Positions 1 through 64,000 of a DNA stretch of 64,000 bases are shown here, piece after piece. The notes beneath the pieces were generated by a model that was not told the DNA's origin, did no database searches, and saw only the letters and a list, made by a program, of their open reading frames with translations. The position numbers and the translations under genes were made by a program. The stretch's first letter is position 1; each line of letters opens with the position of its first letter. The DNA is from Octopus sinensis (taxonomy: Eukaryota): the NCBI RefSeq assembly GCF_006345805.1, contig NC_043015.1:45756001-45820000 (forward strand). The letters run 5' to 3'.

Positions 1-19
1 ATGTATATATATGTGTTTG

Positions 20-230
20 TGTGTCTGTGTTTGTCCCCCTAGCATTGCTTGACAACCGATGCTGGTGTGTTTATGTCCCCGTTACTTAGCGGTTCGGTAT
101 TAGAGACCGATAGAATAAGTACTGGGCTTACAAAAGAATAAGTCCTGGGGTCGAGTTGCTCGATTAAAGGTGGTGCTCCAGCATGGCCGCAGTCAAATGA
201 CTGAAACAAGTAAAAGAGTAAAGAGAGAGT
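20..230 (+). mobile_element. SINE family A, 3' half
   Basis: ccctagcattgcttgacaaccgatgctgg...gactgaaacaagtaaaagag, shared with ~20 copies in the window. Confidence 0.85.
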
Positions 231-361
231 ATGTGTATTTGTATTTTTTGCTTTGTGTGTGTTGTATTTGTGTGTTTTTATCTTGTGTGTATGTGTATTT
301 TCCGACTGTGAGCATATAAGGGAGGCTTATAACATGGGTTTTGCAATCTTGATTTTTTTAG

Positions 362-536
362 GAAAGAAAAGAAAATATGGAGCCTAATGTAGAATGTCAA
401 GGCCAATCAGTTTCTGGTACTCGAACATGTCGCGCACGTCGATCAATCAACTACAAATTTACTGAGTTTGACGAGCTTATTGACAGCGCTATCCAGGACG
501 ATATGAAAAACGCGAAAGATGCTTCGGCTGCAGAAT
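362..536 (+). CDS. RSF1: RSF1-like internal coding exon (first in window)
   Basis: Acceptor ttttttag at 354-361, donor GTAAGC at 537. Translates ERKENMEPNVECQGQSVSGTRTCRARRSINYKFTEFDELIDSAIQDDMKNAKDASAAE, matching the RSF1 motif R-x-R-x-x-I-x-Y-x-F-x-E-F-D-E-x-I-D-x-A-I-x-D-D (recalled human RSF1: RTRKCISYRFDEFDEAIDEAIEDD). Ends in phase 1. Confidence 0.88.
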
Positions 537-628
537 GTAAGCATGAAACAAATTAACTCTTACCTGTGTTTTTTTTTGGTTTTTTTCTCTATGAAAAAAG
601 ATTTGTTTGTAATTTCTAATAAACAACA

Positions 629-1040
629 GGCGCAGGAGTGGCTGTGTGATAAGTAGCTTGTTTACCAACCACATGGTTCCGGGTTCAGTCCCACTGCGTG
701 GCACCTTGGGCAAGTGTCTTCTACTATAGCCTCGGGCCGACCAAAGCCTTGTGAGTGGATTTGGTAGACGGAAACTGAAAGAAGCCCGTCGTATATATGT
801 ATATATATATATATATATGCGTGTGTGTGTTTATGTGTCTGTTTGTCCCCCTAGCATTGCTTGACAACCGATGCTGGTGTGTTTATGTCCCCGTTACTTA
901 GCGGTTCGACAAAAGATACCGATAGAATAAGTACTGGGCTTACAAAAGAATAAATCCCGGGGTCGAGTTGCTCGATTAAAGGCGGTGCTCCAGCATGGCC
1001 ACAGTCAAATGACTGAAACAAGTAAAAGAGTAAAGAGTAA
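629..1040 (+). mobile_element. SINE family A, full length (tRNA-like head, internal (TA)n(TG)n, AAGAGT tail)
   Basis: Head ggcgcaggagtggctgtgtg..ggttccgggttcagtccc with a B-box-like motif. Further copies at ~4369-4775(+), 14630-15035(-), 17733-18125(+), 19127-19514(-), 21135-21538(-), 27925-28330(-), 28830-29170(+), 47745-48185(+), 49955-50390(-), 58825-59110(-), 60815-61210(+), 62825-63360(+), 63585-63990(-). Confidence 0.9.
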
Positions 1041-1960
1041 ACAGTGGTCCCACTTCAAACCTTTTACTCTCCCCCTAGGTGTTTGGGATAATATTTGAAT
1101 CTTACATAAATCCTTTGTTCCCATTAGTGCATAGACCATCAGTGATTCTTCTCCACTGTTCTCTACTCTGGGCTGTCATGGCTACTCCCTTAGTATGAGG
1201 CTGGGTGGGGGATGGCGCCCTCATCTGTGTCTGGGGATACCTTCCTGGGAGAAGGCCTTCCACTCCTTGGTCTTCCTGGTTTTGAATTGTCATCGACGCT
1301 TCTGTAACTGCTTTTTTCCCTAGGTATGTATGTTAGCCCTAAAAAGGCCCATTTTTACCTGAGGTGGTCTGTATATGTTTGGCTTCTACCCTTTGAGCTG
1401 TCGAGCACAGGAGGCCCAGGTTTGTGCTCTGCTGGAAAATTTCTCAGGGTCATGGAGGCATACTGGTCACCACACCACACCACAACAAAGGATTAGACCT
1501 TGTGAGATATTTGCCTCTAGGTGCCCTGAAGTTGTTTATTTTTTTTGTTACCCTGTTTTCAGTACCACTTCCCATCTCAGTTGAGGGATCTTTGTCTTGC
1601 AAGTTATGTGGTAACCTCGCTGATGCTAGTGCCACATAAAAAGCACCTAGTTCACTCGATAAAGTGGTTGGCATTTGGAAAGGTATCCAACTGTAAAAAC
1701 CATGCCAAGGCAGACAGTAGAGTTTGGCGCAGTCCCCAGGTGAAAATGTAAGAAAGTGGGACTGGGTGCCTTGTGATAGTTGATCCAAGTTTTTGAATTC
1801 TGACAGCAACGTCTCTCCTGCACGCCACATCCGATGCTTCTTATATCCAACATTTCTCTCAGGGTGCTTATACTCTGTCATGCGTGCACACTGACATTAC
1901 GTGTATATGAATATATATATATATAATAATTTTGGGTATATGTATACATTTTATTTTCAG

Positions 1961-2276
1961 GTAATGAAGATGAAGAGTCACATAGTGGTAAAGACATGTC
2001 GAACTTCAGCTCACGGGAAGCTCCTGTCAGCAAGGGCAAAGACATGGACACTATAATGACAGTGTATAGTGAAAGCAATGACCTTCGACCCCAAGGAATC
2101 CAAGCCAAAAAGGAAGCTGGTCGTCGCCGAGGAAAGGACATCTCTAATCTCGTGGGTAAAGGAAGCGACAGCGACGAACAGTATCCTGCACCTCGCAAAA
2201 GGCGGCCTAGGAGAAAGCTAACCACTCTAGACAGTGACAGTTACGGCTCCGATAGTGAAGAGTACAAAGCTTCCGA
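1961..2276 (+). CDS. RSF1: RSF1-like coding exon with GKD(M/I) repeats
   Basis: ttattttcag acceptor, GTAAGT donor at 2277. Phase 1 in (T+GT=Cys), phase 2 out. Encodes GKDMSNF...GKDMDTI...GKDISNL...RKRRPRRKLTTLDSDS...EEYKASE, comparable to RSF1 GKDIST...RRKKRRRLNDLDSDS...EDEFKISD. Confidence 0.9.
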
Positions 2277-2317
2277 GTAAGTACCTTTGGTAAAATTATA
2301 TTGTACATAATAATAAT

Positions 2318-2620
2318 GTGGAGGCGCAATGGCCCAGTGGTTAGGGCAGCGGACTCGCGGTCGTAGGATCGCGGTTTCGATTCCTAGACCGGGCGTTGTG
2401 AGTGTTTATTGAGCGAAAACACCTAAAAGGTCCACGATGCTCCGGCAGGGGGTGGTGATCCCTGCTGTACTCTTTCACCACACTTTCTTTCACTCTTTCT
2501 TCTGTTGGCCTTCTCGCTTAGCCAGCGGGGTAGCGTCATTTGAAGGCTAAAACAATGCGAACGCATTGTGACCAGCGATGTGTAACAACATCTGATGGTC
2601 TGGTCGGTCATGTGATAATA
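2318..2620 (+). mobile_element. SINE family B (tRNA-Arg-like head)
   Basis: ggaggcgcaatggcccagtggttagggcagcggactcgcggtcgtaggatcgcggtttcgattcc has A- and B-box-like motifs and a TCG anticodon-like loop. Copies at 23335-23630, 23646-23930, 50788-51170, 52700-52985(-), 53035-53340, 18570-18730(-). Confidence 0.85.
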
Positions 2621-2623
2621 ATA

Positions 2624-2985
2624 ATAATAATGAAATTATTGTATACCGTGCTCAGGTGCACCACAACTTGTCAGAAATGGTGTATAAAGTCTGGAAAGTG
2701 AACAATGTCTGAGTCAGATACATGCTTGTGTGTGTATGGAGGGGAGAAAATCAGGTGTAGTGTTGGCGAATCTCAGAAAGCATGGAAGCTTTGAAGGAGG
2801 CAGTGCTCCGACAGCTAACGACTGATGCCGGCAGTTTGTTCCATGCTTCAGCAACTCTGAGCGTGAAAAAATGTTTCCTAAAGTCATGGGAGCTGTGCTG
2901 TTTTCTGACTTTGTAAATATGTCCACGGGTGTTAGACGGGTGGAGTGCTCAGAGTTATTGTTTGTAAGATGTAATAACAAATTTT
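2624..2985 (-). mobile_element. CR1-type LINE 3' end
   Basis: Minus strand encodes an RT C-terminus (HDFRKHFFTLRVAEAWNKL..) followed by a (TTA)n tail. Same family as 16176-17110. Confidence 0.8.
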
Positions 2986-3099
2986 ACTGTGTTTGTTGTG
3001 TTATGGAAGCTGTGAAGTAGAAGTTATTGCTGAGATGAACCCTTAGGGGTCAGTTTTGTTTCCTGGTCAGATTTGTTCTTTTTTTATATGATTTAGTCC

Positions 3100-3400
3100 C
3101 AGTCAAGGCTTGAAGCCATTGTAGCTTAAGGGACTATAAAGAAGGAAAAGAAGGGAGCTACAAATTAAGAAGATGTCAATCGACTGAAAGCTTAAAGGAT
3201 TGAATATCGTAGACCAGAGGCAAAATAAGACAATGATGATGAGTTCCAGAGAGCAGCAGTTCGAGGAATGGCGCTATTGGAATAAAAGGACTTAGGATTA
3301 ATAGGAAGCTTGATAGAGAAACAATGCATTTGGGAAGAGAATTGAAGCTGATTAACTTTATAAAGATATTTAATATATCTGAGAAAGTGTTGAGGCAGTA
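3100..3400 (-). mobile_element. Degenerate CR1/L2-group LINE 3' fragment
   Basis: Minus translation FYSNSAIPRTAALWNS...YDIQSFK resembles the F-x-P-R-T-x-x-L-W-N-x-L-P...Y-x-L-x-S-F-K RT C-terminus. Confidence 0.6.
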
Positions 3401-3402
3401 AG

Positions 3403-3810
3403 CTGGCAGAAACATTAGCATACCGGGCGAAATGCTTAGCAGTATTTCGTCTGCTGTTATGTTCTGAGTTCAAATTCCGCCGAGGTTGACTTTGCCTTTC
3501 ATCCTTTCGCGGCTGATAAATTAAGTACTAGTCACGCACTGAGGTCGATGTTATCGACTTAATCCCTTTGTCTATCCTTGTTTGTCCCCTCTAGGTTTAG
3601 CCCCTAGAGAAATAAGAATCATAAGCACATCGGGCAAAATGCTTAGCAGCATTTTGTCTGTCTTTAAGTTCTGAGTTCAAATTCTGTCAAGCTTGACTTT
3701 ACCTTTCATCCTTTCGGGATCGATAAATTAAGTACCAGTTGCGTACTGGGGTCAATCTAATCGACTGGACCCCTACCCCAAAATTTCGGGCCTTATGCCT
3801 AGAATAGAAA
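3403..3810 (+). mobile_element. SINE family C (two adjacent copies/variants)
   Basis: Core gttctgagttcaaattccgccgaggtcgactttgcctttcatcctttcggggtcgataaattaagtaccag. Copies at 6530-6775, 12060-12270, 25950-26345(-), 31371-32343, 43560-43720, 53680-54010(-), 56145-56340(-), 61391-61804. Confidence 0.85.
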
Positions 3811-4973
3811 AGAATATTTCTTCATAGTAGCTGGACATGTTTTTATGGATGACTGGAAATGTGGGACTACTTGTATGATGTCGACATTCATTTATGATTC
3901 TTTCTAAATCACAAGGATCTGTATGGATGCTGTTTAGTCCAATTTCTCTTATAATTAATTGGTTGAGTGATAAATCTCACCAAAAACAGGACTCCGGTTT
4001 GTTGCCTTGGGGCATAACTTACAAAATAAACACAGCACTGCAAGTCAGTAAAGTATATATTTATTAGTTCTACAGTGTTGAGGCTTACGTTATTAAATTC
4101 TGTCACTCATGGTTCCTGTTTTGAGCTAAGTAGACTGAGGCATTGAGAGTGGAAGGTCTTGGCCATAGACACAATAAGCATTGTGAAATACTGATTGTTT
4201 GATACCCTGTTGTCATCTCCAACCATATCTTTCTGACAAACCTCTACTATGTAAAGACGAAGGTGTCTCTATGTGGTCGCTTACCTTGCTGGAAATAGCA
4301 GCTAAATCTCCAAATTACATGTAGTTGTTTAGAAACAAAGGTGTATATTAGATAATGTTTTCCTGAATGGCGCAGGAGTGGCTGTGTGGTAAGTAGCTTG
4401 CTAACCAACTACATGGTTGCGGGTTTAGTCCCACTGCGTGGAATCTTGGGCAAGTGTCTTCTGCTATAGCCCCGGGCCGACCAATGCCTTGTGAGTGGAT
4501 TAGGTAGACAGAAACTGAAAGAAGCCTGTCGTATATATGTATATATATATATGTATGTGTGTGTGTGTGTGTCTGTGTTTGTCCCCCTAGCATTGCTTGA
4601 CAACCGATGCTGGTATGTTTACGTCCCTGTCACTTAGTGGTTCAGCAAAAGAGACTGATAGAATAAGTACTGGGCTTACAAAGAATAAGTCCCGGGGTCG
4701 ATTTTCTCGACTAAAGGCGGTGCTCCAGCATGGCCACAGGCAAATGACTGAAACAAGTAAAAGAGTAAAGAGAATGTGTAATGTGTTGAGCAAAATCAGA
4801 TTGATTATAGATCTGCTCGTTCATAGTTGTCTTTGAGCTAATCAGCTAATTCGATCCCAGATGGAGCAGGCCACTCCTCATCCGAACAAAGGCTCACCTA
4901 AAAGATTAAGAACCTTATTCAAAAGATGTATTGGAGTATTGCATGTTATTTTTTTTTTTGAATTTGTTTTTAG

Positions 4974-5173
4974 GGAATCTGACCCTTCTGTTGAAGATCT
5001 TGATCTGAGTGATTATTCAGAGGAAGAGGAAGATGACGACGATGACGATGATGAAGACTATGGTACCAGGCGTCGATCGACTCGCTCAACAACCAGACAG
5101 AATACCCGTGCCAGTCAAAAGTCATCGAGAGTTCATGCACGGAGAAGCCGGCGACGTAACTTTGATGACTTCG
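4974..5173 (+). CDS. RSF1: RSF1-like acidic/basic coding exon
   Basis: ttttag acceptor at 4968-4973, GTAAAA donor at 5174. Phase 2 in (GA+G=Glu), phase 1 out. Encodes ESDPSVEDLDLSDYSEEEEDDDD...RRSTRSTTRQ...RRRNFDDF. Confidence 0.88.
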
Positions 5174-5259
5174 GTAAAAAAAAAAAATTTCTCTTTTCTT
5201 TTCTTTTTTTTTTTGTTAAAATCAGCTCCACACATTGTCTTCATAATAAAACTGTTGGA

Positions 5260-5570
5260 GGATCTTTTCGGTTTGACCGGCAGTTTTTTTAAAAATAATT
5301 TCCACGTAACTGAACACTTTTAAACTTCGTATACTGGTAGAATGTGTTTATAAAACATCTTTTTCTCTTGGCTTTATTGAGAAAATTCTATAGTCTGTAA
5401 GATATTTGTTGGTTTTTTTTTTCTTCAATTTCTGCGATTTCAACCAATCAATGATGTCTATTGAGGTAAAAAAAAAAAATCATTCTGTGCCGTATGAAAT
5501 ATGTCCCTCGTTTAAGAAACAGATTGGGTTTATTTACATTTCTGAAGAAAAAAAGATACCCTACCCCCCA
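5260..5570 (-). mobile_element. Truncated copy of the GGATC-terminal MITE
   Basis: Starts with TIR ggatcttttcggtttgaccggcag. Internal sequence is the reverse complement of the 61949-62362 copy. Confidence 0.75.
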
Positions 5571-6268
5571 TTATAATAATAATAATAATAATGATAATAA
5601 TAAGTGTGGTGGATGGGTGGAATTGGTAGAGCACTGGGCAGAGTGCCTTGTGATATTTAGTTACGTATTTTTGCAGTCTGAGCTCAAGTAATGTTGAGAT
5701 GTCAAATAGATTTTAAGAACCTAATTTGAGACAAATAAAAGGATAGAAAGTTGCTGTGAAGTGTAAATCACCAACCAAGAATCAACTGACCTCTTCTGCT
5801 GCTCTGGTTTCAAGTAAGCTTTCAAAATTTGTAAATATCGTTTTACATCATTACAGTTTGGTATTATGCCAAGGGGATTAACCCAGTAATTGAGCGCTGA
5901 GCAGGAGTTATTTACTCATGCTGAAAATTGACATGTATTTCTTTTCTTTTTGGTTTTCCTTTGAAAACCTACAAAATGTCTTCTATTTGAAAACGTACCA
6001 CATCTACTTCTTTTTTTTCACTCTAAGAAGGAAAGAAAAGGAAGATGTTGTGACGTTCATCTCAGAAGTCATTTTTGTTATTCAGTTTCTGCTTGAAATG
6101 GAATGTAGTCTACAGGGCAGGAATTGATAATTCGTTCCACTGCAACACTAATGAATTGTTTCTTAATATGTTGATTGATTTCTTTTGATTAAGTACAGGA
6201 CTCGTATATTGATCCCTTTTGATGCCTGATACAAGCCCTAGTTCTATGTTAAAGTCTTCCTGTTTTAA

Positions 6269-6489
6269 CCCTTTAGTGTTCAGATTATTCTGTCAAATGT
6301 GATGTTTGTTTATTTATATTGTTTTGAATTAATCATGCATTATCTTTATTGTGTAGAGATTTCAGTGATGTGATTTTTTAGTTTTAGAATGACATGGTAG
6401 GGCTGAGGTGAGAGGCGAGATCTGGTCAGTTTCAATGTAAAATAGGTTAAATATTTTGGCCGGATAGGGCCGGTTTGAATGCTAAAGGG
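6269..6489. mobile_element. TTAA-flanked piggyBac-type MITE (family 2)
   Basis: TTAA|CCCTTTAG ... CTAAAGGG termini. Homologous copy at 20463-20682 has TTAA on both sides. Confidence 0.75.
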
Positions 6490-6900
6490 TAAAAGTCGTC
6501 TAAATCAAAATTTTCATCTTTATTTTCATCCCTTTGTCTGTCCTTGTTTGTCCCCTCTGTGTTTAGCCCCTTGTGGGTAGTAAAGAAATAGGTATTTCGT
6601 CAGCCGCTACGTTCTGAGTTCAAATTCCGTCTAGGTCGACTTCGCCTTTCATCCTTTTGGGGTCGATTAAATAAATACCAGTTACGTACTGGGGTCGATA
6701 TAATCGACTTAATCCGTTTGTCTGTCCTTGTTTGTCCTCTCTGTGTTTAGCCCCTTGTGGGTAGTAAAGAAATATGTAATCCAATCACTGGAACAAGTAA
6801 ACAGTAAAAGATATATTTATTTGTGGATTTACTTGCCTTTTTATTTTATTTTATTTTATTTTATTTATATTTATTTACCTTTTTTTTTCTTCTATTTCAG

Positions 6901-9900
6901 TGGTTGACGATGATTATGACTCTGATGACAGTGGGAATTACCGTAGGTCCACGAGAGCATCGGTGAAGCGCAAAGTTAACTACCGCGAGAAATTCAGCGA
7001 CGAGGAGGAGGAAATGACACCGTCTGAGGAAAGCGAAGCGAACAGCGAAGATTTCTCTGACCTCGCGTCCGACGACAGCGTGAAACCGAACAAGAAGCTA
7101 AAACTTAAACTGGAGAAAAAGAAACTCAAGAAGTCGAAACGAGTGATTCGCAAAAACTTCTCTGACGACGACGACGATGACGATGACGTCGATGATAAAG
7201 CAGACGATGGGATAAATGACGAAGAAGACACTGACAGAGGCAGTAAGAAGAAGAAGAGGAAGAGCCAACAGCAGTTTTCATCTTCCCATGACAACAGTGC
7301 TGAGAGCGATGATGAGCTGAAGAGCAAGAAGAAAGCTGGTAGGAAGAGGCGTCTGGCTGTCAGCGACAGCGATTCTTCTTCTTCATCTTCTTCTTCGAGC
7401 ACTCGGTCGCAGAACCGGGTCCGCCGCTCCCACCGCTCTTCAACGCTGAAAGTGAATTTTAAGAAGCTGCTAGATTCAGATTCCGAAGAAGATTCTGGAA
7501 ACATCGAGCGAAAATACATTCTCAGCAAACTTAAAAAGAACACCATTGTGTCCGACTCCGACTCCATCGCGTCGGACGATAAGTCGAGCATAAAGAACGA
7601 TGACGACGATGACGAGGGCGGTGGTCGTGAGAATAAAGATAGCGGCAGTAACAGAATGGACATTGATGATGTTGGGGTGGAGGCTAAAAAGGAGGGCAAG
7701 CCTGTCGGCAACAGAAATGCGGATGCGGTTATGAAACCTGCAACAGCAGCAGTACCACCACCACCAACAACAACAGCAGCAATGCTAACAACACCAACAG
7801 CAACAACAACAGCTGCACCACCACCATCAACAACAACAACAACAAAAATGACCACAGCGACATCACTACCACCAACAGTAACACCAACAACTGTGGAAAA
7901 ACCAACACCTGCAGTAAAAGCAACAGCGGCAGCAGCAGAGAAAACTGCATCGGTTGCACCTGTAAAAAAAGTTGCACAAGCTGCAGAAAAAGAAGCAACT
8001 GCAGCACCTGCAAAATCTCATGCAGCAGTACCTGAAAAAGCTGCTGCAGCAGCAATACCTGCAGAAAAATCTGCTGCAGTGTCGGAAAAAACTGATACAG
8101 CAACACCTGCAAAAACCGCTCCAGATGTACAAACTGCGAAAACTACTCCAGTAGTAAAAACTGATACAGAAACACCTGTGAAAACACCTGCTACAAAAAC
8201 TGATACAGCAGCATCGGGAAAAACTGCTTCAGTAGCACCTGCGAAAACAGATATGGCAGCATCAGCAAAAACAGCTTCAGTGGCACCGATGAAGACTGAT
8301 ACAACAGCATCAGTGAAAACAGATCCTTCTGTGCCAGTAAAAGCTGATAGTATAGCAGCATCATCAAAATCTGCGAAGGCAGCACCTGTAAAAACTGTTT
8401 CGGGAACACCTGGAAAAACCGCTTGTGCAGCACCAGAAAATGCAGATGCAGTAATACCTGCAAAAATTGCTAAAACATCTCTTTCAGAAACTGATTCAGC
8501 TACACCTGCAAAAACTGCAAAATTAGCACCTGCAAAAGCATCTGCGTCATCACCTGTGAAAGCACCTGGGAAAACTGATGCTGCAGCTCCAGTTAAATCT
8601 GATACTGCGGCGCCTACCAAAATTGACACAGCAGCAAAAGCTGTTTCAGCGCCATCTACAAAGTCATCTGCAGCCACTCCTGCAAAAACACCAACTGCTA
8701 CCAATGCAAAATCAACTGCAGACACACCTTCCAAATCAGCTGCAGACACACCTGCAAAATCCGCTGCAGACACACCTGCAAAATCAGCTGTAGCCACACC
8801 TGCAAAGTTAGCTGTAACTACTCCTGCAAAAGCAGCTGCAGATTCACCTGCAAAGGAATCTGCAGACTCATCTGCAAAAACGGTTGCTGCCATGCCTGCA
8901 AAAACAGTTTCAGAACCGCGTGCAAAAACAATTTCAGATACACCTCCGAAAACAGTTTCAGATTCGCCTGTGAAAACAGTTACAGATTCAACTGCGAAAA
9001 AGGCTGCAGCCACTCCTGCAAAAACGCCTGCAGACTCACCTGCGAAAACAACTGCAACGACACCTGCAAAAACAAGTGCAACCACACCTGCAAAAACAGG
9101 TGCAAACACACCTGCAAAAACAAGTGCAACCACACCTGCAAAAACAGCTTCAGACTCACCTGCAAAAACAGCTGTATCTACACCTGCAAAGACAGCTGCA
9201 GATTCTTCTGCAAAAACTGCAATTTTTCCTGCAAAAACTGCTGTCTTTCCTGCAAAAAGTGCAGTCTTTCCTGCAAAAAGTGCAGTCTTTCCTGCAAAAA
9301 GTGCGGTCTTTCCTGCAAAAAGTGCAGTCTTTCCTGCAAAAAGTGCAGTTTTTCCTGCAAAAACAGCTGCATCCACACCTTCAAAAACAGCTTCAGGGTC
9401 ACCTGCGAAATCAGCTGTATCTACACCTGCAAAGACAGCTGCAGATTCATCTGCAAAAACAGTTTCATCTACATCTGCAAAGACAACTGCAGATTCATCT
9501 GCAAAAACAGGTGCATCTACATCTTCGAAAACAGGTTCAGCCACTCCTGTGAAAGCAGCTTCAGACTCCTCTGCAAAGGCAGTTTCAGATTCACCCACAA
9601 AAACAGTTGCAAAGACAAGTGCGGATTCATCTGCAAAAACAGCTGCATCTACACCTGCAAAGACATCTGCAGATTCATCTGCAAAAACAGGTGCATCCAC
9701 ATCTGCAAAGACATCTGCAGATTCATCTACGAAAACAGGTGCATCCACATCTGCAAAGACACCTGCAGATTCATCTACACCTTCAAAAACAAGTGCAACC
9801 ACACCTGCTAAAGCAGCTTCAGACTCATCTGCCAAAAAACCTGCAGCCATATTTCCGAAAACATCTGCAAAGACTGCTGCAGATTCATCTGCAAAAACAG

Positions 9901-10987
9901 GCACACCTGCAAAGTCAGCTGCAGATTCATTGCAAAAACAGGCACACCTGCAAAGACAGCTGCAGATTCATCTGCAAAAACAGGCACACCTGCAAAGTCA
10001 GCTGCAGATTCATCTGCAAAAACAGGCACACCTGCAAAGACAGCTGCAGATTCATCTGCAAAAACAGCTCCATTCACAGCTTCGAAAATAGGTGCAGCCA
10101 CTCCTACAAAAACAGCTGTATCAGTAAAAAATACTTCAACAACCTCTGAAAAAACTGCTGCAGGGGCAACAACAGCAAAATCCTCAGTGTCAGAAAAAAC
10201 ACCTGCAGCATCGTCATCAAAAACAGCTTCTTCATCAACACCAGTGAAGAAACCACCGACAGAAGGGACCAAAGCTGCCACAACTGTATCAGCAGCAGTA
10301 ACAACATCTGCATCAGCACCAAAAAAAACAAGTGCAACTACGGCATCATCAACAACAACAACAACAACAACAACAAAAACAGCGGCTGTAGCATCGTCAT
10401 CAACAACTAAAGATTCAGCAGCAAAAACTCCAGTAAAGACACCTGTAACGACAAGTTCCTCCACTCCCGCCAACACTAAGAGCACGAGCAGCAGCAGTAG
10501 TAGCAGTACTGCGTCCAAGAACAGCTCCAACATCACTACCAATGTAACATCTACGACGACGACCACCACCAGCAGTAGTAGTAGCAGCAGCAGCAGCAGC
10601 AGCAGCACACCCTCTACCAACTCCACCTCAGTCACCTCGAATACAACAAGCACATCGTCCAGCGAAACATCAGTTTCAAATACAGAGGTCCGACCGAGCG
10701 ACAGCAGCAGTAGTAGTAGTAGCAGCGGCAGCAGCAACAGCTGCAGCAGCACGGTGAACAGTAGTTCGTTTAGCCAAATGAACGGTCACGACAATCAGAA
10801 GGCTGGCCAAAAGGACAGGCTTTTGGAAAAAGCGGAAACTCGGACTATTCCTGTCGACCAGCCACAGCAGCGAGACGATAGCTTAGGCAATGAGCAAATA
10901 AGTGGTCAAGATGACCCGTCGTTACACGTGGTGGGCAGCTCTACCAGCCGGTCTGGACCTCAGGTAGCCAACGTTTTAAAACCCTAA
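6901..10987 (+). CDS. RSF1: RSF1-like terminal coding exon (acidic/basic region plus ~1000-aa A/K/T/S/P low-complexity tail); 1-bp deletion at ~9930
   Basis: tctatttcag acceptor, phase 1 in (G+TG=Val). RRSTRASVKRKVNYRE resembles RSF1 RRSRRNQKRQINYKE. As assembled, the frame stops at 10091. Restoring the missing C in gcagattcat(c)tgca joins it, without stops, to the ORF ending ...NVLKP* at 10987. Confidence 0.8.
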
Positions 10988-11989
10988 AGCTTTCATCTGT
11001 TCTATCACCAATCACCATCACCTTGCTACGCTGCCGTCTCTCTAAATTCCTACGACTGGTTTCCTGGTTATTGTATTATTTTAAAAAGACATTTCTTTTT
11101 TTTTTTACTGTCCGTCTGTCTCTCTCTCTCTCTCTTCTGTAATATCTGATAGACTCTTTTATTTTATTTTATTTATATTTTTTTTTCCTTTCAAAAAAAA
11201 AAAAGAACAACAAAACAAAACAAAACCAACAACAATCTCTGGTTCTCTCCATTCTCCTTCTTACCTGTGCCCCTTTCTCACTCTCTTACTCTCTCTCCCT
11301 TCCACTCGTTTTTTTTTTTTTTACCATTTGTTTATCTCTCTCTCTTTATTGTCCACCACCACAACCACCACCACCACTATATCACCACCACCACCAGCTG
11401 TCTGACTGTAAAACTCCCCCTCCCCCCAGCCCACTTCCGAACCATTTTATTATTTTTTTTTTTGTTTTTTCAAAAAACATGACTGGGTAATATAGTTTAA
11501 TCGAATGTGGATCTGCTGTTCTGTTCTGTGTCTAAAGCCATACCAGCATAACATAAACATCCGTAAACATACCAACATACATACATACCTTACATACATA
11601 GACCCAACTCCTTGATCCTTTTTTTTTGTTATTGATCAATCATATCAACCAATTATCAAATTAATGTTTAACTGAAAAGAAAAAAAAAAACAATAAATAA
11701 ATCTATGTAATTATTTAAATAAACAAACGAAGTCCCAGATTTGATCCGTTAAATCCTTCCCTCTTTCTAGATGTCATATTATTATTACAACTACTATTGC
11801 TACATTTTTAAAAGAAATCATCCTGATTATTATTATTATTATTATATTTTATTAATAATGATTTATAAAGATTGACGTAAACTCTTCACGAAGGTAAATA
11901 GACAATAAGAAGGGTGTGATGTGATTTGTACACAGATTGTTTACTTAACGTTTTGAATAATACCTGTTGGAATATTGTTCAAACCATCA

Positions 11990-11995
11990 AATAAA
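11990..11995 (+). promoter_or_regulatory. Candidate polyadenylation signal of RSF1 (3' UTR ~1 kb)
   Basis: AATAAA followed by a U-rich downstream tract, just before the first downstream SINE. Other AATAAA hexamers occur near 11690-11720. Confidence 0.4.
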
Positions 11996-12383
11996 CAATC
12001 TTTATCACAAATTGCATCGCGATCTTCTTCTTGTCTTTTTTATTATTATTGTTGTTATTGCAGTGGGCTTGCAGAACCAGTAGCTGGACGAAATGCTTAG
12101 CGGCATTTCTTATGGTTTTATATATTCCTAAGTTCAAAATCTCTGCAGGTTGGACTTAGTCTTTCATATTTTCAGGTTCGACGAAATACAGTACCAGTTG
12201 AGTACTAGAGTTGATGTAATTGACAAGCGGTCTCCCTACAGAAGAATTTCAGGCTTTTGTGTCTGTAGTAGAAAGTACAAATATATGAAGCCCAATATAC
12301 CCATCACGACCACCTGTCTGATAAGGGTATACAAGGCACATGCATCACAACTGTATGTGCATGACATGGTGATCTTATATTAA

Positions 12384-13459
12384 CCCTTTCGTTACTATAT
12401 TTCTGACCAAAATACACCCCTTATGTGTTTCAATTAATTTCTAACATAATCATAAATTTAGTCTGGTTTCATTAAACAACTATAACTTTTTTATTTATCA
12501 ATATATTAATGTGATTTTTGGAAGATAATTTAATGAAATGTTCTCAACCAATTCTATACTATAATTTTTGTCACAAAGTGACTCTAATTGCAGGTAGATA
12601 CAGGTAAATTCAACAAAATATAAAATTATTAAAATTTTGTTCAAACATCGCTATAGAAAATGGGTTATTAGCTAATATTCAATTGGGTATACAACAAAAT
12701 TTTACGATAGAATGTTATTCTGGGTAACTTTCTGATACCCATAATAATATTTATGGCAAAATAGTCTTAATTTCATTTAAGGTTGTGGGAAACCACTAAC
12801 TATTTTTTCTTTTGCTTTGTTTACATTTAGCGTAACGGTTCGTTTCCGCCGTAATGAGTTCAAATAGACTTATCGGAAAAAGTAAAAAGAAATAGTCTAT
12901 CACTTTACTCTCCTGGGAAAGTCTGTGGCTTGGTCCAGTTTCTTCAGAAAAATCACCGAAAGAAACAGTTTTTAAATTTTCACTCCATTCAGGTGCCAAT
13001 TCATTTTCTTTATCGCTGTCGGAGCTCTCGGATTCACTGTTTTCACTTTCGGAAAATGAAACATCGGATTCATTATCAAATACCACGTGCTTTTTTTTTT
13101 TCAGTCATAGAGTTAGATTTATCAAGGTCTTCAGTAGAAAATCCTTCGAATTCTGACTCGTTGCTTGATATAATGAAATTCGTATCCATTTTTTGTCAGA
13201 ATTACAAATTTTGAAAACACAATAGGAACAAATTTTGGAAAAAAATCTCCCATAATTCACGGAATTAAAATTACACTTCGATCGTTGTACAAAACTGTAG
13301 ATGAACTGTTTACGAAGTATAATCACATGTTTTCACGAATGTACTAAAGAGATTTGCTCTGATATTCTCATTTAAATATGAATAGGTAAATATGGGCGGT
13401 TTGGTCACATTAACCAAAATTTTTTTCGGGTGGCTTTGGGCAGTTTGGTAACGAAAGGG
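12384..13459 (-). mobile_element. Non-autonomous piggyBac with N-terminal transposase remnant
   Basis: TTAA at 12380-83 and 13460-63; TIR CCCTTTCGTTAC / GTAACGAAAGGG. Minus ORF from ATG 13189 (one poly-A frameshift) gives MDTNFIISSNESEFEGFS...FSEETGPSHRL...DYFFLLFPISLFELITAETNRYA, a typical PGBD N-terminal motif. Confidence 0.88.
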
Positions 13460-13532
13460 TTAAGATAAACTGCACATGACCTTGCAGGAGGGGTCCCAGT
13501 TAAATTTCTTCTCGTCTCAACACATTGCTTAA

Positions 13533-13752
13533 CCCTTTCGTTACCAACCTGGCTGAAACCAGCTCTGGCTTTGAGTACAAATGTCTTGTTTTCATGAGTT
13601 TTGAATTAAAATCTTCCACCAAACCTTAGTCACAGTTTATGTTCCTAACACTAGTTGAATGATAACTAAGTTATTTTACTAAATTCTTTGTTGTATTTAA
13701 AGTAATTGAAAGAAAGACCGAGCATCTCAACAGAAATACAGTAACAAAAGGG
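13533..13752. mobile_element. TTAA MITE sharing the piggyBac TIR (family 1)
   Basis: TTAA|CCCTTTCGTTACC ... GTAACAAAAGGG|TTAA. Reverse-complement copy at 56754-56974. Confidence 0.85.
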
Positions 13753-14039
13753 TTAAAGTGATTTACTATGAGTAAATGAAAGTCTCTCTATGCTGTCACT
13801 TGACTGGCATGCTAGAATTAGCAGCCAGGCCTCCCTCAGACCATATCTCCATTTTGAATATAGAATCATATAGCTGCAGGCATGGCTCTGTGGTTAATAA
13901 GTTTGCTTTCCAACCACATGGTTTTGGGTTCAGTCCCATTGTGTGGAACCTTGGGCAAATATCTTCTACTATAGCTCCAGGCCAACCAAAGTTTTGTGAG
14001 TGGATTCGGTAGATGGAAACTGAAAGAAGCCTGTCATTT

Positions 14040-14112
14040 GTGTCTGTATGTATGTGGGTATATATATATGTGTGTATATATGTATGTATGTGTGTGTGTA
14101 TGTATGTATATA

Positions 14113-14167
<55 letters not shown>

Positions 14168-14236
14168 GTATGTGTGTATATGTCTATGTATGTGTGTGCG
14201 TGTATATGTATGTATGTGTGTGTATGTATGTATATA

Positions 14237-14291
<55 letters not shown>

Positions 14292-14352
14292 GTATGTGTG
14301 TATATGTCTATGTATGTGTGTGCGTGTATATGTATGTATGTGTGTGTGTATG
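14040..14352. repeat. Compound (TA)/(TG)/(TATG) microsatellite, internally duplicated, inside a SINE A
   Basis: Direct inspection; two near-identical ~130-bp microsatellite blocks in tandem. Confidence 0.85.
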
Positions 14353-14837
14353 CAAGGGGTCATGCAGTGGGATTGATCCTGGAACCATGTGGTTGGGAAG
14401 CAAACTTCTTACTACACAATTTCAACACACGAGGCTAAACAGGCAAGTATTTTCTCATGGTTAAGTGACAGGGCAGAGTCAAAGGTTACTTCTGAGGTAA
14501 CTTCAGGATTCTTTCTGTTTTACTCGTATTCTCCCCACACACTGTACGTTGTCCTTGCTGTGCCTTCTTAAAAGAAGGGAGGTAACTCTCTTACTATATC
14601 GCTGACATACCAGCAAGGGAAAGTTCTCTCTTTTACTCTTTTACTTGGTTCAGTCATTTGACTGCGGCCATGCTGGAGCATCGCCTTTAGTCCAGGAAAT
14701 CGACCCCCAGGACTTATTCTTTGTAAGCCTAATACTTATTCTATCGGTCTCTTTTGCCAAACCGCTAAGTTACGGGGACGTAAACACATCAACATCGGTT
14801 GTCAAGCGATGTTGTGGGGACAAACACAGACACATAA

Positions 14838-14868
<31 letters not shown>

Positions 14869-15065
14869 CATATATACGACGGGCTTCTTTCGATTTCCAT
14901 CTACCAAGTCCACTCACAAGGCTTTGGACGGCTCGAGGCTATAATAGAAGACACTTGCCCAAGGTGCCACGCAGTGGGACTGAACCCGGAACCATGTGGT
15001 TGGTAAGCAAGCTACTTGCCACACAGCCACTCCTGTATGTCTATGTTGGTGCCGAAACTACTAGA

Positions 15066-15245
15066 AATCATCAACATCATTTAACGTCTGCTTTTCATGC
15101 TGGCATGGGTTGAACGAATGACAGGTCTGGCAAACCAGATGGCTGCACCAGGCTCCAATCTTGATCTGGCAGAGTTTCTACAGCTGGATGCCCTTCCTAA
15201 CACCAACCACTCTGAGAGTGTAGTGGGTGCTTTTACGTGCCACGA
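15066..15245 (-). mobile_element. SINE family D ((ATG)n tail, ggaagggcatccagctgtagaaac core)
   Basis: catcatcatcgtttaacgtc..ccatgctagcatgggttggacgg..ctggatgcccttcctaacgccaaccactc. Copies at 15845-16110, 27503-27720, 43934-44275, 45775-46090, 48670-48915, 49141-49390, 49455-49945(+), 51490-51600(+). Confidence 0.85.
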
Positions 15246-16175
15246 AAATTTCTGCGAATTATATTCTACTGTTTTGTTAAAGAAAGCAGGAAATAATGGA
15301 TAACATTAGCTCTATATGTTGATGTTAGTCTGGAAATGGTAAAAAAGAAACAAAACAAAACAAAAGAACTACTGGATGATCATAGCTGGAATGCTTTTGA
15401 TTGTAGGTCTTGCCCAATTAGGGCTAACTTGGGATTGGACAACTACACAGTTTAGAAATCAATGGAAATAAAAGCATTGAGCTACAAAAAACACAAAAAA
15501 AGAGAATACATATTACAAAAAAATACAATATATTTGTTCCAGTTGCCTGAGAATGTCTGAATTTTATGAAGTAATCCTTAATTGCATTATTATCGGTATT
15601 GTCTAATGTCCACTTTTCCATGTTTGCATGGGTCAGATTGAATTTAGCGAGGCAGGTTTTCTATGACTGGATGCTCTTCCTGTTGCTAATCCTCACCTGT
15701 TTCCAAGCTAGGTAAAGACTGGAAGCGAACAGCACGGCTGGTATGAGAGTGGTGCTCATTTACAATCATCACATGCTGCCAAGACAAGCATACACACAAA
15801 TACATGTACACATACATATACGCATATATATATATATATATATGTCATCATCATCGTTTAACGTCCGTTTTCCATGATAGCATGGGTTGGATGGTTCAAC
15901 TGGGGTCTGGGAAGCCAGAAGGCTGTGCTGGGCCCAGTCTGATCTGGCAGTGTTTCTACGGCTGGATGCCCTCCGTTAGTGTAGTGGGTGCAAACGGCCA
16001 CGATCGGATGGTGCTTTTTACGTGCCACTGGCACAGGGACCAGGCGAGGCAGGCAACGGCCACGTTCGGATGGTTCTCTTATGTGCCATCAGCACTGGTA
16101 TCACAGCTACAATTTCCATTGATGTTCATCGATTTTGATTTTGATTTTCATTATATATATATATATGTATGTATA

Positions 16176-17110
16176 AAAATAATAATGAAATTATTGTATA
16201 CAGTGTTCAGGTGCACCACAACTTGTCAAAAAGTGCATATAAAGTATATGCAATAATGTACAAATGTCTGGAAAGCGAACAGTGTATGAGTCAGATACAT
16301 GCTTGCATGTGTATGGAGGGGAGAAAATCAGGTGTAGTGTTGGCGAATCTCAGAAAGCATGGAAGTTTTGAAGGATGCAGTGCTCCGACAACTAACAACT
16401 GATGCCGTCAGTTTGTTTCATGCTTCAGCAACTCTTAGCGTGAAAAAATGTTTCCTAAAGTCATGGGAGCTGTGCTGCTTTCTGACATTGTAAACATGTC
16501 CACAGGTGTTAGACAGATGAAGTTTGAAAAGGTGCTCAGAGTTATCGTTTGTAAGATGGTTAGTAATTTTATGGGTGTCTGTATATATATATATATATAT
16601 ATTACTTGTCAAAAGTGCGTATAAAGCCTATGCAGTAATGTACAAATGTCTGGAAAGTGAACAGTGTATGAGTCAGATACATGCTTGCGTGTGTATGGAG
16701 GGGAGAAAAATCAGGTGTAGTGTTGGCGAATCTCAGGAAGCATGGAAGTTTTGAAGGATGCAGTGCTCTGACAACTAACAACTGATGCTGGCAGTTTGTT
16801 CCATGCTTCAGCAACTCTTAGCATGAAAAAATGTTTCCTAAAGTCATGGAAGCTGTGTTGTTTTCTGACTTTGTAAACACGTCCACAGGTGTTAGACAGA
16901 TGAAGTTTGAAAAGGTGCTCAGAGTTATTGTTTGTAAGATGGTTAGTAATTTTATGGGTGTCTGCCAAGTCAGCTGCCAGATGTCGGAGTTTCAATGTGT
17001 CCATGCCCAGGGAAGTAAGGCGTTTAGAATATGGCAGATGTCTGATGGAGGGTATTCTCTTGGTTGCACGTTGCTGAATGACTTCCAGATGATTAATATC
17101 CTGGGCAAGA
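16176..17110 (-). mobile_element. Two tandem CR1-type LINE 3' ends
   Basis: Minus ORFs read ..KQHSFHDFRKHFFMLRVAEAWNKLPASVVSCQSTASFKTSMLPEIRQHYT*. Duplicated at 16176-16580 and 16605-17110. Confidence 0.85.
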
Positions 17111-17171
17111 TAGGGATTCCAGACCGAATGTTATATTTATATATGTATGTAATGTTATATATATATATATT

Positions 17172-17554
17172 ATGGCTGCCCCCTCGTTATCGAGTATGAC
17201 CATTGCATGAAGCTTAACTGTTACTGGTGCTGTGATCGAATGTGACTTTTTAGCCCAGCTAAAGATCTACAATGTCTTGTACAAAATTGGCAACTAAAAC
17301 CTTTACCAGTAATAGCCGGCTGTAGTTGTAACTGGGCTTCATGTACCTTTGCATGTCGTTTAAGTCCTCCTGCCGAATTACACTCTCTTCCACATGCCCG
17401 ACAGATATGATTAGTATGGTGTGTTACACCACCACCAGTGGCCAGGTTGTCACTCATCTGTCTCGTTTTATGACTACAAAGATGACTCGTGAGTCCAGCT
17501 TTACTGAGGCAGGGTCTTGCACAGACATTACATGTCAGAATCAAAGGAAGACCC
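17172..17554 (-). mobile_element. 383-bp LINE-tail element encoding three C2H2 zinc fingers (RTE-like 3' end)
   Basis: CNVCARPCLSKAGLTSHLCSH / CRACGRECNSAGGLKRHAKVH / CQFCTRHCRSLAGLKSHIRSQH*, then a short 3' UTR ending cgagggggcagccat plus a simple-repeat tail. Confidence 0.75.
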
Positions 17555-18889
17555 AAAGTAAACACATAAATGTGAAACAAAGTGGGAAAAAATAGTACTT
17601 GAATACCGGAGGTCGAGTCAGAAGTTTTTTGTGATGTTTTTGCAGTTTTAATAATAATAAAGTATATATAATATATATATGTAATGTTATAATATATACA
17701 TTATTGACTGGTTGATAATGTTTACAGCATATAGGCGCAGGAGTGGCTGTGTGGTAAGAAGTTTGCTAATCAACCACATGGTTCCGGGTTCAGTCCCACT
17801 GGGTGGTATCTTGGGCAAGTGTCTTCTGCTATAGCCTCGGGCGACCAAAGCCTTGTGAGTGGATTTGGTAGACGGAAACTGAAAGAAGCTTGTCGTATAT
17901 ATGTATATATATGTGTGTGTGTGTGTGTGTCTGTGTTTGTCCCCCTAGTATTGCTTGACAACCGATGCTGGTGTGTTTATGTCCCCGTTACTTAGCGGTT
18001 CGGCAAAAGAGACCAATAGAATAAGTACTGGGCTTACAAAAGAATAAGTCCCGGGGTTGAGTTGCTCGATTAAAGACAGTGCTCCAGCATGGCCGCAGTC
18101 AAATGACTGAAACAAGTAAAAGAGTATAATATATATATGTAATGTTATAATATATACATTACTGACCAGTTGATAATGTTTACAGCAGCAGCACTGGTTG
18201 TAATTCATAGTTGGGGTTAATCTCTTGGAAGCATTGTTGTGGCATGCCGGGCAAATGGGTTTTACACTATTTATATATCGGCATAGACTGGTTCGATTCT
18301 GGTATGTCATGTTGATATGACACAAAAATGTCAATGGGATTAGGAGTGGGTTGTTTTGCCTGTTTATGACTTGAGGTATTTTAACACCCAGCGCTTTGAG
18401 GGAGCCATCCCCACTGTGCCACTCTGCAGTATACTGGCAAACAGACAAAACATATGTGAAGAATCTGCAATTGATAATGTTTGTGCTACTTCTAAATTAT
18501 AAAATCCTTAAATCCTTCAAAATGTTTTAGCCCAAAGGCCGCGGCCATGCTGGGGCACCACCGCTGGAGTGAGAGAAAGTTGTGGCAAAAGAGTCAGCAG
18601 AAGTTCGCCATTACTCTCTGCCGGAGCCGTGTGGTGCTTAGGTGTTTTGCTCATAAATGCACACCTCGCCTGGTCTGAGATTCGAACCTGCGATCCCTTG
18701 ACTGCGAGTCCGCTACTCTAACCACTAGGCTATAAACGCACATACATACATACAAATGGCGGTGCCCCAGCATGTCCACAGTTCATGAGCTGAAACCAGT
18801 TCAATTCAATACATACACACATATGGCTGTTGAGACAAGGGAGGTAATCGTAATATGTGAAGCAAGATTAGAAATTTGGATTTGAAATC

Positions 18890-20216
18890 AAAGAATATGA
18901 CAAAGATACATATGATGTTCTTCTGCTTGTGTGGCATGGTGCAGAGTCCTGTTGCCAGACATAGGGTCTTCGAGCAGCCACCTTCTTGACCCAGAGCAGA
19001 ACTACCTCCTCCAGTCACTTGATGTAGGCCTCCGTGTAGAGTCTGAGATTGTGCGAGAAGATGAACGGAGGCATGACATCGCCATCACTAGTGATCACTC
19101 CAAACGCCATGATGTTGATGGGATACTCTTTTACTTGTTTCAGTCATTTGACTGTGGCCATGCTGGAGCACTGCCTTTAATCGAGCAACTCAACCCCGGG
19201 ACTTATTCTTTTGTAAGCCCAGTACTTATTCTATCCGTCTCTTTTGCCGAACTGCTAAGTAACGGGGACATAAACACACCAGCATCGGTTGTCAAGCAAT
19301 GCTAGGGGGACAAACACAGACACACACACGCATATATATATATATACATATATACGACGGGCTTCTTTCAGTTTCCGTCTACCAAATCCACTCACAAGGC
19401 TTTTGTTGGCTCGTGGCTATAGTAGGAGACACTTGCCTAAGGTGCCACGCAGTGGGACTGAACCCAGAACCATGTGGTTGGTAAACAAGCTACTTACCAC
19501 ACAGCCACTCCTGTTTGATTTTTATCATTCTCGGTACATGTTTTGGGGACATGGCAAGCCAACAGTTGTTCTGCGAGTTCATCATCTGATCCTGGCAGAA
19601 ATTTTTCTCATTTGAGAAAAACAAAAGCATATTTGGTAGGAGGGGTTGCTTGAGTTTGTTTAAAAACTTCACAATGCAGTCTTTCTTCTTGTCCTTGATG
19701 GCTTGGGATGAAAAATTGGCCCCTTCTCATCTTGTATGAGGGATACAGAATGTCTTCATGCACTACCTGCCTGATAAGGAACCCGGCCACCCCCATGTTC
19801 CTGGTGATGGGCCTGATTGACTTGGAGGGATCGTTGTCAGTCATGGCCTGGATCTCACCAACAAATTCAAGAGTTTTTTTTCTTATCAGAACGATCAGAA
19901 TGAGTTTTCTGAGCTGCCGTACCTTTGTAATCACCATTAAAACTGATCCAACTTTTTTTGAATTTTTTCATTGTCCTCAGATTGACACCTAAACACTCTG
20001 AAATGTTCATATTGGAGCTTCCAGCATGAACGCCAAGCAGTACAGCATGTCGCTGCCAAATTTCTCCCAGAGTGAATTGCGTCATGGTGCTCTTTTTCTC
20101 ACAGACAGTGCCCAACTGACCCTACTATACTGTGTAGTCAACAAAATAAAAAAAAACAAATGTGCATGAGTGAAATTAAAAATATAAAACGGAAACAATT
20201 TACCCATTGCATCCTG
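18890..20216 (-). pseudogene. Tc1/mariner (maT/DD37D-like) transposon remnant interrupted by SINE A
   Basis: TA|CAGGATGCAATGGG terminus at 20216. Frameshifted fragments: HTH region; FFSNEKNFCQDQMMNSQNN (first D mutated); then after the SINE at 19127-19514, PINIMAFGVITSDG...PYVWQQDSAPCHTS. Confidence 0.85.
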
Positions 20217-21821
20217 TATATATACACATACATACACACACAATGTAAATATTAAAATTGAGTTTAAGCTGTAATTTGACGGTAATTTTGAGTGTATTGA
20301 AGATAATGTCTTCTCCATTGGGATTGGACCACAAACTTGATGGATGGGAAAACTTGGTTACCATCACACTGGAGGGACAGCATTAATATTTGTTCATAGT
20401 AATTAAATGCTAATTATCTGTTTTGATATAGATTTTATTCTGTTTATTCTGGCAGACGTTAACCCTTTAGTGTTCAGATTACTCTGTTAAACGTAATACT
20501 TTTTCACTCAAATTGTTTTTAATTAATCCTGCATTATCTTATAGCTTTGAGGTTTCAATGATGTGATTGTTCATTTTTAGAATGTCATTGTAGGTTAGGT
20601 GTGAGAGGCCTGATCTGGTCAGTTTAAACATAAAATAGGTAGAAAACTTTGGCCGGATATGGCCAGTTTAAACACTGAAGGGTTAAACAATGATGATGAT
20701 GATGATGATGATTCTGAGCTATTAAGGATTTTTATTTTTGCAGAAAATGAGGGCAGGCAATAGCTATGTTGTGAAGTTGTTCTGTTTTGCAGCTATGTGT
20801 TTCTGGTGGATGACAACCACCCAACCCTGGATGTGGCTAAAAAGCCACAACAAAACCTGTTTGCCATTTTGGCAAGTCAGACCTGCATGACACCACAATT
20901 TGAATGGTACTGATGATCCTGTGTTGAAGGACTTAAGATTGAATACTACCCAGTTGATGCAGAAGGTGGGGAGGCCTCACATCAGTGAGTAAGGGGGGTG
21001 CATAGGTGCTGCAAAGCAGTTGAAGTGAAGGGCCCAAAGTGGTATGCATTCTCCCTGAACACCTCCACCCCCCACCTGCCGGAAATGTACTGGTGTCCAA
21101 TATGTGAAGTTCTTGATTGACAGCACTGGAACATACTCTTTTACTTGTTTCTGTCATTTGACTGCGGCCATGCTGGAGCACCGCCTTTAATTGAGCAACT
21201 CAACCCCGGGACTTATTCTTTTGTAAGCCCAGTACTTATTCTATCGGTCTCTTTGCCAAACCGCTAAGTAACGGGGACATAAACACACCAGCATCGGTTG
21301 TCAAGCAATGCTAGGGGGACAAACACAGACACACAAATACACACACGCATATATATATATATATATATACATATATACGACAGGCTTCTTTCAGTTTCCG
21401 TCTACCAAATCCACTCACAAGGCTTTGGTCGGCCCGAGGCTATAGTAGAAGACACTTGCCCAAGGTGCCACGTAGTGGGACTGAACCCGGAACCATGTGG
21501 TTGGTAAACAAGCTACTTACCACACTGCCACTCCTGCGCAAGTTGTTTGCAAGTCCCATATTGTTTTGTTTGCTTGTTTAATGCAAATTTTTCCATGTTT
21601 GCATAGCTGGGTCAGAAAGCTGGATTTTTATGGTTGGATGTACGATGCTAGTCACCAACCTTCAACTGTTTTACAGCTAAGGGTCTTTGTTTATTTTTGA
21701 AAAAATTTTATTCTACAGGTCTTCAAAAACACAGAGCAGTATGTCAGTAAGACATGTCAACATCTTTTCACTCAAAAAGTGTCAAGCAAAATGCCAACAG
21801 TCACGCAAATGTACTAGCATA

Positions 21822-22260
21822 TACATACACACACACACGCATACATACATACATACATACATACATACATACATACATACATACATACATACATACATAC
21901 ATACATACATACATACATACATACATACATACATACATACATACATACATACATACATACAACATACATACATATACATACATACATACAACATACATAC
22001 ATACATACATACATACATACATACATACATACATACATACATGCATACATGCATGCATACACACATGCATACACACATGCATACATACATACACACACAT
22101 ACATACAAACATACATACATATATACATACATACATACATATAAATATATACATACATACACACACACATACACACATACATACATACACATATATACAT
22201 ACACACATACATACATACACGTGTAGATACATACGTACATACATACATATATACATATTC
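21822..22260. repeat. (CATA)n microsatellite
   Basis: Direct inspection. Similar tracts at 32630-32980, 44740-45240 and 47050-47340. Confidence 0.95.
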
Positions 22261-22794
22261 TGTTATTCTTTTATTTGATTCAGTTATTTGACTGTGGCCA
22301 TACTGAAGCACTGCCTTTAGTTGAACAAATCAATCCCAGGACATATTCTTTGTAAGCCTAGTACTTATTCTATCAGTCTCTTTTGCCAAACCGCTAAGTT
22401 ACGGGGACATAAATACACTAACATTGGTTGTCAACACAGACACCCAAACATATGCATACACACACACACACATATATATATAATATCAAAGGGTAAAATT
22501 AATTAATTAAGAAGTAATCAATAATTTCACCAAGTAGAATTCGGTATGAAAAAGGGACCATTTCAGAGTAAACTTAAGTAATACTTGATAATTAGGGTTC
22601 AGCAAAAATTTGCTTTACCACATACTGAAGTTTAGAAATAGCGGCCAAAACGTTAGCTATTTCTTCTACTTTAAAAAGGGACTCCCAGAGAAACCAAGCT
22701 AAGGTTTTGGCTGCTATTTCTAAACTTTGGTATGTGCTAAAGCAAATCTTTGCTGAACTCTAATTATTAAGTATATATATATATATATATAAAT

Positions 22795-22946
22795 ATTATT
22801 GGTGAATTGAAGAAATGGAGCTGAACGCAGATTGAACAGAAATCGTTTTATTTCATTCTACACGCCTTTCGAAACACGTGTAGAATGAAATAAAACGATT
22901 TCTGTTCAATCTGCGTTCAGCTCCATTTCTTCAATTCACCAATAAT
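22795..22946. repeat. Perfect inverted repeat, 70-bp arms with 12-bp spacer
   Basis: 22795-22864 is the exact reverse complement of 22877-22946 (checked base by base). Confidence 0.95.
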
Positions 22947-24699
22947 GTTTTAATTTCAATTATCCGCACCAACGCACGGTTGCAACGCCAGATGGTTGTA
23001 CCTCCAACCGTGCTGTTTACTGCTGTGATTTTTGCTACTAAGGTATTGGTTAAGCTTTTGATTAATCTACTACAAGATTATTCATCTTTCTATTTCACAT
23101 TATATATATAAATATATATATATGTGTGGTCATGTGCCTTGCTCGTATCATAGAAATATCATTGATATTGTTATTGGAATGATGATGGCACATGCTGGCA
23201 GAATTGTTAAGTGTGTTGGACAAAAATGCCTGGCAGCATTTCTTCACCGGGGCTTTACACTCTAAGTTCAAATACCACTGAGGGTGAATTTATCTTTCAT
23301 CTTTTCAGAGCCAATAAAATAAGTTATATATATGTGGAGGCACGATTGCCCAGTGGTTAGGGCAGCGAACTCGCAGTTGGAGGATTGCGGTTTCGATTCC
23401 CAGACCGAGCGTTGTGAGTGTTTATTGAGCGAAAACACCTAAAAGCTCCACGAGGTCCCGGCAATGGGTGGCAATCCCTACTGTACTCTTTCACCACTCT
23501 TTCTTCTGTTGGCCTACTCACTTAGCCAGCGGGGTGGCGTCATTCAAAAGGCTAAACTAATGCGAATGCATTGTGACCAGCGATGTGTAACAACATCTAA
23601 TGGTCTGGTCGGTCACGTGATCACGTAATATATATATACATGTGTGTGGAGGCGCAATGGCCCAGTGGTTAGGGCAGCAGACTCGCGGTTGTAGGATTGC
23701 AGTTTTGATTCCCAGATCGAGTCTTTATTGAGCGAAAACACCTAAAGCTCCACGAGGCTCCGGCAGGGGGTGGTGGCGATCCCTGCTGTACTCTTTTGCC
23801 ACAACCCTTTCTTCTGTTGGCCTGCTCGCTTAGCCAGCAGGGTGGTGTCATTTGAAGGCTAAAACAGTGCGAAGTGCATTGTGACCAGCGATGTGTAGCA
23901 ACATCTGATAGCCTGGTCGGTCACGGTGATATATATTTATGTATGTATGTATATATATATTATATATATATATGTATATATATATATATGTATGTATGTA
24001 TACTTATGTATGTTTGTATATAAGTGCACATGTATATATACATATATGTGTGTGTATAATCAGAGTATACTTGGCCTGAAGGGTAGCTTGCAGTCTACCT
24101 CTTTTTTGGATAATTACTATTTCCAAGGGTCTGCTAGCTATGAAACATGTCGCCTGGATTTTATCTACCCCATTCCCTAATTTTTGGTTGTCTACTCGCA
24201 TATACAACAAGCCCAGTTGCTAACCATGAACTATTAAATAACCTTTTTCTAGCTTATCGTACTTCGATATGAGGAAAATTGCCTGCCTTCTGCGCCAATG
24301 ACCCTGTGTTGAAGGACTTAAGATTGAATACTACCCAGTTGATGCAGAAGGTGGGGAGGCCTCACATCAGTGAGTAAGGGGGGGGGCATTTGGTTAAACC
24401 AGCTACCCATGCCAGCATGGAAAAACAGACCTTCAATAATGATAATGATAATCGTCTTCACTTAAAGTTCACTTTCCAGTGCTTGCTTAGGTGAAATGGA
24501 ATTCATTGAAGCAGCTGTTTCTGTGACTGGATGCCTTTTCTGTTGCCAACCCTAAATTATTTCCAAGCAAGGCAATACTTGTCAATGGCTTATTTTCAAA
24601 GAAGATTGGAAACGAAGGACATTACTTGTGTGATGGTGACACTCCTTCGCATTGATCACATGATTTCAAAATGATGAAGTACAAAACACAATTCCACCC

Positions 24700-25022
24700 G
24701 CCTGACCACCCACCCATCCATCTGTCTTTCTTCTCAGTCCATCCATCCATCCACCTTCCTCTCACTCTATCTATCCATCCATCCATCCATCTACCCGCTC
24801 ACCCATCTATCCATCCATTCATCCATTACCCCACCCACCCACTTATCCATCCATCTACCCACCCACCCATCCATCCATTACCCCACCCACCAACTTATCC
24901 ATCCATCCACCCACCCACCCACCCACTCATCCATCCATCCATCCATTCATTCATTGACCTTACCTACCTACCTACCTACCTACATACCTACCTACCTACC
25001 TACCCACATACCTACCTACCTA
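24700..25022. repeat. (CCAT)/(CCTA) microsatellite
   Basis: Direct inspection. Confidence 0.9.
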
Positions 25023-25542
25023 CAGTGGTCCTCTTTCAGTTTTCAAACTTGGACCCATGCCCAAAAAGTGTCATACAGTGGAACTGAACCCAAAACCATG
25101 TGGGTGGGAAGCAAATTTTTTTAAACACACAGCCATGCCTGTGTCTACTCACTCACACACACAAACACATACATGCACACACACGTACATATATATGTAT
25201 TCATCATCATCATCGTCATCGTCCTCGTCATCATTTAATGTACTCCTTCCATGCTGGCATGGATTAGACAGTTTGACAGGAGTTGGCATGTGGATTGTGA
25301 AGCAAACCTCTTAACTACACAGCCATGTCTGCACTTATATTTATCTTTGTAAATAAACGTATGTTTAGACACACCCACCCACCCACACACACACATACAC
25401 ACATACACACATTCTCACAAACATGCACACACACACACAGAAACACAAATATGCACAGACATACACATAAAGATCTGCTCATAAAAATATATCAGGTGAT
25501 CAAATTTGTGTGTGTGCGTGTGTGTGTATGTGTGTGTGTGTT

Positions 25543-25601
<59 letters not shown>

Positions 25602-26716
25602 AGATATTTTAAGTGGGAACTATAGATAATCCTGTTTGTAAAGTTAGTCATCCGATTACAATTTTCCTTTGATATGTTTGCAGAAGAAATGGAAACACAA
25701 TCTAAATGTTCCAGATAATAACCTTTCAATTAAGAAGACAGAAGTGTCACACCAACCTCTGCCTCTGCCCCACCCCTAAACCTACCCACTACTAACTACT
25801 TCTAAACATTCTCCCTCCCCCCCGCCGTTCCCACCACTTCCCATTTTTTCTTGCACTTTCTTATTCTTTTCTCCTCTGTCACAATTTTATTTAATTTCTG
25901 TGCATGTATGAGTCCACACACATAATGTATATATATATTTCTTTACTACCCACAAAGGGCTAAACACAGAGGGGACAAACAAGGATAGACAAACGGATTA
26001 AGTCGATTACATCGACCCCAGTGCGTAACTGGTACTTAATTTATCGACCCCGAAAGGATGAAAGGCAAAGTCGACCTCGGCAGAATTTGAACTCAGAACG
26101 TTGCGGCAGACGAAATACTTATTTCTTTACTACCCACAAGGGGCTAAATACAGAGAGGACAAACAAGGACAGACAAACGGATTAAGTCGATTATATCGAC
26201 CCCAGTGCATAACTGGTACTTAATTTATCGACCCTGAAAGGGTGAAAGGCAAAGTCAACCTCGGCGGAATTTGAACTCAGAACGTAACAGCAGATGAAAT
26301 ACCACTAAGCACTTCGCCCGGCGTGCTAACGTTTCTGCCAGCTCACATATACAGGTGTATATATTACACCTGTATACACACAAATGTACACACATAAACA
26401 GTAGCGGGCTGGGCCTGAAAATATTGGTGGCCAGGAGATTAAGGGGGCCCACCTCCAACTACAATTCATTTATTCATTCATTTTTTGTTAAAAGTATTCT
26501 TTTCAACTGTCTACAAACACAGCCAGGCTGAATTAATTAATGCATTCTTCCAGGAGTGAATAAAAAATTCTCAAACTTGATGGAATGGGGGCCCCTTAGA
26601 TACTAACATGGGCCCCTATGTATGGATTCTAATGACGCAGGATCCCATTTGCCATCGGGCAAGCTGCAACCTGGCCAGTTCACCACTGCACATAAACACA
26701 CACACACACTCACACT

Positions 26717-26783
<67 letters not shown>

Positions 26784-26786
26784 TCA

Positions 26787-26837
<51 letters not shown>

Positions 26838-27144
26838 ATATGCAAACACTCACATGAGTTCATACAAAACAGGTCTGTAAAGAAAGCAATAACTTGAAGC
26901 ATCTGGAGCTCATCTTAATCACATCAACTGATGGGGGAAGTTAAATTATATATGTTAATTGCCTATGTATCATATATCCAAAAAAGAGCAGTAATGTATC
27001 AAAAGTAATTAAGCATATGTCCGATCGTAGATTGACTAAGGGTTTCACATCCAGAAAGGCCTTAGCCTTGTGAGGTTAAGGCCTTTTTGGATGTGAAACC
27101 ATTGGTCACTTTATGACCAGACATAAACTTAATTACATTTAATA

Positions 27145-27176
<32 letters not shown>

Positions 27177-27754
27177 AATAAGAAGAAGAATATTAGGGAA
27201 TATGATTCCAAACTTTTGTAATTCAATTTAGTAATATTAAATCAAATTTCACAATATATAATATATATGTATATAAATTAGAGAAGAACCACCATGTAGC
27301 AATTCAACAATGATATAATTAAATCATACCATATAGAAAAAGATTAAAGATATGATAAAACATTTACCTAGAACTAAATAATGTACGAAATAATAAATAA
27401 ATAGTATATAATTAGTAAATGGTATATAATAGTATAAATAAATATATAGTATAAACATATAGTATAAATAAATAGTATTATTATATAGTATAAATATATA
27501 GTCATCATCATCATCGTTTAACGTCCGTTTTCCATGCTAGCATGGGTTGGACGGTTCAACTGGGGTCTGGGAAGCCAGGAGGCTGCACCAGGCTCCAGTC
27601 TGATCTGGCAGTGTTTCTACAGCTGGATGCCCTTCCTAACGCCAACCACTCCGTGAGTGTAGTGGGTGCTTTTTACGTGCCACCGGCACAGGTGCCAGAA
27701 GAGGCTGGCAACAGAAGAGGCTGGCATGCCAGAAAAGGCATAATAATAATAGTA

Positions 27755-27787
<33 letters not shown>

Positions 27788-28349
27788 GTAGGGAATATGA
27801 TTCCAAACTTACAAGGAAAAATTCAATTTAGTAATACTAAATCAAATTTCACAATATATAATATATGTATATAAATTAGAGAAGAGCCACCATGTAGGAA
27901 TTCAACAATGATATTTTCTCTTTTTCTCTTTTCTCTTTTACTTGTTTCAGTCATTTGACTGCGGCCATGCTGGAGCACCGCCTTTAATCGAGCAACTCGA
28001 CCCCGGGACTTATTCTTTGTAAGCCCAGTACTTATTCTATCGGTCTCTTTTTTGCCGAACCGCTAAGTGACGGGGACGTAAACACACCAGCATCGGTTGT
28101 CAAGCAATGCTAGGGGAACAAACACAGACACACAAACAAACACATATATATATATATACATATATATGACAGGCTTCTTTCAGTTTCCGTCTACCAAATC
28201 CACTCACAAGGCATTGGTCGGCCCAGGGCTATAGCAGAAGACACTTGCCCAAGATGCCACGCAGTGGGACTGAACCCGGAACCATGTGGTTGGTTAGCAA
28301 GCTACTTACCACACAGCCACTCCTGCGCCTATATAATTAAAAATTTCAC

Positions 28350-28790
28350 TTTTTGAATTCAAGAAAGTGACTGGATCGTGCGAATTATTTTAGTATCATT
28401 GTCCTGTCGGCTATGCAAAGTTTGCACTGTCTGCTTCCATTGAGTTATGGGTCCAGGTTGTTTTAGCAGCTTCTAGTTAACTTTATATGGTGTTCCCACC
28501 TCTTTTAATCGTCATATGTAACAGGCTAATATTGTAACATTGAGCCCTATTTAATAACCCTTTTGATATAGATGGATAAAAGTCCACTAAATTGAATTGG
28601 GTGAAACTTGCTCTGCCTCTACCCTGGTTCACCTTAAGTTACAAAATTTCTTCATTGGTATTACGCCACGAGGAGAGACGGGGTGCCTTCCTTATGTCGT
28701 CTTTTATCTTCCTCAAGATATGCTTACTCACCAGCTCAGTTTCTGATTCACCCGGGTTAATCTGGCACTCTAGGTATAGCTGACAGAGTG
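28350..28790 (-). mobile_element. Penelope-like element reverse transcriptase fragment
   Basis: Minus translation CQINPGESETELVSKHILRKIKDDIRK..SSWRNTNEEIL*..FTQFNLVDFYPSISKGLLNRA matches the PLE RT motifs CRLINPxKSEIGxISK / QWRNT / FDIVDFYPSIS. Confidence 0.8.
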
Positions 28791-29360
28791 GGAAATCTTA
28801 GCTAAGAGGAATGTATTTATTATCACCATAGGCACAGGTATGGATGTGTGGTTAAGAAGCTTGGGTTCCCAACCACATGGTTCTGGGTTCCATCCCACTG
28901 CGTGGCACCTTGGGCAAGTATCTTCTACTATAGCCTCAGGCTGACCAAAGCCTTGTGGGAGGATTTAGTTGTACGTGTGTCTTTGTTACTGTTTGTCCCT
29001 CACCACTACTTGACAACCAGTGTTGCTTTGCTTACGTCCCAGTAACTTAGCAGATCAGCAAAAGAGAACCATAAAAATAATACGTACTGGGATCAATTCC
29101 TTTGACTAAAAATTCATCAAGGCGGTGCCCCAGCACGGCCACAGCCCAATGGCTGAAATAAGTAAAGAATCAGGGATCATAAGCCGAACTTTGCCTCCAA
29201 CCCCAAGTGCCGCCAGGTCCTGCATTAACTGACTGCAATATAATTGTGGGTCGATACTTGGAGAGGCTAAAATATAAAGCAAAGAGCCTTTGTATTTTCC
29301 AGAGTTACAGCAAACACCAATGGCTATAAGACGTCTGAACTCCTCCAACTTTAATAAATA

Positions 29361-30143
29361 CTAGCAGTATCGCCCGGCGTTGCTCGGTTTGTAAGGGAAA
29401 TAACTATAAATCATTTTTAGAGAGTTATAGCCAAAAAATAGCAAAAAAATGCATTAAAAATGGAAAAAAAATTATGGTAAATTTTTTTTTAAATCGTTGA
29501 CTCATCGTAGACATTTTTAGAGAGTTACTTCCCTTATATTAAAAAAAATATGCATTAAAATGTAAAAAAATGATGGTAAATTATTTTTAAAATCGTAGAC
29601 TCATCGTAGACGCGCGCTAATACCCAGAAGGGCTTGATATGAATCACGACTATAAGATACCCGGTTTTGGTTAAACTGCACCGCAAAATGTGGGAGTAGT
29701 TAGGAATCTAAATCGTAGGAGACAGACACACAACCTTACTTTTATATATAAACTAGCAGTATCGCCCGGTGTTGCTCGGGTTGTAAGGGAAATAACTATA
29801 TAAGCATTTTTAGAGAGTTATAGCCAAAAAATAGCAAAAAAATGCATTAAAAATTGAAAAAAAATTAAGGTAAATTTTTTTTTTAAATCGTTGACACATC
29901 GTAGATATTTTTAGAGAGTTACTTATATAAAAGCGAAAAAAATGCATTAAAATGGAAAAATATGATGGTAAATTTTTTTTAAATCGTAGACTCATCGTAG
30001 ACGCGCGCTAATACCCAGAAGGGCTCGATATGAATCACGACTATAAGATACCCGCTTTTGGTTAAACTGCACCGCAAAATGTGGGAGTAGTTACGAATCT
30101 AAATCGAAGGGGACAGACACACAACTTCACTCTTATATAAAGA
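29361..30143 (-). mobile_element. Two head-to-tail non-autonomous Helitrons (~390 bp each)
   Basis: Minus strand: 5' A|TC at 30143; 3' subterminal hairpin ccgagcaacgccggg followed by CTAG|T at 29361. Second CTAG end at 29753. No TSD. Confidence 0.78.
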
Positions 30144-30468
30144 TGCTTTTTTTTCAGTCATAGAGTTAGATTTATGAAGGTCTTCAGTAGAAAATCCTTC
30201 GAATTCTGACTCGCTGCTTGATATAATGAAATTCGTATCCATTTTTTGTCAGAATTACAAATTTTGAAAACACAATAGGAACAAATTTCGGAAAAAAATC
30301 TCCCATAATTCACGGAATTAAAATTACACTTCGATTTTTGTACAAAACTGTATTTGAAGTGTTTATGAAGTATAATCACGTGTTTTCACGAATGTACTAA
30401 AGAGATTTACTCTGATATTCTCATTTAAATATGAATAGGTAAATTCGGGCGGTTTGGTAACGAAAGGG
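30144..30468 (-). mobile_element. Terminal fragment of the same piggyBac family as 12384-13459
   Basis: Near-identical to ~13090-13459, ending GTAACGAAAGGG; truncated where the Helitron begins. Confidence 0.85.
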
Positions 30469-30959
30469 TTTATATAAGTGTCGTCTGTTTATACATAAAC
30501 ACTGTTTCATACTTTCAGTTTAGTCTTCCTCAAATCACTCTGTCGCTAATTTACTCTCTTCCAAGAACATTTTCACTCACTCTTATCTGTTAGCTTCCCA
30601 TACATTTTACTCATGTATCTATCAGCGTGATAGACAGAAACAAATATTACATCTAGTTTCACTTTATTCGTTGCACACTGTGTGTGTGTGTGTTTGCGTG
30701 TGCTGTAAACCAGACTAAGAAAAGCATTTGACATACACACCAGAATGTGAGTTTTCTGTAAATTTTGCTTAATTGGAGTTTAAATTTTAAAAACTGGACC
30801 TGGCATGACCCGATGCATTCTATTCTTAAAAATGCTAGGTAAATTGTAATTGAAGAAATCCTATATTGTAGATTTCTATAACTTACAACGGGAGGCAGAT
30901 AAAATCTGCCTTTTATAATAAGAGATATTACTCTTGAAAGAGCAATGTTGAATACAACT

Positions 30960-31335
30960 GCCTGACATATGTCCTTAAACGTCATACGGCAGCTCTCACA
31001 GTGTTTTAGATAAACTGAGATCAACAGCTTGTGACGTATCATTCCTTGATCAACTTTATCAGAGGTCTCAGCACAAAGTCAAGATACAGCACGTCCACGT
31101 TTGAAAGGTTGGGCAGCTGTTTCATTACCCAGTCATAATACAGTAGAAGCTGTGTTAAACAGCTTCTCACCTGATTGAGTTTTATGCTGAATCTAAGTTA
31201 GTAATTTTATTCTGATAAGATGATCAGATTCCCCGCTGATAATTCGTTCCATGATTTTCTTGATACGGGAAGTCAGACAGATAGGCCTGTAACTTTCAGC
31301 ATCTGCTCAGCTTCCACATTTCATGGATAGAGCAC
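30960..31335 (-). mobile_element. CR1/L2-type RT fragment
   Basis: Degenerate minus translation AESYRPICLTSP..KIMERII...SCLTQLL.YYDWVMKQL..VDVLYLDF...DKVDQGMIRHKL. Confidence 0.75.
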
Positions 31336-31370
31336 ATACATAGCTGTGTGGTAAGAAGATTGCTTCCAAA

Positions 31371-32343
31371 GGCGGCGAGCTGGCAAAAACGTTAGCACAC
31401 CAGGTGAAATGCTTAGCGGTATTTCGTCTGCCGTTACGTTCTGAGTTCAAATTCCGCCGAGGTCGACTTTGCCTTTCATACTTTCAGGGTCGATAAATTA
31501 AGTACCAGTTATGCACTGGGGTCGATATAATCGACTTAATCCGTTTGTCTATCCTTGTTTGTTCTCTCTGTGTTTAGCCCCTTGTGGGTAGTAAAGAAAT
31601 AGGTATTTCGTCTGCCGTTATGTTCTGAGTTCAAATTCTGCCGAGGTCGACTTTGCCTATCACCCTTTCGGGATCAATAAATTAAGTACCAGTTACGCAC
31701 TGGGGTCGATATAATCGACTTAATCCGTTTGTATGTCCTTGTTTGTCCCCTCTGTGTTTAGCCCCTTGTGGGTAGTAAAGAAATAGGTATTTCGTCTGCT
31801 GTTATATTCTGAGTTCAAATTCTGCCGAGGTCGACTTTGCCTTTCATCTTTTCGGGGTCAATAAATTAAGTACCAGTTACGCACTGGGGTCGATATAATC
31901 GACTTAATCCGTTTGTCTGTCCTTGTTTGTCCTCTCTATGTGTTTAGGCCCTTGTGGGTAGTAAAGAAATAGGTATTTCGTCTGCCGTTATGTTCTGAGT
32001 TCAAATTCTGCCGAGGTCGACTTTGCCTTTCATCCTTTCGGGGTCGATTAAATAAGTACCAGTTACACCTGGGTGTCGATATAATCGACTTAATCCGTTT
32101 GTCTGTCCTTGTTTGTCCTCTCTATGTGTTTAGGCCCTTATGGGTAGTAAAGAAATAGGTATTTCGTCTGCCGTTATGTTCTGAGTTCAAATTCTGCTGA
32201 GGTCGACTTTGCCTTTCATCTTTTCGGGGTCGATTAAATAAGTACCAGTTACGCACTGGGGTGTCGATATAATCGACTTAATCCATTTGTCTGTCCTTGT
32301 TTGTCCCCTCTGTGTGTAGCCCCTGGTGGGCAGTAAAGAAATA
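31371..32343 (+). mobile_element. SINE C head followed by five tandem 184-186-bp body units
   Basis: Units start with GGTATTTCG at 31418, 31602, 31786, 31972 and 32158; one head ggcggcgagctgg at 31371. Confidence 0.9.
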
Positions 32344-32904
32344 AGAAGTTTGCTTCCCAGTCACATGTCTTCTGGCTCAGTTCTACTGCATGGCACCTTG
32401 GGCAAGTCTCTTCTACTATAGACTCTGGCCGACCAGAGCCTTTTGAGAGGATTTGATGATTGGTTAGGCAAAAAGAGACCAATAGAATCAGTGCCAGTCT
32501 TAAAAAAAAAAGTCCTGGATCAACTTGTTCAATCAAAACCCTTCAAGGTGGTGCCCCAGCATGGCCACAGTCAAATTTCTGAAACAAGTAAAAGAGGTGT
32601 ACGTGTAAATGTATCCTTCCATCCATGTATACACACCTGTATGTACATATGTATGTATGTGTATGTATGTGTGTGTATGTGTGTGTATGTGCTTATGTAT
32701 GTATGCATGTGTATATGTATGTGTGTGTGTATGCAGGCATGTATGTATGTGTGTGTGCGTGAGTGAGTATGTATGTATGTGTGTATGTATGTGTGTGCAT
32801 GTGTGTATGCATGTATATATGTATGTATGTATATATGTGTGTTTTTGTATGTATGTATGCATGTATGGATGTGTGTATACGTGTATGTATATGTATGTAT
32901 GTGC

Positions 32905-32937
<33 letters not shown>

Positions 32938-34989
32938 TGTATGTATGTGTGCATGTGCGTTCGTGGGTATGTGTAAACATACATGTGTATTTGTTTATTC
33001 AGCTGATGACACTTTAAAAAAAAAACAAGAATAAATCGTGTTCCGTATACATTTCTGTCCATTTTCGTTGTTTAGATTTGGCTTTGAGCCAACAATATCC
33101 TGTTTGTTATTATATAACAACGGATGCTAAACCACAGAATAAGGCAAACTCAACTTTCAATATATTAATTTCACCCAGCCATATTTTGTGGTGGTTGTAA
33201 TATACTGGCCACCACTTCTATAGATCAGTTGGAACATCCGAACCGTCAGTCCTGGACCTTATCTGTAGCATAACTGATAACCTCACTGTTTGAGAGAACA
33301 TATTAGGAATGATCTTGTGTGAGATAACAACCATCTTTGGCTAATTTGACCCTGTTGTGTCCACTGCTCTGATTGATTGGTATTTGGCACAGTTTGTCTT
33401 TGGACTTATTCGCGCCAGTGTGTAAGCCAACCAATCATGGCCTTTGGATAAGGTCTTGTGACACAGTTTTTCTGATGCCCTGTTTGAGCCACCTTAACCC
33501 TAAAAAAAGGCCAGCATTCATTATTCCTGGTCTTTGGCTCTAGACCTTCTAAGGTCTAGTCACTGACCACCGAGCTACTCAACCATGTTCCAGTTCCAGC
33601 AACAGATGACCAGCCAGCCAGCCAGCTATGCTCCTGCTCCAGCAATGACGATACTAACTTACACCAGCGACAGGCAGGATGTTCTCCATCTCCACTGCCA
33701 TCATCACCATCATCATCCTTCAACTCTCCATCATCTCAATCTCAGTCGACTTCAACAATATATACACATCAACTCTGTCCAGGTTTAAACTCCATACTGT
33801 TGTGAATATTTCATTGAGGTAAAACAGCTACAGTCTACCTGAAAGAACTTCCTGTATCAAGAGACTCGGCACGGCATTGAAGTCACAAACCGCTGCACAA
33901 TATGTGCCCAACCGGCATTCTGCTTCATGACCCCAACATCTTGTTATAGAACTATTGCTATTATGTACCTCACTTACGAACTGGTAAACAAATTCCATCT
34001 TAACTCAATATGCTGAGAGACTTATCATATTGCTCTGTATTCTGTTTTATACACATACACTTTCTGTCACACACACGAACACACAGACACAAACACCTAT
34101 GCACATGCATTCAGACACTACACCTTTGCTAGCACCCATACTTTCTCTTTGTACACTTTGTAAATAAAGTCTTCTTCTCTCTCAAACAGTAGAATGGTTG
34201 TTGTCCTCATTTATTCCTTTTGGCACTGTATTTTATATCATGTATTTGGTTTCTTATTTTGTTAGGGGCGACCGTGCGGCGTTTTAAAGGAGACATTTGT
34301 CACCAACTCCTTATGTACGGTTGTATTCCCTACATATCTATCAGATATGGAGCTGATATACGCGTTCTCAGATTTCCTCATGAAGAAGCTCAATATATGA
34401 AAAGGATGTAGCATATACTCTAGTGAAATTCCTTTCCCCTTTATTATATGTATGGACATACGAACGCAGAAGATAGCAGCTAGCCTTTGGCTGTTATTTG
34501 AACTTTGTTGTCTCCACTACTCTGATTGGTTGGTATTGGCGAAATTTGTCTCTTGTTCTGCTGCGCCAATATGCAGCATATAACCAATCAGAGCCCCTAA
34601 ATAAGATCACGTGAAATAGCCTTTTCTCAACCCCGTTTGAACCTACTGTTCATTATAAAAACTCACCTTCTCCTTGTCTCAAGGTCTTTGGTTCTAGACC
34701 TTTCAAGGTCTAGCCACTGACCACATGAGACCCAGTCAGTTCCAGCGACAATGCCAGACAACAACACCCGTCCTACAGCAAAATGCCTAGGTTTCAATGC
34801 AGCACTGTTCGCGAATTACTTCACCATGGTTCAACAGAAAAGATACAACCTGCAAGCCAGACGACAGCACCCGTCCAACAGCATTACAGCAATCTCTTTC
34901 TTTGTCGCCACCATCTTCTTCTTAATGATGTCAACACCATCTCTCTAAGTACACATTAATATTAAAACATTAATATTAAAGTTGGGAAT

Positions 34990-35720
34990 CTACTTGGTTT
35001 TTGTATGCCTTGGCTTTTATCCAATTAATCCTTAATGCTTGATCTTGTGCAGCTATTTACAAACTTTCTGTTTCCCCTTTCTGCAACCATAACCATGTCT
35101 CACTACTACTGTTTGCCACAACTATCTTTGGGAATCTGCCATGCAATGCCTTCTTCCGCCTGTCAGATAACTTCTGTTCTTTTTTCTGGTTTTTAATTTT
35201 GTTTGGGTTTTTGATTCCCTTATGTTTTGCTGTGTCTCTAGCAGATTTTAATAAACTTTCTTCACTATTACCTACATACGAGTCTATATCTACTCTAGCT
35301 AACTCCACACAGTCTTCTACTGATATTAACCCTCTTCTGCCTTCCTTTCTAGGTAAGTATAATCTTGCTACTCCTACCCCTGTGCAGAGTCTTCCTTTCA
35401 TATTGGATTCCTTCCCAGTTCTTCTATCTAGCTTTGCTGATTCAGTTTTTGCCCAATCTACAAAAGCTGCTGAGTATCTAAGTAATGATACTGCCCAAGT
35501 ATTTACAGCCTTCACTAGATTCCAACCATTTGGCTTTGACTTCATTAGCTTCCTCACCATTCTGATGTACTCCTTATCAATTTTCGTTTTCATTTCTATA
35601 GTTAGTACTCTGTCATATTCTAATACTCCTAGATACTTATAACTCTCTCCAAGCTTTCAATGATTTTAATGTCTGGTTGTCTGGTATTTGAATGCCTTCA
35701 CAGTTGACTGCATTGTAATT
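34990..35720 (-). mobile_element. R4/Dong-clade non-LTR retrotransposon fragment
   Basis: SYKYLGVLE...KEYIRMVRKLMKSK.NGWNLVKAVNTWAVSLLRYS...RLYLPRKEGRRGLISVED...ETESL*IAAQDQAL, typical of R4-group RT/RLE elements. Confidence 0.8.
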
Positions 35721-35997
35721 AACTGGGGGATGGGATGAGGTGTGGTGGGTGGATGGGTGGATGGTGAAATGTGTCATATTTTTAAAAAAAAGGAATTAAC
35801 TAGATTCATGTAACAGTGACAAAAGGCCTGATCACCACAAACACACACACACACACACACATACATCACTGCTCTCTCTCTCTCTCACACACACAAACAC
35901 ACAAACATACATCCCCTCTCACATTATCCCACCCACACAAGCTTAAAAACGCATGTATCACACACACGCATACACACAAGCAGACAAATGCACATAC

Positions 35998-36029
<32 letters not shown>

Positions 36030-36254
36030 GAGACACACGCAAGCACACAAACACACATAAGCTCAAAAACACACACACATACACAAACATATGTCCACTG
36101 CTCTTTCTCATACACTCACACACACACACACACACAAGCTCACAAATGCACATCCCCCTCTCTTACACTCTCTTTCTCTCTCACACATACACAAGCACAC
36201 AAACACACATATATCCCACCCACACATAAGCTCAAATAGCACATCACACACACA

Positions 36255-36305
<51 letters not shown>

Positions 36306-36713
36306 CCACAGAGATATAATATTAATCTTTCATTGCTGACAAATGATTTGGTGACTTTTTTCAGATAACATCAACTACTACAAGTTTCTAAAAAAAAACC
36401 CAGTTATCTCTAAAATATCTTTCGAGGCTGAGATCACCAGTTTATTTAAGATACTGTATATTGTTTTTGTTTTGTCAGATACCGGTTGGGTCCCAAAATT
36501 TGTTTTGCTAAAATTAAACAGCGTAATTACCTCTTGTGGTTGAGTAGTTTATAACTATTATGTCACACCTGATGAGTTCCGTAGCATAACCGATACATGC
36601 TGTCCATGTTGTCCAATACCGTTTGCAGCTGTTTAACTTAATACTTTTTTGAGAAATACAAGAAGAAATGTCACAGCTCCCTTTCTATAATCTCTTTTAG
36701 GTATTGATGGAGC

Positions 36714-39700
36714 AGGCCTAATGTCAAAAGGCCAGGCTTAAGGTCGAAAGGCCAGGTTTAAGTCAAAAGGCCAGGCTTAAGGTCAAAAGGCCAGGCTTAA
36801 GGTCGAAAGGCCAGGTTTAAAGTCAAAAGGCCAGGCTTAAGGTCAAAAGGCCAGGCTTAAGGTCAAAAGGCCAGGCTTAAGGTCAAAAGGCCAGGCTTAA
36901 GGTCAAAAGGCCAGGCTTAAGGTCAAAAGGCCAGGCTTAAGGTCAAAAGGCCAGGCCTAAGGTCAAAAGGCCAGGCTTAAGGTCAAAAGGCCAGGCTTAA
37001 GGTCAAAAGGCCAGACTTAAGGTCAAAAGGCCAGACTTAAGGTGAAAAGGCCAGGCTTAAGGTGAAAAGGCCAGGCTTAAGGTGAAAAGGCCAGGCTTAA
37101 GGTGAAAAGGCCAGGCTTAAGGTGAAAAGGCCAGGCTTAAGGTGAAAAGGCCAGGCTTAAGGTCAAAATGCCAGGCTTAAGGTGAAAAGGCCAGGCTTAA
37201 GGTGAAAAGGCCAGGCTTAAGGTGAAAAGGCCAGGCTTAAGGTGAAAAGGCCAGGCTTAAGGTGAAAAGGCCAGCTTAAGGTCAAAAGGCCAGGCTTAAG
37301 GTCAAATGGCCAGCTTAAGGTGAAAAGGCCAGGCTTAAGGTGAAAAGGCCAGGCTTAAGGTGAAAAGGCCAGGCTTAAGGTGAAAAGGCCAGGCTTAAGG
37401 TGAAAAGGCCAGGCTTAAGGTCAAAAGGCCAGGCTTAAGGTCAAAATGCCAGGCTTAAGGTAAAAGGCCAGGCTTAAGGTCAAAAGGCCAGGCTTAAGGT
37501 CAAATGCCAGGCTTAAGGTGAAAAGGCCAGGCTTAAGGTGAAAAGGCCAGGCTTAAGGTGAAAAGGCCAGGCTTAAGGTGAAAAGGCCAGGCTTAAGGTG
37601 AAAAGGCCAGGCTTAAGGTCAAAATGCCAGGCTTAAGGTGAAAAGGCCAGGCTTAAGGGAAAAAGCCAGGCTTAAGGTGAAAAGGCCAGGCTTAAGGTGA
37701 AAAGGCCAGGCTTAAGGCAAATGCCAGGCTTAAGGTGAAAAGGCCAGGCTTAAGGTCAAAAGGCCAGGCTTAAGGTGAAAAGGCCAGGCTTAAGGTGAAA
37801 AGGCCAGGCTTAAGGTGAAAAGGCCAGGCTTAAGGTCAAATGCCAGGCTTAAGGTGAAAAGGCCAGCTTAAGGTCAAAAGGCCAGGCTTAAGGTGAAAAG
37901 GCCAGGCTTAAGGTGAAAAGGCCAGGCTTAAGGTCAAAATGCCAGGCTTAAGGTGAAAAGGCCAGACTTAAGGTCAAAAGGCCAGGCTTAAGGTGAAAAG
38001 GCCAGGCTTAAGGTGAAAAGGCCAGGCTTAAGGTGAAAAGGCCAGGCTTAAGGTGAAAAGCCAGACTTAAGGTCAAAAGGCCAGGCTTAGGTGAAAAGCC
38101 AGGCTTAAGGTGAAAAGGCCAGGCTTAAGGTCAAAATGCCAGGCTTAAGGTGAAAAGGCCAGACTTAAGGTCAAAAGGCCAGCTTAAGGTGAAAAGGCCA
38201 GGCTTAAGGTGAAAAGGCCAGGCTTAAGGTGAAAAGGCCAGGCTTAAGTCAAAATGCCAGGCCTTAAGGTGAAAAAGGCCAACTTAAGGTGAAAAGGCCA
38301 GGCTTAAGGTGAAAAGGCCAGGCTTAAGGTGAAAAGGCCAGGCTTAGGTGAAAAGGCCAGCTTAAGGTCAAAAGGCCAGGCTTAAGGTGAAAAGGCCAGG
38401 CTTAAGGTGAAAAGGCCAGGCTTAAGGTGAAAAGGCCAGGCTTAAGGTGAAAAGGCCAGGCTTAAGGTCAAAAGGCCAGCTTAAGGTCAAAAGGCCAGGC
38501 TTAAGGTGAAAAGGCCAGGCTTAAGGTGAAAAGGCCAGGCTTAAGGTCAAAAGGCCAGGCTTAAGGTGAAAAGGCCAGCTTAAGGTGAAAAAGGCCATCT
38601 TAAGGTGAAAAGGCCAGACTTAAGGTCAAAAGGCCAGGCTTAAGGTGAAAAGGCCAGGCTTAAGGTGAAAAGGCCAGGCTTAAGGTCAAAATGCCAGGCT
38701 TAAGGTGAAAAGGCCAGACTTAAGGTCAAAAGCCAGGCTTAAGGTGAAAAGGCCAGGCTTAAGGTGAAAAGGCCAGGCTTAAGGTGAAAAGGCCAGGCTT
38801 AAGGTGAAAATGCCAGGCTTAAGGTCACAAATGCAGGCTTAAGGTGAAAAGGCCAGGCTTAAGGTGAAAATGCCAGGCTTAAGGTCAAAATGCCAGGCTT
38901 AAGGTGAAAAGGCCAGGCTTAAGGTCAAAAGGCCAGGCTTAAGGTCAAAAGGCCAGGCTTAAGGTCAAAAGGCCAGGCTTAAGGTGAAAAGGCCAGGCTT
39001 AAGGTCAAAATGCCAGGCTTAAGGTGAAAAGGCCAGACTTAAGGTCAAAAGGCCAGGCTTAAGGTGAAAAGGCCAGGCTTAAGGTGAAAAGGCCAGGCTT
39101 AAGGTGAAAAGGCCAGGCTTAAGGTCCAAATGCCAGGCTTAAGGTGAAAAGGCCAGACTTAAGGTCAAAAGGCCAGGCTTAAGGTGAAAAGGCCAGGCTT
39201 AAGGTGAAAAGGCAGGCTTAAGGTGAAAAGGCCAGGCTTAGGTGAAAAGGCCAGGCTTAAGGTGAAAAGGCCAGGCTTAAGGTCAAAAGGCCAGGCTTAA
39301 GGTGAAAAAGGCCAGGCTAAGGTCAAAATGCCAGGCTTAAGGTGAAAAGGCCAGGCTTAAGGTGAAAAGGCCAGGCTTAAGGTCAAAATGCCAGGCTTAA
39401 GGTGAAAAGGCAGGCTTAAGGTGAAAAGGCCAGGCTTAAGGTGAAAAGGCCAGGCTTAAGGTCAAAAGGCCAGGCTTAAGGTGAAAAGGCCAGGCTTAAG
39501 GTGAAAAGGCCAGGCTTAAGGTGAAAAGGCCAGCTTAGGTGAAAAGGCCAGGCTTAAGGTGAAAAGGCCAGGCTTAAGGTGAAAAGGCCAGGCTTAAGGT
39601 GAAAAGGCCAGGCTTAAGGTCAAAAGGCCAGGCTTAAGGTGAAAAGGCCAGGCTTAAGGTGAAAAGGCCAGCTTAGGTGAAAAGGCCAGGCTTAAGGTGA

Positions 39701-42700
39701 AAAGGCCAGGCTTAAGGTGAAAAGGCCAGGCTTAAGGTGAAAAGGCCAGGCTTAAGGTCAAAAGGCCAGGCTTAAGGTTGAAAAGGCCAGGCTTAAGTCA
39801 AAAGGCCAGGCTTAAGGTCAAAAGGCCAGGCTTAAGTGAAAAGGCCAGGCTTAAGTGAAAAGGCCAGGCTTAAGGTGAAAGGCCAGGCTTAAGGTCAAAA
39901 TGCCAGGCTTAAGGTGAAAAGGCCAGGCTTAAGGTCAAAAGGCCAGCTTAAGGTCAAAAGCCAGGCTTAAGGTGAAAAGGCCAGGCTTAAGGTGAAAAGG
40001 CCAGGCTTAAGGTGAAAAGGCCAGGCTTAGGTCAAAAGGCCAGCTTAAGGGGTCAAAAGGCCAGGCTTAAGGTCAAAAGGCCAGGCTTAAGGTGAAAAGG
40101 CCAGGCTTAAGGTGAAAAGGCCAGGCTTAAGGTGAAAAGGCCAGGCTTAAGGTGAAAAGGCCAGGCTTAAGGTCAAAAGGCCAGGCTTAAGGTGAAAAGG
40201 CCAGGCTTAAGGTGAAAAGGCCAGGCTTAAGGTGAAAAGGCCAGGCTTAAGGTCAAAAGGCCAGGCTTAAGGTGAAAAGGCCAGGCTTCAGGTCAAAAGG
40301 CCAGGCTTAAGGTCAAAAGGCCAGGCTTAAGGTCAAAAGGCCAGGCTTAAGGTGAAAAGGCCAGGCTTAAGGTGAAAAGGCCAGGCTTAAGGTCAAAAGG
40401 CCAGGCTTAAGGTCAAAAGGCCAGGCTTAAGGTGAAAAGGCCAGGCTTAAGGTCAAAATGCCAGGCTTAAGGTGAAAAGGCCAGGCTTAAGGTCAAAAGG
40501 CCAGGCTTAAGGTCAAAAGGCCAGGCTTAAGGTCAAAAGCAAGGCTTAGGTGAAAAGGCCAGGCTTAAGGTGAAAAGGCCAGGCCTAAGGTCAAAAGGCC
40601 AGGCTTAAGGTGAAAAGGCCAGGCTTAAGGTGAAAAGGCCAGGCTTAAGGTCAAAATGCCAGGCTTAAGGTGAAAAGGCCAGGCTTCAGGTCAAAAGGCC
40701 AGGCTTAAGGTCAAAAGGCCAGGCTTAAGGTCAAAAGGCCAGGCTTAAGGTCAAAAGGCCAGGCTTAAGGGGAAAAGGCCAGGCTTAAGGTGAAAAGGCC
40801 AGGCCTAAGGTCAAAAGGCCAGGCTTAAGGTGAAAAGGCCAGGCTTAAGGTGAAAAGGCCAGGCTTAAGGTCAAAAGGCCAGGCTTAAGGTGAAAAGGCC
40901 AGGCTTCAGGTCAAAAGGCCAGGCTTAAGGTCAAAAGGCCAGGCTTAAGGTGAAAAGGCCAGGCTTAAGGTCAAAAGGCCAGGCTTAAGGTGAAAAGGCC
41001 AGGCTTAAGGTGAAAAGGCCAGGCTTAAGGTGAAAAGGCCAGGCTTAAGGTGAAAAGGCCAGGCTTAAGGTCAAAAGGCCAGGCCTAAGGTCAAAAGGCC
41101 AGGCTTAAGGTCAAAAGGCCAGGCTTAAGGTCAAAATGCCAGGCTTAAGGTGAAAAGGCCAGGCTTAAGGTGAAAAGGCCAGGCCTAAGGTCAAAAGGCC
41201 AGGCTTAAGGTGAAAAGGCCAGGCTTAAGGTGAAAAGGCCAGGCTTAAGGTGAAAAGGCCAGGCTTAAGGTCAAAAGGCCAGGCTTAAGGTGAAAAGGCC
41301 AGGCTTAAGGTGAAAAGGCCAGGCCTAAGGTCAAAAGCCAGGCTTAAGGTAAGGTCAAAAGGCCAGCCTAAGGTCAAAAGGCCAGGCTTAAGGTCAAAAG
41401 CCAGGCTTAAGGTCAAAATGCCAGGCTTAAGGTGAAAAGGCCAGGCTTAGGTGGAAAGGCCAGGCCTAAGGTCAAAATGCCAGGCTTAAGGTCAAAAGGC
41501 CAGGCTAAGGTGAAAAGGCCAGGCTTAAGGTCAAAGGCCAGGCTTAAGGTGAAAAGGCCAGGCTTAAGGTGAAAAGGCCAGCTTAAGGTCAAAATGCCAG
41601 GCTTAGGTGAAAAGGCCAGGCTTAAGGTCAAAATGCCAGGCTTAAGGTGAAAAGGCCAGGCTTAAGGTCAAAAGGCCAGGCTTAAGGTGAAAAGGCCAGG
41701 CTTAAGGTCAAAAGGCCAGGCTTAAGGTGAAAAGGCCAGGCTTAAGGTGAAAAGGCCAGGCTTAAGGTGAAAAGGCCAGGCTTAAGGTCAAAATGCCAGG
41801 CTTAAGGTGAAAAGGCCAGGCTTAAGGTCAAAATGCCAGGCTTAAGGTGAAAAGGCCAGGCTTAAGGTCAAAAGGCCAGGCTTAAGGTGAAAAGGCCAGG
41901 CTTAAGGTGAAAAGGCCAGGCTTAAGGTCAAAAGGCCAGGCTTAAGGTGAAAAGGCCAGGCTTAAGGTCAAAAGGCCAGGCTTAAGGTGAAAAGGCCAGG
42001 CTTAAGGTCAAAATGCCAGGCTTAAGGTGAAAAGGCCAGGCTTAAGGTGAAAAGGCCAGGCTTAAGGTCAAAATGCCAGGCTTAAGGTGAAAAGGCCAGG
42101 CTTAAGGTGAAAAGGCCAGGCTTAAGGTGAAAAGGCCAGGCTTAAGGTGAAAAGGCCAGGCTTAAGGTGAAAAGGCCAGGCTTAAGGTGAAAAGGCCAGG
42201 CTTAAGGTGAAAAGGCCAGGCTTAAGGTCAAAATGCCAGGCTTAAGGTGAAAAGGCCAGGCTTAAGGTCAAAAGGCCAGGCTTAGGTGAAAAGGCCAGGC
42301 TTAGGTCAAAATGCCAGGCTTAAGGTGAAAAGGCCAGGCTTAAGGTGAAAAGGCCAGGCTTAAGGTCAAAATGCCAGGCTTAAGGTGAAAAAAAGGCAGG
42401 CTTAAGGTGAAAAGGCCAGGCTTAAGGTGAAAAGGCCAGGCTTAAGGTGAAAAGCCAGGCTTAAGGTCAAAAGGCCAGGCTTAAGGTGAAAAGGCCAGGC
42501 TTAAGGTAAAAGGCCAGGCTTAAGGTCAAAATGCCAGGCTTAAGGTGAAAAGGCCAGGCTTAAGGTCAAAAGGCCAGGCTTAAGGTCAAAAGGCCAGGCT
42601 TAAGGTCAAAATGCCAGGCTTAAGGTGAAAAGGCCAGGCTTAAGGTGAAAAGGCCAGGCTTAAGGTCAAAATGCCAGGCTTAAGGTGAAAAGGCCAGGCT

Positions 42701-43494
42701 TAAGTGAAAAGGCCAGGCCTTAAGGTGAAAAGGCCAGGCTTAAGGTGAAAAGGCCAGGCTTAAGGTCAAAAGGCCAGGCTTAAGGTGAAAAGGCCAGGCT
42801 TAAGGTGAAAAGGCCAGGCTTAAGGTCAAAATGCCAGGCTTAAGGTGAAAGGCCAGGCTTAAGGTCAAAAGGCCAGGCTTAGGTCAAAAGGCCAGGCTTA
42901 AGGTGAAAATGCCAGGCTTAAGGTCAAAAGGCCAGGCTTAAGGTCAAAAGGCCAGGCTTAAGGTGAAAAGGCCAGGCTTAAGGTCAAAAGGCCAGGCTTA
43001 AGGTCAAAAGGCCAGGCTTAAGGTGAAAAGGCCAGGCTTAAGGTCAAAAGGCCAGGCTTAAGGTCAAAAGGCCAGGCTTAAGGTGAAAATGCCAGCTTAA
43101 GGTCAAAAGGCCAGGCTTAAGGTCAAAAGGCCAGGCTTAAGGTGAAAAGGCCAGGCTTAAGGTGAAAAGGCCAGGCTTAAGGTCAAAAGGCCAGGCTTAA
43201 GGTCAAAAGGCCAGGCTTAAGGTGAAAAGGCCAGGCTTAAGGTGAAAAGGCCAGGCTTAAGGTGAAAATGCCAGGCTTAAGGTCAAAAGGCCAGGCTTAA
43301 GGTCAAAAGGCCAGGCTTAAGGTGAAAAGGCCAGGCTTAAGGTGAAAAGGCCAGGCTTAAGGTGAAAAGGCCAGGCTTAAGGTGAAAAGGCCAGGCTTAA
43401 GGTCAAAATGCCAGGCTTAAGGTCAAAATGCCAGGCTTAAGGTCAAAAGGCCAGGCTTAAGGTCAAAATGCCAGGCTTAAAAGGTCAAAAGGCC
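36714..43494. repeat. 6.8-kb satellite of a 20-bp unit (GGCCAGGCTTAAGGT[C/G]AAAA), ~340 copies
   Basis: Direct inspection. Copy number is length/20. Main variants: GTC vs GTG and AAAAG vs AAAAT. Confidence 0.97.
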
Positions 43495-43725
43495 TTCTAT
43501 TCATGATCTTCCTGTATGCATAAGGGTATGGGCAATTGTTGCTAACACAGAAAGGTTTATTTGCAGCATTTCTTCCAAAGCTTTACCTTCTGAGTTTAAA
43601 CCCCACTGAGGTCATCTTCCCCTTTCATCTTTTCGGGGTTGATAAAATAAAGTACCAGTCAAAAATTGGTGTCGATACAATTGACCCTTCAACCTAAAAT
43701 TGATGGCTTTGTGTCAAAACTTGAA

Positions 43726-43915
43726 TGATGATGATGATGATGAGTATGTTGACGATGAGGATGATGAGAGTGATGATAGTGGTGATGGTGGTGGTGGTGG
43801 CAATGATGTTGATGTTGATGGTGGTGGCGAGAATGGTGGTGATGGTGATGATGATGACGACAATGGTGGTGATGGGGCATGGAGGTGGAAGCGATGACGA
43901 TGACGACGATGATAA
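43726..43915. repeat. (GAT/GGT)n trinucleotide tract
   Basis: Direct inspection. Confidence 0.85.
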
Positions 43916-46147
43916 TATATGAGATTTTCAAATCATCATCATCATTGTTTAACGTCTGTTTTCCATTCTAGCATGGGTTAGACGGTTTGACCGGAGTCTG
44001 GGAAGCCAAGAGGCTGCACCAGGCTCCAGTCTGATCTGGCAGGGTTTCTACAGCTGGATGCCCTTCCCAACGCCAACCACTCCATGAGTGTAGTAGTGCT
44101 TTTTACTTGCCACCGGTACAGGGGCCAGGGGAAGCTGGCAGCAGCCACGATCAGTTGGTGCTTATTACGCGTCACCGACACGAACACCAGTCAGGCGGTG
44201 CTGGCATCTGCCACGTTCGGATGGTGCTTTTAACGTGTCACTAGTACGTACGCCAGTCAAGGCGGCACTGGCATAAATATGAATAATTTTTTATTCAGGA
44301 TGTTAACACATGATTTGAGGGGAAATTCCATTACTATTTCTAACAGACCAAGCGACTTTGTAAGGCACTTCATAGATATGATACTCTTGTTGACACCTGT
44401 TGATAAATACCATTGACCATGAAAGTTCAAGCCACTGACTCTATCTGTTACACAAAAACAATGTTGATAAAAAGATATTTATTCTTACATATGATGTAAC
44501 GGGGATTAACCAGGAACTGGTTCAACTGGCTGAGTCTAAGCTCAACGAATGGATCAAATGATTGACAACAATTAGTATACTCTCCTCCTCCTCTTCCTCC
44601 CTCTTCTTCTCCACATCCTCCTGCCTAACGATGATGACGATAATGATGATGATAACGATGATTATGATCTACTATTGCCCTGGGCAGACAAAAACCTTGT
44701 GATTGATGGAAACTGAATGGAACACATCATTTGTATAAACATACATACACACACACATATGCACACACATACATACACACACACACATACACACATACGC
44801 ACACACATACACAAACACATATATACATACATACATACACACATATGCACACACACACATATATACATACATATACACATACATACATACACACACACAT
44901 ACACACACATACATACATACGCACACACAAACATACACACATGTATGTATACATACATACATACACACATACATACATACACACATACGCACACACATAC
45001 ATACATACACACATATGCACACACATACACACATACATACATACATACATACATACATACACATACATACACACATGCATACATACACACATACATACAC
45101 ACATACATACATATACATACATACATACATACATACACATACATACACACATGCATACATACACACATACATACACACATACATACATATACATACATAC
45201 ATACATACACACACATACATACAAATATATGTGTGTGTGTGTGTATGTGTATGAGTGTGTCTTTCTCTGTGTGTGTGTGTTTGTGTGTGTTGTCCGTCAT
45301 TACTGTTTGACAACCGGTGTTGGTTTGCTTCTGTTCCTGAAACTTAGCAGTTCGGCATAATACCTGACAGAATGAGTAGGAGGTATTTTAAGTACCAGGC
45401 CTTACAACAACAAAAGTCCCGGATTTTGATTTGTTTCACTAAAACCCTTCATGCATGGCTGCAGCCCAATCACTGAGTCAAGTCAAAGACTAAACGCAGG
45501 AAAAGACATCCTACAACAAACCTGAAATACCTGTTAACGTTGTTTTTATGTGATTCAAACACACAAGCTTCAATGAATCGCTTTATTTCAGATAAGCTAT
45601 CAGACAGTTTTAGATAATATTTCATTCAACATTAAGTATTCTGACAAACATGAGTAAGTTGCTTGCCCAACTCAAAAACCCAAGCTGTTTTAGTTTTAAT
45701 CATTTCGTTACAGCTTTTCTGTTGAAATGCACCCATTTTTTTTCAATTTCAATTAATTTCGAAAATAATGAACATCATCATCATCATCGTTTAATGTCTG
45801 TTTTCCATGCTAGTATGGATTGGACGGTTCGACCGGGGTCTGTGAAGCCAGGAGGCTGCACCAGGCCCAGTCTGATCTGGCAGTGTTTCTACAGCTGGAT
45901 GCCCTTCCTAACGCCAACCACTCCGTGAGTGTAGTGGGTGCTTTTTACGTGCCACTGGCACAGGTGCCAGGGGAGGCTGGCAACGGCCACGATCGGTTGG
46001 TGGTTTTTACGTGCCACCGGCACGGAAGCCAGTCAAGGCGGCGCTGGCATCGACCACATATGGAAGGTGCTTTTTATGTGCCACCGAAATACTGTATAGT
46101 ATTGAATGGTCAATATGTACATGTGTGTATGTATATGTGTGTGTGTG

Positions 46148-46189
<42 letters not shown>

Positions 46190-47344
46190 ATATATACACA
46201 TATATATAATACAAATAAGAAAGTGGAGAAACAATTTAGTAGGTTCATCAGCTTTCGGATATTAGAATGTTGACTTATGGTAAAATATTTCTTTACCTTC
46301 ACCCATTTAATACAATAAATAAGTTAATTGCATTGCAATTAAAAACATTTGTGTATTAAGAATTTGGGTATTATACCAACAGTATATTGGATAAATATTA
46401 TCCCTTAATGGGTTGGATCCATAACCCCTAACTTACTTGGTGTTATATATATAAAGGTGCAGGCGTGGCAAGTAGCTTGTGTACAAACCACATGGTTCCG
46501 GGTTCAGTCCCACAGCATGGTACCTTTGGCAAGTGTCTTCTACTATAACCTCAGGCCGACCAAAGCCTTGTGAGTGGATTTATATTAACTCAATACATCT
46601 GACTAATATAGGCAGAATGAGATACCTTTATCTACAGGCTGAAACAGCTGTAAGGTCCATTCTATGTGTGTTATTTTTATGGTATTATCTTACTTATTGA
46701 TGTATATTGTTTTATTTTGTTGGATTTAGACGTTCCTATTTATGTAGTTAATAAATAATATGACTTGGTAATATCTGTAAGTCGATGATTGAAAGGAATC
46801 TGTTCCTCCATTTTCTTATTTATATTATTTACTATCTATCATTTTGCTTTATATGTATACACACACACATTGACAAAAGTAGCATTAATTTTCTTAGGTC
46901 GTTCAATTTACCCCAATTGATCAACAGACCAATATAGTAAACCTATTAATAATGTACCTATAAAAATGTACCTATAAAATGTACCTATAAAAATTTGCTC
47001 TAATAAAGAAATTATATGCAATGACCAGTATTTTTAACTTGCATCTTATACGTATGTATGTATGTATGTATGTATGTATGTATGTATGTATGTATGTATG
47101 TATGCATGTTTGGATGGATGTATGTATGTATGTATGTATGTATGTATGCATGTTTGGATGTATGTATGTATGTATGTATGTATGTATGTATGTATGTATG
47201 TATGTATGTATGTATGTTTGGATGGATGGATGGATGGATGTATGTATGTATGCATACTTGTATGTATGTACGTATAGATGGATGGATGTATGTATGTATG
47301 GATGGATGGATGGATGTATGTATGTGTGTATGTATGTATGGGAA

Positions 47345-47727
47345 GGGTCTTCCTATGATGCTGACATGCAGTGTCTGTGCAAGACCCTGCCTCAGTAAAG
47401 CTGGACTCACGAGTCATCTTTGTAGTCATAAAGCGAGACAGATGAGTGACAACCTGGCCACTGGTGGTGGTGTAACACACCATACTAATCATATCTGTCG
47501 GGCATGTGGAAGAGAGTGTAATTCGGCAGGAGGACTTAAACAACATGCAAAGGTACATGAAGCCCAGTTACAACTACAGCCGGCTATTACCGGTAAAGGT
47601 TTTAGTTGCCAATTCTGTACAAGACATTGTAGATCTTTAGCTGGGCTAAAAAGTCACATTCGATCACAGCACCAGTAACAGTTAAGCTTCGTGCAATGGC
47701 CATACTCGATAACGAGGGGGCAGCCAT
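47345..47727 (+). mobile_element. Second copy of the triple-C2H2 LINE-tail element
   Basis: Near-identical to the reverse complement of 17172-17554, with the same 5' start (gggtcttcct) and an A-rich tail. Confidence 0.78.
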
Positions 47728-47895
47728 AAAAAAAAAAAATAATTGTGTGGTAAGTAGCTTGCTTACCAACCACATGGTTCCGGGTTCAGTCCCACTGCGT
47801 GGCATCTTGGGCAAGTGTCTTCTGCTATAGCCCCGGGCCAACCAATGCCTTGTGAGTGGATTTGGTAGACGGAAAACTGAAAGAAGCCTGTCGTA

Positions 47896-47973
<78 letters not shown>

Positions 47974-49384
47974 TGTGTGTGTGTTTGTCCCCCTAGCATT
48001 GCTTGACAACCGATGCTGGTGTGTTTACGTCCCCGTCACTTAGCAGTTCGGCAAAAGAGACCGATAGAATAAGTACTGGGCTTACAAAGAATAAGTCCTG
48101 GGGTCGATTTGCTCGACTAAAGGTGGTGCTCCAGCATGGCCACAGTCAAATGACTGAAACAAGTAAAAGAGTAAAAGAGTAAAAGAATGTATGTATGTAT
48201 GTACGAATGAGTGGACAAGTGGAACAGAAAAACGCACCCAATACAGTTTATCAGAGTTTTATGTATTATTTAAAAGAGTTTGATTCGGCTCTATGCGACA
48301 TAAAGTTTCACAGGTCTCTTACAGAAATCTGTCTCTTTCAGACCTAGCTTACTGCATTCAGTCATTGTGCACATACATACACCTGTACTGCATATAAACG
48401 TTGCTTCTGTGCAAGAAACCCTGTTGCATCGAAGTTGAACAAAGCAATTTCATAACAGTGAAACCTATGAAAATAAATAGATAAATAAATAAATTTCAAA
48501 CGCCATTCTCATTGCTTGGCCATCTCCTGGAATTTCCTGCTTAAATTCGAGCTTCATTATAAAGGGGACAAATCGCTGGTTTCTTTATTGTGCAGAAAAT
48601 AAAAGAATCAAGTTACAATTGTCTTTTGTAGTATTTTTTGGAGTGTTAGCTTATGTTGCATCCTATTACATCATCATCATCGTTTAACATCCGCTTTCCA
48701 TGCTAGCATGGGTTGGACGATTTTGACTGAGGGCTGGCGAACGTGATGGCTGCACCAGGCTCCAGTCTTGATCTGGCAGAGTTTCTACAGCTGGATGCCC
48801 TTCCTAATGCCAACCACTCCGAGAGTGTAGTGGATGCTTTTTACGTGCCACCGGCACGGTGGCCAGCCAGGCAGTACTGGCAATGACCTCGCTCAAATCT
48901 TTTTACACATGCCACAGGTAACGATAGAAATTTTGTAATTTCTTAAAAGTACAGTAATTTTTTTTTTTTATTTAATACAGCTGTTTTGCTAAGTCATTTT
49001 GTCATGTAAAACAAATTAGTTTAGTTTGGCTGTCCTACTGTTTGTTTCAATGATTTCATGTGAGTACACCATCCAACTAAGAAATTACAAAATTGCTATC
49101 GTTACCTGTGGCATGTGTAAAAACATTTGAGCGAGGTCCATCATCATCATCATCATCATCGTTTAACGTCCGTTCTCCATGCTAGCATGGGTTGGACGGT
49201 TTGGCCGGGGATCTGGGAAGTTAGAAGGCTGCACCAGGCTCCAGTCTTATCTGGCAATGTTTCTACAGCTGGATGCCCTTCCTAACGCCAACCACTCCGT
49301 GAGTGTAGTGGGTGCTTTTTACGTGCCACCTGCACAGGTGCCAGGCGAGGCTGGCAACGGCCACGGTCAGATTGGTGCATTTTA

Positions 49385-49418
<34 letters not shown>

Positions 49419-50177
49419 CATGTGTGTGTGTGTGTGTGAATATATGTGTGTTCAATGACAGCACCGCATGACTGGCATCTGTGCTGGTGGAGCGCTAAGA
49501 GCACCATCCAAGCGTGATCGTTGCCAGGGCCACTGACTGGCCCCTGTGCTGGTGACACATAAAAAGCACCATTTGAGCGTGATCATTATCAGTGTCGCCT
49601 TACTGGCACTTGTGCCGGTGGTACATGAAAAACAACATTCAAGTGAGAGCGTTGCCAGTGCCGCTGGACTGGCTCCTTTGCAGGTGACACAGAAAAACAC
49701 CATTTGAGCGTGGCTGTTGCTAGTACTGCCTGACTGACCCTCGTGCCGGTGGCACATAAAAGCACCCACTACACTCTCAGAGTGGTTGGTGTTAAGAAGG
49801 GCATCCAGCTGTAGAAACTCTGCCAGATCAGATTGGAGCCTGGTGCAGCCATCTGGTTCGCCAGTCCCCAGTCAAACCGTCCAACCCATGCTAGCATGGA
49901 AAGCAGACATTAAACGATGATGATGATGATGATGATGATGATGAGGATACTCTTGCTCTCTTTTACTTGTTTCAGTCATTTGACTGCGGCCATGCTGGAG
50001 CACCGCCTTTTAGTCGAGGAAATCGATCCTGGGATTTATTCTTTGTAAGCCCAGTACTTATTCTATCGGTCTCTTTTGCCGAACTGCTAAGTGACGGGGA
50101 CGTAAACACACCAGCATCAGTTGTCAAGCAATGCTAGAGGGACAAACACAGACACACAAACATATACACACACATAC

Positions 50178-50234
<57 letters not shown>

Positions 50235-51444
50235 CATATATACGACAGGCTTCTTTCAGTTTCCGTCTACCAAATCCACTCACAAGGCTTTGGTCAGCCC
50301 GAGGCTATAGCAGAAGACACTTGCCCAAGATGCCACGCAGTGGGACTGAACCCGGAATCATGTGGTTGGTTAGCAAGCTACTTACCACTATATATAAGTA
50401 TATAATAATAAATATATAATCATAATTAGGGGCACTGGGGGAACAAAGCCAATACGCTAGAAGTAGATGTCAAATGCTTACAAACCACTCTAAATTTCTT
50501 TTCCTTTTGGCACAAGGCTGAATGTGGGGGAATGGACAAGAAGATTTATAAAATTTTGGACAACTCTATATCCTAAGATTTCCTGTTTTGTAATAAAAAT
50601 TACTTTACACTCATCTGTAGAATGATGAGAAAGAGAGGGAGAGAGAGAGAGAGGGAGAGAAAGAGGGAGAGAGAGAGGGGGAGAGAGAGGGAGAAGGAGA
50701 GAGAGAGGGAGAGAGGGAGGGCTGTGATGGTGAAGATAAGTGTTATCTCAGGGACACTTTGTTTTTGTTTTTGGTAATGGAAGGGATGTGTGGAGGCGCA
50801 ATGGCCCAGTGGTTAGGGCAGTGGACTCGCGGTCATAGGATCACGGTTTCGATTCCCAGACCGGGCGTTGTGAGTGTTTATTGAGCGAAAACACCTAAAG
50901 CTCCATGAGGCTCCGGCAGGGATGGTGGTGATCCCTGCTGTACTCTTTCACCACAACTTTCTCTCACTCTTACTTCCTGTTTCTGTTGTACCTGTATTTC
51001 AAAGGGCCGGCCTTGTCACTCTCTGTGTCACGCTGAATATCCCCGAGAACTACGTTAAGGGTACACGTGTCTAGGGAGTGTTCAGCCACTTACATGTTAA
51101 TTTCACGAGCAGGCTGTTCCGTTGATCGGATCAACTGGAACCCTCATCGTCGTAACCGACGGAGTGCTTCAAACATCAATGGAAGGGATAATATTGTCAG
51201 GGCGGTGGTGGCATAGCTGGAGTGTGTACTGCATGGGGCAGCTCTTGGATTTGCTGCCCACACCACCGCCCATACCCCTGCTCCTAATAAAGGCTTATAC
51301 AGCAGACCCTAAGATGCCGCCTGCCCATAATAGCAATGCTTGGGACTGACCGTTACACCGCTCCTCATCCAACTACGATACTGTGTCAAGGTCAGTGGCT
51401 TTGGTGGTTCAAGTGACCGGATGTACTCTGGCACTTAGTGGGTA

Positions 51445-51475
<31 letters not shown>

Positions 51476-51805
51476 GGAGAGAGGGAGAGAGTGGTTGGCG
51501 TTAGGAAGGGCATTGAGCTGTAGAAACTCTGCCAGATCAAGATTGGAGCCTGGTGCAGCCATCTGGTTCACCAGCCCTCAGTCAAAATCGTCCAACCTGT
51601 TTCGCTCCAACTTTCTCTCACTCTTTCTTCCTGTTTCATGTTCCTATGCAACCGCTGAGCCTGGATGCGCATTCATCCATCCGTCAATGCTCTCAGTGTC
51701 GGGGGTTGACCTGCTTTCTCTTCTGCGGGTCTTACGAGAAAGAAAAAGGAGAGGAGGAGGAGAGAGAGAGGGAGAGAGAAAAAGGAGAGGAGGAGGAGAG
51801 AGGGG

Positions 51806-51841
<36 letters not shown>

Positions 51842-51929
51842 CAAGTGGTTGTGAGCCCAGTGGAATCTAAAAGGATTAATTTTGAAGATTTCATCCTATG
51901 TGAGTGTGCAGTGTTGTGCTGGATGCGAG

Positions 51930-52120
51930 CGGGTCGCAAGTATGAAGGCTTCTTCCGCAGGAGAAATGGAGGAAAGGAAGATTCCACTAAATTGGTGGAA
52001 GTCCTTTTGGCAAGACACCAAAAAGGATCTGCTGTAGTGTGGCAGACAGAAGAGTTTAAGGGTCATATGAGTGGAGGATAGCCTTCCCTGTTTGATCATA
52101 GTCTTACAGGAGTTGTATCA
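51930..52120 (+). mobile_element. Degenerate RTE-type RT fragment
   Basis: RKIPLNWWKS....KKDLL*CG resembles GKIPxDWxKS...KGDxxxCGNYR; broken by stops. Confidence 0.4.
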
Positions 52121-54828
52121 CCGAGTAAAAACTACCCAGTTTGTAATGGGCGAATGGTTTTCTCTAAACCTTTTGGACCCTATTTTTCACTCAAACTACA
52201 TTATGGCAGCTATGAGTGAACCATTTCACCATTTGAAAGTCCTAGAAATCATAGAATTTCACAAAAAACCCCTCAATTTTTCGCCTTTCGTTTTTACTTG
52301 TTTCAGACATTGGGTTGTGGCCATCCTGGGGCCCTGCCTCGAAGGGTTTTGTTGAACAAATTGCTTCCAGTATTTATTTATTTATTTTTTTAAAGTCTGG
52401 TGCTGGTTCTAGACTGCTTTTTGCAGAAATGCTAAATGACAGGGACATAAACAAACCAACAACTGTTGTCAAGTGGTAGTAGGTACAAACACAAAGACAC
52501 ATCCACACACACATGCCTTGCGGGTGAATTTAGAAGATGGAAACTGTGTGGAGACTCATTGTATGTGTGTTTGTGTGTATTTCTTCCCCCATCCCACCCC
52601 ACCCCAAATAGCTGTGCAGTGGAACTGAACCTAAAATCGTGTACTTGCAAAGCCAGCTTCTTAGCAACTCAGCAATACCTATTAAATTGTTGTTTGTTCC
52701 TTCTCGAGCCATGCCTGGCTCATAAGGGCCGGTTTCCCGGTTTCCTTGGCGTATAGGTTCCCCACCTGGATGGGACGCCGGTCCATCGCAGGTGAGCTGC
52801 AAGATGCAGGAGGAAAGAGTGAGAGAAAGTTGTGGCGAAAGAGTCAGCAGAAGTTCGTCGTTACCCTTTGCCGGAGCCGCGTGTGGTTTAGGTGTTTCGC
52901 TCATAAACACCCAGTCTGAGATTCAAACCCGCGATCCGTCGACCGGGAGTCCACTGCTCTAACCACTAGGCCATGTGCTTCCACTAAATGTTCTTTCTCG
53001 AGCCATGCCAGGCTCATAAGGGCCGGTTTCCCAGACCGGGCGTTGTGTGTGTGTTTATTGAGCGAAAACACCTAAAGATCCACGAGGCTCCGGCAGGAGG
53101 TGGTGGCGATCCCTGTTGTATTCTTTCGCCCCAACTTTCTCTCACTCTTTCTTCCGGTTTCCTGTCCCCGACTTCCTACGCAACCACTGAGCCTGGATGC
53201 GCATTCATCCATCCGTCGATGCTCTCGGTGTTGGGGGTTGACCTGCTTTTCTCTTCTGCAGGTCTTAACGAATAGCAAAGGACAAACGTTTCCGACTTCT
53301 CTCACTAATGGGACGAAGACCGCTTCGCTCAACAAACAAACAAAGAAGCAGCAACAGCAACAACAACAACAACACGTTTTTTATTGCATCAGAGTGTTAG
53401 AAAGGCATTGAAAATTATTATATCACCGAATGTGTTCTTTGATATATATTTTAAAGACGACAGAATGTGATGTGAAGAAGATTTGGCTGCTATTTCTAGC
53501 GAATCGAGTAACTAACTGCATGCCACACTTTCCTATATAACTTGTAAGAATCTGACGGGTGTTAGTGGGGGTGGTGGTGCTCGGAAAAGAATATTTTATT
53601 TTATCCACTTTTATTATGTCAAGTAGGTGCTTGATGCACTGTAAATCTGGGAGTGCCGGATAAGGTCACGGGTACTATACTCCACCCTTCTCTGATTAAA
53701 CAACAAAAATGATTTCGAAATTTGCCACAAGGGTAGAAGTTTTTGGGGAGAGAATGAATCGATTACATCATCCCCAATGTTCAAGTGGTACTTATTTTAT
53801 CGACTCCCAAAAGGATGAAAAATAAAGTCGACCTCGGCAGAAATGATAATAATAATTGTTTCTTTATTACCCACAAGGGGTTAAACATAGAGGGGACAAA
53901 CAAGGACAGACAAGGGGATTAAGTCGATTACATCTACCCCAGTGCGTGCGAAACTGGTACTTAATTTATCGACCCCGAAAGGATGAAAGGCAAAGTCGAC
54001 CTCGGCAGAAATGATAATAATAATAATATGATATAAGCTTGGCCTGTTAGGCCGAGAAGCATTAATAATAATAATAATGATGGTAAATAAGTTGTGACTT
54101 ATGGTTAAATTTAGGAAGGAAATCGTCATAAATTGATATGAGATAATCGATAATTTATACAAGGGGCAGAATGATAAGCTCTGGAAATTACACATACTGC
54201 TGTCCATGTGTTGTTGAACACGCTAAAATACATCACAGCTGATAGACAAAGAGTCGATCTTAACTGATAACACACTGCTCTCTCTCTCTCAAAAACAAGG
54301 TGCACCTACATACACAAACACATACATAGAAACAAAATTATCTGATCCTACGACTCGAAAAACAGTAACCACACACAAGTAATCACACAGTTAGCTAGAT
54401 ATGAATCATGCGTCATCATACGCATCCACACACACACACAAAGCGATATTAATTTATACATACATTTAATACACATATAGATCTCGTATATAAAGAAAGA
54501 TATAACTAAAAGTATTACTATCACATAAGTCACGCAAGTTTGACGACAACGGAAATTTGGAAAAATTTAACTTAGAAAGGAAGATAATTAGATGAAACTT
54601 TAGTTCCACGTGACTCTGATAAATACACTGACACACACACACACATACACACACACTCACACTTATTCAGTATATATATTTGAAATATTCCTCGGAATTA
54701 TTCAAAAGTTTTTAGGTATCTCGATCAGTGTATAGCTAAGCTTTGAAGCAGAGTTAAAAGACCTATTTTTTCCCCATCACTTTTGTGCTTATCAAAGAGG
54801 AAGAAGAAGACAAACGGAATCGACAAAG

Positions 54829-55050
54829 ATGTTGCTTCGATTATTGATCTCCTTTTGCCTGTTATTGATCGGCGGTTGCATGTCCCTGCCGTTCGTTTCG
54901 ACGTCTCATCCCGACGGTGCCCACCTCAACCTGACAGTCCAAACAATCAAAAAATACTATGAAAATTTGGCCCATCTCTTTAACAACAGCCGCGCGCTGG
55001 AACTGTTTGGCGACATGATACCTCTCGACCCCGAAGTGTACATGAATGCG
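54829..55050 (+). CDS. First coding exon of an acid lipase (lysosomal acid lipase / gastric lipase family)
   Basis: ATG and hydrophobic signal peptide MLLRLLISFCLLLIGGCMS. Ends DPEVYMNA|GTAAGT in phase 0, matching the DPE-x-x-MN motif and the phase-0 intron after MNV of human LIPA (c.111). Exon 2 was not found in the window. Confidence 0.82.
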
Positions 55051-55207
55051 GTAAGTTACCATTTGTGTCCCCCCGCTTGTGCACACACACACACACACAC
55101 ACAAACACACATGCACGCACACACACACATGCATACACTCATGCAAACTATCCCGCAGCAAAATTCTCTCGCATTGCATAAAAATATGTAAACATCCATA
55201 TGCAGCC

Positions 55208-55483
55208 CGGTTACTATTTAAGAAGAGTGGTCCCGGTGCGCGCACTCGCGTGCCCGCGCATCCGCGCTAGCTAACAGCGACTGGCCGATCCTTACTTTGT
55301 GTTTTTGCGTTTTATTTACTTTGTATAAGATCCAAATTATTTACTTTGTATAAAAAAATTATTTATTTTGTTTTATTTACTTTGCTCTAAGGTAGTCGTT
55401 GTGGGATCGACTTGTCACGACTAGCTAGCGCGGATGCGCGATTACGCGAGTGCGCACACCGGGACCATTCTTAAATAGTACCG
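55208..55483. mobile_element. CpG-rich foldback/MITE with ~65-85-bp TIRs
   Basis: Left cggttactatttaagaa..tggtcccggtg.gcgcactcgcgt..cgcgcatccgcgctagcta pairs with 55422-55483. Confidence 0.8.
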
Positions 55484-55590
55484 TCCCCCTTTTATTTTAC
55501 CAAGACCCGAACATACTCTCACACATACATGCTCTCCCTAGAAAGACACACACACTCTCTCTCAATTTCCTATATATTTCCTTACATATA

Positions 55591-55810
55591 CAATAATACC
55601 TCGACTATCACGGGTGTTACGTTCCAACGCCACACCGCGATAGGTGAAAATTCACGAAGTAGAAACAGTACTGTATATATATTATTATTATTTTTATAAT
55701 TTGTATATATTTATTTTATTATACATGCAAAACAACACCACAGAGGAATCGACGTAAAGCTTAAATAATAAACCGCGATAAGTGAACCGCGATATGGCGA
55801 GGGTTTACTG
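55591..55810. mobile_element. Tigger/pogo-like MITE
   Basis: TA|CAATAATACCTCG ... CGAGGGTTTACTG|TA; TA TSD and Tigger-like subterminal CGCG motifs. Confidence 0.7.
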
Positions 55811-56397
55811 TACGCGCATTACAAAGAAAGATACACACAACCATAATCTCTCTCTCTCTCTCATACACACACAGTCTCTTCCAAAATGTAATTCCTTAGA
55901 CACACACACACACAAACAGTAGCATGATTTTGTGTCAATCAAACAAAGGCTTGTAGATAGTCGTATGTTGCCTAATCTCCTTTTTGTACCGAGATCAACA
56001 CACACACACACAAACAGACCCACGCACGCACACATTCACAAGCACACAGACCTAAACACACACACACACATGCATACAAACTATATGCATCCCTTAGAAA
56101 GATACACAATATACTCTCTTTCACACACATACACATACCTATTTCTTTATTGCCCACAAGGGGCTAAACACAAAGAGGACAAACAGGGACAGACAAACGG
56201 ATTAAGTCGATTATATCGACCCCAGTACGCAACTGGTACTTAATTTATCGACCCCGAAAGGATGAAAGGCAAAGTCGACCTCGGCGGAATTTGAACTCAG
56301 AACGTAACGGCAGACGAAATACCGCTAAGCATTTCGCCACATACCGTCGTATTATATGCATTATTTAGAACAACACATACATTCTTTCACTTTTTTT

Positions 56398-57031
56398 GGA
56401 TCTTTTCGGTTTGAACGGCAGTTTTTTCTAGCGGTGTCATATGAAATTGTCACCCATAATTATGACCCTAGTATCGATCTATTGCATTTCAATGTTTTAG
56501 GGTTAGTGGTGGGGGGAGGGTATTTTTTTTCTTCAGAAATGTTAATAAACCCAATCTGTTTCTTAAACGAGGGACATATTCATACGGCCCAGAATGTTTT
56601 TTTTTACCTCAATAGACGACAGTGATTGGTTGAAATTTCAGAAATTGAAGAAAAAAACCCCAACAAATATCTTACAAACCTATAGAATTTTCTCAATAAA
56701 GCCAAGAGAAAAAGATGTTTTATAAACACATTCTACCAGTATACGAAGTTTAACCCTTTCATTACTGTATTTATTTTGAGTTGCTCTATGTTTCTTTCAA
56801 TTACTTTGAATATAACAAAGAATTTCGTAAAATAACTTCGTTATCATTAAGCTAGTGTTAGGAACATAAATTGTGACTAAGGTTTGGTGGAAGATTTTAT
56901 TTCAGAACTTATGAAAACAAGACATTTGTACTACAGAGCCAGAGGCAGTTTCAGCCGGGTTGGTAACTAAAGGGTTGTGTTTAGTTACGTGGAAATTATT
57001 TTTAAAAACTGCCGTCAAACCGAAAAGATCC
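56398..57031. mobile_element. GGATC-terminal MITE containing a nested TTAA MITE (56754-56974)
   Basis: TIRs GGATCTTTTCGGTTTGAACGGCAG / CTGCCGTCAAACCGAAAAGATCC. An uninterrupted copy is at 61949-62362. Confidence 0.85.
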
Positions 57032-57084
57032 CCATTTTTAACCCACATTTCCGTACAATATTACTTCGAAAGATACATACATGC

Positions 57085-57360
57085 ACAATCTCTCTCTCTC
57101 TCCCCCCTCTCTATCTCCACTCTCATCTATCTCTCTACCCCCTCTCTATCTCATCTCTCTCTCTATCCTCCCTCTCTCTATCTCCATCTCCCCTCTCTCT
57201 CTCCCCTCTCTCTCCTCTCTCCTTCCTCTCTCTCTCATCCCTCTCTCCTCCTCCCTCTCTCTCTCCCCCCTCTCTCTCTCCCTCTCTCTCCCCCTCTCTA
57301 TCTCCATCTCTCTCTCCCCACTCTCTATCTCCATCTCCTTCTCTCTCCCCCCCTCTCTCG
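57085..57360. repeat. (CT)n-rich tract
   Basis: Direct inspection. Confidence 0.9.
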
Positions 57361-57619
57361 TATTCCTTAGGGACATCCCATCCCCGTCTCGCCTCACACA
57401 GACGGCAGCATAAATCTATTACGAATGCCGTTCACGTAACGCAAATACCAATTGCGTAGAGTACATAAAAACGGGGAGTCGACTGGCAACGAACACGTGA
57501 TGATAAATAAATAAATAAAGAGTTTTCTTTAAGTTTCAAACAACATCACCGGACCTGGCGACATTACGGGAATCTGTCGACGTAATAGAGAGATATTATT
57601 GTTTGAGAAATTAATGCCA

Positions 57620-58353
57620 CAGCCATCCTCTTTCTTTCTTTCTTTCTTTCTTTCTTTCCTTCCTTCCTTCCTTCCTTCTTTCTTCCTTCCTTTCTCCCTT
57701 CTTTCTTCCTTCCTTTCTCCCTTCTCTTCTTTCTTCCTTTCTTCATTCCCGTCTTTCCTTTTTTCTTCCTTCTCCTTTCCTTCCTTCTCCTCCCCGTCTT
57801 TTTTCTTTCCTTCCTTCTTTCTTCTTCCTTTCTTCTTCTTCTTCTTCCTTTCTTCTGTCTCCTTCATTTCTTTCTTCCTTCCTTTTTCCTCTTCTTCTTC
57901 TTCTTCTTTCTTCCTTCCTTCCTTCCTTCCTTCTTTTTCTTCCTTTCCCTTCTTCCTTCTTCTTCTTCCTTTCCCTTCCCTCCTTTCTTCTTCCTTTCTT
58001 CATTCCCGTCCTTCTTTCTTTCTTTTTCTTCCTTCCTCCTTTCTCCCTACCCTTTTTTCTTTTTTCCTTCTTCTTTTTCTTCCTTTCTCTTTCCTTCCTT
58101 CTTTCCTTTCTTTCTGTTTCCTTCATTTCTTTCTTCTTCCTTCTTTCCCTTCTTTCTTTCTTTCTTTTCTGCTCCCTCTTCCTTTCTTTCTTCCCTCTTC
58201 CTTTCTTTCTTCTTCCTCTCTTCCTTTCTTCATTCCTTCTTTCTTCCTCTCTTCTCTTTTTCCATTCCTCTCTTCATTCTTTCTTCATCCTTTCTTTCTT
58301 TCCTTCTTTCTTTCTTTCTTTCTTCCCTCCTTTCTTCTGCCTCTCCTTTTCCT

Positions 58354-58407
<54 letters not shown>

Positions 58408-58520
58408 CTTCTTTCTTTCTTCCCTCCTTCCTTCCTCCTTTCTTTCTTTCTTCCCTTCTCCTTTCTTTATTCCTTCCTTCCTTTCTTTCTTTCTTCCTCC
58501 CTCCCTCCCTTCCTTTCCTT
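57620..58520. repeat. ~900-bp polypyrimidine (CTT/CCTT/CTTT) tract
   Basis: Direct inspection; almost no purines on the + strand. Confidence 0.95.
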
Positions 58521-59764
58521 TATATATTAAGGTGTAATGAATGGCCTATATACTCATTAGTCCGCGCGAGCAAATATCAACGCGAATACAGACTCAAGGT
58601 AAAAGGCTTTAGAAACGAGTTAAAAGTGCTGTGGCGTGGAAACACGAGAGAGAGAGCAGCGAGATACGTAGAATTCCTGAAACCCAACGCGTAACCAACT
58701 GGTTTCTAAGCAACACGGCCATGCCTTACTTTATTATAAAATATAGGACAAGAATATTCTTGTATAAGTCAAATGATTTGAAAACTGAAGTCGTTATAAG
58801 AGAGTGAATTAACACCTCTTTTACTCTTTTACTTGATTCAGTCATTTATTTGACTGCGGCCATGCTGGAGCACCGCCTTTTAGTCGAGCAAATCGACTCC
58901 AGGACTTATTCTTTGTAAGCCTAGAAACTTATTCTATCGGTCTCTTTTTGCCGAACCGCTAAGTTACGGGGACGTAAATACACCAGCATCGGTTGTCAAG
59001 TGATGTTGGGGCGGGGGGACAAACACAGACAAACACACACACGTACACACACCACACACACACATATATATACGACGGGCTTCTTTCAGTTTCCGTCAAC
59101 CAAATCCACTCTTCAGTTGAGTGAGTTACATTGTTACCCCACTCGAGCCACTGCCAGAAAAAGAGTATCTAAGCATAGAGGGGACAAACAAGGATAGACA
59201 AAGGAATTAAGTCGATTACATCGGCCCACTTATTTAATCGACCCCGAAAGGATGAAAAGCAAAGTCGACCTCGACGTTTTCTTTTCTGACATAGGTTTGA
59301 CAACAGTTTGACTAGAGCTGGTAAGCCGAAGAACTGTACTAAACTCCAGTTTGTTTTGGGTTGGTTTGTACACCTCGATGCTTCCTTACACCAACCACTT
59401 TAAGGGTGTAGTGGGTACCTTTTACGTGTCGTTGTCACAGGTGTCTTTTACGTGTCACCGTCACGGGTGTCTTTTATATGTTACAACTACGATGGGCCGA
59501 AAATCATGCATAAAATAAGTTCAGCACGCTCAGGAATTGTCAAAGCCATGCTTCAATTTCTCTAAAATTGAATAAAATAAACAAAATAATGATGAATAGA
59601 CACGTACTTGCACATGATGAACATAATGATAACAACAACAACAACAATAATAACGAAATATAAATAAAGTGTCAAGCGTTCTTGTGCGTGACGTTTGCCC
59701 CACTTTTGGCCTTGTATATTACTTTACTTATGATATGTGTTTGTGTGTGTGTGTCTGTGTCTGT

Positions 59765-59818
59765 ATTTGTATATATCCTACGGCCGTTTCTTGAAACGGC
59801 CGTAGGATATATACAAAT
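59765..59818. repeat. Perfect inverted repeat, 26-bp arms with 2-nt centre
   Basis: atttgtatatatcctacggccgtttc-TT-gaaacggccgtaggatatatacaaat. Confidence 0.95.
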
Positions 59819-60966
59819 TCGATCTTTCGGCTTAAGTATTCACTTATTAGCTACCTATTCATCTTTTGATATTTATGATTTTTAATTGTATACTTTTAAC
59901 ATCCGACCTTTTTCTGTTTTGAAACGGATGCAAACGATCTCTTACGAATATATGTTTTATATTTTATATTTGTATATTTTTTTATATATTTATGTTTATA
60001 AATATTTTTATTTCTTTTACTTGTTTCAGTAATTAATTGCGGCCATGCTGGAGCACCGAATTTAGTCGAACAAAGACTTACAAAAAATAAGCCTCAAGGC
60101 TTATTCTTTGTAGGTCTCCCGGTCTCTTTTGCCGAACCGTTAAGTTACAAGGACATAAACACACCAATATCGGTTCCGAAGCCTCGTCGGTGGGATTTGT
60201 GCCACCGACGGTGGAAGTTGTGGCCTCGACCCATGTGGAGGAGGAATTTTTGGTCTTCTTCCGCAGGGGAGAGGCGGTGGGAAAGTTTACTAAAAAGTTT
60301 GTCAGGGGAGGAGACATAACTTGCATTAAAGATCCTGGATGGCCTCTTTAGGTAGCTGTGGAGGTCATCTCAGACACGAATCTTTTCAAGGTAATAAACT
60401 CCTTCCCAGAAGATGTATTCCGCTTCCGATTAAGGCGCCCTTGACTGGCACTATCGAAGTGCTTAAGTGACGCTTTGAGTCTGGTCGGGTGCCAGCGGGG
60501 CGGAAATTCGTAAAATTTATGGCGCGTAAGAGAAAATGTAAGAGGCCTAGTGTCTCATTTGTAAGGACATTGTGTTATTTTTGGTAAGAGGCTTAGTGCC
60601 TCATTGTAAGGATCCTGTGTCCAATGGAACATTAGTAGACGGTTTATTACCTCAAATTGTGTGTTTTGTCAAAGAACAATGTTTTCGAGAAGCAGCGACG
60701 GGGGCGTCGTCTGCCTTCCCTCATTAATACCATTTCTTTCATTATTCTTCTCATTAATGTTATTGTCCAGCCCGCAGCTACTACTTCTATGTAATGCCTT
60801 GAAGGCAAATTGAATGAAATAAAGTAGCATGCTTACCAACCACATGGTTCCGGGTTCAATCCCACTGCGTGGCACCTTGGGCAAGTGTCTTCTATTGTAG
60901 GCTCGGGCCGACTAAAGCCTTGTGAGTAGATTTGGTAGATGGAAACTGAAAGAAGCTCATCGTATA

Positions 60967-61037
<71 letters not shown>

Positions 61038-61948
61038 TCTGTGATTGTACCCCCACCATCGCTTGACAACCGATGCTGGTGTGTCTACGTCCCTGTAACT
61101 TAACGGTTCGGCCAAAGAGACCGATAGAATAAGTTCTGTGGTTGATCTGTTCGACTTTAGGCGGTGCTACCGCATGGCCGCAGTCAAATGACTGAAACAA
61201 GTAAAAGAATAAAAAAAAAATACCCCTCGACCACCTCGCATATATATGTAGTTGTAGACATCAGTGAGTGGTTCATAAGTTGGCCTCCTGACTATGTGCC
61301 GCCGTGTGGCACGTTAGGCAAATGGCTTCTTCTATATCACCAGGTTATCCAAGGTGTTTGTATGTGAATTTGGTAGACAGAAACCGTGTAGGCGGCGAGC
61401 TGGCAGAAACGTTAGCACGCCGGGCGAAATGCTTAGCGGTATTTCGTCTGCCGTTACGTTCTGAGTTCAAATTCCGCCGAGGTCGACTTTGCCTTTCATC
61501 CTTTCAGGGTCGATAAATTAAGTACCAGTTACGCACTGGGTCGATGTAATTGACTTAATCCGTTTGTCTGTCCTTGTTTGTCTCCTATGTGTTTAGCCCC
61601 TTGTGGGTAATAAAGAAATAGGTATTTGGTCTGCCGCTACGTTCTGAGTTCAAATTCCGCCGAGGTCGACTTTGCCTTTCATCCTTTCGGGTTCGATAAA
61701 TTAAGTACCAGTTACGCACAGAGGTCGATATAATCGACTTAATCCGTTTGTCTATCCTTGTTTGTCCCCTCTGTGTGTAGCCCCTTGTGGGCTGTAAAGA
61801 AATAAGAAACCGTGTAAAAGCCCGTTGCGAGCGCGCTAGGATTAAATGAAAAAAATATCCATTCAGTCACAGATGAAAATATTAGTTTCAAATTTGGTAG
61901 AGTCGACTGTTAATATCTGATTTTTTTTTCCGTCATGGGAGAAAGCTT

Positions 61949-62362
61949 GGATCTTTTCGGTTTGAACGGCAGTTTTTTCTAGCGGTGTCATATGAAATTG
62001 TCACCCATAATTATAACCCTAGTATCGATCTATTGCATTTCAATCTGTTTTAGGGTTAGGGTTAGGGTGGGGGGAAGGTAGGTATTTTTTTCTTTAGAAA
62101 TGTAAATAAACCCAATCTGTTCTTAAACGAGGGACTATTCATACGGCACAGAATGTTTTCATCTCAATAGACGTCATTGGTTGGTTGAAATTGCAGAAAT
62201 TGAAGAAAAAAACAACAAATATCTTACAAACGTATAGAATTTTCTCAATAAAGCCAAGAGAAAAAGATGTTTTATAAACACATTCTACCAGTATACGAAG
62301 TTTAAAAGTGTTTAGTTACGTGGAAATTATGTTAAAAACTGCCGTTCAAACAGAAAACACCC
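61949..62362. mobile_element. GGATC-terminal MITE with internal TTAGGG repeats
   Basis: TIRs as at 56398; internal tagggttagggttagggtggggg. Confidence 0.85.
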
Positions 62363-62988
62363 GAAAAAATATCTATTTAGTCACACTTGAAAATATTAAT
62401 TCCAAATTAAGTAGAGTCAACTGTTAATTATCTGATTTTTTTTCTGTCATGGGAGAAAGCTTCTCTGTATACGCTGTGTGTCCAATAACACAAATGATCC
62501 ATCCTTTCACCGATGTTATCCAATGATGGAAAATAACAACGATCAGACATTCACATTCAAATCTGCCAGACGTTTTGAAGAAGGAATAGAAACGCTGTTA
62601 TTCGGATTCTCGCTCTTCTCCGTGTAGCTCATGAATTTTTACTGGAAAAATATTTCAGGATGTTACCGCATTACAAGGGGAAATAACTCAGTTAACAGCG
62701 TGGAAGCGAGGTAACTCGGTAAATTCCACCGTTCGATGAAGTTTAATGAAATGTTTCCGAAATGTTTCCAGCGGTTGAATTGAATTCCCTCGTTACTCAG
62801 ATACGAAGAATTTGACGTGCAATATGTGTGGTAAGTAGCTTGCTTACCAACCACATGGTTCCGGGTTCAGTCTCACTGCGTGGCACCCTTGGGCAAGTGT
62901 CTTCTACTATAGCCTCGGGCCGACCAAAGCCTTGTGAGTGGATTTGGAAGACGGAAACTGAAAGAAGTCCGTCGTATATATGTATATA

Positions 62989-63057
<69 letters not shown>

Positions 63058-63369
63058 CACACACATATATATATTGTTGTTGTTGTTGGTATCCTTTTTG
63101 TCTCATATATATATGTATGTATATATATATATGAGTGTGTGTATGTGTGTGTGTATATGTTGTGTATCTGTGTTTGTCCCCCCAACATCGCTTGACAACC
63201 GATGCTGGTGTGTTTACGTCCCCGTACCTTAGCGGTTCGGCAAAAGAGACCAATAGAATAAGTACTAGGCTTACAAAGAATAAGTCCTGGGGTCGATATG
63301 ATTCGACTAAAAGCGGTGCTCCAGCATGGCCGCCGTCAAATGACTGAAACAAGTAAAAGAGAGAGTAAG

Positions 63370-63582
63370 AGTATTGCCTCCCATAATATAGAAACATTTG
63401 TCATGGCGCCAGCAGAGAAACTGGAAAGGAGGATGGCGAGGGAGATGCACTGGAACAACCACTCTGACACCCATCTCTGCTCTGATAGTGTTGAGCAGGG
63501 ATATGGTCTGGGGACCAAGGGTGCTGGAGGTCTCTCAATCGCCACAGGTTCGAGCATAAACCTGGCAGAAAGCGACCGATAC
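63370..63582 (-). mobile_element. CRE/NeSL-type restriction-like endonuclease fragment
   Basis: Frameshifted minus translation KYRSLSARFMLEPVAIETSSTLGPQTISLL...EWLFQCISLAIL resembles KY...F.P.A.ET.G..G...L.QRISLAIQRGN. Confidence 0.6.
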
Positions 63583-64000
63583 TCTTTCTCTATTTACTTG
63601 TTTCAGTCATTTGACTGCGGCCATGCTGGAGCACCACCTTTAGTTGAGCAAATCGACCCCGGGATTTATTCTTTGTAAGCCCAGTACTTATTCTATCAAT
63701 CTCTGTTGCCGAACCGCTAAGTTACGGGGACGTAAACACACCAGCATCGGTTGTCAAGCGATGTTGGGGGGGGGGGACAAACACAGACACACAAACATAT
63801 ACACACACATACATATATATATACATATATATGACAGGCTTCTTTCAGTTTCCATCTACCAAATCCACTCACAAGGCATTGGTCGGCCCAAGACTATAGC
63901 AGAAGACACTTGCCCAAGATGCCACGCAGTGGGACTGAACCCGGAACTATGTGGTTGGTAAGCAAGCTACTTACCACACAGCCACTCCTGCATACCTGCA

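What the first reader, a model, noticed from the sequence alone, without database searches (positions are those of the whole stretch)
7730..10790. RSF1 carries a ~1000-residue histone-H1-like tail with >30 S/T-P-x-K motifs
After the recognisable RSF1 acidic/basic region, the terminal exon encodes an A/K/T/S/P repeat (TPAK, SPAK, TPVK, TPSK; >30 by hand count). S/T-P-x-K is both the CDK consensus site and the minor-groove DNA-binding motif of H1 and sperm-histone tails. I do not recall such a tail in vertebrate RSF1. A chromatin-remodeller subunit fused to a cell-cycle-switchable linker-histone-like disordered domain would be a lineage-specific innovation.
Basis: partly seen in the sequence, partly recalled or inferred. 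Interest (0 to 1): 0.72.

Follow-up and report, generated by a model that had tools for sequence, protein, structure and literature searches.

The report
Repeat-expanded disordered tail inside RSF1 exon
The last large exon of a mollusc-type RSF1 chromatin-remodeller gene holds a roughly 1,000-residue expansion of an eight-residue Thr/Ser-Pro-Ala-Lys repeat that a related species lacks; it is real and lineage-specific, but it is too weakly charged to be histone-H1-like, and the assembly interrupts it with a one-base frameshift.

Summary
The repeat is real. The + strand of 7731-10750 encodes an A/T/S/K/P tract built mostly of 8-residue units ([TS]-x-x-x-[TS]-[PS]-A-K, 24-nt period). It has 37 S/T-P-x-K motifs, against about 3-4 expected from composition.

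It is not one open frame as assembled. One C is missing at about 9930, inside a 5 x 42-nt near-identical sub-array. This shifts the frame from 0 to 2, so the assembled ORF stops at 10091.

Both flanks of the shift are open only in their own frame. The frame-2 C-terminal block (10763-10978) is conserved with an orthologous locus, L001 (57% identity, dN/dS about 0.2). I therefore infer that the tract is translated and that the frameshift is an assembly error or a very recent allele.

The gene is RSF1-like. Its spliced exons match named mollusc and mite RSF1 proteins just after their PHD finger.

L001 goes from the same acidic/basic region to the same C-terminal block with only about 30 T-rich residues between them. 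Six other RSF1 relatives also lack the tract, so it is a lineage-specific insertion.

"H1-like" is not supported. Lysine is 13% (about 40% in an H1 C-terminal domain), net charge is +0.06 per residue, there are no SPKK-type motifs, and the Ser/Thr before Pro is not kept in the older units.

My reading is a slippage-expanded disordered spacer that may be a multi-site proline-directed kinase substrate. Interest is moderate to low.

The parts
362..536 (+). RSF1 exon 'a' (inferred AG/GT borders). It encodes ...TRTCRARRSINYKFTEFDELIDSAIQDD..., the conserved motif that follows the PHD finger in RSF1 relatives.
   Evidence: Splice sites and frame. Matches P0006, P0010, P0002 and P0004.
1961..2276 (+). 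RSF1 exon 'b' (GKDMD.../RRRGKDISNLVG...RKLTTLDSDS...).
   Evidence: 80% nt identity to L001 582-830. tblastn hits of P0008 and P0003.
4974..5173 (+). RSF1 exon 'c' (acidic run, then basic RRRSTRSTTRQN...RRSRRRNFDDF). The junction with the next exon recreates the conserved 'DFVVDD.Y.S'.
6901..7730 (+). Start of the large 3' exon: alternating acidic and basic region, frame 0, pI 5.1. It is 74% identical to P0001.
7731..7901 (+). A/T/P-rich lead-in (poly-Thr/Ala/Pro). It resembles the short T-rich tract that is all L001 has at this position.
7902..8702 (+). Older, degenerate octapeptide units (x-x-x-x-x-P-x-K). Frame 0 has 0 stops; the other two frames have 18 and 13 stops over 7731-8700.
8703..10118 (+). 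Regular 24/48-nt array ([TS]xxx[TS][PS]AK). It includes two young sub-arrays: 9208-9363 (21 nt x 7.4, 'SAVFPAK', 94% matches) and 9861-10067 (42 nt x 5, 95% matches). It holds most of the S/T-P-x-K motifs.
9929..9932 (+). One-base deletion (a C lost: TCATCTGC becomes TCATTGC) in unit 2 of the 42-nt sub-array. The reading frame shifts from 0 to 2.
10119..10762 (+). Distal part of the tract in frame 2. K-periodic units fade into poly-Thr/poly-Ser. Frame 2 is the only open frame over 9932-10984 (the other frames have 14 and 17 stops).
10763..10987 (+). Conserved C-terminal block in frame 2 (SSFSQMNGHDN...STSRSGPQVANVL) and stop codon at 10985-10987.
   Evidence: 57% identity to P0001 residues 269-333, E 6e-19. 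69% nt identity to L001. dN 0.21 and dS 1.07.

Best explanation
The tract is an in-exon coding minisatellite. A 24-nt unit encoding the octapeptide [TS]-x-x-x-[TS]-[PS]-A-K expanded by replication slippage or unequal exchange. It has higher-order 48/72/132-nt blocks and young 21-nt and 42-nt sub-arrays. The expansion happened inside the short Thr/Ser-rich disordered linker that lies between the acidic/basic region and a conserved C-terminal block of the large 3' exon of an RSF1 orthologue.

It is translated (inferred) as a roughly 1,000-residue, intrinsically disordered, polar, only weakly basic spacer (pI about 10, +0.06 net charge per residue). The one-base frameshift at about 9930 is most likely an assembly or sequencing error, or a very recent allele.

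The likeliest biochemical behaviour (inferred, not shown) is a long flexible spacer carrying about 37 proline-directed kinase (CDK/MAPK) consensus sites. Full phosphorylation would cancel or invert its small net positive charge (about +64 to about -10). The tract sits next to RSF1's own acidic histone-binding tracts. This logic is closer to the acidic-tract plus [ST]PxK[KA] N-terminus of nucleolin, or to sea-urchin sperm-histone SPKK arms, than to a somatic H1 tail. Much of the expansion may be nearly neutral.
For: Shown:
- Every tandem-repeat period reported is a multiple of 3 (12, 18, 21, 24, 27, 30, 36, 42, 45, 48, 72, 102, 132). The one exception is the 83-nt period that spans the deletion.
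- Frame 0 has 0 stops in 1008 codons (6903-9929), while the other frames have 18 and 13 stops in 7731-8700. Frame 2 has 0 stops in 351 codons (9932-10984), while the other frames have 14 and 17.
- The deletion is a single missing base in one of five near-identical units.
- The downstream frame-2 block is conserved with L001 at dN/dS of about 0.2. It has therefore been translated, which requires reading through the tract or skipping it in frame.
- Among 58 clean 24-nt units, second codon positions are the least variable (C in xCx codons) and Lys is invariant.
- L001/P0001 has the same exon with no tract.
- RSF1 identity.
- Disorder: AlphaFold2 gives mean pLDDT 38.8 and no secondary structure. 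Pfam finds no domain.
- Charge figures.

From the literature:
- CDK consensus, and the argument that phosphorylation matters when sites are many relative to charge: PMC2504289.
- Nucleolin architecture: PMC9064852.
Against: - I had no transcript, proteomic or read-level data, so translation and the status of the frameshift are inferred.
- Repeat sequence keeps all three frames nearly open in 8701-9929 (5 and 1 stops), so ORF evidence is weak in the most regular part.
- Only one close orthologue was available, and synonymous sites are saturated against it. The age and taxonomic spread of the tract are therefore unknown, and loss in the L001 lineage cannot be excluded.
- S/T is not conserved before P-x-K in the older units, which weakens any kinase-site function.
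- The AlphaFold2 run used a single sequence.
Confidence: 0.6

Rival explanations
1. One reading: the tract is a linker-histone-like DNA-binding tail. Its S/T-P-x-K motifs bind the minor groove and are switched off by CDK1 in mitosis, giving RSF1 a built-in, cell-cycle-controlled H1-like module.
For: There are 37 matches to (S/T)-P-X-(K/R) (consensus as in PMC2504289). The composition is A/K/P/S/T-rich, pI is about 10, and the tract is disordered. RSF1 is a chromatin protein. Dreissena RSF1 carries SPRK and two TPKK(K)RGRK AT-hook-like motifs at the equivalent position, so basic DNA-contact motifs in this linker have some precedent.
Against: Lysine is 13%, against about 40% in an H1 C-terminal domain. 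Net charge is +0.064 per residue, and many units (SAADTPAK, TAADSSAK) are neutral. There are no [ST]P[KR][KR] motifs. There is no linker-histone domain. S/T precedes only 6 of 18 P-x-K in the older units, and P is replaced by S in about a third of the younger units.
Confidence: 0.1
2. The tract is not part of the mature protein. It is spliced out (an intron or exitron nested in the exon), or the gene copy is broken by the frameshift, so the protein ends at 10091 or the locus is decaying.
For: The assembly really does contain a frameshift. The repeat has many CTGCAG-type acceptor-like sites. The orthologue works without the tract. No expression data were available.
Against: Frame 0 stays open through 323 degenerate codons (7731-8700) where the other frames have 18 and 13 stops. 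Frame 2 stays open through 351 codons after the shift where the other frames have 14 and 17 stops. By a rough Poisson estimate each has a chance of about 1e-6 to 1e-7. All repeat periods are multiples of 3. The C-terminal block is under purifying selection. Only one base is out of register, and it lies in the youngest sub-array (95-97% identical units), where errors are most likely.
Confidence: 0.15
3. The tract is translated but acts mainly as a heavily O-glycosylated (O-GlcNAc) or otherwise modified Thr/Ser-rich polar brush, a mucin-like PTS-type domain inside the nucleus, rather than as a kinase substrate.
For: T+S make up 32% of the proximal part and up to 47-78% of the distal part, together with P and A in short tandem units. 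This is the composition of PTS/mucin-type repeats (my own knowledge).
Against: RSF1 relatives are nuclear proteins with no sign of secretion. The regular Lys every 8 residues is not typical of mucin repeats. Nothing here tests glycosylation.
Confidence: 0.1

Closest known systems
RSF1 (remodeling and spacing factor 1, partner of SNF2H) of other invertebrates, e.g. Dreissena polymorpha KAH3811913.1 (P0006) and Dinothrombium tinctorium RWS07504.1 (P0010)
   Same: The conserved post-PHD motifs appear in the same order: RKERLAFV..SLDNIL (seen in L002), CR..R.I.Y.F.E[FY]DELI..AI..D, SRGKDMSNI, DFVVD..Y.S. A long acidic/basic region follows, and then a lineage-specific low-complexity extension.
   Different: Their extensions are P/Q/G/H/Y-rich or K/E-rich, with 0-7 S/T-P-x-K motifs and no octapeptide array. 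They end in GFMMDNIL...DLVSYVTQ, which I could not find in the window or in L001.
Nucleolin N-terminal disordered domain
   Same: Acidic Asp/Glu tracts lie next to repeated [ST]PxK[KA] motifs that proline-directed kinases (CDK1) phosphorylate, in a histone-interacting nuclear protein (PMC9064852).
   Different: Nucleolin has 8 motifs, mostly TPxKK with two lysines, interleaved with the acidic tracts. Here there are 37 motifs with a single Lys, in one block of about 1,000 residues. There are no RRM or RGG domains. The proteins are not homologous.
Histone H1 C-terminal domain
   Same: It is disordered, A/K/P/S/T-rich and contains (S/T)-P-X-(K/R) CDK sites (PMC2504289).
   Different: The H1 domain has about 40 lysines per 100 residues, almost no acidic residues and only 3-5 CDK sites. 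The tract has 13% Lys, 6% Asp+Glu and net charge +0.064 per residue. There is no winged-helix globular domain.
Sea-urchin sperm H1/H2B N-terminal SPKK arrays
   Same: Many tandem S-P-containing basic motifs, where full phosphorylation could cancel the net charge (discussed in PMC2504289).
   Different: Those motifs are S-P-[KR]-[KR], and none occurs here. Their charge density is far higher and the arrays are tens of residues long, not about 1,000.
Phospho-repeat tails such as neurofilament-H/M KSP repeats, RNA polymerase II CTD and Spt5 CTR (from my own knowledge)
   Same: Long tandem arrays of short S/T-P-containing units that form disordered, multi-site proline-directed kinase substrates or spacers.
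   Different: The unit sequence and the host protein differ, and there is no evidence of common descent. No phosphorylation data exist for the tract.

Membership tests
RSF1 (remodeling and spacing factor 1) | Conserved post-PHD sequence motifs in the canonical order | tested here: met
   The spliced 507-aa non-tail query hits proteins named RSF1: Dreissena P0006 (3.5e-8), Dinothrombium P0010, JGI P0008. It also hits PHD-containing P0002 (4e-14). The matches start just after their PHD finger. The c/d exon junction recreates 'DFVVDD.Y.S'. The orthologous contig has the RKERLAFVGISLDNIL exon upstream.
RSF1 (remodeling and spacing factor 1) | PHD finger and N-terminal DDT/WHIM region in the same gene | not testable with these tools
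   The window starts after these exons. The 7.6 kb of L002 upstream of the RKERLAFV exon holds no PHD exon.
RSF1 (remodeling and spacing factor 1) | Canonical C-terminal end (GFMMDNIL ... DLVSYVTQ) seen in invertebrate RSF1 | tested here: not met
   Neither a regular-expression scan nor a profile of four C-termini finds it in the window or in L001. Both loci end in STSRSGPQVAN[VI]L instead.
Linker histone H1 / H1-like tail | Winged-helix globular domain (Pfam Linker_histone) | tested here: not met
   No Pfam family at E<=1 for the tail or the non-tail parts.
Linker histone H1 / H1-like tail | Very lysine-rich C-terminal domain (about 40% Lys, almost no acidic residues) | tested here: not met
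   Lys is 12.8%, Asp+Glu 6.4%, net charge +0.064 per residue. H1 figure: 40 Lys in the C-terminal domain (PMC2504289).
SPKK minor-groove-binding motif arrays | S/T-P followed by two basic residues, repeated | tested here: not met
   The [ST]P[KR][KR] count is 0 in every part of the tract.
Multi-site CDK substrate | Full consensus (S/T)-P-X-(K/R) sites in a disordered region | tested here: met
   37 sites (31 + 6), against a shuffle mean of 3.2 + 0.8. Disorder is predicted. This is a match to a sequence motif only.
Multi-site CDK substrate | Actual phosphorylation by a CDK, cyclin or Cks docking, and cell-cycle dependence | not testable with these tools
   No experimental data were available. 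The S/T acceptor is not conserved in the older units.
Nucleolin-type N-terminal domain | Acidic tracts combined with [ST]PxK[KA] repeats, plus RRM and RGG domains | tested here: not met
   Acidic tracts and [ST]PxK repeats are present. No RRM or RGG is found. The resemblance is in architecture only.

The most novel reading that the evidence does not exclude
One cephalopod or mollusc lineage has grafted about 1,000 residues of tandem CDK-consensus octapeptides onto RSF1. The result would be a phosphorylation-controlled charge switch: about +64 unphosphorylated and net negative when fully phosphorylated. In cis, it would mask or unmask RSF1's acidic histone-binding tracts, or tune chromatin association of the RSF complex through the cell cycle. 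That would be a new regulatory module on a conserved remodeller.
Probability: 0.12. Interest if true: 0.6.

Novelty: new variant of a known kind. Interest (0 to 1): 0.35.

Why it matters
If the tract is translated, it nearly doubles the disordered C-terminal half of a conserved chromatin-remodeller subunit in one lineage. That is a clear case of how coding minisatellites build large low-complexity domains in essential nuclear proteins. It also gives a natural test of whether dense arrays of proline-directed kinase sites with low charge density do anything.

The practical points are two. The locus carries a likely assembly frameshift that will truncate or distort automatic gene models. And the H1 analogy should not be passed on without charge-density and binding data.

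Tried and rejected
- **Word-indexed protein searches.** I ran three: the non-tail region, a version stripped of low-complexity sequence, and the tail plus C-terminus. They returned only P0001 or nothing. The 8000-candidate word filter was swamped by low-complexity words. Absence of hits there says nothing about novelty.
- **Window species in the collection.** Exact look-ups of the window's own ORFs (1063 aa, 266 aa and the 94-aa exon b) found nothing on record. I could not test the frameshift in independent assemblies.
- **Metagenome scans.** A protein-pattern scan and a repeat-DNA-pattern scan both found nothing.
- **PDB by sequence.** The non-tail region gave only a chance hit. The tail matched only 'HeliScrew4' (9zem_A, E 1e-5), an artificial repeat protein from a study of random repeats. 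The match reflects a shared 8-residue [ST]P..AA periodicity and I rejected it as homology.
- **Further downstream exon.** I looked for an exon carrying the canonical RSF1 C-terminus and found none. blastn of L001 against the window shows only the four exon blocks.
- **CAG|GTAGC at 10963/10964.** It is conserved in L001 and could be a splice donor. The differences just after it are mostly third-position or conservative (GCC/GCG, AAC/AAT, GTT/ATT), and it is weaker than the gene's other donors. I treat the exon as terminal, with low certainty.
- **Identity of the L001 assembly.** ERZ21867824 could not be traced in the literature.
- **Literature.** I found no paper on RSF1 in octopus or cephalopods.
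Full report
**What is in the sequence**

On the + strand a long ORF opens at 6900 in frame 0. Up to 7730 it encodes alternating acidic and basic runs (D 17%, S 17%, K 14%, pI 5.1). From 7731 the composition changes to A 26%, T 18%, S 14%, K 13%, P 11%.

Cutting the translation after each Lys shows a very regular array. Of the 91 Lys-delimited pieces in 7731-9929, 58 are exactly 8 residues long, with consensus [TS]-A-A-D/A-[TS]-[PS]-A-K. There is also a run of seven 7-residue 'SAVFPAK' units.

Tandem Repeats Finder reports periods of 24, 48, 72 and 132 nt over 8705-10118. It also reports two young sub-arrays: 21 nt x 7.4 copies at 94% matches (9208-9363) and 42 nt x 5 copies at 95% matches (9861-10067).

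[ST]-P-x-K occurs 31 times in 7731-9929 (shuffle mean 3.2, maximum 8) and 6 more times further on.

**The frameshift**

The tract is not one ORF in this assembly. At about 9930 frame 0 turns into 'LQKQAHLQRQLQIH...' and stops at 10091. The A/K/T/S/P repeat continues in frame 2 to a stop at 10985-10987.

Laying out the five 42-nt units shows the cause. Unit 2 (9903-9943) has 41 nt, reading GATTCAT-TGC where the other four read GATTCATCTGC. The shift is therefore a single missing C in the youngest, 95-97% identical sub-array.

**Is the tract coding?**

- Frame 0 has no stop in 1008 codons (6903-9929). In the degenerate proximal part (7731-8700) the other two frames have 18 and 13 stops.
- After the shift, frame 2 has no stop in 351 codons, while the other frames have 14 and 17. 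By a rough Poisson estimate each open stretch has a chance probability of about 1e-6 to 1e-7.
- Every repeat period reported is a multiple of three, except the 83-nt period that spans the deletion.
- Among the 58 clean units, second codon positions are the least variable. They are nearly always C, giving Ala, Thr, Ser or Pro. The Lys codon is invariant.
- The last 72 residues in frame 2 (10763-10978, SSFSQMNGHDN...STSRSGPQVANVL) are 57% identical to the end of P0001 (E 6e-19). For this block dN is 0.21 and dS is 1.07.

A C-terminal block under purifying selection downstream of the tract means the ribosome has had to reach it in frame. I conclude that the tract is, or until very recently was, translated. 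The one-base shift is then an assembly error or a very recent allele. This is inference. No transcript or read data were available.

**What gene is it?**

I defined three upstream exons by AG/GT borders (362-536, 1961-2276, 4974-5173). They splice in frame into the large exon at 6901.

The spliced 507-residue non-tail protein had no Pfam or PDB match. An exhaustive HMMER search of 1.84 billion representative proteins gave nine hits. The named ones are:
- 'Remodeling and spacing factor 1' of the bivalve Dreissena polymorpha (P0006, 1990 aa);
- 'remodeling and spacing factor 1-like' of the mite Dinothrombium (P0010);
- a JGI protein named the same (P0008);
- a Batillaria (gastropod) protein (P0003).

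P0002, P0006 and P0010 have a PHD finger just upstream of the matched region, and P0003 has a weak WSD match. Motif order is collinear with these proteins. The c/d exon junction recreates the conserved 'DFVVDD.Y.S'.

The orthologous contig (L001/L002, ENA ERZ21867824) also has the small 'RKERLAFVGISLDNIL' exon upstream of exon a. The RSF1 label is therefore supported, although the PHD, DDT and WHIM exons lie outside the window.

One canonical feature is missing. I could not find the GFMMDNIL...DLVSYVTQ C-terminus of other invertebrate RSF1 proteins in the window or in L001.

**Is the tract lineage-specific?**

L001 carries the same exons. Only four exon blocks align, at 68-80% nt identity. Its large exon encodes 343 residues (P0001). 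It has the same acidic/basic region (74% identity), then about 30 T-rich residues, then the same C-terminal block. It has no octapeptide array and no S/T-P-x-K at all.

Thr-rich tracts flank the array on both sides in the window. This suggests the array grew inside that ancestral tract.

The other RSF1 relatives have different low-complexity extensions at this position (P/Q/G/H/Y-rich or K/E-rich) and 0-7 motifs each. Dreissena has SPRK and two TPKK(K)RGRK AT-hook-like motifs there.

So the tract is not a general RSF1 feature. There are limits to this conclusion:
- Synonymous sites between the window and L001 are saturated, so the two lineages are old.
- I had no closer relatives, so I cannot say how narrow the distribution is, and I cannot exclude loss in the L001 lineage.
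- The databases at hand appear to lack annotated cephalopod RSF1 proteins. I therefore cannot tell whether public gene models already include the tract.
- No tool identified the window's organism. Its nearest named relatives are molluscan.

**Is it H1-like?**

The motif matches the CDK consensus (S/T)-P-X-(K/R) as given in PMC2504289. The physical chemistry differs:
- Over the 1006 residues of 7731-10750 there are 121 K+R and 57 D+E. Net charge is +0.064 per residue and pI is about 10. An H1 C-terminal domain has 40 lysines in about 100 residues (PMC2504289).
- Many units (SAADTPAK, TAADSSAK) are electrically neutral.
- The SPKK-type motif, with two basic residues after Pro, never occurs.
- In the older proximal units P-x-K is retained 18 times, but only 6 are preceded by S/T and 9 by Ala. 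In the younger units Pro is replaced by Ser in about a third. Most S/T-P-x-K copies are therefore recent amplifications of one unit, not independently maintained sites.
- AlphaFold2 (single sequence) gives mean pLDDT 38.8 and no secondary structure, which is consistent with disorder.

**How it most likely works**

Steps shown:
- a tandem coding array is present;
- the array is absent from the orthologue;
- its frame is maintained;
- it has a weakly basic, polar composition;
- it holds 37 consensus sites.

Steps inferred:
- it expanded by slippage or unequal exchange;
- it is translated as a disordered spacer between the acidic/basic region and the C-terminal block;
- proline-directed kinases may phosphorylate it.

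The net charge is small (about +64), so phosphorylating the 37 full sites would neutralise or invert it (about -10). This is unlike somatic H1, where three phosphates barely dent 40 lysines. It is closer to the argument made for sea-urchin SPKK arms in PMC2504289, and to nucleolin's acidic-tract plus [ST]PxK[KA] N-terminus (PMC9064852). A large part of the expansion may be close to neutral.

I give 0.6 to the structural and evolutionary account. The specific H1-like switch gets about 0.1, and the non-translated or broken readings get about 0.15.

**Verdict**

The repeat and the motif count are real, and the frameshift was missed. Interest is moderate to low.

Noticed in passing
window 36713-43494: A 6.8-kb satellite: the 20-bp unit CAGGCTTAAGGTGAAAAGGC repeated about 341 times at 93% matches, strongly purine-skewed on the + strand.
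   Followed up: partly
window 39-209, 851-1021, 4587-4793, 17945-18448, 62873-63397 (all - strand): A dispersed SINE-like repeat. It gives near-identical ORF fragments ('...FQSFDCGHAGAPPLIEQLDP..SFVSPVLILSVS..EPLSNGDINTPASVVKQC'), including copies inside RSF1 introns.
   Followed up: no
window 10763-10987 and L001 10805-11032: Both RSF1 loci end in 'STSRSGPQVAN[VI]L'. They lack the 'GFMMDNIL...DLVSYVTQ' end found in bivalve, mite and other RSF1 relatives. A conserved CAG|GTAGC at 10963/10964 could be a weak splice donor to an undetected exon.
   Followed up: partly
P0006 (Dreissena RSF1) residues 1454-1545: SPRK and two TPKK(K)RGRK AT-hook-like motifs lie at the position equivalent to the tract. 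A short basic S/T-P-K-K cluster in this linker may predate the expansion.
   Followed up: no
window 47058-47678 (+): An ORF with three C2H2-like zinc fingers downstream of a (TG/CA)-type microsatellite. All Pfam matches are below their cut-offs. It may be a transposon or gene fragment.
   Followed up: partly
window 12796-13086 (-) and 35057-35593 (-): These ORFs looked by eye like a piggyBac-type transposase N-terminus ('...DYFFLLFP...LITAETNRYA') and a reverse-transcriptase tail. Neither has a Pfam match, so both remain unconfirmed.
   Followed up: partly
window 14013-14464, 21687-22311, 32571-33062, 44662-45360, 47012-47410: Long (TG)n / (ACAT)n-type microsatellite tracts that give spurious Cys/Met/Val/Tyr or His/Thr/Tyr/Ile ORFs on both strands.
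   Followed up: no
window 8018-9904 (-): A 628-aa mirror ORF ('...VFAGKTALFAGKTALFAG...') runs antisense to the repeat. It is a by-product of the low-complexity array, not a gene.
   Followed up: no
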